DNA of 32,000 bases. It comes from Gemmata obscuriglobus. GTDB lineage: Bacteria; Planctomycetota; Planctomycetia; Gemmatales; Gemmataceae. Shown one piece after another: positions 1 to 32,000 of the stretch. Position numbers and translations under genes: made by a program. The stretch spans positions 6,030,001 through 6,062,000 of the forward strand of contig NZ_CP042911.1 of the NCBI RefSeq assembly GCF_008065095.1, in the 5' to 3' direction. Each line of letters begins with the position of its first letter. Within the stretch, counting starts at the first letter, position 1. A model generated the notes under the pieces. The model did no database searches and was not told where the DNA came from. It saw nothing but the letters and a program-made list of their open reading frames with translations.

Positions 1-51
1 GGCCGGCGGGATCCGGTCGGCGAGGGCGCGAACTCGGCGGGCGAGGCTCAT
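1..51 (-). CDS. hypothetical protein, first 17 codons only (continues past the left edge)
   Basis: The ATG at 49-51 (minus) overlaps the TGA (48-50) of the upstream gene as ATGA. It reads MSLARRVRALADRIPPA with mostly G/C third positions. The N-terminal pattern matches two other small proteins in this block. Confidence 0.3.
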   Translation of the reverse strand, partial: MSLARRVRALADRIPPA

Positions 52-518
52 TGGCGGCTCTCCGGTGCGTCGGGGCGGTCATTGGCCGCGTGACTCGTGC
101 GCCCGCCGCACGCCGGGCAGGTCGGGAACGCGCGGAGGTCGGCGAGCGGGCGCGGGTCGCTGGCGGGGACGAGGACCAGCGGGACCGCGAGCCCACAGGA
201 TCCGCAGTGGTGCCCGAACCAGAACGGGCGGGGCGGTTCGAGCACCCACCGCACCAGCGCCTCGGGCAGCCGGTACCCGGGCGCCGGCGCCGGTACCCAG
301 CGGGCGAACGGGGCCCCGACCCAGGACGACAGGGCCTCGGAGTCCTGGCCGTACGGCTCGTCCAGCCGGGCCGCCATCCGCTCGCGCAGCGCCTCGGTCA
401 CCAAGGCCAGGAACGCGGCCCGGTCGCGGGTCCAGTCCGGCTTCGGGGGCGCCGGACCGGCCGCGGGACGGCACGCGACACGCGCAGTCAGCGCCTCGAT
501 TCGACCGCTCAACCGCAT
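48..518 (-). CDS. hypothetical protein with C-terminal CxxC...CxxC zinc-ribbon-like motif
   Basis: 156-aa ORF with normal amino-acid composition, unlike the overlapping Arg/Pro/Gly-rich frames. ATG at 516-518 is preceded by GAGGGTG. Motifs HHCGSCG and CPACGG. Confidence 0.6.
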   Translation of the reverse strand: MRLSGRIEALTARVACRPAAGPAPPKPDWTRDRAAFLALVTEALRERMAARLDEPYGQDSEALSSWVGAPFARWVPAPAPGYRLPEALVRWVLEPPRPFWFGHHCGSCGLAVPLVLVPASDPRPLADLRAFPTCPACGGRTSHAANDRPDAPESRQ

Positions 519-527
519 GGCACACCC

Positions 528-920
528 TCACCAGTTGGGAAGGGATTGCTGCTCGTTGCCCTTGACCAGCGCCTCCAGTTCACTCATCCGCACCTCCAAC
601 TCGGCCACCTCGCGCACCTTGAGGCCGAGCTCGAGTATGGCCCGCGCGGCCCCGAGCCTCGTGGCCGGCGGTGTCGAACTGCCCTGGAGTGACAGCAGCG
701 TGCGGACGGCCTCGCCGGCGGCCGCGGTGAGCATCCCGGCGCACCGCCGCACCATGTCGCCGCGGAGCTCCGCGAGCCGGCTCTTGAACGCCGGGTCGTT
801 GAGCCGCCGGTACACGGTGCGGTCGGTCAGCTCGCACTGCTTGGCCGCGGCCTCGACGGTGGCCCCGCACGCCAGCGCCAGCAGCAGCTTGTCGTCGTTC
901 TTCTTCACCCGGTCGCCCAT
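528..920 (-). CDS. helix-turn-helix DNA-binding protein with C-terminal coiled coil (phage regulator or terminase-small-subunit-like)
   Basis: These are the last 130 codons of the 528..3587 track ORF. ATG at 918-920 is preceded by GGAGGAG. HTH-like segment ATVEAAAKQCELTDRTVYRRLNDP. C-terminal heptad-like segment VAELEVRMSELEALV. Confidence 0.65.
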   Translation of the reverse strand: MGDRVKKNDDKLLLALACGATVEAAAKQCELTDRTVYRRLNDPAFKSRLAELRGDMVRRCAGMLTAAAGEAVRTLLSLQGSSTPPATRLGAARAILELGLKVREVAELEVRMSELEALVKGNEQQSLPNW

Positions 921-933
921 GTCGCTCCTCCGC

Positions 934-1053
934 TCAGGTCGGTTCGCGGTGCCCCGGTTGGGGCTCGGCGTGGTCCCACACCACGGTCGCCCGGCCGGGC
1001 CACACCGCGGCGCCCGGGGCTCGGTCCTCGCCGTCCGTGATCGGTAGATACAT
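934..1053 (-). CDS. small hypothetical ORF (39 codons from the ATG; the frame stays open upstream, possible GTG start at 1108-1110)
   Basis: Hand translation gives MYLPITDGEDRAPGAAVWPGRATVVWDHAEPQPGHREPT*. Third positions are almost all G/C. Its TGA sits just before the GGAGGAG RBS of the next gene. It is below the ORF-track length cutoff. Confidence 0.3.
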   Translation of the reverse strand: MYLPITDGEDRAPGAAVWPGRATVVWDHAEPQPGHREPT

Positions 1054-1168
1054 GCGGACCGCGGGACGGACACGCGCCCCGTGCCGTGCGGCCCGCGCGG
1101 CCAGGGCCACGACCCGCGCCGAGATTCGTCCGCCGAACGCCCACTTCGTTCTCCCGGGCTGATCCGTG

Positions 1169-1471
1169 TCAGCCGTTCCCCGGCTCCCGGGCTTCGAGCG
1201 GGTCCGGGGCCGGCGGGTCGAGTTGGTCGAGCCCGAGTACGATCAGCAGCCCGAACGGGGCCAGCGCGCCGTCGGGCACCACCGGCTCGCCGGCGGCCGG
1301 GTCGTACACCAGGGTGCCGGCGAGCGAGCCCGGCGGGCCGTCCCGGTACAGCCCCGGCGCCCGCCCCTCGGCCCGATGCACGGGAACCGCCTCGACGACG
1401 TGGAACACGCCCGGCCGGGGGCGCCCGGCAACCCACTTCGCGACCTTGTCGACCCGCCCGGTGAGCCGCAT
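1169..1471 (-). CDS. hypothetical protein
   Basis: 100-aa ORF with balanced composition. ATG at 1469-1471 is preceded by GGAGCA. It lies in the same operon-like minus-strand array. Confidence 0.5.
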   Translation of the reverse strand: MRLTGRVDKVAKWVAGRPRPGVFHVVEAVPVHRAEGRAPGLYRDGPPGSLAGTLVYDPAAGEPVVPDGALAPFGLLIVLGLDQLDPPAPDPLEAREPGNG

Positions 1472-1513
1472 CGGGTGCTCCTGCGTCAGGTAAGTTCGGA
1501 GCGCCGTCAGGGT

Positions 1514-3562
1514 TTACGCCGCGGCCCGCTCGGCCTTCTGGCCGGTCAACGACTCGAACCGCTGGACGATGACGTCGCAATACCGCGGGTCCAGCTCGAG
1601 CAGGGCCGCGTTCCGCCCGGTCTGCTCGGCGGCGGCCAGGGCGGTGCCGGAGCCGGCGAACGGGTCGAGGACGAGGCCGCCGGGCGGGCACGAGTTGTTC
1701 AGCAGGTACGCGAACAGTTCGGCCGGCTTGGGTGTCGGGTGGTCCGGGTTCTTGGCGGGCTTGTCGAACTCGAGCACGGTGGTCTGGGACCGGTCGCCGA
1801 GCCAGGTGTGGGCGGCCCCGTCGATCCAACCGTAGAGACAGTTGTGCACGACGATGCCGTCCGCCACGTAATGCTTGTCCCGCTCGACGTCCATCGACCA
1901 CACCTCGAGGTCGTGCACCCGCTCGAAGCTGGTGGCCGTCAGGTCGCGCCACTCGAACCGCTCGCCGGCGGTGGGCACCGGCACCTGCATCACGCCCGGG
2001 ACCAGGTTGCACGCGGCCACCTGACGCGACTGTCGGCACGAGAAGTTGCCCGGCTCGTTCGCCGCCAGCAGGGGGAGGCCGGCGGACAGCCCGTGGTCCC
2101 GCAGGAGCCGATCGACGCCCGCCCGGATGCGGTCCACACCGAGCCGCTGGTAGATCGCGTCGATGCCCGCCTGGTCCCGCTGCGCCCAGCTCGCACCCGG
2201 GTTCCGCCCGGTCTCCCAGACCGTGGTCGGTATCCCGTACCGGCACGACACCACCTGCTCGGCGATCCGCGCCTCGGTCAGCGTGGCGAACGCGCCCAGC
2301 ACCCACGCCGCGTCGCCGCGCTCCTGCGACAGGCGCACCGACACCCCGAACCCGCGGCTGTTGAACATCCCGCACACGCCCACGCGCCAGCGGTCGCCGC
2401 GCCGCATGAGGTACAGCAGCCCGGCCTTCGGGCGCGCCGGGTCGAACCGCACGGTGAACCGGTGCTCGGGGGTGGCGCGGGTGCGGAACTCCCCCACCTC
2501 GACGCGGTGCAGGTTGCCGGTGTGGCGCCGGCTCGTGATGCCCGTGACGGCCCGCCCGCGCCGGTAGATCTTGGCGTTCCCGAAGCTGACCACGCGGTCG
2601 CCGGGCTGCAGCGACTCGATGGGCACCTGTTCGATCACCGAATCCTCGCGCCACCGCCCCTCCTTGATCACCTTCGCCACCTGGGTACCGGCGGGCTGAC
2701 ACGGTTCGTGCTTCCAATGGTAATCTTGTCGCCCCAGTACGAGGGCCGACTTGACCCACACCAGGCACTGCCGCACCTGGAGCCCGGCGGCCGCGCAGGC
2801 GGTGCGGACGTCGAGCCCGGCGGTGTCCGCGTGCCACACGTAGAACGCCCCGCCCGGCTTCAGGTGGGCCTTGGCGGCGGTCAGGGCGGCGGTGAGGAAC
2901 GCGCGGTACTGTTCGGGGCTCATGTCGTCGTTGGCAATCGTCAGGGCGTCCGCGGTCTTGCCCGAATAGGCGACGTTGTACGGCGGGTCGGTGAGGAGGA
3001 GGTCGGCGGGCCCGTCGGGCAGCAGGCGCGCGAGGTCGGCGGGCTTGGTGGCGTCGCCGCACAGGAGTCGGTGCCGGCCCAGGCGCCACAGGTCCCCGGG
3101 CCGGGTGAGCGGCTCGGCCGGCGGCTCGGGCACCTCGTCGGGATCGCCGGCGGGCGGGGGCTCGGGTGCGGTCAGGAGCCGGAGGACCTCGTCCTCGGGG
3201 AACGCGGTGAGCGACAGGTCGAAGTCGGCGGTCTGGAGCGCGGCCAGTTCGAGTGCCAGGCGCTCGTCGTCCCAGGTGGCGAGTGTGGCGGTCTGGTTGT
3301 CGGCCAGTCGGTACGCCCGGGCCTGGTCGGGTGTGAGCCCGCGGGCCACGTGCACCGGCACCTCGATCAGGCCCAGCTTCAGCGCCGCCTTGTACCGGGT
3401 GTGGCCCACGATCAGCACGTCGCCCTCGTCCACCACGAGCGGCTGTCGGAACCCGAACGCCCGGATGGACGCGGCGACCGCATCGACCGCGGCGTCGTTG
3501 GCGCGGGGGTTGTTCTCGTACGGTTTGATCGAACCGATCGGTCGCATCACCACGTCCATCAT
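1514..3562 (-). CDS. ParB-like nuclease domain / N6-N4 DNA methyltransferase fusion, interrupted by an in-frame intein
   Basis: 682-aa ORF. N-terminal ParB/Srx-like motif VLIVGHTRYKAALKLG. Methyltransferase motifs LLLTDPPYN (DPPY) and DPFAGSGT. GAGGTGG lies just upstream of the ATGATG start. The conserved block ...QDYHWKHEP / CLYGW... is split by 287 extra codons. Confidence 0.9.
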   Translation of the reverse strand: MMDVVMRPIGSIKPYENNPRANDAAVDAVAASIRAFGFRQPLVVDEGDVLIVGHTRYKAALKLGLIEVPVHVARGLTPDQARAYRLADNQTATLATWDDERLALELAALQTADFDLSLTAFPEDEVLRLLTAPEPPPAGDPDEVPEPPAEPLTRPGDLWRLGRHRLLCGDATKPADLARLLPDGPADLLLTDPPYNVAYSGKTADALTIANDDMSPEQYRAFLTAALTAAKAHLKPGGAFYVWHADTAGLDVRTACAAAGLQVRQCLVWVKSALVLGRQDYHWKHEPCQPAGTQVAKVIKEGRWREDSVIEQVPIESLQPGDRVVSFGNAKIYRRGRAVTGITSRRHTGNLHRVEVGEFRTRATPEHRFTVRFDPARPKAGLLYLMRRGDRWRVGVCGMFNSRGFGVSVRLSQERGDAAWVLGAFATLTEARIAEQVVSCRYGIPTTVWETGRNPGASWAQRDQAGIDAIYQRLGVDRIRAGVDRLLRDHGLSAGLPLLAANEPGNFSCRQSRQVAACNLVPGVMQVPVPTAGERFEWRDLTATSFERVHDLEVWSMDVERDKHYVADGIVVHNCLYGWIDGAAHTWLGDRSQTTVLEFDKPAKNPDHPTPKPAELFAYLLNNSCPPGGLVLDPFAGSGTALAAAEQTGRNAALLELDPRYCDVIVQRFESLTGQKAERAAA
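1841..2701 (-). other. intein (287 codons) inside the methyltransferase gene
   Basis: It starts with Cys (TGT at 2699-2701) directly after extein HEP. It ends VVHN (AAC at 1841-1843) followed by +1 Cys (1838-1840). Block-B-like TPEHRF and block F/G-like VWSMDVERDKHYVADGIVVHN are present. It is in frame, and the flanks rejoin into the conserved HEP-(C)LYGW methylase motif. Confidence 0.8.
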
Positions 3563-3631
3563 CCACCTCGGCGCTGGTGCGCAGCATGTCCCTACCCTCC
3601 TACTTCACGGCCCGCGCGCGACCTGTGCAGC

Positions 3632-3705
3632 AAAGTGGGCGGATTTCCGGCACGTCTTTTTCGCCGCTCCGTCGTGCGCACGAAATACTGGAAAAGTGGG
3701 CGAAT
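3632..3705. promoter_or_regulatory. 13-nt direct repeat AAAGTGGGCG[G/A]AT in the divergent promoter region
   Basis: Copies lie at 3632-3644 and 3693-3705 (12/13 identical), 61 bp apart. They sit in the lower-GC 218-bp spacer between the methylase start (3562) and the plus-strand gene start (3781). Confidence 0.3.
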
Positions 3706-3780
3706 GGACTGGATGGGTGTGGGAACGGGAGGTAACTGTGTGTCACCTCAAATCGCCCGCCCCACGAACCGGAGGATACG

Positions 3781-4251
3781 ATGCCCGCGACGAAGACCAA
3801 GGCGGCCAAGAAGGCCACGAGCAGATCTAACGTGAAGGGCGCGAAGCCGAAGCACAGGGCGAAGGACACCGCCGAGTCGGCACCCGCGAAGAAGCTGAGC
3901 GCGTTGGACGCGGCGGCACGGGTGCTGGCCGCGAGCGGCGAGTCGATGACGGCGAAGGAGCTGATCGGGCGGCTGGCGGCACAGGGGCTGTGGTCGAGCC
4001 CGAACGGGAAGACCCCGGACGCCACCCTGTCCGCGGCGCTGCAGCGCGAGATCGCCACCCAGGGGACCGCGAGCCGGTTCCGCAAGACCGCGCCCGGGCG
4101 GTTCGCGGCAACCACCGCGGGCGCCACGGACGCGACAACGGCCCCGAAGACGAAGGGCGCAAAAGTGAAGCCGAAGAAGGCGCCCACGCGCCCGGCCGAA
4201 CCCGAGGCGGGCGCGACGATCCCGGACGGGACGCCCGGCCCGAAAGCCTGA
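3781..4251 (+). CDS. HARE-HTH (RpoE-delta/ASXL-type winged helix) protein with Lys/Ala-rich histone-H1-like tails
   Basis: ATG at 3781 is preceded by GGAGGA. The core LSALDAAARVLAASGESMTAKELIGRLAAQGLWSSPNGKTPDATLSAALQREIATQGTASRFRKTAPGRFA matches the HARE-HTH pattern. Flanking tails are KTKAAKKATSRSNVKGAKPKHRAK and APKTKGAKVKPKKAP. Confidence 0.75.
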   Translation: MPATKTKAAKKATSRSNVKGAKPKHRAKDTAESAPAKKLSALDAAARVLAASGESMTAKELIGRLAAQGLWSSPNGKTPDATLSAALQREIATQGTASRFRKTAPGRFAATTAGATDATTAPKTKGAKVKPKKAPTRPAEPEAGATIPDGTPGPKA

Positions 4252-4291
4252 GCGCACGGTTCCGCATCTGAACGTGCCGGGGCTTCGCAAC

Positions 4292-4313
4292 AACGGCCCG
4301 TCGCGGGGCCGTT
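4292..4313. terminator. hairpin between convergent genes (bidirectional terminator candidate)
   Basis: AACGGCCC (4292-4299) pairs with GGGCCGTT (4306-4313) around a 6-nt loop, followed by TTCGCGTT. It lies between the stop of 3781..4251 (+) and the stop of the replicase (-). Confidence 0.45.
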
Positions 4314-4386
4314 TCGCGTTCCGGCCCGTCTGGCCGACCCGCCGCTCCGAGCGCGCCACGCGGCAACGTCGCGCGAATGGAAGCTC

Positions 4387-7300
4387 TCACCCGCCCCAGG
4401 TGCGGCCGGCGCTCACCTCGACCTCGACCGGCACCGGGTCGATGAGCGGGGCCATCCCGTCCCGCATCGCGTCCCGCACCCAGGCGATGGCTTCGTCCCG
4501 ACGCTCCTCGGAGCACTCGACCACGATCTCGTCGTGCACCAACAGCACGGGGAACGCGTCCGGGCAGGAGTTGCGGCGCGCCCACAGCAGGGCCAGCGCC
4601 CGCTTCAGCCCGTCGGCCCCGGTCCCTTGCACGGGAGTGTTCAACTTCTCGGTGAACGCGCCCACCCCGACCCGCCGGCGCCCCGCCAGGGTGCGCGTTT
4701 GGATGATGCCGTCGGGCACCTTCCGGTGCCACGCACGGAGGCCCGGGTAGGTGCGGAAAAACGCGTCCCGGTGATCCGCCGCCTCGCCCTCGGTCAGCGC
4801 CACCCCGAAGTTCGACGCGGCGTACGCGGCCAGGGCCTTCGCCCCCATGCCGTAAAGAAGCCCGAAATTCAAACTTTTGCTCAACTGACGGTCGGCCTTG
4901 GTGACGTCTGTTTTCCCGAGCACCGCGCGGGCCGTGGTGGTGTGCAGGTCCTCGCCCTTCTGGTACGCGTCGAGCATCCGCTTGTCGCCGGTGATCTTGG
5001 CCGCGATGCGGAGCTCGATCTGGGAGTAGTCGGCCTTCACGAGGACGCGGCCGGGCGGCGTTACGAAGCACCGGCGGAACCGCGGGTCCCGGGGCAGCTG
5101 CTGCAGGTTCGGGTCCTTGCAGCTCATGCGCCCGGAGGCCCCGGCCCCGACCTGCTTCCACGCGGCGTACACGCGGCCGTCATCGGCCACGTGCCGGAGC
5201 CACCCGCGCCCGTACGTGCCCGACAACTTGGACGCGGCCCGGTGCTCGCGCAGCAGAGCCGCGGCCGGGTGGGCCACCGCGGCCAGCGCGTCGTCGCCGG
5301 TCGAGGTCAGGGCCACCCCGGCGGCGGCGAACGCGGCCGTCACCTCGTCGACCGAGTTCCAGTTGGTCACCCCGAACAGGTTGCCCGCGTTGGGCAGCAG
5401 TTCGTCCAGGTGCTCCCGGGCCCGGGCGGCACACGCCTCGGTGTCGGCGGCCACGGCATCCCACGCGGGCCGGTCGAACCCGACCCCGTGCCGCGCGGCC
5501 CACGCGACCGCCGGCAGCGCCGCCATCTCGGCCTCGGCGGTGCCGGTCAGGTGCGCGGCCGCCAGCTCGGGCGCGAGCCGCTCCCACAGCGCGAGGGGTA
5601 ACTCGGCGTCGCGGGCGGCGTACCCCAGGTGCGCGTCGGTGAGCGGCCCCGACCAGTCGGCGGTCTGCAGCCCCTTGTCGAGCTCGAGTCCCAGGTGCCG
5701 GTGGGCCAGGTCCTTCAGTGAGTGGCCGGTGGTGCGGTTCCCGGCGTGCAGCACCTGACTCGCGAGCATGGTGTCCCGCACCCGCCCGGGCACGAACCCG
5801 AGGCGCATCAGGAACGGCAGGTCGAACCCCAGGTTCTGGCCCACCACCTCGACCGCCGTCAGCGCCTCGAGCAGTGGTGCCAGGGCCGCGGCGGGGTCGG
5901 GGAGCGCGAACAGGTCGACGAGGAACGTGCCGCTCGGGGTCGCGAGCGAGAGCAGCCGGACCCGGTCGCGGGCGTGGGACAGGCCCGTGGTTTCGAGGTC
6001 CAGACCGACCAGGGCCGCGGCCCCGGTGACCGCACGTACGACCTCGGCGAGGGCACCCGCCTCGCGCACCCACATCCGACCCCGGTGTGACACAACCCCC
6101 TCGGTGTGACACGACCCGTCGCCGGCGTCGGACCCCGATTCGGGCGCCGGGTCCGAACGCTCGCGGCCGGGTGTGACAGATGACACGACCTTGACCGCGC
6201 CCGCGCCCGGTTCCGGCCCGACGACGGAACTACTTGGTGGCGTGGCGGTTGCGCCGCCAGACCCGCCCGCCGGGGCCGCGGGGCTCCTGTCACACCCGGC
6301 GGTTGTGTCACACCGCGACCCGCCGGCGCCGGCCCCCTCCGCGCCGGCCGGCGCATCGGCCTCGGAGGTTCTGTCATCTGTCACACCGGGCACGAAGGCC
6401 CGCGTCGGGGGGCCGCCGTTGGACCCGCCCGCGACCGGCTCCCAGCGCCCGAACCCGAGCCGCACTAGCCCGTCGAGCGCGGCCTCGGCGGCGGCCGCGG
6501 TGTACCGCTTCTGGTTGGACCGGTGGAGATCCCGGGCCCGCACCGCACCGCCGCACCGGGCGGCAAGCTTGCGCACCGCCTCCAGCAGGTGCCGGGCGCC
6601 CTGCACCTCGGGCGGCTCGGCCAGGGCCAGGTACGCGCGCTCGGCCTCGTCGCGGAACCAGGTGGTCAGCTCGACCGCGGCGCCCATGTCGTCCGCCGCG
6701 ATCGGGTGCTCGTGGGCCCGCGCCTGCAGCCGGCAGCAGTGGAAGATGAGGGCGAACCGCAGGGCGTACCCCTCGAGCTTGCTCATGACCGCGCTCATGT
6801 CCTCGTCGGCGGTCTCCAGGGCCTCGCCGTTGGCGTTGTAGAACGCCACGAACCGGGCCTTGGCGTCGGCGCCCAGGGGGACCAGGTGCGGGGCCGGCTT
6901 GCCGTTGGGCCAGGTGCCGGCGGGGAGCCGGTGCAGGTCGCCCAGGAGCGCGGCGAACGCGCCGCGGGTGGGCTCGTCGATCTCGGCCTCGGTCCACTGG
7001 CGCTTGCGCCACGGGGGCAGCGCCAGAAGCAACCGGGCCAGGAACCCCGAGGCCCGGAACTCCTCGGTGAGGACCCGCGAGAGCACCTTGGGCTGGATGG
7101 TGCCGGTGACGGACACCCCGACCCCGCGGACCCGGACCTCGCGCTTGTCCGGGTCCCCGGTCTTGCGGGTGTAGTTGATGGTGCCGGCGTGGTGCAGCTG
7201 GAGCCACCGGGGCAGGTCGCTGGCCCCGGTCTTGCCGGCGTACTTGACGAAGCTCCCGATCCAGGCGCTCAGCTCGTCCTGGCCGATGACCAGCCCGCGC

Positions 7301-8751
7301 GGGTTCTCCTGGAGCGCGCCGACCAGGGCCTCGATGGTGACGTCGCCCTTGATGAACGCGCGCTTGACCGGTTTGACGGGGCGGGCCCCGGGGTCCGCGC
7401 CGTCTTGCTTGGCGTCCTCCCACTGTTCGAGTTCGACCTCGTACGCGGCCAGCGCCGTTCGGTACTCGGCCTCGAGCCGGTCGTTGATGTCCTCGGCCAG
7501 GTCCTCGACGTCGCGGTACGGCGGGCTCTTGATGGCGCCGGACTTGCCGACGGGCAGGGCCCAGATGTACGGCGGCTCCTTCCACCGCTTCTTGGGGGAC
7601 GCGACGTGGGAGCTGCCGATGGCGGCCCCGAGGGCGGCGAGCGCGGGCAGCGCGCTGTAGGCCCGGTCGCAGTTCATAGCGGCGGCGGTGGCCTCGACGT
7701 AGGCGCGGACCACGGGCGGGAGCAGGTGCGTGGGGAACGGGATGTAGGGCGGGATCTCGGGCGCCGGCGGCCGCGGGGCGGCTCCGGGTTTTCCGCCCGT
7801 TGGTCCGGCCCCCACGGTCGCGCGAGCCGCGGGCGGGTCGGGGACGCCGAGCCACTCCTGGACCCGGGCCACCACGGCGGCGGCGGTGGCGTTGTCGAGG
7901 GACGGGTCGAGCATCTCCTTGAGCGCCGGCAACCCCGTCATCGGCTTGCCGGCCCGGAGCCGCTTGCGGGCGTCGGCCACCGCCCCGGCCCCTTCGCCGG
8001 CGGCGATCTTGGCCACCTTGTCGGGGTCGTTCTTCGCGGCGAACACGGCGGTGACGAACGCCACCGCCCGGGCGTCGTCCTCCCAGCCGGCGCGGGCCAG
8101 CAGGTTGGCGACCAGCAGCACCAGCGCGTGCCGCTCCTGGGGCCGGGCGTACCGGGCCAGCAGCACCGCCGCCCCGACGTGCCGCACCGCGGCGGCAAGT
8201 TCGGCGCCGGCGACCGCCGCAGGCTCGCCCGCGCGGGCCCACTCGAGCCCCTCGCCGCTGGCGTGGAGCGACGGCGGGAACACGGTCTGGAGGTGCTTGA
8301 ACCGCCCCTCGGCCTCGTCCCACTCGGGCCACCGCAGCTCGACGATGGTGGCCCGGTCCCCGGACCGCACCGGGTCGAGTAACTTGGCGAACGCGGCGGT
8401 GCGGTCGGTGACGGCGTACAGCCGGTGGGTGGTCTCGCCGCCGCGCCCGAACGCGCTGTTCGTGGCGGGGAGCAGATGGGGGCCGGCGACCGCGGCCTCG
8501 CCGCAGTCCAGGTCGACGTCGGCCAGGCCGGCGGAGTTGGGGCCCAGCTTGACCCCGACGTTGCGGCCGGCGAAATGTTCGGGGGCGGCGGTGCCGCCGG
8601 GCCAGAACCGGGCGTCCGGGTGCTTGCCCGGCTTGGGACAGTCGGGGCGCCCGCACGAGCAGGCGCCCCGGTCGAGGTCGGGGCGGTGCACCGGGACCGT
8701 GCACCAGCCACGGGCCCGGTACCGCGCGACGGCTTCGGCGACGGTGCTCAT
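4387..8751 (-). CDS. fused replicase: AEP PrimPol + DUF3987-type P-loop ATPase + DnaQ-like 3'-5' exonuclease + family A DNA polymerase
   Basis: ATG at 8749-8751 is preceded by GGAGG and overlaps the upstream stop as ATGA. There is no stop codon down to 4387. PrimPol motifs: CSCGRPDCPKPGKHP, DVDLD, THRLY. ATPase motifs: PVGKSG, VIGQDELS. The low-complexity linker spans ~6076-6429. Exo motifs: DLETTGL, NLGFDLPFL, YAARDAE. PolA motifs A/B/C: DYSQIELRIAA, KSLNFGLLYG, LLVHDEIVVE. Confidence 0.9.
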   Translation of the reverse strand: MSTVAEAVARYRARGWCTVPVHRPDLDRGACSCGRPDCPKPGKHPDARFWPGGTAAPEHFAGRNVGVKLGPNSAGLADVDLDCGEAAVAGPHLLPATNSAFGRGGETTHRLYAVTDRTAAFAKLLDPVRSGDRATIVELRWPEWDEAEGRFKHLQTVFPPSLHASGEGLEWARAGEPAAVAGAELAAAVRHVGAAVLLARYARPQERHALVLLVANLLARAGWEDDARAVAFVTAVFAAKNDPDKVAKIAAGEGAGAVADARKRLRAGKPMTGLPALKEMLDPSLDNATAAAVVARVQEWLGVPDPPAARATVGAGPTGGKPGAAPRPPAPEIPPYIPFPTHLLPPVVRAYVEATAAAMNCDRAYSALPALAALGAAIGSSHVASPKKRWKEPPYIWALPVGKSGAIKSPPYRDVEDLAEDINDRLEAEYRTALAAYEVELEQWEDAKQDGADPGARPVKPVKRAFIKGDVTIEALVGALQENPRGLVIGQDELSAWIGSFVKYAGKTGASDLPRWLQLHHAGTINYTRKTGDPDKREVRVRGVGVSVTGTIQPKVLSRVLTEEFRASGFLARLLLALPPWRKRQWTEAEIDEPTRGAFAALLGDLHRLPAGTWPNGKPAPHLVPLGADAKARFVAFYNANGEALETADEDMSAVMSKLEGYALRFALIFHCCRLQARAHEHPIAADDMGAAVELTTWFRDEAERAYLALAEPPEVQGARHLLEAVRKLAARCGGAVRARDLHRSNQKRYTAAAAEAALDGLVRLGFGRWEPVAGGSNGGPPTRAFVPGVTDDRTSEADAPAGAEGAGAGGSRCDTTAGCDRSPAAPAGGSGGATATPPSSSVVGPEPGAGAVKVVSSVTPGRERSDPAPESGSDAGDGSCHTEGVVSHRGRMWVREAGALAEVVRAVTGAAALVGLDLETTGLSHARDRVRLLSLATPSGTFLVDLFALPDPAAALAPLLEALTAVEVVGQNLGFDLPFLMRLGFVPGRVRDTMLASQVLHAGNRTTGHSLKDLAHRHLGLELDKGLQTADWSGPLTDAHLGYAARDAELPLALWERLAPELAAAHLTGTAEAEMAALPAVAWAARHGVGFDRPAWDAVAADTEACAARAREHLDELLPNAGNLFGVTNWNSVDEVTAAFAAAGVALTSTGDDALAAVAHPAAALLREHRAASKLSGTYGRGWLRHVADDGRVYAAWKQVGAGASGRMSCKDPNLQQLPRDPRFRRCFVTPPGRVLVKADYSQIELRIAAKITGDKRMLDAYQKGEDLHTTTARAVLGKTDVTKADRQLSKSLNFGLLYGMGAKALAAYAASNFGVALTEGEAADHRDAFFRTYPGLRAWHRKVPDGIIQTRTLAGRRRVGVGAFTEKLNTPVQGTGADGLKRALALLWARRNSCPDAFPVLLVHDEIVVECSEERRDEAIAWVRDAMRDGMAPLIDPVPVEVEVSAGRTWGG
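6084..6387. repeat. array of six GGTGTGACA[C/G] sites, three forward then three inverted, inside the replicase linker
   Basis: Forward copies lie at 6084-6093, 6103-6112 and 6170-6179, plus half-site TGACAC at 6181-6186. Inverted copies lie at 6287-6296, 6305-6314 and 6378-6387, plus half-site TGTCAT at 6372-6377. 6083-6096 is the perfect reverse complement of 6302-6315 (14/14). 6170-6185 is the perfect reverse complement of 6372-6387 (16/16). Confidence 0.7.
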
Positions 8752-8942
8752 CGGTCGCCTCCGCTCGGGCCGAGCAGGTGCACCAGGTCGCTCGCGGCCC
8801 AGCACCGGGCGCCGTCGAGGGCCCGACACTCGGTGGCGTGTGGGGCCAGTCGCGGGAGCTCGTTGGGATCGATCTCCAGGGCCCACAGGTCATCTTCGCT
8901 CAGGTAGTCGTCGGGCACGAGAACCTCCTTCTCGGCGCGCAC
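8748..8942 (-). CDS. hypothetical acidic protein (64 aa)
   Basis: The ORF has normal composition (MRAEKEVLVPDDYLSEDDLWALEIDPNELPRL...). Its TGA overlaps the replicase ATG (ATGA at 8748-8751), implying translational coupling. Confidence 0.5.
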   Translation of the reverse strand: MRAEKEVLVPDDYLSEDDLWALEIDPNELPRLAPHATECRALDGARCWAASDLVHLLGPSGGDR

Positions 8943-8999
8943 CTTCCACGGTCCCGTCGTGCGGCGGGTCGTTTCGGGCGCGTCGGGTTGAACGGTTGG

Positions 9000-9299
9000 T
9001 TAAGCGGTCACGGGTTCGCGCGGTTGTGGCTGCTGGTTCAGCCGTTCGATCCGGAACGCGTCGTCGCCGAACTCACGAGCGAGGTACCCGGCGAACAACT
9101 TGTTCAAGTCGATCCCCACGGCGCTGCCGGCGTCGATGGTGACGGTGCGGGCGTTCCCGTCGAACGCGTGGGCCGCGTCGAGCCGGGCCTGGGCCGCGCC
9201 GTGCAGCGCCTCGGCCCCGATGAGGGCCAGCAGCAGGGTCACCTCCACCTCCTCGGCGGGCACCCGGTCGGTGAACCGGTAGCGGTACGTCGAACTCAT
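9000..9299 (-). CDS. hypothetical protein (99 aa)
   Basis: The internal ATG at 9297-9299 (MSSTYRYRF...) is preceded by GGAGGAG. The track ORF 9000..9347 begins 16 codons further upstream without an RBS. Confidence 0.55.
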   Translation of the reverse strand: MSSTYRYRFTDRVPAEEVEVTLLLALIGAEALHGAAQARLDAAHAFDGNARTVTIDAGSAVGIDLNKLFAGYLAREFGDDAFRIERLNQQPQPREPVTA

Positions 9300-9330
9300 C
9301 CTCGGCTCCTCCGGGCGCGGGCGGGCGGCC

Positions 9331-9909
9331 CTAACTACCTTCTTCACGGTCCGGCGCCGAAGTGTTCAAACACGGGGACAGAATGTCGGCGAGGGCCCGC
9401 ACCTCGGTGCGGGCGTTGAGCTCGCGCACCCGGGCGTACACGGTGCCCCGCGCCACCCCGAGCGCCTCGGCCGCGGCGGTGATGGTGGTGTGCGCCGAGA
9501 GCGCCTGGGCGACGGCCCGCAGGTCGGGCGGCAGCGCGGCCAGCACCGCAGCGACCGCGTCCGCCGCGTCAACCGCGTCGCGGTCACGTTCCGCGTCGCG
9601 GGCCGGCACCTCGTCGGGCAGCGGCTCGAGCGTTCCCGGGTTCCGCTTGGCCGCGCCGAGGTCCCGCAGGATGTTCGCCGCCGCCCGCTCCACGAGGGTC
9701 TGGACGTAGCTCAGCCGGTCCCCCTTGTCCGGGTCGGGGACGAACCGGCGGAGCGGTTCGAGCAGCCGCGCGACGAGTTCCTGTTCGAGGTCGGGGCCGT
9801 CCTGTCGGGTCAGCCCGGCGTGCCCCACGAGGGCCCGGGCCTTGAGCCGGATCACGCGGGCCACGGCCCCGTCGATCGGGTTGCCGGGCGCGTTCGGGTT
9901 CGGGTCCAA
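9331..9909 (-). CDS. sigma-70 family (ECF-like) RNA polymerase sigma factor encoded by the element
   Basis: Region-2-like segment DLEQELVARLLEPLRRFVPDPDKGDRLSYVQTLVERAAANILRD. Region-4 HTH segment LSAHTTITAAAEALGVARGTVYARVREL. The likely TTG start at 9907-9909 lies 7 nt after GGGAGGAG. The track ORF extends to 10011 as a Pro/Arg-rich lead-in. Confidence 0.7.
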   Translation of the reverse strand: MDPNPNAPGNPIDGAVARVIRLKARALVGHAGLTRQDGPDLEQELVARLLEPLRRFVPDPDKGDRLSYVQTLVERAAANILRDLGAAKRNPGTLEPLPDEVPARDAERDRDAVDAADAVAAVLAALPPDLRAVAQALSAHTTITAAAEALGVARGTVYARVRELNARTEVRALADILSPCLNTSAPDREEGS

Positions 9910-10074
9910 GGAGGCGCTCCTCCCGGCCGGGACGAGCGGAGGGCGCGGGCACGGATCCCGTGGCGCCGGCCCGCGCGGCGCGGGGCGATGCGAACACCGG
10001 GTGGTGCCCACGATCGCCTCCGCGGTGCGGCCGGCTGATGGTCGGGTGCAGGGGGTTGGGGCGACGGTGCCCGG

Positions 10075-10386
10075 TTACGCGGGCAGCTCGGCGTGGAACG
10101 GGAGCCCGTGCTTGACGCTCAGCACCGCGATGGTGCCGTCCCCGAGGGCGTCGAGCAGGGCCATCAGGTCGAGCTGCTGCGCCTTCAAGGCGCCGCCGCG
10201 CCCGGCCTCGGGGCGCGGGCCGTTGTCGCCGCCGAACTTGTGCTCGCGGGTCACCACCGGCATGGGATCGAGGACGGGCTCGCCGGCACGCACGAGGAGG
10301 CCCTCGACGCGGCCGAAGTTGAGCCGCTGGAGCAGGGCGACCAGTTGCTGGCGGGGGGGGCTGAGTGAAGACGTGGTGGTGGACAT
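10075..10386 (-). CDS. hypothetical protein (103 aa)
   Basis: ATG at 10384-10386 (MSTTTSSLSPPRQQLVALLQRLNFGRVEGL...) is preceded by GGAGGG. The track ORF's upstream TTG extension is Arg-rich and lacks an RBS. Confidence 0.55.
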   Translation of the reverse strand: MSTTTSSLSPPRQQLVALLQRLNFGRVEGLLVRAGEPVLDPMPVVTREHKFGGDNGPRPEAGRGGALKAQQLDLMALLDALGDGTIAVLSVKHGLPFHAELPA

Positions 10387-10460
10387 CGTGTCCCTCCGGT
10401 GCCGTGCGGCACGGGCTCGTCCGCCCTCGTGGCGGTGCGGCCCGATGCGGGCCGCCAACA

Positions 10461-10504
10461 GTAACCTGTTACAACGCCCGTAACATCGTTACGCCGGGCG
10501 TAAC
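10461..10504. promoter_or_regulatory. five GTAAC/GTTAC half-sites (operator-like) upstream of the 103-aa gene
   Basis: GTAAC-CT-GTTAC lies at 10461-10472, CGTAAC-ATC-GTTACG at 10479-10493 and GTAAC at 10500-10504. Units are spaced about 19-20 bp apart. They sit in an AT-richer spacer between two minus-strand genes. Confidence 0.4.
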
Positions 10505-10517
10505 AAATCGCGCGGGG

Positions 10518-10546
10518 CCGTTGGCGCGCGGCCCCCGCGCCAACGG
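10518..10546 (-). terminator. 11-bp-stem hairpin just after the stop of the 388-aa gene
   Basis: CCGTTGGCGCG (10518-10528) pairs with CGCGCCAACGG (10536-10546) around a 7-nt loop. It starts 8 nt downstream (minus sense) of the stop at 10554. Only a weak T-tract (ATTTGTT) follows. Confidence 0.4.
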
Positions 10547-10553
10547 GCGGGTG

Positions 10554-11720
10554 TCACACCTCCCACTCCACGTCCGGGACCGGCGCGTACCGGAGCTCCG
10601 CACCGGTCTCGATGGACGCGTGCAGGTGGCGGGCGAGCTCGGGGAGCGGCCGCTCGAGCGCCCCGATGACGTGGTCGATGGCGTTCTTGACGGACGTGCG
10701 GAGGCTGGTCGATTCGTCGCCCAGCCGCCGCCCCCGCCGGCCGGGGCCCCGGTGCGCGTGGGCGCGCCCGACGATCGCGTGGAACTGGTCCTGCAGGCGC
10801 TCGACCCGCGCCCAGTCGTGGTCGCCTCGCGCCCGGGCGATTTCGTCGGCCAGCTCGCGCGACACGCGCTCGTCGTCCGCCGCCGTGTCGCCGCGGTACG
10901 GCGCCGGGCTCGCGCGGCCGCGCACCACGTCCCGCAGCTCCGCCGCGCGGATGTGCCGCCGCTTGGCCTGGATCAGCCGCGCGACGTACCACAGCCCGAT
11001 CCGGTCGCCGAGCAGCGCCGTCTTCCCGGCGAACGTCACCGACCACGCCCCGCCGCCGTGCCAGAGCGCGTTCCGCGGTTGCCAGTCGCCCGCCCGCGGG
11101 CGCGCCACCTGGGCGGCCCAGGCGAGCGCCGCCTCGAGCGGCGAGACGGGGCGCAAGCGGCCCGGGCCGGCCGCCGCAACGGCGGCCGCGAGCGGGACCG
11201 CCCCGCGCCCGTCCCGTCGGAGGGCCGGATCGGCGGCCACCACCCGGCTCGTGCACAGCAGGAGCGGCGGGCCGTCGCCCCCGGTGCCCAGGTGGGGGGC
11301 GAGCGCGCGCGCCGCGGCCACCGTCCCGGTGAGCACCAGGAAGCACGTGTACCGGGCTCCGGCCGCGCCGGTGAGCGGTCCGACGTGGGCGGCCCGCGGG
11401 GCCGGGTCGCGGGCCGGCTCGCGGCGCAGCCCGAGGGCGTCGGCCACCGCCCCCGCCAGCGCCGGCGCGTCGACCTCGTGCTCCCGCTCGTCCGGATCCG
11501 CGCGGCTCGCGCCCGACGGCGCGAGCCGCAGGAACGGGCGGACGAGGTCGAACTCGGGTCCGAGCCGGCGCCCCCAATCGGTCAGGGCGGTGGCGAGCTC
11601 CGGGAGCGCGTCGGCCGCGTCCCAGAACCGGGTCAGGGCGGTCGGCTCCGGGGCGCCCGGGGGCCACGGTCCGGGGTGGTCCGACTCGTTCGGGGCTGTG
11701 GCGGTGTTGCGGGTGACCAT
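10554..11720 (-). CDS. hypothetical protein (388 aa), possible regulator
   Basis: The ORF has balanced composition. The segment WSVTFAGKTALLGDRIGLWYVARLIQAKRRHIRAAEL resembles the 'W.v.f.G....l.d.kGl.Yla.Ll' motif seen at the N-termini of many actinobacterial and planctomycetal regulators (recalled from memory, unnamed). No clear SD. Confidence 0.6.
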   Translation of the reverse strand: MVTRNTATAPNESDHPGPWPPGAPEPTALTRFWDAADALPELATALTDWGRRLGPEFDLVRPFLRLAPSGASRADPDEREHEVDAPALAGAVADALGLRREPARDPAPRAAHVGPLTGAAGARYTCFLVLTGTVAAARALAPHLGTGGDGPPLLLCTSRVVAADPALRRDGRGAVPLAAAVAAAGPGRLRPVSPLEAALAWAAQVARPRAGDWQPRNALWHGGGAWSVTFAGKTALLGDRIGLWYVARLIQAKRRHIRAAELRDVVRGRASPAPYRGDTAADDERVSRELADEIARARGDHDWARVERLQDQFHAIVGRAHAHRGPGRRGRRLGDESTSLRTSVKNAIDHVIGALERPLPELARHLHASIETGAELRYAPVPDVEWEV

Positions 11721-12086
11721 CGGAGGTGCGGTGTCGTGGTGACGGGCATAATGCGCGGGACGAGATCCGTGCGTATCCTATTCACGGATGTACACCATGT
11801 TAAGTAGACCGCGCGGCCCGATATCGTTCAATCTGATTCGCCCCAAATGGCACGGCACGGGTGCAGGACCGGCTTTGCAGAGCGTTGGAAAGCAGTGCGA
11901 GCTGTTTGGCGCAACTCGTGAGCTGAGGGGCTGATCCGATCACGAGTTCGCAGTACGCACCCGTGCGTTTCGGTGAAAACTCCGCAAGGCGCTACTCATG
12001 CCAATGTCGAAAACCCCTTGGAAACTCGCCGTCCGTCTTCGCCCGCGCGCGCGAAACCGGTCCTACATCCGCACGGCACGTGTTGC

Positions 12087-12502
12087 TCACCCGCTCACCC
12101 GGTCGAGCCGTGCACGCCACATCGCGCGCTGCCGCGCCCAGTCGGAGGTGGCGGCGATTGGCCGCAGGTCGCGGAGCACCAGCGGATCCCGTCCGCGCAC
12201 CACCGGGGGCAAGAACAAGACCGTTTCGATGAGATCGGGGGCCAGGTGGATGAGGGCCATGATCTGACTAACGCGGGCCCGGGTCACGTGCCCCAGCCGC
12301 GCCAGCTCGGCCTGGTCGGTGACGGAGCCGGTGCGGATCAGTTCGTCGAACCGCAGGGCCAGGGCCATGAGACGGGCGACCCGGGGCACCCGCCCGGGCT
12401 CGGGCGGGGCCGGCGCGGGGCCCTCGCGCAGCTCCTTGGTGCGGCCCTTGCGGGCGAAGTGGATCGTGCCCGCCACCGTCAGCGGGGCCGTGGTGGCGGT
12501 GC

Positions 12503-12506
<4 letters not shown>
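12087..12506 (-). CDS. ParB/KorB-like helix-turn-helix protein, recombinase-associated (139 aa)
   Basis: These are the last 139 codons of the track ORF 12087..13163. ATG at 12504-12506 overlaps the recombinase TGA (ATGA). HTH segment DQAELARLGHVTRARVSQIMALIHLAPDLIETVLFLP is typical of small proteins found beside serine recombinases. Confidence 0.7.
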
Positions 12507-14106
<1,600 letters not shown>

Positions 14107-14110
<4 letters not shown>

Positions 14111-14604
14111 GTGCCCTCCGGCTTGTTGAGCTTGAAGAAGTGGAACCCGTTGAGGTGGGTCCCGGTGACCGCCGCGGCGACCGCGCTGAGGGAGGCGAAC
14201 GTCCGGCCGTCGTACTCGAACCCGCTGGCCAGCACCAGGACCTGAACGTCGGCGCCCTTGTACGTGCGGGTGATCACGGTGCCGGGCGGGGGCAGTCGCG
14301 GGTCACTCGCGTGCGTCGGCACGGTGCCGGTGCGGACCGGCCCGGGCGCGGGTTCGTCGGCGTGGCCCTTGGGCGGGATCAAGCGCAGGTCCGCGTCTCG
14401 GGCCAGCTCGGCGGCCCGGGCTTGCGCGCGGGCGCTGAGCCCGCCCTCGGCCAGGGCCTGGAGCCGCCACGCGATCCTTCGGACGAGCCACGTGCGGTTG
14501 CCCGACGCGGTGGGCTCGCCGAACACCTCCGCGTACCGCGCCCGCAGCTCTTTCGGGGTCAGCCGGCGCAGCCCGGCCAGTTCCTTCGCGACGTCGATCG
14601 GCAC
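14107..14604 (-). CDS. DUF2924-family protein (recombinase-associated)
   Basis: Motifs LTPKELRARYAEVFGEPTASGNRTWLVRRIAWRLQALAEGGLSARAQARAAELA and C-terminal YKGADVQVLVLASGFEYDGRTFASLSAVAAAVTGTHLNGFHFF match my memory of DUF2924. The GTG at 14602-14604 lies 6 nt after GGAGGT. An alternative ATG sits at 14698-14700. Its TGA overlaps the recombinase ATG (ATGA at 14107-14110). Confidence 0.75.
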
Positions 14605-14650
14605 CTCGTGACCTCCACGGAAAAGCTGGCGATCTCGGCTCTCGGCGGCG

Positions 14651-14860
14651 TTAACCGCCGGTCCCAGTGACGCTCTTTTCGCGCGCGTCCGCAAGCTCAT
14701 TCGTGCCAAAATCTGAGGTTCCGGCGGTGCCGGTGGAGGGCGGTGATTCGTGTACGAGCAGGGCCGAGCCGATGCGCACGAGCCCGGTGGCGAGGAGGCG
14801 CGCCAGCTCGCGGGCGCGCTCGTCGGGGGTGAGGGTAACGGGGTTGCGGGTGGAAGGCAT
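14651..14860 (-). CDS. small hypothetical protein (69 aa) heading the recombinase operon
   Basis: ATG at 14858-14860 is preceded by GAGGTG. The sequence MPSTRNPVTLTPDERARELARLLATGLVRI... has high third-position G/C in its first ~35 codons. Confidence 0.4.
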   Translation of the reverse strand: MPSTRNPVTLTPDERARELARLLATGLVRIGSALLVHESPPSTGTAGTSDFGTNELADAREKSVTGTGG

Positions 14861-14954
14861 CGGGGCACCTCGGGGGTGGACCCCAGCGGCCTTCGCGGTG
14901 CGACCGGCGTGCTGGCGGAAATGAGCGAGAGAAGTCTCTACCTGTTAATTACAC

Positions 14955-14966
14955 CGAACCGGTTCG
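14955..14966. repeat. perfect 12-bp palindrome CGAACCGGTTCG
   Basis: Read directly from the sequence. It is flanked by ACAC ... GTGT and by TTAATT. It lies in the AT-richer 363-bp divergent spacer. Confidence 0.8.
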
Positions 14967-15054
14967 AAGTGTTCAGAGAAGGGCGCTAGGCGTGGATCCG
15001 AGCACTGGTTGTGTGAGTGCCGCCCGGCGCCGGTAGCGGGGCGTTCGGCGCCGA

Positions 15055-15108
15055 CTCGTCTGCGTGCTCGAGGCGGAAAACCGACTCCGTCGTGAGCACG
15101 CAGACGAG
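15055..15108. repeat. perfect 15-bp inverted repeat with a 24-nt spacer
   Basis: CTCGTCTGCGTGCTC (15055-15069) is the exact reverse complement of GAGCACGCAGACGAG (15094-15108). CCGACT occurs immediately around both arms. Confidence 0.8.
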
Positions 15109-15223
15109 CCGACTGGTTACCGGGGCGTTCCAAATTTAATTGTTTCCACATGCCGAACGATGTCTAATTTCTCATGTTTTCTCGCCCGGCCGGTACTGGC
15201 TGAGCGGCCCCGAGGAAGCCATC

Positions 15224-18200
15224 ATGCCACGCGTCGAGTGCTCGTCTTGCGGGATGCGGGTCACCGTTCCGGTCGAGCGCCGGCGCGTCAGGTGCCCGGA
15301 GTGCGGTGCGCTCGTAACCGCCCCCGGAGGCTCGGAAGAAGCGGTCGCCCGGAAAGCGCCGGGCAAACGGGTCCGGACCGAGGCGCCGGGCATGGCAGAC
15401 GAGAGCGATGACCGCCCGCGCGCCCGGCGCCTGCCGGGGAGGCGTGCAACCTACGCGATACTGGCCGGCGCCGGCGTGCTGGCGCTGGTGTGCGCGTGCG
15501 CCGCGGTGCTGGTGGCGATCGCGCCGCTCAGACCGAGGCCGCCGGCCGTAGCCGGCGGCGCGGACCCGCTCGCGGCCCCGAACCCGCCACCCGTTCCCGA
15601 GTCACCGACGGTCGAGCCACCGACGGCCCCGAACCCGCCCGCTCCCGAGCCACCGCCGGTTAAGCCACCGGTGGCCCCGAGCTTGCCGCCCGCTCCCGAG
15701 CTACCGTCGGTCGAGCCGACGGCCGCTCCGGTCCGTGGACCGGCGAGCCGGCCCAAGACCCCACCGAACCCGTTGGACCCGCTTCACCCCTACCTCGTCC
15801 TCGACGCGAACGGTCACACGGCTCAGGTCCAAGGCGTGGCAATGACCCCCGACGGGCGCCGCGTGGTGACCGCCTCCCGGGACCGTACCGTGCGCGTTTG
15901 GGACGTAACGACCGGCGAGACGTTGCGCACCTTCCGGTACCCGACCGGTCCCGGGAACGAGGGGATGGTGCAGGCCCTGGCGCTGTCACCGGACGGTCGG
16001 CTCTGTGCCGCTGCGCCGTTCCCGCTCGATCTCGGTCAGGCCGGGCGCCCCGCGCTCGTCACCGACATGGAGACCGGGCGGGTGGTGGCCACCCCCAAGG
16101 GGCACCGGAACACGGTGACCGCGCTGGCTTATTCTCCGGACGGGCGGTTCTTGGGTGCGGGCTCGGGCGACCACGACATCTCCGTCTGGGACGCGCGGCT
16201 CTGGAAGCCGGTGGGGCTGTTGCGCGGGCACTCGGCTCCGATCACGGGGCTGTCTTTTTCGCCCAACGGCCTCCGGAGCGTGAGTGTCGCCGCCAACCGC
16301 ACCGCGCTGCTGTGGTCCGGGGACCGAACCCAGAAGCCGTTCGTCGAGCTGCGGGACGGCGATCACCAGGCCCGCAGCGTGGCCTGGAGCCCGGACGGTC
16401 GCACGGTCGCCGTCGGCAACCACGACGGCACCATCTCGCTGTGGAACCCGGACGGGACGCTGCGTAAGACGCTGACCGGGCTGCGCAACGACATCCTGAA
16501 CCTGGCGTTCACCCCGGACAGTCACTCCCTCCTCCAGTGTGGGGTCGCACCGGGAGCGCTCAACCGCGACCGCTTCGCCTGCACGATCATTGACGCCGCG
16601 ACCGGCGAGGAACGCTCCCGGTTCGAGGGGCACACGAATTTGGTCTCGGCCGCGTGCCTGTCGGCCGACGGGGCGCTCGCGGTTACGGCCGGGGGAAACG
16701 ACCACGAGGTGCACGTGTGGCGGGTGAGCGACGGGTCCCCGGTCCAAACACTCGCCGGCCGGGGGCGCGCCGGGTGGACGGTCGGCTGGAGCCCGGACGG
16801 GCGCTCGGTCGCCTGGGGTAACTCGAACGCGCGGGGCGCGACGGCGCTCGAACGCGCGTTCGAGTTGAGCGAGTTGCGGTTCGCGGGACCGCCGAACGGC
16901 TCGTACTCGGGGGCGGTACTGACCCGCGGGGGCCGGACCCTGGAACTGACTCCGAACCGGGAGATGGCGATCAAGAACGGCTCCCGAACCGAGCTGCTGT
17001 ACCGGGACACCGAACTGAGCACCAGCAACTCGGTATTCTGTTTCACGTGGCTCCCGGACGGGCGGATCGTGGTCGGCTCTCAGTTCGGCCTCCAGCTGTT
17101 CGACCCGGACACCAACCAGATCGTCCGCAGTTACGCGGGCTCCACGGACGCTACCACCGCCATCGCGCTCTCCCCGGACGCACGGTACTTCGCCACGACA
17201 TCCGGTGACATGATCATTCGGGTGTGGCGGGTGGACCAGCGGACCCCGGTGCTGTCGCTGTTCTGCGCGGGTTCGGACTGGGTGGCATGGACCCAGGAAG
17301 GGTTGTACGCCGCGTCCCCGAACGGGGAGCGGCTGATGGGCTGGCAGGTGAACACCGGTGGTGCCACCGGGCTCGGTACCGCGTACTCGGCCGCCCAGTT
17401 CCGCAAGTCGCTGTACCGCCCCGACGTGATCGGTCGGGTGCTCCGCGACGGGGGCGCGGCGGCGGCGCTGGAGCGGGCCGGTGTCGCCGGGGCCGACGGG
17501 CTGCAGGTCGCCCGGTTGCTCCCCCCAGCGGTGGCACTCACCAGCCCGTCCGGGCTCGGCGTGAGCCCGGTCGCCGGACCGAAGTTCGCCGTGAAGGCGT
17601 CGGCCCAGAGCGTCGGGACGCACCCGGTTACCGCGCTCCGTCTGCTGGTCAACGGGCGCCCGTATGGGGGCGCGTCCGGCGTTCACACGGTCGCCGCGCC
17701 GCGGCTCGGCGAGGTGCGGGCCGACTGGTCGGTGGAGCTGCCGCCCGGGTTGTACAACCTGGCGGTCGTGGCCGAGAGTGCCGTGAGCCGGGCCGTTTCG
17801 CCACCGGTCGGGGTGCAGGTCGGCGGGCCGACCGGTGACGAGCGCCCGACGCTGTACCTGCTGGCGGTGGGGATCAGCGACTACCCCGGTCCGATGAAGC
17901 TCAACTACGCGGCCGCGGACGCAGACGCCCTGGCTCGTGCGTTCAAGGCGCACGGCAAGGGGGCGTTCCGCGCGGTGGAGGTGAAACTGATCCGGAACAA
18001 GGAGGCGACCCGCGGTGCGATCGAGCAGGGGCTCGGCTGGCTGTCCGGGAAGATGACCCACCGGGACGTCGGTGTGGTGTTCTTCTCCGGACACGGCGGG
18101 CGCGACGAGAAGGGCAACCTGTTTTTGATCACGGCGGACGTGGACCCCAAAAACATCGCCGGCACCTGTCTCCCGGGGGACGCGGTGAAGCGGAAGCTGG

Positions 18201-18577
18201 GTGGCACGCCGGGGCGCGTGATCGCAATCCTCGACGCGTGTCACTCGGGTGCCGCGGCAGACCGGCCCACGCACCCGTCCGCCACGGACGACCTGGTCCG
18301 CGACCTCGTCTCCGAGGATTACGGGATCGTGGTCATGAGCTCGTCCCAGGGTTGGGAGTACTCGCTCGAGAGCGCGGTTGTGGGGCAGGGCTTTTTTACC
18401 GCCGGGCTCATCGATGGGCTTTCGGGCAAAGCCGACACGAACGGCGACGGGTTCGTGTACCTGAACGAATTGGCCACGTACGCGGCTCAGCGCGTACGGG
18501 TGTTGAGCGATGGTTCGCAGAATCCGGTCACTGCCAAGCCGCCGTCGATTCGATCCTTCCCGCTTTCCAAGCCGTGA
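15224..18577 (+). CDS. membrane-anchored zinc-ribbon / Pro-rich linker / WD40 beta-propeller / caspase-like (peptidase C14) protein
   Basis: ATG at 15224 is preceded by GAGGAAG. The zinc ribbon is CSSCG...CPECG. The TM helix is YAILAGAGVLALVCACAAVLVAIAPL, preceded by an Arg-rich stretch. Many WD40 units are present (VRVWD, ISVWD, ISLWN, VHVWR, IRVWR). The C-terminal caspase fold (17843-18574) has FFSGHG (His at 18092-18094) and ILDACHSG (Cys at 18239-18241). Confidence 0.9.
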   Translation: MPRVECSSCGMRVTVPVERRRVRCPECGALVTAPGGSEEAVARKAPGKRVRTEAPGMADESDDRPRARRLPGRRATYAILAGAGVLALVCACAAVLVAIAPLRPRPPAVAGGADPLAAPNPPPVPESPTVEPPTAPNPPAPEPPPVKPPVAPSLPPAPELPSVEPTAAPVRGPASRPKTPPNPLDPLHPYLVLDANGHTAQVQGVAMTPDGRRVVTASRDRTVRVWDVTTGETLRTFRYPTGPGNEGMVQALALSPDGRLCAAAPFPLDLGQAGRPALVTDMETGRVVATPKGHRNTVTALAYSPDGRFLGAGSGDHDISVWDARLWKPVGLLRGHSAPITGLSFSPNGLRSVSVAANRTALLWSGDRTQKPFVELRDGDHQARSVAWSPDGRTVAVGNHDGTISLWNPDGTLRKTLTGLRNDILNLAFTPDSHSLLQCGVAPGALNRDRFACTIIDAATGEERSRFEGHTNLVSAACLSADGALAVTAGGNDHEVHVWRVSDGSPVQTLAGRGRAGWTVGWSPDGRSVAWGNSNARGATALERAFELSELRFAGPPNGSYSGAVLTRGGRTLELTPNREMAIKNGSRTELLYRDTELSTSNSVFCFTWLPDGRIVVGSQFGLQLFDPDTNQIVRSYAGSTDATTAIALSPDARYFATTSGDMIIRVWRVDQRTPVLSLFCAGSDWVAWTQEGLYAASPNGERLMGWQVNTGGATGLGTAYSAAQFRKSLYRPDVIGRVLRDGGAAAALERAGVAGADGLQVARLLPPAVALTSPSGLGVSPVAGPKFAVKASAQSVGTHPVTALRLLVNGRPYGGASGVHTVAAPRLGEVRADWSVELPPGLYNLAVVAESAVSRAVSPPVGVQVGGPTGDERPTLYLLAVGISDYPGPMKLNYAAADADALARAFKAHGKGAFRAVEVKLIRNKEATRGAIEQGLGWLSGKMTHRDVGVVFFSGHGGRDEKGNLFLITADVDPKNIAGTCLPGDAVKRKLGGTPGRVIAILDACHSGAAADRPTHPSATDDLVRDLVSEDYGIVVMSSSQGWEYSLESAVVGQGFFTAGLIDGLSGKADTNGDGFVYLNELATYAAQRVRVLSDGSQNPVTAKPPSIRSFPLSKP
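15575..15721 (+). repeat. three tandem 48-51-nt (16-17 aa) Pro-rich coding repeats
   Basis: The units are 15575-15625, 15626-15673 and 15674-15721. Each starts GCCCCGA. They encode APNPPPVPESPTVEPPT / APNPPAPEPPPVKPPV / APSLPPAPELPSVEPT. Confidence 0.7.
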
Positions 18578-18628
18578 ACCGCTCGTTCAACCCACGCACG
18601 AGGCCGGATCCGGCCCGGTCGCCGGCGT

Positions 18629-18798
18629 GGGAGGAGAGTTCGGATCTCGCTCGGAGTACGAGGCGAACCCGGTGTTAACTCGCGGGGTGGTCTCTCGGCG
18701 AGAGCGCGAGACTTTTCGGGAGAGGAGTTCGGGGTCCGAGTTGGAACGGTGGGGTTCGGCTCGCGCCCCGAGTTGTCTCTGTCGAACCAGAGACTTTT
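18629..18798 (+). repeat. two consecutive ~85-nt units, each opening GGGAG.GAG.TTCGG and closing GTCTC..GAGAC-TTTT
   Basis: Unit A is 18629-18717 and unit B is 18718-18798. The ends are conserved and the middles diverge. The region is non-coding and lies downstream of the caspase gene. Confidence 0.4.
18775..18798 (+). terminator. intrinsic-terminator-like hairpin plus T4
   Basis: GTCTCTG (18775-18781) pairs with CAGAGAC (18788-18794) around a 6-nt loop, followed by TTTT (18795-18798). Confidence 0.45.
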
Positions 18799-18923
18799 GC
18801 TGGGTGTGCGTGAGGCGACAAAGTGCCCGGAAAACATGGTAGAAATGGCAGCAGCCGGGAGGCCATGCTCCCGGCTGTGCGCGTTAACTCGTGGGGTGCG
18901 TTATTCCGTACCCGCTGACTCAG

Positions 18924-18952
18924 CTCCCCGACTTGGATTCGAACCAAGAACC
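18924..18952 (-). pseudogene. tRNA 3'-half remnant (T-arm + 3' acceptor strand + discriminator)
   Basis: The minus strand reads CTTGG-TTCGAAT-CCAAG-TCGGGGA-G, i.e. a canonical T-stem/T-loop followed by 7 nt and a discriminator. No D-arm or anticodon arm can be folded upstream. Homology ends at the TA where IS630 is inserted. Confidence 0.4.
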
Positions 18953-19033
18953 TAGTACATCGTCAAGCCAAGGAATTAGGATGTTACTGAGCCCGGTTTG
19001 TGGGGCACTGGTGGCATCCTCCGGGGCTCTGTC

Positions 19034-19473
19034 ATGCAGAAGAAGTATATCGTCCGGCTCACGGCGGATGAGCGCGCGACGCTGGCGGACGTGGTCCAGA
19101 AGCTCAAGGGGTCGTCGCAGAAGGTGCGCCGCGCGCAGATCCTGCTGAAGGCCGACGCGGACGGCCCGGGGTGGACCGACGCGAAGATCGCCGAGGCCGT
19201 GAGGTGCCGGACGTAGACCGTGGAGAACGTGCGCGAGCGGCTCGTCACGTCGGGGTTCGAAGTGGCCCTCAACGGTCGGCCCCGGGGCCACGCGCCCCGG
19301 CCCAAGGTGCTCGACGGCCAGCAAGAAGCCCAGGTCATCGCGATGCGGTTGGGGCCGCCCCCCCAAGGGGTTCGCCAACTGGACCTTGCGGCTCCTGGCC
19401 GAGAACGTCGTGGCCCTGGAGATCGTGCCCGCGATCAGCCACGAGACGATCCGCCGGACCCTAAAAAAAGTGG
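19034..19473 (+). pseudogene. IS630-family transposase, N-terminal HTH part (disrupted)
   Basis: It reads MQKKYIVRLTADERATLADVVQKLKGSSQKVRRAQILLKADADGPGWTDAKIAEA..., then an in-frame TAG at 19214-19216. It shifts into another frame at the C7/G4 runs (19358-19370), reading FANWTLRLLAENVVALEIVPAISHETIRRTLKK. It is then cut by IS66 at 19474. Confidence 0.8.
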
Positions 19474-21049
19474 GTAAGCGTTCACGGGTGATGCGGCAGT
19501 GTATCAACAGTTGGCGAGTAGCGGATTCACAACGTTCTGTTGTTGAGCTTCAGCTGGAACGAGCGTCGGTGCCTTCGCGCCGGTCCGGTGTGCGGTGACG
19601 GCGTCGATGAGGAACGCCAAGACGTTGCGCTTCTGGCGGCGGCACGAGGCGATCACCGTGAGGATTCGTTCCACGAACCGGCTCCCGCGTTCGCTGTCGG
19701 TCCCGAAGCTGGTTTTGCGCCAGCACACGGCGTGACGCACCTCACGCTCGGCCGCGTTGTTGGTCGGTTCCACGCCGACGACACGCGCGAACGTCCACAA
19801 CGACGCCTCGACCGACAACAGTTCCGCGCAGGTCGTGGCGGTCTTGGCGCAGCCGCACGCCGCCCCGTTCCGCAGGTGCGTGCCGACCTGACGACGCAAC
19901 GCGGGGATGTAGGTCGAGCGACATGTGGACCGCGCGAGGGTTCCGTCCCGCACCCGATACCAGTTCTCGAACAGGGCGTCCGAACACGCCAACAGAGCCG
20001 CGCCGATCGCCTGTCCGGAACCGCCCCGGTCGATCATCGCCTGGAAATCGCGTCGCAGGTGCGCCCAGCAGAGTTGACGCTTGTACTTGTCGAGGTGCGT
20101 GTACACCGGATACCGGTCCGTCGTATGCACGGCCGTGGACCCGGCACGCAGGTCATCAAAGGCGGCCCGGCCCCGGGTCCGGCGGATCAGGAACGCCACC
20201 ACGAACGTGGTCACGGCGGCCCACAGCCAGGCCCGCTGACGCCCCTGCTTCCAACCGGTCTCGTCCACGTTGGCCGGGTGCCCGCGGGTGTACACCAGGG
20301 CCTGTTCGGCCACCGGCTTCAGCGCCTCGGCGGTTCGGTGCTGGAGCTTGCACACCATGGCCGGGCTCAGGGGCAGGCCGAACAGATCGTCGAACAGTTG
20401 GCTCGTGCCCCGCTTGCCCAGACGGCACGAGCCGGTGAGAAGCGCGGCCACCGCCTGCGCCCGGGGGCCGTATCCGGTGCGCGCCTCCGACGGCACCGCG
20501 GGCACCGTGGTCGTGCCGCAGTGGGGGCACCGGAGCCGGTGGCACCGATACTCGGTCACGTGGGGTTTGATAACGGGCAACTCGTGGACCTGATGAATGG
20601 CCGGAGCCGGATCGTCCCCGGCCAGCGACCGCGAGCAGTCCCGGCACACGGACGGCTTGAGGGTCCGGATCTCATCGGGTGGCAGGAGCGTGCGCTCGGC
20701 TTTGGGATGCCCCGGTTGCCCGCCCCGACGCTTCCCCGAAGGGGCCTTGGGCGGGGCCAGTTTCACCTGCGGAGGATCGGACGAGGGCGGCTTCGACGAG
20801 TTGGTGGAGCTCTGGTTGAGTCGGGCCTTGAGTTCGGCGACCTCGGCCACCAGAGCAGTGATCGTGGCCTCCAAGGCGCGAATATACGCCACCACCGCCG
20901 GTGGTAAGTTATCGGGCAGTTCCGGCGGTTGAGGAACAGGCGTCATGACGTCTGCTCGATTACGGAACATGCCCGCTTGTGGCAACCGCGTATCCAAACG
21001 GGCTAAAATGACGGGCAAAAGCGGGTGGCGCACCCCCATGAACGCTTAC
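19474..21049 (-). mobile_element. IS66-family insertion sequence (single-ORF type), apparently intact
   Basis: The terminal inverted repeat GTAAGCGTTCA lies at 19474-19484, with its reverse complement at 21039-21049 (11/11). The 8-bp target duplication AAAAGTGG lies at 19466-19473 and 21050-21057. The element is 1576 bp. Confidence 0.9.
19504..20946 (-). CDS. IS66-family transposase
   Basis: 480 aa from the ATG at 20944-20946. It has an N-terminal zipper (LPPAVVAYIRALEATITALVAEVAELKARL), the NSSKPPSSD motif and a CPHCG zinc finger, then a DDE-type core. The track ORF start at 21039 lies inside the terminal repeat. Confidence 0.9.
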   Translation of the reverse strand: MTPVPQPPELPDNLPPAVVAYIRALEATITALVAEVAELKARLNQSSTNSSKPPSSDPPQVKLAPPKAPSGKRRGGQPGHPKAERTLLPPDEIRTLKPSVCRDCSRSLAGDDPAPAIHQVHELPVIKPHVTEYRCHRLRCPHCGTTTVPAVPSEARTGYGPRAQAVAALLTGSCRLGKRGTSQLFDDLFGLPLSPAMVCKLQHRTAEALKPVAEQALVYTRGHPANVDETGWKQGRQRAWLWAAVTTFVVAFLIRRTRGRAAFDDLRAGSTAVHTTDRYPVYTHLDKYKRQLCWAHLRRDFQAMIDRGGSGQAIGAALLACSDALFENWYRVRDGTLARSTCRSTYIPALRRQVGTHLRNGAACGCAKTATTCAELLSVEASLWTFARVVGVEPTNNAAEREVRHAVCWRKTSFGTDSERGSRFVERILTVIASCRRQKRNVLAFLIDAVTAHRTGAKAPTLVPAEAQQQNVVNPLLANC

Positions 21050-21754
21050 AAAAGTGGACTGACGAGTCGCAAGATCGAGTACGGGGTGATCCCACCGAAG
21101 GCCGATGGGGAGTTCGTGGCCCACATGGAGGTGGTCCTGGACACGTACACCACGCCCTACGATTGCCGGTACCCGGTGCTGAACAGGGACGAGCAGCCAA
21201 TCCCGTTGCTGAAGGAGACGCGGGTCCCGATCCCGGCCACGACGAATCACCCGCGGCGGGTCGATTACGAGTACGAGCGGGCCGGGACGGCGAGCATCTT
21301 CATGTTCGGTGAGCCCCTGGCCGGGTGGCGCCAGGGGCGGGGCCGGGAGCACCGGGCCAAGGTCGACTGGGCGGTGGAGATGGGGGCGCTGTTGCGGGGC
21401 CGGTACGCGGCCGCCGAGAAGGTGATCCGGGTGTGCGACAACCGGAACACGCACACCATCGGGGCGTTCTACGAGGCATTCGATCCGGTCACGGCCCGGG
21501 CCCTGGTGCGTCGGCTCGAGTTCCGCCACACGCCCAAGCACGGCAGCGGGCTCAACATCGCCGAGAACGAGCTGAGCGCGAGGACCCGGCAATGCGTGCA
21601 CGGCCGCCGGTTCGCGACGATCGAGGCGTTGCGCGCGGAGACGGTCGCGTGGCACGAGTACGTCAACGACAAGCCGCGCGGCGTCGAGTGGCAATTTCGC
21701 ACCGACGACGCGAGAACCAAACTGAACTCGCTCTACCCTAAAATTAAAACCTGA
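21050..21754 (+). pseudogene. IS630-family transposase, C-terminal DDE part (separated from its N-terminus by IS66)
   Basis: It reads KSGLTSRKIEYGVIPPKADGEFVAHMEVVLDTY...VCDNRNTHT...FRHTPKHGSGLNIAENELS...FRTDDARTKLNSLYP. It is in the same frame as the 19034 ATG but offset from the middle segment (the A7 run at 19463-19469). Confidence 0.8.
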
Positions 21755-21819
21755 CGCTGCACTAGGTTGTAGACCTGCAGTTCGGGAAGAAGTGCCCCCC
21801 GGATGTAACTGTCCCTTGG

Positions 21820-22053
21820 TTAGTCACTTCGAGATGCGTTCACCCAGGAGCACCGGATTGGGGTTGCGAGCGTCTCCTCTTTGGGGTCGCCGGCGATGTT
21901 GAACTTCGCCGAGTTAACGCTCTGGCAGACTAACTCGCCGACCACGTTCCGCGAGTACACGCTTGCCGCTTGCGTCCTGCACCACCTTGCACTTCTCGCC
22001 CCGAACGGGAGCAGGTCGCTGTCCGCGTCCGGGGTGAGCGAAACGCCGTCCAC
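21820..22053 (-). CDS. possible small hypothetical protein or gene remnant (77 aa)
   Basis: The ORF composition is not Arg/Pro/Gly-biased and third-position G/C is moderately high. It lies directly downstream of the giant TSP3 gene on the same strand. No recognisable motif. Confidence 0.25.
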   Translation of the reverse strand: MDGVSLTPDADSDLLPFGARSARWCRTQAASVYSRNVVGELVCQSVNSAKFNIAGDPKEETLATPIRCSWVNASRSD

Positions 22054-22062
22054 CCGCCGCGG

Positions 22063-25000
22063 TCAGCGGGTGATGTAGAACGACGCCTTCACGTTCCCGA
22101 CTAGCGCACCAGTCAGCGTCGGGCCGACGTTGTCCGACGCATTGAACGTGAAAACCAAGTCCTGGAACAGGTTCGGCGACGCGAGCAGGTCGGTTCCCCG
22201 GAACACCGGCCGGATTAGGGTTCCGCTGTAGGTGGCCCGAACACCGTCCATCCCACCCAGGTAAACATCGATGTCGGTGGACTGGTTCCCGTTGTTCTCG
22301 CCGAAGTCCGACTCCGCCAGCGCGCCTTCGATCGCGAAAATGTCGTCCTTGGTCATGCTGAATGTAACCGACCGAAGGCTCTGGGGGATGTAGCTGGCGA
22401 ACCGGAACGCGTTCGGTCCCGCCGCGAACCCGATCCCGAAGGCGCCGCCGTTGAAAAATCCGCCCGGACCCGGGTCGGGGAGCAGTCTCTCGGTGAAACT
22501 GAACTCGTTGGTGAGGTCGGAGCGCAGCGGGGCCGTGATCCGAACGCCCGCTCGGATGGCCGACGTGAAGTCGTCGCTCAGCCCGCTCGGCTTCAACCTG
22601 TCCGGTCGCCGGACGCCCAGGTCGAAGCCGACCTCGCCGTTCCCGGTCGTGTCCCCGTCCTCGGTCAGGGTCAGCTCGTTGTAGACGACCGTGACCAGGA
22701 AGTCCTCGACCAGCGGGTTCGACCCCAGGCTGAACTCGACGCCGTCGTCACGGGCGTCGTCGTCGGTGTTCCCGTCGTTCGGGTCGGAGCGGAACGCGCC
22801 GCCGTTGAAGTTGAACTCCTGGCCGTCCACTACCCCGTCGAAGTCGGCATCGGCCTCGATCGGGCTGCTGTACACCCGGTACGGCGTGCGACCGACGGGC
22901 CGCACCACCCAGCGGTTCGCCTCGACGTCCGTCAGCTCGGCCTCGGCCCCGTCGGAGCGCAAGTCGTTGTCGGTGTCGGCGTCGAGCGGGTTGGTCTTGA
23001 TGATCCCGAGGTTCCGGCCGCCGACCTCGTGGCCCAGCGTGTAGCCCTGATACTCGACCCGGTCGGGGATGCCGTCCCCGTCCGTGTCGTTCGACAGCGG
23101 GTCGGTCTTGAGGAAGAACTCCTCGTAGTCGGTCAGCCCGTCGCCGTCGCTGTCCACCGCGTCGGTCCGGGACGTGCGGGTCACCGTCGTCGATGCCCCG
23201 TTCTGGAGGGGCGTCGTGCTGACCCCGTCCGTGGTCACCCGCCACCCGGCGCGCTCGACCGGGTCCGGCAGGCCGTCGCCGTCGTTGTCGGTGTCGTTGC
23301 TGTCTCTGGGGTCCAGCCCGACCCGTCGCTCGAACCCGTCGGAGAACGGGTCGGCGTCGGTGAACGGGGTGGTGGGGTTGGTCTGGACGTTTCTGAGCGT
23401 CGTACCGTCGATCAGGCGGGTGACGGTGAACCCGATGATCTCCGTCGCGTCGTCGATGCCGTCGCCGTCGGTGTCCTTCAGGATCGGGTCGAGGGCGTAG
23501 TCGGCGGCGTTCAGTTTGAACACCTCCCCTTCGTCCCGCAGGCCGTTGTTGTTGGCGTCGTTCCAACCGCCCGGGGCGGCGTCGGCGTCGGACCCGGTGT
23601 ACTCCAGCCGGTCCACGACGCCGTCGCCGTCGGAGTCCACGCCGGGCACGGGCGCGTCGAAGTTCGAGTCGGCCCGGTTGGGCGACGAGTACACCTGGTA
23701 GGTGCGCTGGGGCGTGGTCACCTGCCAGCCGATCAGCGCCTCGAAGCGGTCGTCCAGGCCGTCGCCGTCGGTGTCCTTCTTCAGATCCGAGGTGCGCAGG
23801 AGGTACTCCACGTCCGCCGGCAGCCCGTCGTCGTCGACGTCCTGCACGTAGTTCAGGCTCACCCCGTTCCGGCTGGTCAGGACCGTGCGCTCCAGGTCGG
23901 CGTCCCGCACGATGCCCTTCGGGCCGATTAACTGCCAGTAGCGGCCAGTGGCGGCGTCGTTGGCGATCCCGCGGACGCGGACGATCCGCTCCAGCCCGTT
24001 CACCACCTGGGTCGAGTAGCTGTTCCGCACCTGCTCCGGCGTCAGGTTGGCGGTCGGGGTGGCGGCCTCGTCGTACCGGGTCAGGCCGATGGACGACATC
24101 GCCTGGTGGAAGGTGATGCCCACCAGGTTGCCCTTGGTGTCGAACGTGACGCGGCGGTCGGGCACGAACGTGGCGTCGGCGGCGGTCACCCGCCCGTCGC
24201 CGGTGGCGTCGATGCCCAGCGCGTTGCCCCGGGCGTCGAACAGCTCCCGCGGGGTGAAATCGACCTTGCCGTCGCCGTTGGTGTCGGCGACCGCCCGCCC
24301 GGTGGCGGTGGCGACGCGGTACGACTCCACCTGCGGGACGCGGGCCGCGTCGAACGGCTCGCCGTTGATCTGGGCGAGCAGCTGGTTGGCCCCGCCGAAG
24401 TCGATCAGCACGGCGGCCGTCCGCTCGACCACGTCCTGCGAGACGAAGGCGAAGTTGCGGCCCGGCTCGCCGCCCCGCCCCTCGGTCACCACGTCGTAGT
24501 TCGACAGCCGGAAGATGAGGCCGGTGGAGTTCGCCATCAGGCTCTCGACCAGGCTCGGGATGACGGTCGTGTTCTTGAAGATGATCGGGCCGCGGTTGGG
24601 CACCAGCGGCCCCAGGGCGAAGCCGGAGGACGGCTCGAACTCCGGCACCAGGGTGGCGACCGGGGTCAGCCGCGTGTGGTCCTGCGGGTCGAGGATGAGC
24701 GCCGTGACCTGCAAGTTCTTGATGCTGAAAGCCAGGTCGCTGAGGTTGCGGAGGCTGACGGCCGCCTGCATACTGGCCCCGACGACGGTGCGCTCGGCAA
24801 CGAACCCGTTCGTCACCTCCCGCTCGGTCTGCAGCGACTTCTCGTACTCCTTGCGGTTCTCCTCGGCCGACTCCTTTGTGTTGTTGTAGGTGTAGCCGGC
24901 GGTGAGGCCGATCTCGGTCTCGACGCCCTCGCCGCCGATCGTGAAATTGAGGCCGGCCTCGACGTTGGCCGTGTGTTGCACGGTTGCGGTGTTGGTGGTG

Positions 25001-27495
25001 GCGTTGGTCAAGTTGCTGCGGACCGTTTCGACCCCCAGGTCGCGGGTCTCGCGGTTGTTGGTCTCGGTGAACCGCACGTCGAGCGACAGGCTCACCCCGC
25101 CGATTGAGATGTCCGGCCGGGGCAGGTCGGCGACGAGGATGTTGCGCGGCCCGCCGAGCGGAATCTCGACCCCGTCGGGGATCTGGTCGCCGTCGGTGTC
25201 GGCGAACACCGGCGAGCTCTTGACGCCCAGGAACTCGGTGCCGTCATCCACCCCGTCGCCGTCGCTGTCGCCCTTCAGGTGGTCGCTGAAGATCTCGGTG
25301 TACTCCTGCCAGTCGGTGAGCAGGTCGTCGTCCGAGTCCTGGTCCCGCGGGTCCAGCCGGAGTTGGGCTTCGACGTTGTCGGTGAACCCGTCCCCGTCGG
25401 TGTCCGCGAGGAACGGGTCACTGGTCACCCAGCGGCTCTGCGTCACCCCGCTGGCCGGGGTGACGGTGACCAGCCAGCCGCGCAGCTCGTCGTTGTCGGT
25501 CAAGCCGTCCCCGTCGGTGTCTACCAGGAGCGCGCCGCCCGGGGGCGTGCCGCGGAACGTGGCCTGGGACGGGTCCACCCGGCCGCCGGAGGTGACGGTC
25601 GGCGGCCCGAACGGGTTACCGGCCAGGTCGGTCAGCCCGAACGCGGTAACCGTGTAGCTCAGCTCGTTCTGGGAGCTGGTGTTCAGCTCGACGACGCGGC
25701 GGTCGCCGTTGAAGAACCGCGGCGCCAGGGCGGCCTCCCCGGGCCGGTCACCGAGCACCCGCGCGCCGCCGGCTTCCGGCCCGGTCGTTGTCTGGGCGAT
25801 CCGGTAGAACGCCGGGTTCAGGGCCGAATCGGCCATCGCCTCGCTGAACGACACCAGCACCTTCGTGTTGCCCAGCGAGGTGGCGCCGACCACCCGCGGC
25901 GGGGCGGTGTCCGGGCCGACGTCGTTGACCGGCGTGCCCGCGGCCACCTCGGCCGCGTCGCCCACGTTGTCCCCGTCGGTGTCCTGGGACAGCGGGTTGC
26001 TCCGCAGCTCGATCACCTCCCGGATGTCGGTCAGGGTGTCGGCGTCGCTATCGGCCTGCCGCGGGTCGGTGCCCAGCCCCTTCTCGCGGCGGTCGTCGAG
26101 GCCGTCGCCGTCGGTGTCGGGGCGCAGCGGGCTGCTGGTCACGGGGCGGCTGACCTGCGCCCCGTTGAGCTTCGTGACGGTCACCGTCCAGCCGGCCAGC
26201 TCCTCGCCGTCGGTCAGGTCGTCGCCGTCGGTGTCGGCCTTGAGCGGGTCGCTGCCGACCTCCAGCTCGCGAGCGTCCGCGGCGCCGTCCACGTCGGTGT
26301 CGGTCGCACTCGGGTCGGTGCCGAGCGCCTTCTCGCGGGAGTCGTCCAGCCCGTCGCCGTCGGTGTCGGCCTTCAGAGGGTTACTTGTCACCTGGCGGGT
26401 GGCGGTGATGCCGTTGGCCGCGGTGAAGCTCACGGTCCGGGCGATCGCCTCGGCCGGGTCGGCGATCATGTCGCCGTCGGTGTCGGCCGCGGTCGGGTCG
26501 CTGCCCAGGAGCCGCTCCTGGGCGTCCTCAATGCCGTCACCGTCGGTGTCCTTCTTGGTCGGGTCGCTGGTCACCGGGCGGGTCGCGGTGGTGCCGTCCG
26601 CCAGGGTGACGGTGACCGCCCACCCGGTCCGCTCCTGGTCGTCGGTGAGGCCGTCCCCGTCGGTGTCCACGGCGGGCGCCGGTGCCGGTATCGGACCCGC
26701 CCCGACCGGGTTCGGCGCCGGGTCCGATACCGGCACCGGGGCCGCGGCCCGGGCCAGCGCCTGAAACTGGTTCTCCGCGGACGATGCGATCAGGGCCGCG
26801 AGGTCGGTGAGGGTCTGCGCGCCGGCGCTCAAGGCGCTCGCCATGTTCTGGAGCGACCCGGCGTCGGCCGGGCGGCCGAGGTACCGCTGGAACAGGCCGT
26901 TCACCTCGACCCGGGACCGCTCGGGACTGCTCACGAACGCGCCGATCAGTTCCGCGCGGGGGCGCCCGGTGGCGAGCAGGCCGGTGTAGTGCGCGGTCTC
27001 GTCGGCCCCGGGCGCCCGGCCCAGGACCGCCTGATACAGGGCCTTCACGAAGTCGGCGTTGTCGGCGTTGCGGACCCCGAACTCGGCCGAGCCGAGCAGC
27101 GCGGTCAGCGCCTGCCGCTCCGAGCCCCCGCTCTGGAGCAGCGCCACCAGCCCCTGCGAGGCGGCGTCGGCGGGGCGCCCGAGGGCCGCCTGGTACAGGT
27201 CGTTCACCTGCCGGGCGCGATGCTCCGCGGACACCAGAAAGCCCCGGGCGACGGCGTCCGGGCTGAGGCCGGACTGGAGCTTGACCACCCACGGGTTCAC
27301 CTCGCCCGGGGTCGCGTCGCGGCCCAGGATCTCGGTGTAGAAGTTGCCCACCACCGTCGCCTCGATGCCGGGGGCCACCAGGGCGGCGGGCACCTCGCGG
27401 GCTTCGAGCGCTTCGAGCGCGAGTCCCGGGCGCGGAGCGCGGGGCTCGCGCTCGGGTGCGGTCAGGTCGGGGAGCAATTGACGGATCGGGTTCAT
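22063..27495 (-). CDS. giant secreted/surface protein: four DUF4214-like repeats + ~30 thrombospondin type 3 (calcium-binding) repeats + unknown C-terminal region
   Basis: 1810-aa ORF. The N-terminus is ...LALEALEAREVPAAL. The DUF4214-like units are FYTEILGRDATPGEV, LYQAALGRPADAAS, LYQAVLGRAPGADE and LFQRYLGRPADAGS. DTDGDG[LI].D..E-type motifs recur throughout. Confidence 0.9.
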   Translation of the reverse strand: MNPIRQLLPDLTAPEREPRAPRPGLALEALEAREVPAALVAPGIEATVVGNFYTEILGRDATPGEVNPWVVKLQSGLSPDAVARGFLVSAEHRARQVNDLYQAALGRPADAASQGLVALLQSGGSERQALTALLGSAEFGVRNADNADFVKALYQAVLGRAPGADETAHYTGLLATGRPRAELIGAFVSSPERSRVEVNGLFQRYLGRPADAGSLQNMASALSAGAQTLTDLAALIASSAENQFQALARAAAPVPVSDPAPNPVGAGPIPAPAPAVDTDGDGLTDDQERTGWAVTVTLADGTTATRPVTSDPTKKDTDGDGIEDAQERLLGSDPTAADTDGDMIADPAEAIARTVSFTAANGITATRQVTSNPLKADTDGDGLDDSREKALGTDPSATDTDVDGAADARELEVGSDPLKADTDGDDLTDGEELAGWTVTVTKLNGAQVSRPVTSSPLRPDTDGDGLDDRREKGLGTDPRQADSDADTLTDIREVIELRSNPLSQDTDGDNVGDAAEVAAGTPVNDVGPDTAPPRVVGATSLGNTKVLVSFSEAMADSALNPAFYRIAQTTTGPEAGGARVLGDRPGEAALAPRFFNGDRRVVELNTSSQNELSYTVTAFGLTDLAGNPFGPPTVTSGGRVDPSQATFRGTPPGGALLVDTDGDGLTDNDELRGWLVTVTPASGVTQSRWVTSDPFLADTDGDGFTDNVEAQLRLDPRDQDSDDDLLTDWQEYTEIFSDHLKGDSDGDGVDDGTEFLGVKSSPVFADTDGDQIPDGVEIPLGGPRNILVADLPRPDISIGGVSLSLDVRFTETNNRETRDLGVETVRSNLTNATTNTATVQHTANVEAGLNFTIGGEGVETEIGLTAGYTYNNTKESAEENRKEYEKSLQTEREVTNGFVAERTVVGASMQAAVSLRNLSDLAFSIKNLQVTALILDPQDHTRLTPVATLVPEFEPSSGFALGPLVPNRGPIIFKNTTVIPSLVESLMANSTGLIFRLSNYDVVTEGRGGEPGRNFAFVSQDVVERTAAVLIDFGGANQLLAQINGEPFDAARVPQVESYRVATATGRAVADTNGDGKVDFTPRELFDARGNALGIDATGDGRVTAADATFVPDRRVTFDTKGNLVGITFHQAMSSIGLTRYDEAATPTANLTPEQVRNSYSTQVVNGLERIVRVRGIANDAATGRYWQLIGPKGIVRDADLERTVLTSRNGVSLNYVQDVDDDGLPADVEYLLRTSDLKKDTDGDGLDDRFEALIGWQVTTPQRTYQVYSSPNRADSNFDAPVPGVDSDGDGVVDRLEYTGSDADAAPGGWNDANNNGLRDEGEVFKLNAADYALDPILKDTDGDGIDDATEIIGFTVTRLIDGTTLRNVQTNPTTPFTDADPFSDGFERRVGLDPRDSNDTDNDGDGLPDPVERAGWRVTTDGVSTTPLQNGASTTVTRTSRTDAVDSDGDGLTDYEEFFLKTDPLSNDTDGDGIPDRVEYQGYTLGHEVGGRNLGIIKTNPLDADTDNDLRSDGAEAELTDVEANRWVVRPVGRTPYRVYSSPIEADADFDGVVDGQEFNFNGGAFRSDPNDGNTDDDARDDGVEFSLGSNPLVEDFLVTVVYNELTLTEDGDTTGNGEVGFDLGVRRPDRLKPSGLSDDFTSAIRAGVRITAPLRSDLTNEFSFTERLLPDPGPGGFFNGGAFGIGFAAGPNAFRFASYIPQSLRSVTFSMTKDDIFAIEGALAESDFGENNGNQSTDIDVYLGGMDGVRATYSGTLIRPVFRGTDLLASPNLFQDLVFTFNASDNVGPTLTGALVGNVKASFYITR

Positions 27496-27697
27496 TGCGG
27501 GTTCTCGCGTGGTGCCCGGTGGGCGGCAGTATCGGCTTGAGGGGGCCGGTCGGGATGCGGACGGCCTGCCCGGACACTACCAATGCGAAAACCGGCTGCG
27601 CGCTTCGCCACCGAAAAGAGAAATGCGGTGAGAGGTGAACGTGTTCCAGGCGCGTGGGAGCGCCGCGCCCGCAACCGACGGCTTCTGACCGAACGGG

Positions 27698-30600
27698 TTA
27701 TTCGGGCAGTCGGATGATCGCGACCCGGCCGTCGCGCAGCCCGACGGCCGCGTATCGGCTGTGGCCGGCGACGGCCGCGCAGGTCGGCGCCCCGAGCGCG
27801 TGCAGTTCGGTCGTGTTGCGGCACCGCCCGGCTGCGTCCGCGTCCCAGGTGCGCACGGTGCCGTCCGCGCTCGCGGTGACGAGCCGGTCCCCGAGCGTGT
27901 GGAAGGCGAGCGCCAGGATGCTGCCCTTGTGCCCGCGCAGCGCCTCCCGCGAGTCCCCGGTTGCGGCGTCCCACCGCCGGACCACGTCGAAGTTGGTTGC
28001 GACGTTCGCAACGGCGACCTGGTTGCCGCCGGGGGACACCGCGAGGCACCGCTGCCACGAGGTGCTGATCGCCCCGCCCGCGGCACCGGTCTTCGGGTCG
28101 ATCACCTGCACCACCTGGCCGTCCCGCGCGGCCAGCGCGCGGCCGGCGCCGCTGAACGCCAGTTCCTGAATTCGCCCCAGGCCGAACCGCAGTTCCCCGG
28201 CGCGGGCGCCGGTGCGCGGGTCGTACAGGTTGACCGCTCCGGCCTCCGAGCCGCCGACCGCCAGCACCGCTCCCGACGGGTCGAACGCGAGGCCGGCGCC
28301 GTCCCCGGAATTGCCGGGCAACTCGCGCAGGTGGCGCCCGGTGGCCGCGTCCCACAGCGCGACCGTGCCGTCGCGCGGGCCGAACGTTGCCAGTAGCTTC
28401 CCGTCCGGGCTGAAGGCCAGTGCGCGGGCCGGCAGCGCGCGCTTCCCCAGGAACCGCGGGCCCGCGGACCCGCCGGCCGCGAGGCGCTCGAAGTCCCACA
28501 CCCGGAGGGTGCCGTCCGCGCCGGCGGTTGCGACGGCGCGTGCGTCCGGGCTGAGCGCGACGGCCGCGACCGCGGTGTCGTCGTCGCCCGGCGGGTACAC
28601 CTCCGTGCCGCTCGGGGCGTCGAACACCCTCACCCGATCCCAGCGCGGGTGAGCGGCCACGACGAACACCGTCCGCCCGTCCGCACTCACCTCGAAGAAG
28701 AGGTTGCTGCCGGTCACCCGAACCGGGTGGGTCGCGACCGGCTTCCCGGTGGCCAGGTTCCAGCGCGTGAACCGCTGCCCGGAGTTGTTGAAGTAGAAGC
28801 CGCCCGCGGTGAGCAACCCGTGCCCGTCCGGGGCAAACGCGAGCAACCCCTTACCCGGCGCCGGGAGCGCGTGGAGCACTTTGAAAGAGTCCTCCGTCCC
28901 GGGGGCGGCCTCGTGAACGAGCGTGCCCTCGTCGTCCGCGACCGCGAGCCGCGAGCCGTCCGCGCTCCAGGCGACGGCCTCGTACCGCTTCAGCCCCCTC
29001 AACGTGGCGACCCGCCCGCCCGCGTCTGGGACGTACACGTCGCACCCGTCGAAGAAGGAGGTGACCGCGAGCCGCTTGCCGTCGGGCCGGAAGGCGAGGT
29101 GCGTCAGACGCTGCGGCAAGCGGCTCAGGACGCGGTGCAGTTTTACCTCCGGCGGTTGTGGGGAGCGGTCATCGACCGTCCAGACGATGACCGCGGGGGA
29201 CGGCTCGCCGGCGGTGAGCGGCGCGTCGCCCGCGGTCGCGAGCCACTTGCCGTCGGGGCTGAACGCGGCGGCGAACACACGGCCCTTGTGCTCCTCCAGC
29301 ATCCGTTCCAGTTTCCCGGTGGCGACGTTCCAGAGTCGCACTGCACTGTCGCCGCCCCCGGACACGAACCACTTGCCGTCGGGGCTGAACGCCGCGCGGG
29401 TGCCGCGATGAACCGGCTCCCGCGGCCCTGGTTCTCGGACGTTGCCGGTCAGAGTCTGGACCGTCACCCCGGACCGGGCGTCCAGGATCAGGACACGCTC
29501 CCCGCACAGGACGGCGAGCCGCTCGCCGTCGGCGCTGCGGACCGGCCAACTCGCCGCTTCTGGGGTCTCCGGGACTCGAAACGGGAGCGGATTCGAGAGG
29601 GCGATCACGACCCAGGGCGGCAACCCGGTGCCCGAACCGGCGGCCGCGAGTGCCTCCAGGGGGTGCGGCCGCGCCGGCCCCGGCGGGTGCAGGGTCGGCG
29701 CGGCTTGGGCCGGCCCCGGCGGCGCAGGCGGTTCCGCGATCGAAATTCCCTCCGGGACCGCGCCGCGGTCGCGGCCCGGGGCGAACGCGAGCAGCGTCGC
29801 GGTCGCGCAAGCGACCAACCCCAGCACGACCGAACTGCGGAACCACGGGCGCCGGGCGCGGGGCGCGCGCGCCGGTTCGCCCTCGCCTTTTTGGAGCCGG
29901 TCCAGGTGACGCGCGAGAACCGCGGCGACCTCGGCGGCCGATTGGTAGCGATCGGCCGGCGCCTTGGCGTGCAACTTGGCGACGACCGCGGCCAGCCAGC
30001 GCGGGACACCGGGGTTCACCTCGGGGAGCGGGGTGGGGTGGGCTTCGCACACGCGCCTGAGCACGGCCATCGCGCTCGCCGCGTGGAACGGGGGGCGCCC
30101 GGCGCACAGCGTGTACAGCACACTTCCAAGGCTGAACAGGTCGGTGCGGTGGTCGAGCGGCGAGCCGTCGGCCTGCTCGGGAGACATGAACGCGGGGGTC
30201 CCGGCGATCAGCCCCGACTGTGTCAGGCTGGCGTCGTCGGCGGCCCGGGCCAGTCCGAAGTCGGTGATCTTAACGCGGTCGGGGGCTCGCTCTAGCAGGA
30301 TGTTGGCCGGTTTTACGTCCCGGTGGATCAGCCCCTGCTCGTGCGCCGCGGCGAGGCCGCTGGCGATCTGGAGTCCGATGCGGAGCACGTCTCGCACCGG
30401 CAGCGGGCCATCGCGAACGACCTTGGCCTGGAGCGTCGGCCCGTCGACGAACGACATGACCAGGTACGGCACCGGCCCGGCAGGCTCGACGGCGTGGATG
30501 TCGATCACGTTCTCGTGGACGACGGCCGCCGCGATTTGGGCTTCGCGGACGAACCGCTGCCGCGCCGACCCGCTCCCGGCCAGCGCCGGGCTGAGCACCT

Positions 30601-30961
30601 TGATGGCCACGACCCGCTGCAACTTCTCGTCGAACGCGCGGAACACCACCCCGGCGCCGCCGCGGCCCACCACCTCGAGCACCTCATAGTGGCCGAGTCG
30701 CCCGAGTGCGTCCGCTCGCGCCGGGGGGCCGAGGACGGAGAGCGTGTGTTCGTCGGTCGACCCCTGCGGGGTCATCAAGTCGCCCGCGAGTTGCTCGGCC
30801 ACGGGCACGTTCAGGAAGGTGTCCGAGGTGCTGGCCCGGAGCAGTGCGTCGATCCGGCCGCGGAGGGCCTGGTCGCCGCCGCACGCGGCGTCCAGGTACG
30901 CGCCCCGGTCGGCCGGCGCGGGCCGGTTCAGGGCCTCGAGGAAAATGTCGCGCTCGCGCAC
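27698..30961 (-). CDS. Ser/Thr protein kinase - transmembrane helix - WD40 repeat protein
   Basis: GTG start at 30959-30961. Kinase motifs: GRGGAGVVFRA...AIKVL, HRDVKPANILL, DFGLAR, GTPAFMSPEQ. TM helix: VVLGLVACATATLLAF. The C-terminal ~600 aa carry WD40 units (VRLWN, LRVWD, VALWD, VRTWD). Confidence 0.9.
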   Translation of the reverse strand: MRERDIFLEALNRPAPADRGAYLDAACGGDQALRGRIDALLRASTSDTFLNVPVAEQLAGDLMTPQGSTDEHTLSVLGPPARADALGRLGHYEVLEVVGRGGAGVVFRAFDEKLQRVVAIKVLSPALAGSGSARQRFVREAQIAAAVVHENVIDIHAVEPAGPVPYLVMSFVDGPTLQAKVVRDGPLPVRDVLRIGLQIASGLAAAHEQGLIHRDVKPANILLERAPDRVKITDFGLARAADDASLTQSGLIAGTPAFMSPEQADGSPLDHRTDLFSLGSVLYTLCAGRPPFHAASAMAVLRRVCEAHPTPLPEVNPGVPRWLAAVVAKLHAKAPADRYQSAAEVAAVLARHLDRLQKGEGEPARAPRARRPWFRSSVVLGLVACATATLLAFAPGRDRGAVPEGISIAEPPAPPGPAQAAPTLHPPGPARPHPLEALAAAGSGTGLPPWVVIALSNPLPFRVPETPEAASWPVRSADGERLAVLCGERVLILDARSGVTVQTLTGNVREPGPREPVHRGTRAAFSPDGKWFVSGGGDSAVRLWNVATGKLERMLEEHKGRVFAAAFSPDGKWLATAGDAPLTAGEPSPAVIVWTVDDRSPQPPEVKLHRVLSRLPQRLTHLAFRPDGKRLAVTSFFDGCDVYVPDAGGRVATLRGLKRYEAVAWSADGSRLAVADDEGTLVHEAAPGTEDSFKVLHALPAPGKGLLAFAPDGHGLLTAGGFYFNNSGQRFTRWNLATGKPVATHPVRVTGSNLFFEVSADGRTVFVVAAHPRWDRVRVFDAPSGTEVYPPGDDDTAVAAVALSPDARAVATAGADGTLRVWDFERLAAGGSAGPRFLGKRALPARALAFSPDGKLLATFGPRDGTVALWDAATGRHLRELPGNSGDGAGLAFDPSGAVLAVGGSEAGAVNLYDPRTGARAGELRFGLGRIQELAFSGAGRALAARDGQVVQVIDPKTGAAGGAISTSWQRCLAVSPGGNQVAVANVATNFDVVRRWDAATGDSREALRGHKGSILALAFHTLGDRLVTASADGTVRTWDADAAGRCRNTTELHALGAPTCAAVAGHSRYAAVGLRDGRVAIIRLPE

Positions 30962-31060
30962 GTCGGTACCGTGGAATGGCCGTTAGCCCCGCGGCAGTGC
31001 GGGGCGTCCTTAACATGCGAAATCCGGTGCGCGTGTCCGCCAACTTTTTTGTCGCAGGCG

Positions 31061-31618
31061 TCACGCCTCGGGCCCGACAGCGTCCCGGAGCCAAGCGCGG
31101 GCGTACGCCCACAGCCGGTCCGCGGTCCGCGGCGAGACGCCCATCGCCGCCGCGCACTCGGCCAGAGACAGCCCCGCGAAGTACCGGAGGTGAACGAGCT
31201 TTGCGGCCTCGGGGTCGATCCCGGCGAAGCGGTCCAGCGCCTCATTGAGCGCAAGGAGGTCTTCCTTCAGCTCGGGCACCGTGACCGCGTCCGGGTCGAG
31301 GTCACGGCGGGTGTGGTCGCCGCCCCGCTTGAGGCTCTCCTTGCGCCGGGCCGCCTCGACGAGGATGCGGCGCATGGCCTCGCCGGCAGCGGCGAAGAAG
31401 TGGCCGCGCCCCTCCCACCCGAGGCCCTCTCCGCCGACGAGGCGCAAGAACGCTTCATGGACTAGTGCCGTCGGCTGGAGCGTTTGTCCGGGCGCCTCGC
31501 GCGCGAGGCGGGCGGCGGCGAGTTGGCGCAGTTCCTCGTAGACGAGCGGCAGCAGTTCCGCAGTGGCCTGCCGGTCGCCGGCAGCCGCGGCGCTGAGCAA
31601 CTGTGTAACTTCGGACAT
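31061..31618 (-). CDS. ECF-type sigma factor of the kinase-associated group
   Basis: 185 aa. The N-terminus VTQLLSAAAAGDRQATAELLPLVYEELRQLAAARLAREAPGQTLQPTALVHEAFLRL and the region-4 HTH GLSLAECAAAMGVSPRTADRLWAYARAWL match the ECF family that sits next to Ser/Thr kinases in Planctomycetota. Confidence 0.9.
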   Translation of the reverse strand: MSEVTQLLSAAAAGDRQATAELLPLVYEELRQLAAARLAREAPGQTLQPTALVHEAFLRLVGGEGLGWEGRGHFFAAAGEAMRRILVEAARRKESLKRGGDHTRRDLDPDAVTVPELKEDLLALNEALDRFAGIDPEAAKLVHLRYFAGLSLAECAAAMGVSPRTADRLWAYARAWLRDAVGPEA

Positions 31619-31871
31619 GCCGCACGGTTACCAGGATGCGATAATTGGTTTAATTTTCTCATCATGCGCCGAGCGCCTTGCTCGGTCAAGGTCGCGCCGA
31701 GACCTGCGCCCCCCTGGATCTGACTGGGGCAGTGGGGACGACGGCCGCATGCCAGACCGAGCCCCTCGACCTGGGTGTATGACAGGGTTTGCGTCTGGTG
31801 GGTATTGGACTATCTTGGTCCGTGGCAAATCCCCTTCCGCAGTTTGGCCCAAGTGCAAGGCAGGGCTACCG

Positions 31872-32000
31872 ATGGCGAAAAACAAACTGACGCCAGAGCA
31901 GCTCGGGGCCATCACAGATCTCGCCAAGCAGTGGGGTAAAATCGTCGCCAGGAGCGCCTACGGCGACAGTGGGCCGGGGCTCGATGTGGACTTCGACCAG
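31872..32000 (+). CDS. hypothetical protein, first 43 codons (continues past the right edge)
   Basis: The ATG at 31872 follows an AT-richer spacer. It reads MAKNKLTPEQLGAITDLAKQWGKIVARSAYGDSGPGLDVDFDQ with no stop before the window ends. It is absent from the ORF track because it is truncated. Confidence 0.4.
   Translation, partial: MAKNKLTPEQLGAITDLAKQWGKIVARSAYGDSGPGLDVDFDQ

Follow-up and report, generated by a model that had tools for sequence, protein, structure and literature searches.

A predicted class 1 intein in a prophage ParB-methyltransferase of Gemmata obscuriglobus carries a conserved central domain that may be a divergent GIY-YIG-type nuclease

A ParB-domain DNA methyltransferase gene in a 32,000-nucleotide stretch of the Gemmata obscuriglobus genome (the window) is interrupted in frame by a 287-codon insert. 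Sequence and predicted structure identify the insert as very probably a class 1 intein, place it in a lineage of helicase and methyltransferase inteins, and predict that it splices. This lineage is already annotated in phage helicases, and its occurrence at the methyltransferase motif HEP/C (slashes mark junctions throughout) adds both a host gene and an insertion site that are new for it. Enclosed in the intein is a central domain that is conserved, undescribed, and matches no described family. Our preferred reading, to which we assign a probability of about 0.45, is that this domain is an active homing endonuclease with a very divergent GIY-YIG fold, encoded in frame inside a contiguous intein.

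The host gene is carried on an integrated mobile element (prophage) and codes for a ParB-fused beta-class N6/N4 DNA methyltransferase, in which the DPPY motif precedes FxGxG and whose activity is predicted. Pfam matches to the precursor include ParB_N, just above threshold (26.7 bits, cutoff 26.3), and N6_N4_Mtase (PF01555, 82 bits), the latter placed on both sides of the insert. The precursor also matches the DNA methyltransferase family phrog_498 with an E value of 3.5e-147. Features of the gene are listed in Table 1.

Table 1. Features of the interrupted methyltransferase gene; positions are those of the window
Feature	Position	Strand	Description
Precursor ORF	1514..3562	-	682 aa, 74.7 kDa; ParB_N + N6/N4 DNA methyltransferase interrupted by intein
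N-extein	2702..3562	-	ORF aa 1-287; C-terminal end is the conserved ...DYHWKHEP
ParB_N (Pfam)	3314-3541	-	aa 8-83, within N-extein
DPPY catalytic motif	2978-2989	-	aa 192-195, within N-extein
Intein, predicted class 1	1841..2701	-	287 aa, ORF residues 288-574
HINT N-terminal lobe	2435..2701	-	intein aa 1-89; family motif CQPxGT at start
C1 of intein	2699-2701	-
Block B TPEH	2462-2473	-	intein residues 77-80
Central inserted domain	2024..2434	-	intein aa about 90-226, ~137 residues
Y97	2411-2413	-	family-invariant
R106-V-G108	2378-2386	-	family-invariant
R123	2333-2335	-	family-invariant
E127	2321-2323	-	family-invariant
E148	2258-2260	-	family-invariant
HINT C-terminal lobe	1841..2023	-	intein aa 227-287; blocks F/G ...VWSMDVE...HYVADGIVVHN
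Terminal His-Asn	1841-1846	-	intein end
C-extein	1517..1840	-	ORF aa 575-682; first residue is the +1 Cys of CLYGW
+1 Cys of C-extein	1838-1840	-
AdoMet-binding motif DPFAGSG	1646-1666	-	aa 633-639, within C-extein

The original prediction, made from the letters of the window, placed an in-frame insert of 287 codons at 1841-2701, splitting the ParB-domain methyltransferase, and these coordinates proved exact. The features it named (a Cys start, a TPEH block B, VWSMDVE...GIVVHN, and a His-Asn end followed by Cys) were all located in the ORF. The junctions read ...GRQDYHWKHEP/CQPAGTQV ... HYVADGIVVHN/CLYGWIDG, with VWSMDVE at intein residues 267-273 and HYVADGIVVHN at 277-287. Residues C1, T77-P-E-H80, H286-N287, and C+1 are all present. 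An AlphaFold2 (AF2) model of the whole intein had a pLDDT of 81.6 and a pTM of 0.78. When searched against the PDB with Foldseek, this model matched only HINT/intein structures, and the matches span a gap of ~150 residues. Matches included PI-SceI domain I, the Mtu RecA intein (TMt 0.76), gp41-1 (0.77), NpuDnaB, and BIL domains (0.82).

Profile searches, also proposed in the original prediction, were split. The intein C-terminal region profile TIGR01443 was matched above its cutoff (22.4 bits, cutoff 15.6), and the Gemmata intein alone fell below threshold for Pfam Intein_splicing (PF14890; 17.6 bits versus 35.8). No N-terminal intein profile was matched in the set of Pfam PF14890 and TIGR01443/TIGR01445, phmmer gave no match in the PDB, and the single intein sequence gave one stray match in PHROGs (E 0.004). 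Agreement among the residues, the predicted HINT fold, TIGR01443, homology to a phage SPO1 intein, and a mini-intein at the same site supports the class 1 identity.

The conserved residues and the predicted fold lead us to infer the standard class 1 splicing pathway. The methyltransferase would be translated as a 74.7-kDa precursor, in which Cys1 would undergo an N-S acyl shift and Cys+1 a trans-thioesterification, followed by cyclization of Asn287 assisted by His286. This would release a 32-kDa intein (32.0 kDa calculated) and join ...HEP to CLYGW... in an active methyltransferase, with a predicted spliced product of 395 aa and 42.7 kDa.

Alignment to intein-free ParB-methyltransferases, which the original prediction had proposed, gave precise boundaries. 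The intein-free homolog MW202867 is contiguous at the insertion point (DYQWQHEP/CLYGWK), and of 80 related genomic loci, 79 align straight through the junction, being contiguous at HEP/C[LFWY]Y; the insert is therefore not a chance feature. Within the genus, a syntenic Gemmata algarum element lacks the intein and has exteins that are 91-94% identical, and Gemmata sp. IIL30 also has an intein-free allele, with the junction ...CACGAACCG/TGTTTATAC.... An intein-containing allele from a Gemmata metagenome-assembled genome (MAG) has exteins that are just 74-81% identical and an intein that is 77-82% identical. A methyltransferase (P0010) has, at the same site and with the same termini, a mini-intein of 137 aa without the central domain. 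The intein-free G. algarum allele has Val at the +1 position and, around the junction, five changes in a stretch of 9 nt; the idea that this is a homing-resistant allele is weakened by Ile at +1 in other intein-free homologs.

At least 1459 protein clusters match the intein at E <= 1e-3 (at least 1000 at E <= 1e-10), and most are UvrD-like helicases. Among 48 relatives that were scanned, UvrD helicase domains were identified in 33, AAA_30 in 11, and N6_N4_Mtase in seven, and 24 matched Pfam Intein_splicing (best E 2e-22). LAGLIDADG_3 and HNH_3 were each matched in one of the 48, in a scan of whole proteins that does not place the match within the protein. Splicing residues are conserved across the family (C1 in 69/69, T77 in 172/176, H80 in 177/177, H286 in 142/168, N287 in 162/162). 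Position +1 is occupied by Cys in 95 members and by Ser in 77, and inteins of this lineage begin with CQPxGT and finish in ADG[IL]VTHN. By sequence, the lineage resides mostly in motif III of UvrD-like helicases and includes an intein already annotated in the gp34.33 helicase of Bacillus phage SPO1 (mat_peptide, NC_011421). The SPO1 intein is 30% identical over all 287 aa (E 2e-28), a likeness that extends through the central domain, and it shares the CQPxGT start, a ...THN end, and a similar size (275 aa, versus 287 aa here). SPO1-like and phi92-like helicase inteins differ in their site, which is motif III (VGDxxQ/.../SIYxF) and not the methyltransferase HEP/CLYGW, and often have Ser at +1 in place of the Cys found in Gemmata.

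One branch of this lineage appears to have colonized the conserved HEP/C motif of phage and prophage N6/N4 methyltransferases. Streptococcus suis prophage methyltransferases (phiD12, phi-SsuSH0918_comEC, Javan558, and others) have the same ParB + N6_N4 architecture and an intein at the same HEP/C...HN/CLYGW site that is 38% identical and shares the central domain. These are Firmicutes phages of low GC content (41%), whereas the Gemmata genome has 72% GC. The S. suis records are labelled just "adenine-specific methyltransferase," none marks an intein, and in some of them the intein match spans more than one annotated feature.

The original prediction held a methyltransferase host to be uncommon. 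This did not stand, since inteins of N6_N4 methylases are already catalogued in mycobacteriophages as DNMT-2 (Dorothy gp75) and DNMT-1 (BuzzLyseyear gp72) (Kelley et al. 2016, PMC5050341; Gosselin et al. 2023, PMC9957025), at other sites and unrelated in sequence to the Gemmata intein. They likewise have a patchy distribution and lie in conserved motifs of phage N6/N4 methyltransferases. The Dorothy site (AWLYG/C...GN/SGFPKS) is about 15 residues upstream of the Gemmata site, and the BuzzLyseyear site (QMHV/C...KN/CPLQF) corresponds to HPT/PKP in the Gemmata protein. Both inteins are longer (327-331 aa, versus 287 aa), and similarity to the Gemmata intein is significant only in the last ~34 residues (E 3e-4); the literature describes a match of the Dorothy type to LAGLIDADG inteins. 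No earlier description of the HEP/C methyltransferase intein or of its central domain was found in the literature searched, an absence that is not proof of novelty.

The central domain interrupts the HINT fold at the usual position of a homing endonuclease. Structural models built on shallow alignments of 7-11 sequences give it a beta-hairpin, a helix, a strand, a helix, and two further helices. Residues Y97, R106, G108, R123, W133, and E148 are invariant or nearly so across 152 homologs (Y97 in 151, R123 in 152, E148 in 148), with the second motif conserved as R106-[VI]-G108. Searches of 31 members of the domain at E <= 1, and of its consensus at E <= 10, returned no match in Pfam, NCBIfam, or PHROGs, and its sequence profile had no match in the PDB. 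No free-standing homolog of the domain was found; a word-indexed profile search gave only four fragments. The original prediction had recognized no LAGLIDADG or HNH motif here, in agreement with the lack of any Pfam match to LAGLIDADG_3/Hom_end or HNH profiles in the Gemmata intein or the 31 central domains. It had also left room for a degenerate or unfamiliar endonuclease domain. The domain is indeed undescribed, but it is conserved and not degenerate filler. Structure prediction, another of its proposals, gave weak matches enriched in nucleases in BFVD and none better than E 1.3 among the best 50 Foldseek matches in the PDB.

Several weak but mutually consistent signals are suggestive of a divergent GIY-YIG-like nuclease. 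Each of the BFVD matches ranked 4-50 is weak (E 0.03-0.35), and homing and intron endonucleases account for 19 of the 22 matches with a named function; 12 of the 19 are explicitly assigned to the GIY-YIG type. GIY-YIG enzymes (I-TevI/I-TevII, Seg, and the UvrC N-terminal domain) have the same order of secondary structure elements as the central domain, and in low-confidence alignments their motifs would fall in register with it: beta1 holds a Tyr, beta2 an x-[VI]-G, and the next helix an Arg, after which comes a strand followed by xEAxxxE...P. Differences are an Arg in place of the second motif Tyr (YIG), a much shorter helix region between beta2 and beta3, and no profile match to PF01541 or TIGR01453.

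Alignments of GIY-YIG domains (a set of 26 SegA-like sequences and a UvrC set) were compared with the central domain using hhalign. The SegA-like comparison scored 21.65 (P 0.005, probability 6.9%), a score reached by none of 200 shuffles, and the UvrC comparison gave P 0.048 and a probability of 1.1%. Negative controls scored 8-18, with one unrelated pair, Seg and ParB, at 18.4. The positive control, Seg against UvrC, scored 30.8 (P 8e-5), so that the statistics of the central domain fall below a true comparison between GIY-YIG subfamilies. Extended Seg-like and UvrC alignments, both of low confidence, share one register, which pairs Y97 with the GIY Tyr, RVG with YIG, and E148 with the catalytic Glu. 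Compared with T4 I-TevII, the central-domain HMM gave P 9e-5 (best of 520 shuffles, 8.8e-4), and a scan of I-TevII relatives returned T4 itself only.

We take the central domain to be a candidate homing nuclease, through which the element would invade alleles that lack an intein. Its assignment to a very divergent GIY-YIG type, which we favor at close to even odds on sequence and modeled structure, is the weakest step in the argument. GIY-YIG enzymes were said to be absent from inteins in 2006 (PMC1564403); otherwise, the literature searched has them only as a separate gene lying between the two halves of a split intein (PMC7891396) and in a single mention among endonucleases associated with inteins (bioRxiv 10.1101/2025.01.02.630785). 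Apart from these settings, the papers searched place GIY-YIG enzymes in group I introns and in free-standing genes, and they hold no documented example of an in-frame GIY-YIG endonuclease within a contiguous intein.

A competing reading, less probable though still substantial, is that the HINT part splices and the central domain binds DNA, plays a structural role, or is an inactive remnant, leaving the element immobile or mobilized by an endonuclease in trans. In favor of this reading, no nuclease family was identified in profile libraries or by sequence and structure searches of the PDB, and every GIY-YIG signal is sub-significant. Two C-terminal helices of the domain also have a weak match to HTH_33 (E 0.21). 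The beta3-helix motif presumably resembles AP2-type DNA-binding domains, a likeness noted by eye; an AP2-like reading of this motif found no support from Pfam or Foldseek. Against a module without nuclease activity, the invariant E127, E148, R106, R123, and Y97 look catalytic rather than merely structural over 152 diverged homologs, the domain occupies the canonical endonuclease insertion point, and the BFVD matches are enriched in nucleases, not DNA-binding proteins. The mix of close alleles with and without the intein, and its occurrence in different phyla and host genes, point to active mobility.

It is improbable that the insert is a decayed, non-splicing derivative of an intein, in a methyltransferase that is inactive (pseudogene-like) or tolerates it as a surface loop. 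Relatives show possible signs of decay: the Gemmata MAG allele (L048) has a frameshift within the intein, which may be real or an assembly error, and the central domain of another relative (P0001) has a 16-residue deletion. There is also a precedent in the ShiLan domain of actinophage methylases (PMC11855218), a non-splicing insertion that is likewise in frame and patchily distributed and that also interrupts a conserved part of a phage methylase. ShiLan, however, lacks a splicing domain and hides an out-of-frame HNH, whereas the Gemmata insert has a predicted HINT fold and splicing residues. The Gemmata ORF is intact, with C1, T77, H80, H286, N287, and C+1 present and conserved in the family. 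The motif that is split, between DPPY and FxGxG, is conserved in all homologs, which makes tolerance unlikely, and the GC3 of the insert (0.96) is in line with that of the gene, as expected under lasting selection on coding.

Least probable is a homing endonuclease in another frame or on the antisense strand, with the in-frame domain a mere spacer; there are precedents in actinophage inteins and ShiLan (PMC11855218; bioRxiv 10.1101/2025.01.02.630785), and long alternative ORFs lie over the insert (1732-2364 and 2163-2567 on the plus strand, 1990-2196 on the minus strand) and, as a 147-aa antisense ORF, over the end of the S. suis intein, but we rejected this reading because these ORFs had no domain matches in either copy (best Pfam E 0.033, S. 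suis antisense), chance alone should leave long ORFs open at 72% GC, and the in-frame domain is conserved as protein, invariant residues included, from 41%-GC S. suis phages to a 72%-GC genome.

A whole group of phage and prophage ParB-methyltransferases, among them those of well-studied S. suis prophages and gut-virome contigs, carries an unflagged intein. Their annotation as ordinary methyltransferases, or as a number of separate features, distorts gene calls, models of protein families, and expected sizes. HEP/C brings the independent intein sites in N6/N4 methylases to three, and the presence of one lineage both there and in helicase motif III clearly exemplifies the move of an intein from one host gene to another. 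Its central domain is widespread, strongly conserved, and absent from the domain libraries searched. Gemmata alleles that are 91% identical, one carrying the intein and one lacking it, are a natural substrate pair. If the central domain proves to be a nuclease, new site-specific homing enzymes could be obtained from this lineage. If it is truly of GIY-YIG type, it may be the first in-frame intein endonuclease of that type and would join the LAGLIDADG, HNH, Vsr-like, and EndoVII-like enzymes as a further catalytic family of intein endonucleases.

The methyltransferase precursor is interrupted in frame by exactly 287 codons, with the N-side junction reading ...GRQDYHWKHEP/CQPAGTQV... and the C-side junction ...HYVADGIVVHN/CLYGWIDG (slashes mark junctions). 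These are the boundaries proposed in the original prediction, and alignment to intein-less homologs bears them out. The methyltransferase of phage MW202867 (52% identical) aligns on both sides and is uninterrupted at DYQWQHEP/CLYGWK, which places the excision point precisely at HEP/CLYGW. In a scan of related loci with one genome per species, the alignment crosses the junction unbroken in 79 of 80. Pfam matched ParB_N at ORF residues 8–83 and N6_N4_Mtase flanking the insert on either side, and PHROGs placed the enzyme in phrog_498, a DNA methyltransferase family (E 3.5e-147). DPPY lies N-terminal of the insert and DPFAGSG C-terminal of it; the insert therefore lies between the catalytic and AdoMet-binding halves of the enzyme. 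Next to the methyltransferase there was no sign of a partner restriction endonuclease, in keeping with an orphan enzyme of phage type.

The splicing residues C1, T77-x-x-H80 (in TPEH, intein residues 77–80), H286-N287, and C+1 are all present in the insert, and VWSMDVE occupies residues 267–273. Profile searches gave a mixed result, with TIGR01443 passing its cutoff (22.4 bits against 15.6) but Pfam Intein_splicing scoring 17.6 bits against 35.8, below threshold for this sequence alone; 24 of 48 relatives do match the Pfam model (best 2e-22). A structure search of the PDB with an AlphaFold2 model of the intein (pLDDT 81.6, pTM 0.78, alignment of 11 sequences) returned HINT domains exclusively, including PI-SceI domain I, BIL2, the hedgehog autoprocessing domain, and the Mtu RecA, NpuDnaB, gp41-1, and Prp8 inteins. 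Target-normalised TM-scores for the predicted structure reached 0.82, in alignments spanning a central gap of ~150 query residues. The insert alone also has a full-length match to Bacillus phage SPO1 gp34.33 (tblastn, 30% identity, E 2e-28), where the matched stretch is annotated by RefSeq as an intein of 275 aa. To the limit of sequence analysis and a predicted fold, the proposed class 1 intein is established, and we infer protein splicing of the methyltransferase precursor.

Streptococcus suis prophage methyltransferases carry a match to the insert over its full length (tblastn, 38% identity, E 1e-53) at the same site, HEP/C...HN/CLYGW. Streptococcus phage phi-SsuSH0918_comEC (2983–5094) and 14 more S. 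suis phage records list an "adenine-specific methyltransferase" of ~700 aa; in some records the match covers more than one annotated feature, and none of the 15 flags an intein despite a 285-aa intein at HEP/CQPAGT...THN/CLYGW. A full HMMER scan covering 1.84 billion representatives identified 1459 clusters at E <= 1e-3, with 1040 remaining at E <= 1e-10. Across the lineage C1 (69/69), T77 (172/176), H80 (177/177), and N287 (162/162) are kept, with Cys or Ser in the +1 position. The 48 relatives scanned include UvrD helicases (33), AAA_30 (11), and N6_N4_Mtase (7), with the helicase-hosted copies at the motif III site (VGDxxQ/CQPxGT...THN/SIYxF). A mini-intein of this lineage, 137 residues long and with the same ends and site, occurs in a prophage-like methyltransferase of GCA_036704275.1 (JBAJGS010000910.1, 3001–4272); it marks the insertion position of the extra domain and is an endonuclease-free stage of the element. 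Its host lacks a ParB domain and lies three genes upstream of a GpA-type terminase, with the site AHEW/CQPAGT...THN/CFYGW.

A methyltransferase host had been called uncommon, a claim that needs softening because N6_N4 methylase inteins (DNMT-1 and DNMT-2) were already reported in mycobacteriophages (Kelley et al. 2016, PMC5050341), and the Dorothy gp75 intein has been studied further (Gosselin et al. 2023, PMC9957025). These inteins differ in position, with the Dorothy gp75 site (AWLYG/CLTADT...FITGN/SGFPKS) ~15 residues upstream of the HEP/C site and that of BuzzLyseyear gp72 (QMHV/CLARGS...VVKN/CPLQF) corresponding to HPT/PKP in this protein. Neither has significant similarity to this intein beyond the last ~34 residues. 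No earlier description of the HEP/C site, or of this lineage in a methyltransferase, was found in the literature searched. The intein is a new combination of host and site, in a lineage already annotated and a protein class already known to host inteins.

The best extein matches are all from Gemmata or Gemmataceae (Planctomycetota). The insert is missing from Gemmata sp. IIL30, with extein identities of 86% and 80%, and from Gemmata algarum JC673, with 91% and 94%; the latter has the same neighborhood of primase-polymerase gene, methyltransferase, and two small downstream ORFs. A Gemmata MAG does carry the insert, with an intein 77–82% identical and exteins only 74% and 81%. Presence of the insert is decoupled from extein relatedness, as expected of a mobile intein or of repeated precise loss. 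The intein has the same GC3 (0.96) as its host gene and so did not arrive recently from a low-GC donor. The MAG allele, the sole other Gemmata allele bearing the intein, has a +1/-1 frameshift near intein residue 243 (QVPVP/TSGE; NZ_JBHYGG010000115.1, ~3930–3945) that puts the HINT C-lobe and C-extein out of frame; either the element has genuinely decayed or the MAG is misassembled at this point. The closest intein-free allele (G. algarum JC673, 3856–3864; 91% nucleotide identity) has Val rather than Cys at +1, with five substitutions in 9 nt at the insertion point (CCG TGT CTC versus CCT GTT TTA). Such an allele could not support splicing and perhaps would also escape recognition by a homing enzyme; the Val may be ordinary variation, since other intein-free homologs have Ile at +1.

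The left ~15 kb of the window, apparently an integrated mobile element, carries the methyltransferase, a 1499-aa fusion, HARE-HTH and HTH proteins, and a large serine recombinase paired with a DUF2924 protein; this last pair probably marks the integration end. The fusion unites a whole replication module, from primase to polymerase, in a single protein, with Prim-Pol (aa 55–223), DUF3987 (406–752), 3'-5' exonuclease (940–1108), and family A DNA polymerase (1194–1498) domains. Its counterpart in the G. algarum element is 71% identical, and HARE-HTH homologs lie close to the methyltransferase in two further Gemmataceae loci. The remainder of the window is typical planctomycete chromosome and includes a TSP3-repeat protein, a transposase pair within a GC dip (0.64–0.69 versus ~0.73 elsewhere in the window), and a pair of giant WD40 proteins, of which one has a C-terminal caspase (Peptidase_C14) domain and the other an N-terminal Ser/Thr kinase domain. 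These giants are typical of Gemmata-like genomes and have no relation to the intein.

Features of the intein, its host gene, and the surrounding window
Feature	Position	Strand	Remarks
Methyltransferase precursor ORF	1514–3562	-	682 residues
Insert (intein)	1841–2701	-	ORF residues 288–574
Central domain	2024–2434	-	intein residues ~90–226
HARE-HTH protein	3781–4251	+	Lys/Ala-rich N-terminal tail; between methyltransferase and polymerase gene, opposite strand
PrimPol-DUF3987-exonuclease-PolA fusion	4387–8886	-	single ORF adjoining methyltransferase
Large serine recombinase	12503–14868	-	Resolvase + Recombinase + Zn_ribbon_recom; DUF2924 protein upstream
Giant WD40 protein	15140–18577	+	
IS66-family (-) and DDE_3 (+) transposases	19504–21754	-/+	head-to-head overlap
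Giant WD40 protein	27698–30961	-	
ECF sigma factor	31061–31618		planctomycete-type; adjoins WD40 giants

The central domain is missing from the mini-intein and sits at the usual position of a homing endonuclease. It is neither a LAGLIDADG nor an HNH domain, in keeping with the original prediction, which recognised neither motif there. Pfam had no match for 31 diverse members or for the family consensus, and NCBIfam, PHROGs, and a PDB sequence-profile search had no match to the domain. Structure prediction, which had been proposed as a check, yielded a dedicated model (pLDDT 81.3) but no PDB match by Foldseek. A nuclease hidden in another reading frame was looked for and not found. Among 152 homologs, Y97, M99, R106, G108, R123, W133, P210, and N232 vary little or not at all, and >90% keep E127 and E148; judged from these sequences, the domain is strongly constrained. 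Its predicted topology is a beta-hairpin, helix, strand, and helix, followed by two more helices.

The order of motifs resembles that of the GIY-YIG superfamily: strand 1 carries a Tyr, strand 2 R-[VI]-G, and the helix an Arg, ahead of a strand followed by xEAxxxE...P. In Foldseek against BFVD, the top matches were copies of the domain itself, in helicases and a virome methyltransferase, followed by a long tail of individually weak matches (E 0.03–0.35); 22 of those in the tail carry a functional name, among them 19 homing or intron endonucleases, 12 explicitly GIY-YIG or GrpIintron_endo. Using hhalign, the domain scored 21.65 (P 0.005, probability 6.9%) against a SegA-like GIY-YIG alignment (26 sequences, T4 and IMG/VR relatives), and none of 200 column or block shuffles exceeded 17.3. 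Unrelated families scored 8–13 against the domain, yet one unrelated pair, Seg versus ParB, reached 18.4. The match to UvrC N-terminal domains had P 0.048, and the positive control, Seg versus UvrC, scored 30.8 (P 8e-5). The extended alignments of the domain to the Seg-like and UvrC families share one register, pairing Y97 with the GIY Tyr, RVG with YIG, and E148 with the catalytic Glu. A central-domain HMM (hmmsearch) matched T4 I-TevII (P 9e-5) at the strand-helix segment that bears its catalytic Glu, and 520 shuffled sequences gave nothing better than 8.8e-4. These signals are mutually consistent, and each is weaker than a true inter-subfamily match. We put the probability of a GIY-YIG-derived nuclease at about 45–50%, and the broader assignment as a homing nuclease is somewhat more probable. 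According to a 2006 survey (PMC1564403), inteins were not then known to contain GIY-YIG enzymes. For inteins, a 2025 preprint (10.1101/2025.01.02.630785) covers LAGLIDADG, HNH, Vsr-like, and EndoVII-like enzymes; GIY-YIG appears in it a single time, in an enumeration of endonucleases associated with inteins. The single concrete GIY-YIG case found in these papers is a gene between split-intein halves (PMC7891396). Undescribed and widespread, the central domain is the point most worth pursuing.

Follow-up and report, generated by a model that had tools for sequence, protein, structure and literature searches.

A translated iteron array that resembles a replication origin in the gene for a primase-helicase-polymerase replicase of a Gemmata obscuriglobus integrative element

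The window analyzed here, a 32-kb stretch of the Gemmata obscuriglobus chromosome, contains an uninterrupted minus-strand frame of 1454 codons that ends with a stop codon at 4387-4389 and that, by the sequence evidence described below, is a genuine single gene for a predicted replicase of ~158 kDa (Table 1). Over its 4.4 kb the frame has a third-position GC content (GC3) of 0.93. Two candidate starts, GTG 8886 and ATG 8751, are present upstream of this stop. ATG 8751, which yields the protein of 1454 amino acids, is the likely start because GC3 exceeds 0.9 only from about 8760, the homologues begin at the equivalent Met, and the ATG overlaps a 64-codon upstream ORF, a syntenic counterpart of which is carried by homologous elements. 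The frame remains open through the linker that separates the winged helix from the exonuclease (residues ~796-891, window ~6079-6366), where GC3 falls to 0.75-0.85. The protein is 100% identical to a G. obscuriglobus protein annotated as 'DNA polymerase I, thermostable', and the same sequence is found on 11 G. obscuriglobus contigs, including three of more than 1 Mb, one older draft and one independent Logan assembly. Its recurrence in several assemblies, together with an open linker in 22 distinct loci, rules out an assembly frameshift or pseudo-fusion. Furthermore, the catalytic residues of all modules are kept in 17 full-length homologues of 44-76% identity (H109 and E138 in at least 90%).

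Pfam profiles recovered, with only the Prim-Pol match being marginal, all four modules (Prim-Pol, DUF3987, DNA_pol_A_exo1 and DNA_pol_A) that an earlier, sequence-only reading of this DNA had placed in the frame. That reading also described the catalytic motifs of every module as intact; this holds for the residues that are conserved in the homologues, but two of its assignments, GKHP and the lysine of 'GKSG', were wrong. Its description of the protein as a 'whole replisome' is an overstatement, as a clamp, SSB, ligase and primer-removal nuclease are all absent.

Table 1. Features of the replicase gene and the surrounding element (window coordinates)
Feature	Position	Strand	Description and basis
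Accessory genes	528..3562	-	Methyltransferase, 100-aa ORF, HTH protein
HTH protein resembling small terminase subunit	528-929	-	Weak match to phrog_2538 (8e-7)
ParB_N/N6_N4 DNA methyltransferase with intein	1514-3562	-	
Replicase ORF, 1454 aa	4387..8751	-	PrimPol, helical bundle, DUF3987/MCM-like helicase, winged helix, linker, 3'-5' exonuclease, PolA (predicted)
Family A polymerase domain (aa 1101-1454)	4390..5451	-	Motif A D1241; motif B R1288/K1292/F1296/Y1300; motif C H1406-D1407-E1408
3'-5' exonuclease domain (aa 892-1100)	5452..6078	-	Exo I D918/E920; Exo II N973/D977; Exo III Y1044/D1048
Iteron array in linker coding sequence	6085..6386	.	Six GGTGTGACA copies, three in each orientation; proposed origin
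C-terminal winged-helix domain (aa ~741-795)	6367..6531	-	AF2 (helix-turn-helix and beta-hairpin); alignment
DUF3987 AAA+ helicase domain (aa 346-740)	6532..7716	-	Pfam; invariant residues; AF2/Foldseek
Pro-rich flexible stretch (aa 302-345)	7717-7848	-	AF2 secondary structure and pLDDT
Helical bundle after primase (aa 182-301)	7849..8208	-	AF2 secondary structure and pLDDT
AEP primase-polymerase domain (aa 1-180)	8212..8751	-	Pfam PF09250; motifs; AF2/Foldseek
64-codon upstream ORF	8748..8942	-	Stop overlaps replicase ATG (ATGA, 8748-8751)
DUF2924 protein and large serine recombinase	12503..14700	-	Integration/excision module, right edge of element; synteny in relatives

The N-terminus of the replicase is an AEP primase-polymerase, predicted from its motifs and modeled fold to synthesize primers. 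The Prim-Pol (PF09250) match is marginal (residues 10-178, E = 5.9e-5, 24.0 bits against a cut-off of 22.8), and precomputed matches to the same family are present in many homologues. AEP motifs I (DVDLD, residues 78-82), II (GGxxTH, H109) and III (VELR, E138) can be recognized, the acidic residue of motif III being Glu rather than Asp, and D78, D80 and D82 are invariant among the homologues. A CxC..C..H knuckle occupies residues 31-44. The GKHP sequence (residues 42-45), which had been taken for the catalytic His motif, is a conserved N-terminal element; the catalytic His is H109. A search of PDB sequences with a profile of the PrimPol-helicase alignment returned nothing useful (best E 0.5), and fold comparison was therefore needed for this part of the protein. 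The AF2 model of the AEP domain has a pLDDT of 90.3, and its best two PDB matches in Foldseek, albeit with modest scores, are both AEP primases, the pRN1 prim-pol domain (1rni; prob 0.99, TM 0.44 on target) and RepB' (3h20).

The DUF3987 part of the replicase is a predicted MCM-like AAA+ helicase that ends in a winged helix. The PF13148 profile matches residues 361-707 with an E value of 2e-60, and Walker A residues G405 and K408 as well as Walker B residues D492 and E493 are invariant in the homologue alignment. The lysine of 'GKSG', previously read as the Walker A lysine, varies among homologues (K/D/E/R/P), whereas the conserved K408 lies in G-x-S-G-x-x-K-S. The helicase model (pLDDT 82.9) gave SsoMCM and the Mcm subunits of CMG as top Foldseek matches (prob 1.00, TM ~0.4), followed by Cch, ComM, RuvB and Orc1/Cdc6. 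The winged helix terminates in a conserved GGxPxRxFVP strand, which the first iteron directly abuts. Walker-motif-dependent helicase activity has been demonstrated experimentally for AgaPH, a PriCT-DUF3987 protein (PMC11724360).

The C-terminal part comprises a 3'-5' exonuclease (DNA_pol_A_exo1, residues 895-1063, E 4.5e-25) and a family A polymerase (DNA_pol_A, residues 1149-1453, E 1.2e-65), whose Exo I-III motifs and motifs A, B and C do not vary across 17 sequences; motif B carries the canonical Phe. The 5'-3' nuclease families PF02739 and PF01367 were not found in the replicase by Pfam, and are carried by the ordinary Pol I matches P0028 and P0029. A PDB search returned 8jrb (3.8e-78), PREX (5dku/7sxl, 1e-62), Klenow (2.5e-45) and Taq (1e-41). 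The best NCBIfam model is PRK14975.1-3, and the score of 597.3 bits misses the NF011539 equivalog cut-off of 640; the replicase is therefore related to that equivalog family but falls outside it. These sequence comparisons assign the replicase PolA to the Aquificae-like/PRK14975 subfamily, which is also home to apicoplast PREX. Members of this subfamily are repeatedly fused to primase-helicase modules, and others of the lineage carry DUF3854/DUF927 or DnaG-type modules.

Whether the fusion is conserved or split at the linker had been proposed as a check on the gene. The linker frame is open in 22 distinct Gemmataceae loci, and in the five loci where the gene is split the break always falls exactly in the linker. 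The full architecture is shared by the representatives of at least 24 clusters formed at 50% identity; the query of the representative-library search was residues 255-1454 of the replicase. No relative covering >=80% of the replicase was found in IMG/VR, PLSDB or INPHARED, where only distant PrimPol or PolA parts match.

PfPREX resembles the replicase in having the same order of activities in one chain and a homologous PolA/exonuclease, which is among the closest solved structures. PfPREX combines a Toprim primase with a helicase that is T7 gp4/Twinkle-like, whereas the replicase N-terminus combines an AEP with an MCM-like AAA+ helicase, a contrast in primase type that the sequence-only reading had drawn correctly. 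In addition, PfPREX is nuclear-encoded, organelle-targeted and proteolytically processed, whereas the replicase is encoded by a bacterial integrative element. PREX is not the only comparable architecture, as had been supposed: AEP-PolA fusions (PMC10201439), the 3173 Pol of Pyrovirus (PMC7689252) and GP55 of phage 1706 (PMC12205980) are others. The 3173 Pol of this hot-spring virus (Thermocrinis Octopus Spring virus), a protein of 1606 aa with an N-terminal DUF927 primase/helicase-like region, a 3'-5' exonuclease and a PolA, is of the same PolA lineage, and its relatives are fused or split as in Gemmataceae (PMC7689252). It has DUF927 and no recognized AEP, whereas the replicase has an AEP and DUF3987; its carrier is a tailed virus of 37-42 kb with capsid genes, in contrast to the capsid-less Gemmata element. 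The 'four-in-one replicase' GP55 of lactococcal phage 1706 unites helicase, AEP primase, polymerase and 3'-5' exonuclease activities in one chain, and its de novo DNA synthesis has been demonstrated biochemically (PMC12205980). GP55 differs from the replicase, with its PolA, in having a family B polymerase, the order helicase-primase-polymerase and no described in-gene origin.

Czernecki et al. 2023 reported an N-terminal AEP fused to the PREX-containing PolA subfamily in Planctomycetota, Verrucomicrobia and Nitrospirae, such fusions making up about 7% of the bacterial members of the cluster (PMC10201439). The replicase is almost certainly the same thing as these published Planctomycetota fusions. 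The passages of that work that concern them, one sentence and a table entry, describe the AEP fusions without a helicase domain, a mobile element, an origin or biochemistry; beyond these passages, the present analysis contributes the helicase/winged-helix part, the element and the iteron array of the linker (PMC10201439). If the replicase works as one chain, it would be the equivalent, from a mesophilic bacterium, of PREX and the phage 'four-in-one' replicases, with an archaeal/eukaryotic-style front end (AEP and MCM-like helicase) joined to a bacterial-type proofreading PolA. With such a domain combination, the replicase would be a compact enzyme that might synthesize DNA at high fidelity, without a primer and with strand displacement.

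Judged from its gene content, the replicase gene sits in an integrative element of ~16 kb in the G. obscuriglobus chromosome, which extends about 0.8 kb beyond the left end of the window. The suggestion that the gene belongs to a mobile element as its candidate replication machine is borne out by the DUF2924 and serine recombinase genes, and the protein is the obvious putative replicase. Capsid, portal, tail and large terminase genes are absent from the Gemmata element, and neither an Rfam family nor a tRNA integration site was found in the window. Terminase large-subunit fragments are present in one relative, L005.

The linker had been regarded as a plain spacer (6076-6429), but it carries a conserved iteron array. 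The array begins at the codon after ...RAFVP, immediately past the winged-helix domain, with coding-sense copies of GGTGTGACA at 6379-6386, 6306-6313 and 6288-6295 and inverted copies at 6171-6178, 6104-6111 and 6085-6092. The outer copy in each half of the array is a tandem double (GTGTGACAGATGACA), and the spacing of the two halves forms no simple palindrome. Six of the seven copies of GTGTGACA in the 32-kb window fall inside 302 bp, with 0.8 expected per window; a count of seven was reached in 0 of 100 shuffles. The GGTGTGACA copies occupy all three codon phases and encode different peptides. A repeated peptide motif is thus ruled out, since the same DNA word, read in three phases and on either strand, encodes unrelated peptides. 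A recombinase attP is likewise ruled out, since the gene is intact while the element is integrated and an attP would be split between the element ends; six or more repeats are also unlike the form of a serine-recombinase site.

The array is not confined to G. obscuriglobus. Two opposed repeat sets right after the winged helix are also found in relatives, and other elements have the same layout built from a different motif (GCATGACA, GTGACGAAAC, GTGTGACG, GTAGTGTC and TGACAGTG), the iterons standing out as conserved islands in otherwise diverged linkers. In 17 of 30 PolA-bearing loci (14 distinct once duplicate assemblies are removed), the highest-scoring 8-mer cluster of the locus lies in the linker and exceeds every cluster elsewhere. 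Exact k-mer counting detected no clear array in L020, L021, L023, L026, L027 and L085, whose linkers may hold more degenerate repeats or none. In L005, L007, L017 and L019 the lowest-GC 30-nt window of the gene lies in the spacer between the opposed iteron sets. In the G. obscuriglobus array the minimum 30-nt GC is 0.57 and lies on an iteron rather than in the center, which is not clearly AT-rich. Among helicase-only relatives in other Planctomycetota, at least 15 of 57 loci show opposed clusters of repeats around the point where the helicase ORF ends, mostly within its last 100-250 nt, and the array therefore belongs to the primase-helicase and not to the fusion. The split form of Gemmata sp. 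G18 has a palindromic iteron array of ~300 bp in the tail of the PrimPol-helicase ORF.

An iteron origin inside a coding sequence is known from phage lambda, in which it lies within the initiator gene O, in the stretch that encodes the interdomain linker. In SaPI, the 6-12 iterons bound by the Rep winged helix lie directly 3' of rep, half of them on either side of an AT-rich center and in opposed orientation (PMC9371898). Because the layout of the Gemmata array matches the iteron origin of SaPI-type replicons, here in translated form, the linker DNA looks like a replication origin, as judged from sequence and from this analogy, and the array is what is new here. SaPI/PICI Pri-Rep replicons are, like the Gemmata element, integrase-bearing islands that encode a primase of their own and a helicase that loads itself and ends in a winged helix (PMC9371898), activities that are predicted from sequence for the Gemmata protein; the likeness extends to the small-terminase-like gene, itself a weak match. 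The SaPI origin, in contrast, is intergenic and served by a host polymerase, whereas the Gemmata array is read as coding sequence and followed in frame by a proofreading PolA; the two systems also differ in helicase family and in integrase type (serine in Gemmata). The pRN1 origin lies just 3' of a primpol-helicase-winged-helix gene (PMC4234260), and the prim-pol domain of its product, ORF904, is the best structural match to the replicase N-terminus. However, pRN1 has a superfamily 3 helicase and a non-coding origin, and both pRN1 and lambda O are without a fused PolA.

These observations suggest that the ORF is probably the single-gene replicase of the ~16-kb integrative element, with its origin in the linker DNA. 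In the mechanism that we propose from sequence and structural models, the serine recombinase would excise the element, and the winged helix would bind the iterons, located in the DNA just past its own coding sequence. The helicase would then load itself and melt the DNA between the two iteron sets, and PrimPol would make primers, possibly DNA primers, which would explain the absence of a primer-removal nuclease. These primers would be extended by the tethered proofreading PolA. The PolA gene may have become fused to the primase-helicase gene via read-through of the origin, such that origin DNA doubles as interdomain linker and repeat indels would toggle relatives between fused and split forms.

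Three other readings of the locus have to be weighed against this one. The single ORF could give rise to two working proteins, through post-translational cleavage, as in PfPREX, or through an internal start for the exonuclease-PolA part, in which case the helicase ring and the polymerase would act separately. We regard this possibility, which overlaps in part with our best explanation, as unlikely. PREX is proteolytically processed (PMC7689252), the two halves are separate genes in five relatives, Pyrovirus relatives are 'fused or unfused', a cyanobacterial 12-kb plasmid carries the helicase and the same PolA type as adjacent genes, and an in-frame ATG (M893, window 6073-6075) is found just ahead of the exonuclease domain. 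This internal Met is not conserved in the homologues, however, and a frame that is open in 22 distinct loci despite a linker variable in length and sequence implies selection for read-through.

The repeat array could, instead, be real without being an origin, acting as an operator or partition site for another element protein (the HTH/sigma-like, HARE-HTH and ParB-methylase proteins being candidate binders), or as an mRNA or ssDNA hairpin that might, for instance, signal priming or make translation pause between the halves. A structural role is possible because the array region, as a single strand, forms a nested hairpin of three stems (z = -4.9); several DNA-binding proteins are encoded by the element, and the pRN1 origin has been described as a stem-loop rather than as iterons. 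We nevertheless consider this reading quite unlikely: within an element all six copies have the same sequence and tandem direct doubles occur among them, which a repeated protein-binding site requires and a hairpin does not, and there is no match to an Rfam family. Furthermore, the array is found at the helicase 3' end also in loci that lack a PolA, ParB-methylase or HARE-HTH gene, and it therefore tracks the primase-helicase. Finally, the locus might be a cryptic remnant, a decayed prophage or satellite whose large ORF is out of use, a view that the lack of virion and large terminase genes, the terminase fragments of L005 and the failure to find a close relative in the three virus and plasmid collections would favor. 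A 4.4-kb frame of such high GC3, with intact catalytic residues and conservation down to 44% identity across genera, is unlike decay, and the recombinase, DUF2924 and small-ORF synteny are intact; we hold this view to be very improbable.

If the linker is indeed the origin, replicase and origin would lie within about 4.4 kb and form a self-contained replication cassette of very small size, which might serve as a vector backbone for Planctomycetes, whose genetic tools are few. The DNA would be under a clear dual constraint, having both to encode a protein linker and to keep an array of binding sites, and the repeated fusion and splitting of the PolA lineage with primase-helicase genes would have a mechanistic explanation. 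We tentatively extend this reading to a complete replicon in one frame, comprising initiator, helicase, primase, polymerase and origin with the iterons translated as a flexible linker, an extension that is plausible though open to considerable doubt. The repeats would then be both binding sites that co-evolve with the winged helix and a seam, prone to indels, where modules are joined, separated and exchanged. Among the relatives, the identities of the primase, helicase and polymerase vary independently.

Because spurious long ORFs are common at the G+C content of the window (~72-75%), codon-position composition was checked for the replicase frame. The minus-strand frame spanning 4387-8889 has GC1/2/3 values of 0.75/0.55/0.93, the coding signature of the window's other real genes, and a sliding analysis of the minus strand finds GC3 above 0.9 only downstream of ~8760. 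GC3 is 0.9-1.0 across the whole replicase frame, apart from a dip to 0.75-0.85 at residues ~796-891 (window ~6079-6366); this linker between helicase and exonuclease is a low-complexity Ala/Gly/Pro/Ser stretch with a G+C-rich second codon position. The equivalent methionine is the start of the homologues, and a 64-codon upstream ORF has an ATGA overlap with the ATG at 8751, which is, judging from the sequence, the likely replicase start. Together with the GC3 profile, these features uphold the ORF of 1454 codons described in the sequence-only reading. Eleven contigs encode the identical protein, annotated 'DNA polymerase I, thermostable' in Gemmata obscuriglobus. Three of them exceed 1 Mb, and both the older draft GCA_000171775.1 and a Logan assembly made independently are represented; an assembly frameshift is thereby excluded as the cause of the fusion.

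Pfam recovers four domains in the replicase (table), and PHROGs and NCBIfam are concordant with this assignment; the top NCBIfam model, PRK14975.1-3 ('bifunctional 3'-5' exonuclease/DNA polymerase'), scores 597 bits, under its 640-bit cut-off. A 5'-3' nuclease domain was absent from the domain search of the replicase. Residue conservation was scored on an alignment of 17 full-length homologues, in which the exonuclease (Exo I D918/E920, Exo II N973/D977, Exo III Y1044/D1048), polymerase (motif A D1241, motif B R1288/K1292/F1296/Y1300, motif C H1406-D1407-E1408), and helicase (Walker A G405/K408, Walker B D492/E493) residues are invariant. The primase, tested further on account of its weak Pfam score, has invariant D78/D80/D82, with conservation of 90% or more at H109 (GGxxTH) and E138 (VELR). 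The two top PDB matches of an AlphaFold model of residues 1-345 (pLDDT 90.3) are the pRN1 ORF904 prim-pol domain (prob 0.99) and RepB' primase. A model of residues 346-800 (pLDDT 82.9) matches MCM/CMG subunits (prob 1.00), then SCCmec Cch helicase, ComM, RuvB, and Orc1/Cdc6, and ends in a helix-turn-helix and beta-hairpin that form a predicted winged helix. AgaPH, a PriCT-DUF3987 protein, has been demonstrated experimentally to be a helicase that requires its Walker motifs (PMC11724360). The domains, conserved catalytic residues, and fold matches thus bear out the four-module interpretation made from sequence. Two of the motif assignments proposed with it need correcting: GKHP is not the catalytic histidine motif, and the Walker lysine is K408 rather than that of GKSG. 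We regard the architecture and reality of the fusion, taken jointly, as nearly certain.

Features of the replicase, its linker, and the surrounding element
Feature	Position	Strand	Remark
Prim-Pol	aa 10-178		Pfam, 24.0 bits, cut-off 22.8
DUF3987	aa 361-707		Pfam, 2e-60
DNA_pol_A_exo1	aa 895-1063		Pfam, 4.5e-25
DNA_pol_A	aa 1149-1453		Pfam, 1.2e-65
GGTGTGACA, coding sense	6379-6386, 6306-6313, 6288-6295		linker
GGTGTGACA, inverted	6171-6178, 6104-6111, 6085-6092		linker
DUF2924 gene and large serine recombinase	12503-14700	-	upstream of replicase
Recombinase-associated 139-aa gene	12087-12506	-	upstream of replicase
Intergenic stretch, lower GC			365 bp, upstream of replicase
Several small ORFs		-	upstream of replicase
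Sigma/HTH-like protein	9331-10011	-	upstream of replicase
HARE-HTH gene	3781-4251	divergent	downstream of replicase
ParB_N/N6_N4 methyltransferase	1514-3562	-	downstream of replicase
HTH_23 protein	528-929	-	downstream of replicase; weak small-terminase match phrog_2538, E 8e-7
Four more small ORFs, then BREX cluster	past window's left end
Ordinary Gemmata genes	right of ~15 kb		WD40-caspase, IS66, giant repeat protein, kinase, ECF sigma factor

About 20 full-length homologues (44-76% identity) were found, for the most part metagenomic, together with Gemmata algarum. A scan of one genome per species yielded 416 primase-helicase relatives across the Planctomycetota, and among 80 loci retrieved, PolA lies downstream of the primase-helicase only in Gemmataceae-type loci. 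The linker had been proposed as the place where homologous loci might be split; helicase and exonuclease share a single open frame at 22 distinct loci and are split at 5, each time within the linker. The halves are overlapping ORFs in different frames in compared loci L007 and L008, shifted in L012, interrupted by a stop in L013, and separated by two small genes in L006 (Gemmata sp. G18). Identities of primase, helicase, and polymerase to the query vary independently among loci (34/74/68% in L003, 75/30/81% in L006, 68/42/55% in L005), indicating that modules have been exchanged.

Single homologues also depart from the common plan. The N-terminus of P0013 (aa 1-~250) aligns poorly with the family PrimPol domain, and a Prim-Pol hit is absent from its precomputed Pfam list; its motifs DVDLH and SYHIF, read by eye, are possibly those of a different AEP-type domain. 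P0048, P0089, P0098, P0103, P0134, and P0143 keep the PrimPol and have a helicase region without a DUF3987 profile match, so that the family, as these proteins and P0013 illustrate, swaps modules internally. P0016, a homologue of 1876 aa, has LAGLIDADG_3 (PF14528) between its exonuclease and polymerase Pfam hits; the replicase of a further element of the family may thus contain an intein.

The solved structures closest to the exonuclease-polymerase part are 8jrb (3.8e-78) and the Plasmodium PREX polymerase (1e-62), with Klenow far behind (2.5e-45). The likeness to PREX drawn in the sequence-only reading is therefore true homology in the C-terminal half; PREX is not, as was also held, the sole comparable system, nor is the architecture nearly unique. 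When 1.84 billion cluster representatives were searched, the full primase-helicase-exonuclease-polymerase order was present in at least 24 clusters at 50% identity, and in many long proteins the same PolA lineage stands behind other front ends (DUF3854 with DUF927, DnaG zinc ribbon, DUF5906, or PrimPol with a different helicase). A passage in Czernecki et al. assigns an N-terminal AEP primase-polymerase to ~7% of bacterial members and has the Planctomycetota among its named phyla (PMC10201439). The 1606-aa polyprotein '3173 Pol' of Pyrovirus joins DUF927, exonuclease, and PolA and is fused or split depending on the virus (PMC7689252), just as both forms occur in the Gemmata family. In phage 1706, GP55 has been characterised biochemically as a 'four-in-one' replicase of helicase-AEP-PolB type (PMC12205980). 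The replicase architecture is a variant of a known theme that has already been mentioned in print; a description of the helicase, element, or biochemistry of this architecture was not found in the literature, and the conserved gene belongs to a literature-recognised, uncharacterised family. Its interest is lifted above routine annotation by a probable translated iteron origin. On the 12.2-kb Cyanobacterium aponinum plasmid pAL20118a, a DnaB-like helicase gene adjoins a PolA gene of the same lineage (2706-7547; PolA 34% identical to the query polymerase), so that the PREX-type module has a counterpart in split form on a plasmid.

A repeat scan detected a 26-nt inverted repeat inside the linker, and six copies of GGTGTGACA, three per orientation, can be read there (table). 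In each set, the copy that comes first along the coding strand (6379-6386 and 6171-6178) is a tandem double. The 32-kb window has 7 occurrences of GTGTGACA versus 0.8 expected, 6 of the 7 within the linker, and 7 was reached in 0 of 100 shuffles. The array starts directly after the winged helix, at the codon following its final strand (...GGxPxRxFVP). Copies of the repeat word occupy each of the three codon phases and lie on either strand, encoding the unrelated peptides GVTD, RCDT, GCDR, SVTP, CHTE, and VSHR; constraint thus acts on the nucleic acid rather than the peptide, and accounts for semi-conserved peptide islands in the protein alignment. The seventh GTGTGACA (10552-10559, minus strand), the sole one outside the linker, lies at the stop codon of a 388-aa gene; it could be coincidental or could serve as a secondary binding site.

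Homologous linkers have a common layout of 2-3 forward copies, a ~90-120 bp spacer, and 3-4 reverse copies, with a word that differs among elements: GCATGACA in L003 and L016, GTGACGAAAC in L005, GTGTGACG in L008 and L009, GTGACGAA in L012 and L013, GTAGTGTC in L019, and TGACAGTG in L043. The linker contains the top-scoring 8-mer cluster of the entire 8-24 kb locus in 17 of 30 PolA-bearing loci (these 17 being 14 distinct loci once duplicate assemblies are removed), and in five elements that have GTGTGACA in common the repeats are conserved and the spacers diverged. In L005, L007, L017, and L019, the 30-nt window with the lowest GC in the gene lies within the spacer that separates the iteron sets; a 30-nt scan of the Gemmata window did not reveal such a minimum. 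At no fewer than 15 of 57 loci of helicase-only relatives in other Planctomycetota, clusters of opposed repeats are found around the helicase ORF's 3' end, mostly in the final 100-250 nt of that ORF. At the split locus of Gemmata sp. G18, the primase-helicase ORF ends in a tail with a palindromic array of ~300 bp. The array is therefore a feature of the primase-helicase and is older than the fusion.

The closest precedent is the SaPI replicon, in which the C-terminal winged helix of Rep binds 6-12 iterons immediately downstream of rep, half on either side of an AT-rich centre and in opposite directions (PMC9371898); as in the Gemmata linker, opposed iterons lie directly 3' of the winged-helix coding region. 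The pRN1 origin likewise lies just 3' of a primpol-helicase-winged-helix gene (PMC4234260), a position like that of the Gemmata array. By these precedents, the linker DNA is probably the element's translated iteron origin, and the fusion would have arisen by read-through of this origin into a downstream PolA gene. Confinement of the splits to the linker, where repeated DNA is a ready source of indels, is consistent with both proposals without proving them. The origin reading is likewise compatible with, though not proven by, expansion of the array in G. algarum to ~1 kb with 12 copies of GTGTGACG (L009 8382-9390; this lengthens the protein, P0003, to 1699 aa), its duplication as a whole unit in L008 (10369-10990), and a Gln-to-Cys change in the conserved segment RSNQ(R/K)(R/K)Y (RFNCRKY in L003 and L016, RANCRRY in L028), which accompanies GTGTGAC to GCATGAC in two helicase lineages.

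The array strand also folds as a nested hairpin (z = -4.9), and it is possible that the repeats constitute a structural element in single-stranded DNA or mRNA; a pure hairpin, however, would not require copies within one element all to have the same word, direct tandem doubles included. The ligand could also be a different DNA-binding protein encoded by the element; against this, the array goes with the helicase in elements lacking those other candidate binders.

In the proposed mechanism, the serine recombinase would, from gene content, excise the element, and the winged helix, from its position and the precedents, would bind the iterons; the AAA+ ring would then assemble and melt the spacer, the AEP domain would prime, and the tethered PolA would extend with proofreading, the motifs of both enzymes being intact. 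Some PrimPols of mobile elements make DNA primers, and if this one does, a replicase without a 5'-3' nuclease domain would be tolerable. The chain may stay whole or may undergo processing like that of PREX; an in-frame methionine before the exonuclease is not conserved in homologues. We hold the full mechanism, origin included, to be somewhat better than an even prospect.

The recombinase-to-replicase synteny is the same in homologous elements, some of which terminate directly after PolA, and capsid, portal, tail, and large terminase genes were not seen in the Gemmata element. On these grounds the locus is a ~16-kb integrative element with its own replication module, and may be plasmid- or satellite-like or else a reduced prophage. 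The small-terminase match at 528-929, and terminase large-subunit fragments (Terminase_6N, Terminase_6C) adjoining the equivalent gene in L005, hint at a satellite-like or reduced-prophage origin.

Just past the left end, a BREX-type cluster (L001 19684-24365; PglZ, BrxC/BrxD-family ATPase, DEAD/Lhr-like helicase) adjoins the element and may be either its cargo or chromosomal flank. The methyltransferase gene contains, relative to 394-aa orthologues in L005 and L007, a 287-aa insertion (1841-2701, minus strand) exactly between HWKHEP and CLYGW; Cys first and His-Asn last, followed by Cys, make an intein signature, and a Pfam intein or endonuclease domain was not reported for the insertion. At the element's right border, between the DUF2924 and WD40-caspase genes, a 26-nt inverted repeat with an 8-nt spacer (15052-15111, 85% complementary) could be a terminator or an attachment-site remnant. 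In the host flank, 19504-21754, of lower GC (0.64-0.69), looks like nested or abutting insertion sequences, an IS66-family transposase gene (minus strand) overlapping a DDE_3 transposase gene (plus strand) at 20933-21045.

What the first reader, a model, noticed from the sequence alone, without database searches (positions are those of the whole stretch)
6076..6429. Array of six GGTGTGACA[C/G] sites embedded in the replicase linker: candidate origin or internal operator
Within ~300 bp the 10-mer occurs three times forward (6084, 6103, 6170) and three times inverted (6287, 6305, 6378). There are two extra half-sites and two long perfect inverted matches (14/14 and 16/16 nt). The array sits exactly in the low-complexity stretch between the ATPase and exonuclease-polymerase halves. 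In that stretch A/T-ending codons become frequent by eye (ACA, GAT, TGT, TCT, AGT, CCA, GAA). This suggests the DNA is constrained by something other than coding. The last forward copy ends 9 nt upstream (minus sense) of an in-frame ATG (6073-6075, MWVREAG...), which could start a stand-alone exo-polymerase. A perfect 11-bp palindromic version, GGTGTCACACC, also occurs at 10550-10560, overlapping the stop of the 388-aa gene. Iteron-like arrays inside or beside rep genes are typical of plasmid and phage origins. Alternatively this is a fossil intergenic operator/promoter from before the two genes fused.
Basis: seen in the sequence. Interest (0 to 1): 0.75.

Follow-up and report, generated by a model that had tools for sequence, protein, structure and literature searches.

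The report
Replication-origin repeats inside a replicase gene
Six copies of a 9-base DNA word sit inside the flexible linker of a giant primase-helicase-polymerase gene on a mobile element of Gemmata obscuriglobus. Relatives keep such arrays at the same spot with different words, so this is most likely the element's replication origin written through a protein-coding sequence.

Summary
GGTGTGACA occurs 7 times in the 32-kb window, against 0.24 expected. Six copies lie in 304 bp, three on each strand.

The copies fall in all three reading frames, inside the disordered linker of a 1454-aa Prim-Pol / DUF3987 (MCM-like) helicase / winged-helix / 3'-5' exo / PolA protein. The first site starts at the codon after the last winged-helix strand.

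Comparative evidence shows a selected DNA element:
- In a Gemmata sp. IIL30 copy, 54/54 site bases are identical, against 62% of the bases between sites, with no indels.
- 27 of 60 related loci carry a locus-specific 8-mer 4 to 11 times at the helicase|PolA junction, against 6% of other intervals.
- This holds whether the two halves are fused or separate. In one unfused relative (L091) the array stays with the helicase 3' end.
- The motif changes in concert across all copies, and neighbouring sites are mostly 9-10 or 18-21 bp apart.

Best reading (about 0.6): an iteron-type origin bound by the replicase's own helicase/winged-helix part. It sits where staphylococcal pathogenicity island (SaPI) and SCCmec origins sit, but is translated like lambda's ori in gene O. 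Binding and initiation are untested. The internal ATG is not conserved.

The parts
6379..6387 (-). Site 1 in the sense direction of the gene: GGTGTGACA, extended GGTGTGACAGATGACAGAACC. It encodes G-V-T (P0001 residues 789-791), the codons right after the last predicted winged-helix strand.
6306..6314 (-). Site 2: GGTGTGACACAACC, read in a different frame (peptide RCDT).
6288..6296 (-). Site 3: GGTGTGACAGGAGCC (peptide GCDR), 18 bp from site 2.
6179..6287 (.). The 109-bp spacer between the two opposed triplets of sites. It is GC-rich with no AT-rich tract, and it is poorly conserved against L001. It is the candidate melting or assembly zone (inferred).
6170..6178 (+). Site 4, in the opposite orientation: GGTGTGACAGATGACACGACC. 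It forms a 16/16 inverted match with site 1 (peptide SVTP).
6103..6111 (+). Site 5: GGTGTGACACGACC (peptide CHT).
6084..6092 (+). Site 6: GGTGTGACACAACC (peptide VSHR), 19 bp from site 5.
6181..6185 (+). Extra TGACA half-site attached to site 4. Its mirror partner TGTCA lies at 6372-6376, attached to site 1.
6388..6612 (-). Predicted winged-helix domain (P0001 residues about 714-788: three helices plus a beta-hairpin wing, block pLDDT 73-92). It follows the helicase core and is the candidate site-recognition domain (inferred).
   Evidence: PMC4889955, PMC5862659
6631..7671 (-). DUF3987 ATPase/helicase domain. The predicted fold is closest to MCM.
   Evidence: PMC11724360
8218..8724 (-). Prim-Pol (archaeo-eukaryotic primase-polymerase) domain.
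5563..6069 (-). PolA-type 3'-5' exonuclease domain. It begins just after the array.
4393..5307 (-). Family A DNA polymerase domain.
4387..8751 (-). Whole replicase gene (1454 aa from ATG 8751). It is 100% identical to a Gemmata obscuriglobus protein annotated 'DNA polymerase I'.
10550..10560. Solitary palindromic copy GGTGTCACACC over the stop codon of the 388-aa gene. Whether it belongs to the system is unresolved. No GTGTGAC-core copy lies at the equivalent distance (about 1.7 kb upstream of the replicase start) in L001; the gene there was not identified.

Best explanation
The six GGTGTGACA sites are most likely the iterons of the replication origin of a roughly 15.7-kb integrative mobile element of Gemmata obscuriglobus. 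The origin is written into the coding sequence of the disordered linker of the element's own all-in-one replicase (Prim-Pol, MCM-like DUF3987 helicase, winged helix, linker, 3'-5' exo, PolA).

Proposed mechanism:
1. After excision by the serine recombinase, the helicase/winged-helix part of the replicase binds the sites.
2. The two opposed triplets (three sites pointing one way, then 109 bp, then three pointing the other way) position two oppositely oriented helicase assemblies.
3. The DNA between or around them is melted.
4. The Prim-Pol domain primes, and the tethered PolA extends.

Shown here: the sites exist, they are non-random, and they are selected at the DNA level. Their position directly 3' of the helicase/winged-helix coding region is conserved across diverged relatives, fused or unfused. 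The motif evolves in concert across all copies, and spacing follows the helical repeat.

Inferred only: which protein binds the sites, that unwinding and initiation happen here, and that the element replicates at all.
For: 1. Non-random cluster. There are 7 copies against 0.24 expected, and 6 lie within 304 bp.

2. Not a peptide repeat. The sites occupy all three codon phases and both strands, and they depress GC3 to 0.56 against 0.955 elsewhere in the ORF.

3. Purifying selection on the DNA. Against the Gemmata sp. IIL30 copy (L001), 54/54 site columns are identical versus 62% of 250 inter-site columns. There are no indels across the array.

4. Family-wide feature.
- In 27 of 60 related loci, the 700 nt before the exo domain carry a locus-specific 8-mer at least 4 times, and up to 11 times. 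Only 27 of 432 other intervals do.
- The motif is almost always exclusive to that interval.

5. Independence from the gene fusion.
- Unfused relatives keep the array at the helicase-end/PolA-start junction: L033, L016, L062, L060, L088, and L092 and L093.
- L093 uses the same GTGTGACA word 6 times.
- In L091 two ORFs separate the genes, and the array stays with the helicase 3' end.

6. Concerted motif change at conserved positions. The window's protein has PGVTDDRT / RCDTT / SSVTP / SCHTEGVVSHRG. P0002, P0004 and P0009 have PCMTHDTT / LHDTT / VSCVSCV / LCHAEGVVSCTG, which in the one locus with DNA (L009 = P0009) is written by GCATGACA instead of GTGTGACA.

7. Spacing. Neighbouring same-orientation copies are 9-10 bp apart in 27 of 51 cases and 18-21 bp apart in 8. 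In the window they are 18-19 bp apart.

8. Domain-wise mosaicism. The helicase and winged-helix parts diverge independently of the Prim-Pol and PolA parts.

9. Predicted fold. The helicase segment has an MCM-like core plus a C-terminal winged helix. Site 1 starts at the next codon.

10. Precedent.
- SaPI Rep and SCCmec Cch2 helicases recognise iterons lying directly downstream of their coding sequence through a C-terminal domain; SaPI Rep appears to bind its origin as two hexamers, and the same is proposed for Cch2 (PMC7581432).
- DUF3987 proteins are helicases with a C-terminal winged helix (PMC4889955, PMC11724360).
- Lambda's origin lies in the middle of gene O (PMC7466680).

11. Context. 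The element carries a serine recombinase with DUF2924, a ParB-methylase and HTH proteins.
Against: - No protein-DNA binding, initiation mapping or copy-number data exist.
- There is no AT-rich unwinding element. The most AT-rich 20-mers are the sites themselves, at 9 of 20.
- The local minimum of cumulative GC skew near 6-7 kb is weak and tied with another one.
- The winged helix has not been shown to be the binder. Only 1 of 42 variable winged-helix positions tracks motif type, against 11 of 118 in the helicase core.
- About half of the related loci show no array at the junction. Some carry arrays elsewhere.
- The L001 copy keeps perfect sites although its replicase gene is decayed. Conservation there may simply reflect recent divergence.
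- Centromere and packaging sites can have a similar repeat architecture.
Confidence: 0.6

Rival explanations
1. The array is a transcriptional operator or roadblock, or an internal promoter region. A regulator binds the sites to control expression of the PolA half or of the whole operon.
For: - The array lies just upstream of the exo-PolA domain. In unfused relatives it lies at the start of the PolA gene.
- An in-frame ATG follows the last site in the window.
- The element encodes several HTH proteins.
Against: - No promoter-like hexamers were found, although planctomycete promoters may differ.
- The ATG is present in only 1 of 17 fused homologs.
- In L091 the array stays at the helicase 3' end, about 900 bp and two ORFs upstream of PolA.
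- Six to eleven copies over 200-300 bp, in two opposed blocks, is unusual for an operator.
- A separate operator-like GTAAC/GTTAC cluster already sits at the head of the operon.
Confidence: 0.12
2. The array is a partition (centromere-like) site or a packaging (pac) site. It would be bound by the ParB_N-methylase or by the small-terminase-like HTH protein of the element.
For: - Plasmid centromeres and some pac sites are two clusters of short repeats (own knowledge).
- The element encodes a ParB_N-methylase (1514-3562) and an HTH_23 protein that matches a small-terminase PHROG at E 7.5e-7.
Against: - The array tracks the helicase|PolA junction across very different contigs, including unfused ones. 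It does not track the ParB or TerS-like genes, which lie 2.5-5.5 kb away here.
- ParB_N-methylase fusions are not known partition proteins (own knowledge).
- No capsid or large-terminase genes are present in the element.
Confidence: 0.1
3. The inverted copies act as a single-strand DNA or RNA structure: a cruciform, a hairpin priming site, or an mRNA element that affects translation through the linker.
For: - The sense strand folds with z = -4.9 against shuffles. Sites pair 1-6, 2-5 and 3-4.
- Concerted change of both arms also preserves complementarity.
Against: - A hairpin does not require all six copies to be identical to one another.
- The spacings are not mirror-symmetric: 73/18 against 67/19.
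- Several relatives have unequal numbers of copies on the two strands, or copies in one orientation only (L060, L043, L075, L030).
- No Rfam family matches.
- The negative z-score follows automatically from having inverted repeats.
Confidence: 0.06
4. The array is a chance or neutral repeat, a peptide repeat, or the remnant of an inserted small mobile element, with no present function.
For: - The high-GC linker is low in complexity.
- The G. algarum homolog has a 660-nt expansion of the linker.
Against: - 0 of 100 shuffles reach the observed count.
- The copies lie in three frames and on both strands.
- Site conservation is 54/54 against 62% in the spacers.
- Arrays recur in 27 of 60 loci with different motifs.
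Confidence: 0.03

Closest known systems
Origins of staphylococcal pathogenicity islands (SaPI ori with Rep helicase) and the putative SCCmec origin (Cch2)
   Same: - In those systems a self-loading mobile-element helicase with a C-terminal DNA-binding domain recognises short iterons lying directly downstream of the helicase coding region. SaPI Rep appears to bind its origin as two hexamers, and this is proposed for Cch2 (PMC7581432).
- Here the array starts at the codon after the predicted C-terminal winged helix of an MCM-like helicase, and it has two opposed blocks of sites.
   Different: - The helicase family is DUF3987, not DUF927 or Primase_Cterm.
- The array is not intergenic. It is translated as a linker to a fused exo-PolA.
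- There is no AT-rich core.
- Binding has not been tested.
Lambdoid phage ori inside gene O
   Same: - Iterons lie in the middle of the initiator's own gene, so added or changed iterons change the protein sequence (PMC7466680).
- In lambdoid phages the iterons and the DNA-binding part of O form a type-specific module (own knowledge). That parallels the concerted motif change and the helicase/winged-helix mosaicism seen here.
   Different: - There is no homology to O.
- Lambda has four iterons in one block plus an AT-rich region, and it recruits the host DnaB through P.
- Here the initiator is itself the helicase, primase and polymerase. The sites form two inverted blocks, and no AT-rich tract is present.
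[quoted passage not shown]
   Same: - The protein architecture (primase/helicase fused N-terminally to exo-PolA) is already described, including fused and split variants and an occurrence in Planctomycetota (PMC7689252, PMC10201439).
   Different: - In the passages I searched, neither PMC7689252 nor PMC10201439 mentions DNA repeats in the inter-domain linker.
- For Pyrovirus the origin was inferred from GC skew at a separate intergenic region (PMC7689252).
- PfPrex is matured by proteolysis. Whether this linker is cleaved is unknown.
SV40 large T antigen and papillomavirus E1 origins
   Same: - Oppositely oriented short sites direct head-to-head assembly of two hexameric initiator helicases (own knowledge; the functional analogy is drawn in PMC7581432).
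   Different: - Those are SF3 helicases with an N-terminal origin-binding domain.
- Their origins are compact, about 60 bp, and non-coding.

Membership tests
Iteron-type replication origin (plasmid, phage or island) | Clustered multiple copies of one short sequence, beyond what chance gives | tested here: met
   Six exact 9-mers lie in 304 bp, and 0 of 100 shuffles reach the window total.
Iteron-type replication origin (plasmid, phage or island) | Located in or next to the gene of the replication initiator | tested here: met
   The array lies inside the Prim-Pol/DUF3987/PolA gene, directly 3' of the helicase/winged-helix coding part. The same position is seen in 27 of 60 relatives.
Iteron-type replication origin (plasmid, phage or island) | Sites spaced in phase with the DNA helix | tested here: met
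   Adjacent same-orientation copies are 9-10 bp apart in 27 of 51 cases and 18-21 bp apart in 8. In the window they are 18 and 19 bp apart.
Iteron-type replication origin (plasmid, phage or island) | Sequence specificity that co-evolves with the element (type-specific iterons) | tested here: met
   Different motifs occur in different loci at the same position, and all copies change in concert.
Iteron-type replication origin (plasmid, phage or island) | Adjacent AT-rich DNA-unwinding element | tested here: not met
   No 20-nt window exceeds 9 A/T, and those that reach 9 lie in or next to the sites (one is at 6220). The central spacer has long stretches above 85% GC.
Iteron-type replication origin (plasmid, phage or island) | Specific binding by the initiator, and a requirement in cis for replication | not testable with these tools
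   This needs EMSA or footprinting and mini-replicon or marker-frequency assays.
SaPI/SCCmec-type self-loading helicase origin | Helicase with a C-terminal dsDNA-binding domain | tested here: inconclusive
   The AF2 model shows a C-terminal winged helix after an MCM-like core. The literature reports a winged helix in DUF3987 proteins (PMC4889955). DNA binding was not tested.
SaPI/SCCmec-type self-loading helicase origin | Iterons directly downstream of the helicase coding region | tested here: met
   Site 1 begins at the codon after the last winged-helix strand. In L091 the array stays with the helicase rather than with PolA.
SaPI/SCCmec-type self-loading helicase origin | Helicase of the DUF927 or Primase_Cterm/D5 family | tested here: not met
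   Pfam reports DUF3987 only. The system therefore works like these origins but is not a member of the family.
Lambda-type origin inside the initiator gene | Iterons embedded in the coding sequence of an inter-domain segment of the initiator | tested here: met
   The ORF is continuous through the array in 17 homologs down to 38% identity. The linker is predicted to be disordered.
Lambda-type origin inside the initiator gene | Initiator homologous to the lambda O protein | tested here: not met
   Pfam finds Prim-Pol, DUF3987, DNA_pol_A_exo1 and DNA_pol_A only.
Operator or internal promoter | Promoter elements and a conserved downstream start codon | tested here: not met
   No sigma-70-like sites were found; this is a weak test for Planctomycetes. 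The Met at 6073-6075 is present in 1 of 17 homologs.
Protein-level tandem repeat | Repeats in one frame that encode a repeated peptide | tested here: not met
   The encoded peptides are GVT, RCDT, GCDR, SVTP, CHT and VSHR, in three phases and on both strands.

The most novel reading that the evidence does not exclude
The origin is deliberately kept inside the translated linker so that replication and expression of the replicase are physically coupled. When the helicase/winged-helix part binds the six sites within its own gene, it would block transcription into the PolA half. That would set the ratio of helicase-primase to polymerase product, or shut the gene off once enough replicase is made. 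The location would also favour cis-loading of newly made protein onto the DNA copy that encoded it. The same junction would serve as the recombination seam along which the Prim-Pol, helicase-plus-origin and PolA modules are shuffled between elements.
Probability: 0.15. Interest if true: 0.75.

Novelty: new variant of a known kind. Interest (0 to 1): 0.55.

Why it matters
- It would give the first candidate origin for a widespread but unstudied class of self-replicating elements. These elements carry primase, helicase and polymerase in one polypeptide, and this protein family includes relatives of the apicoplast and hot-spring PolA polymerases.
- It provides a simple sequence rule for finding such origins in metagenomes: look for the repeat array immediately 3' of the helicase/winged-helix coding region.
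- It offers a defined fragment and protein for building a replicon in Planctomycetes, which would add to the genetic tools for this phylum.
- It is a clear natural case of dual coding. A cis-acting DNA array and a protein linker share the same bases, and the motif turns over in concert, with visible effects on the peptide.

Tried and rejected
- Megablast of the replicase gene against the plasmid and phage collections found no match.
- The viral-contig scan found no relatives.
- A sequence search of the PDB with the helicase/winged-helix segment gave nothing significant.
- The Rfam scan of 5500-7000 gave only a chance microRNA hit.
- The promoter/terminator scan found nothing.
- GC skew shows a shallow local minimum near 6-7 kb, tied with one near 2-3 kb. 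This is not decisive.
- I looked for specificity-determining residues in the winged helix. Only one position (Q747) tracked motif type and most such positions lay in the helicase core, so the binder cannot be assigned to the winged helix.
- DNA for the close homologs P0002, P0004 and P0005 could not be fetched because the sample files were too large. I used only their linker peptides.
- The terminal-overlap test for circular contigs was negative, including for L028.
- The idea that the two halves are accidentally read through (about 6% likely by chance in 75% GC DNA, own estimate) was rejected. The ORF stays open in 17 homologs, including loci of 56-67% GC.
Full report
**1.

GGTGTGACA occurs seven times in the 32-kb window, against 0.24 expected. 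None of 100 dinucleotide-preserving shuffles reaches seven.
- Six copies lie between 6084 and 6387.
- Three are on the + strand (6084, 6103, 6170) and three on the - strand (6288, 6306, 6379).
- The two half-sites, the 14/14 and 16/16 perfect inverted matches, the in-frame ATG at 6073-6075 and the palindromic copy at 10550-10560 are all present.
- Relaxing the pattern adds nothing elsewhere.

**2. The gene that holds the array**

ORF 4387..8886(-) carries four Pfam domains: Prim-Pol, DUF3987, DNA_pol_A_exo1 and DNA_pol_A. From ATG 8751 it is 100% identical to a 1454-aa Gemmata obscuriglobus protein annotated as DNA polymerase I.

An AlphaFold model of residues 345-800 (mean pLDDT 84) shows an ATPase core followed by a three-helix, two-strand winged helix. 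The best structural matches of the ATPase core are MCM helicases, and the SCCmec Cch helicase also appears.

This agrees with the literature:
- DUF3987 proteins are MCM-related helicases with a C-terminal winged helix (PMC4889955).
- One member is a 5'-3' helicase (PMC11724360).
- The winged helix in such primase-helicases has been proposed to recognise origins (PMC5862659).

The last wing strand (TRAFVP) ends at residue 788. Site 1 (GGT GTG ACA, encoding G-V-T) is the next three codons.

**3. The constraint acts on DNA, not on protein**

- The six copies are read as GVT, RCDT, GCDR, SVTP, CHT and VSHR. They use all three codon phases and both strands.
- GC3 is 0.955 in the rest of the ORF, 0.56 in codons that touch a site, and 0.88 in the remaining linker codons.

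**4. Close relatives**

A scan of one genome per species found copies in Gemmata sp. IIL30 (L001 and L003, both decayed) and in G. algarum (L002).

- L001 has the same six sites with the same spacings: 73/18 and 67/19.
- The WIN/L001 linker DNA aligns without a single indel. All 54 site columns are identical, against 62% of the 250 columns between them.
- L002 and L003 carry arrays of a related word, GTGTGACG, often extended to GTGTGACGTGTGATGAAAC. In L002 the array is duplicated within a 660-nt linker expansion.

**5. The wider family**

A metagenome scan returned 80 loci.

- In the 700 nt before exo-domain residue 915, 27 of 60 loci have a non-simple 8-mer present at least 4 times, and 14 have one at least 6 times. 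Only 27 of 432 other non-overlapping 700-nt intervals reach 4.
- The words differ from locus to locus. Examples are GCATGACA, CGTCAGCA, CGTCCGCA, GAGGTTCC, GTGGGAAC, CAGCGTCA, TAGCGTCA and AACTCCGC.
- Each word is nearly exclusive to that interval and usually forms blocks of opposite orientation.
- Neighbouring same-orientation copies are mostly 9-10 bp apart (27 of 51) or 18-21 bp apart (8 of 51).
- The N-terminal halves of these replicases vary: DUF3987, DUF3631, or a DnaG-type zinc ribbon.
- Some loci that lack a junction array have one nearby instead. L011 and L012 carry GCGTGACA 8 times about 1 kb upstream of the gene. L076 and L078 carry an array downstream of PolA.

**6. Fused versus separate genes**

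The ORF stays open through the array in 17 homologs down to 38% identity, including loci of 56-67% GC. The fusion is therefore real and the array is translated.

The array does not depend on the fusion:
- In L033, L016, L062, L060 and L088 it spans the helicase stop and the PolA start.
- In L093, helicase and PolA are overlapping separate genes, and GTGTGACA occurs 6 times across the overlap.
- In L092 an 11-copy CGTCACAC array precedes the junction.
- In L091 (Gemmata sp. G18) two small ORFs separate the genes, and the array (GGACAAAA, 4 copies) stays in the helicase 3' end, about 900 bp from PolA.

This ties the array to the helicase/winged-helix part rather than to PolA expression.

**7. 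Concerted evolution and mosaicism**

Linker peptides of the fused homologs show site footprints at conserved positions, with all copies changing together.
- P0001: PGVTDDRT ... RCDTT ... SSVTP ... SCHTEGVVSHRG.
- P0002, P0004, P0009: PCMTHDTT ... LHDTT ... VSCVSCV ... LCHAEGVVSCTG. In the one locus with DNA (L009 = P0009) this reflects GCATGACA in place of GTGTGACA.
- P0005, P0014, P0015: PCVTCDETDET ... VSSVSSHVTHG.

Domain-wise identity to P0001 is mosaic.
- P0003: Prim-Pol 80, helicase 43, exo 84, pol 87.
- P0009: Prim-Pol 38, helicase 79, exo 58, pol 67.

The helicase, winged helix and array therefore behave as a unit that is exchanged separately from the Prim-Pol and PolA parts.

Residues that track motif type lie mainly in the helicase core (11 of 118 variable positions). 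One lies in the winged helix (Q747) and three are the site-encoded linker residues (789, 790, 794). None lies in Prim-Pol, exo or pol. This is suggestive only, because it is confounded by phylogeny.

**8. The element**

In the G. obscuriglobus assembly the module sits in a block of about 15.7 kb. In order, the block holds:
- DUF2924 and a large serine recombinase;
- small ORFs, including an HTH/sigma-like protein;
- the replicase;
- a HARE-HTH protein on the opposite strand;
- a ParB_N-N6 methylase;
- an HTH_23 protein with a weak small-terminase PHROG match;
- further small ORFs.

WD40/caspase genes flank it on one side and a BREX cluster on the other. No capsid genes are present. It looks like an integrative, self-replicating element (plasmid-like or satellite-like), not a complete prophage. 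Synteny of the replicase, HARE-HTH and ParB-methylase genes recurs in the contigs of P0002 and P0005.

**9. Interpretation**

The best fit is an iteron-type origin.
- Its position matches SaPI and SCCmec, where a self-loading helicase recognises iterons directly downstream of its coding sequence through a C-terminal domain. SaPI Rep appears to bind its origin as two hexamers, and the same is proposed for Cch2 (PMC7581432).
- Its being translated matches lambda, where ori lies in the middle of gene O and extra iterons add residues to the protein (PMC7466680).
- The two opposed triplets separated by 109 bp suggest head-to-head loading of two helicase assemblies. The Prim-Pol domain would then prime and the tethered PolA would extend.

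Every step after 'the sites are selected DNA elements next to the helicase' is inferred. The missing AT-rich tract is the main anatomical misfit.

**10. Rival explanations**

- Operator or internal promoter. This is weakened by L091, by the non-conserved ATG, by the absence of promoter-like sites, and by a separate operator-like GTAAC/GTTAC cluster at the operon head.
- Centromere or pac site. This is possible in principle, but the array follows the helicase rather than the ParB or TerS-like genes.
- Single-strand structure. The fold has z = -4.9. That follows automatically from inverted repeats, and it explains neither the identity among the direct copies nor the one-orientation arrays in relatives.
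- Chance or a peptide repeat. Both are excluded.

**11. Novelty**

The protein fusion is already noted in the literature. [quoted passage not shown]

In five full-text searches and the papers read, I found no description of repeat arrays in the linker or of an origin at this junction.

The principle (iterons beside or inside the initiator gene) is known. What appears new is its family-wide embedding as the translated linker of a primase-helicase-polymerase, with concerted motif turnover. I rate it a new variant of a known kind, with interest 0.55.

Noticed in passing
window 10461-10504 and 10517-10548: Five GTAAC/GTTAC words lie within 44 bp, out of 26 in the whole 32-kb window. They sit in the intergenic region upstream of the operon that leads into the replicase. 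Next to them is a GC-rich hairpin (GCCGTTGGCGCGC...GCGCGCCAACGGGC) just after the stop codon of the 388-aa gene. This is probably an operator/promoter and a terminator.
   Followed up: partly
A1 alignment (P0001-P0021), all domains: The replicase is strongly mosaic. Identity to P0001 jumps between domains, for example P0003 at 80/43/57/84/87% and P0009 at 38/79/57/58/67% for Prim-Pol/helicase/winged helix/exo/pol. This implies repeated recombination at the domain borders.
   Followed up: partly
L002 8500-9520 (Gemmata algarum): The linker is expanded by about 660 nt and holds at least 12 GTGTGAC-core sites. These include long composite repeats (TTTCGTATGTTTCGYCACACGTCACAC), as if the array had been duplicated in tandem while the ORF stayed open (1731 aa).
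   Followed up: partly
L001 and L003 (Gemmata sp. IIL30 scaffold HG799466.1, about 37 kb apart): Two decayed copies of the replicase gene lie on one scaffold, with internal deletions and frame changes. L001 still has six perfect sites.
   Followed up: partly
L011 1640-2097 and L012 1363-2186: In distant fused relatives (33% identity) the linker has no array. An array of 8 or more copies of GCGTGACA, in two opposed blocks, lies about 1 kb upstream of the replicase gene. The word resembles the window's GTGTGACA.
   Followed up: partly
L089 19684-24365 (left of the window in the G. obscuriglobus genome): A BREX-type defence cluster (PglZ, BrxD-like ATPase, Lhr-like helicase) directly abuts the element on the side of the small ORFs. 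It is unclear whether it is cargo of the element or host DNA.
   Followed up: no
window 528-920 (-): A small HTH_23 protein matches a small-terminase PHROG (phrog_2538, E 7.5e-7), although the element has no capsid or large-terminase genes. This could indicate a satellite-like lifestyle.
   Followed up: no
P0015 (1876 aa homolog): This fused homolog carries a Pfam PF14528 (LAGLIDADG-type) domain, probably an intein or homing-endonuclease insertion in the replicase.
   Followed up: no
L028 56-397 and 8131-8634: Prim-Pol-like matches lie at both ends of this 8.6-kb metagenomic contig, with overlapping residue ranges. No identical terminal overlap was found, so circularity is unproven.
   Followed up: partly
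window 19504-21754 and 22063-27495: Outside the element there is an IS66-family transposase and a DDE_3 transposase. There is also an 1810-aa protein with TSP3 and DUF4214 repeats, whose coding repeats give the only other high 8-mer multiplicities in the window.
   Followed up: no
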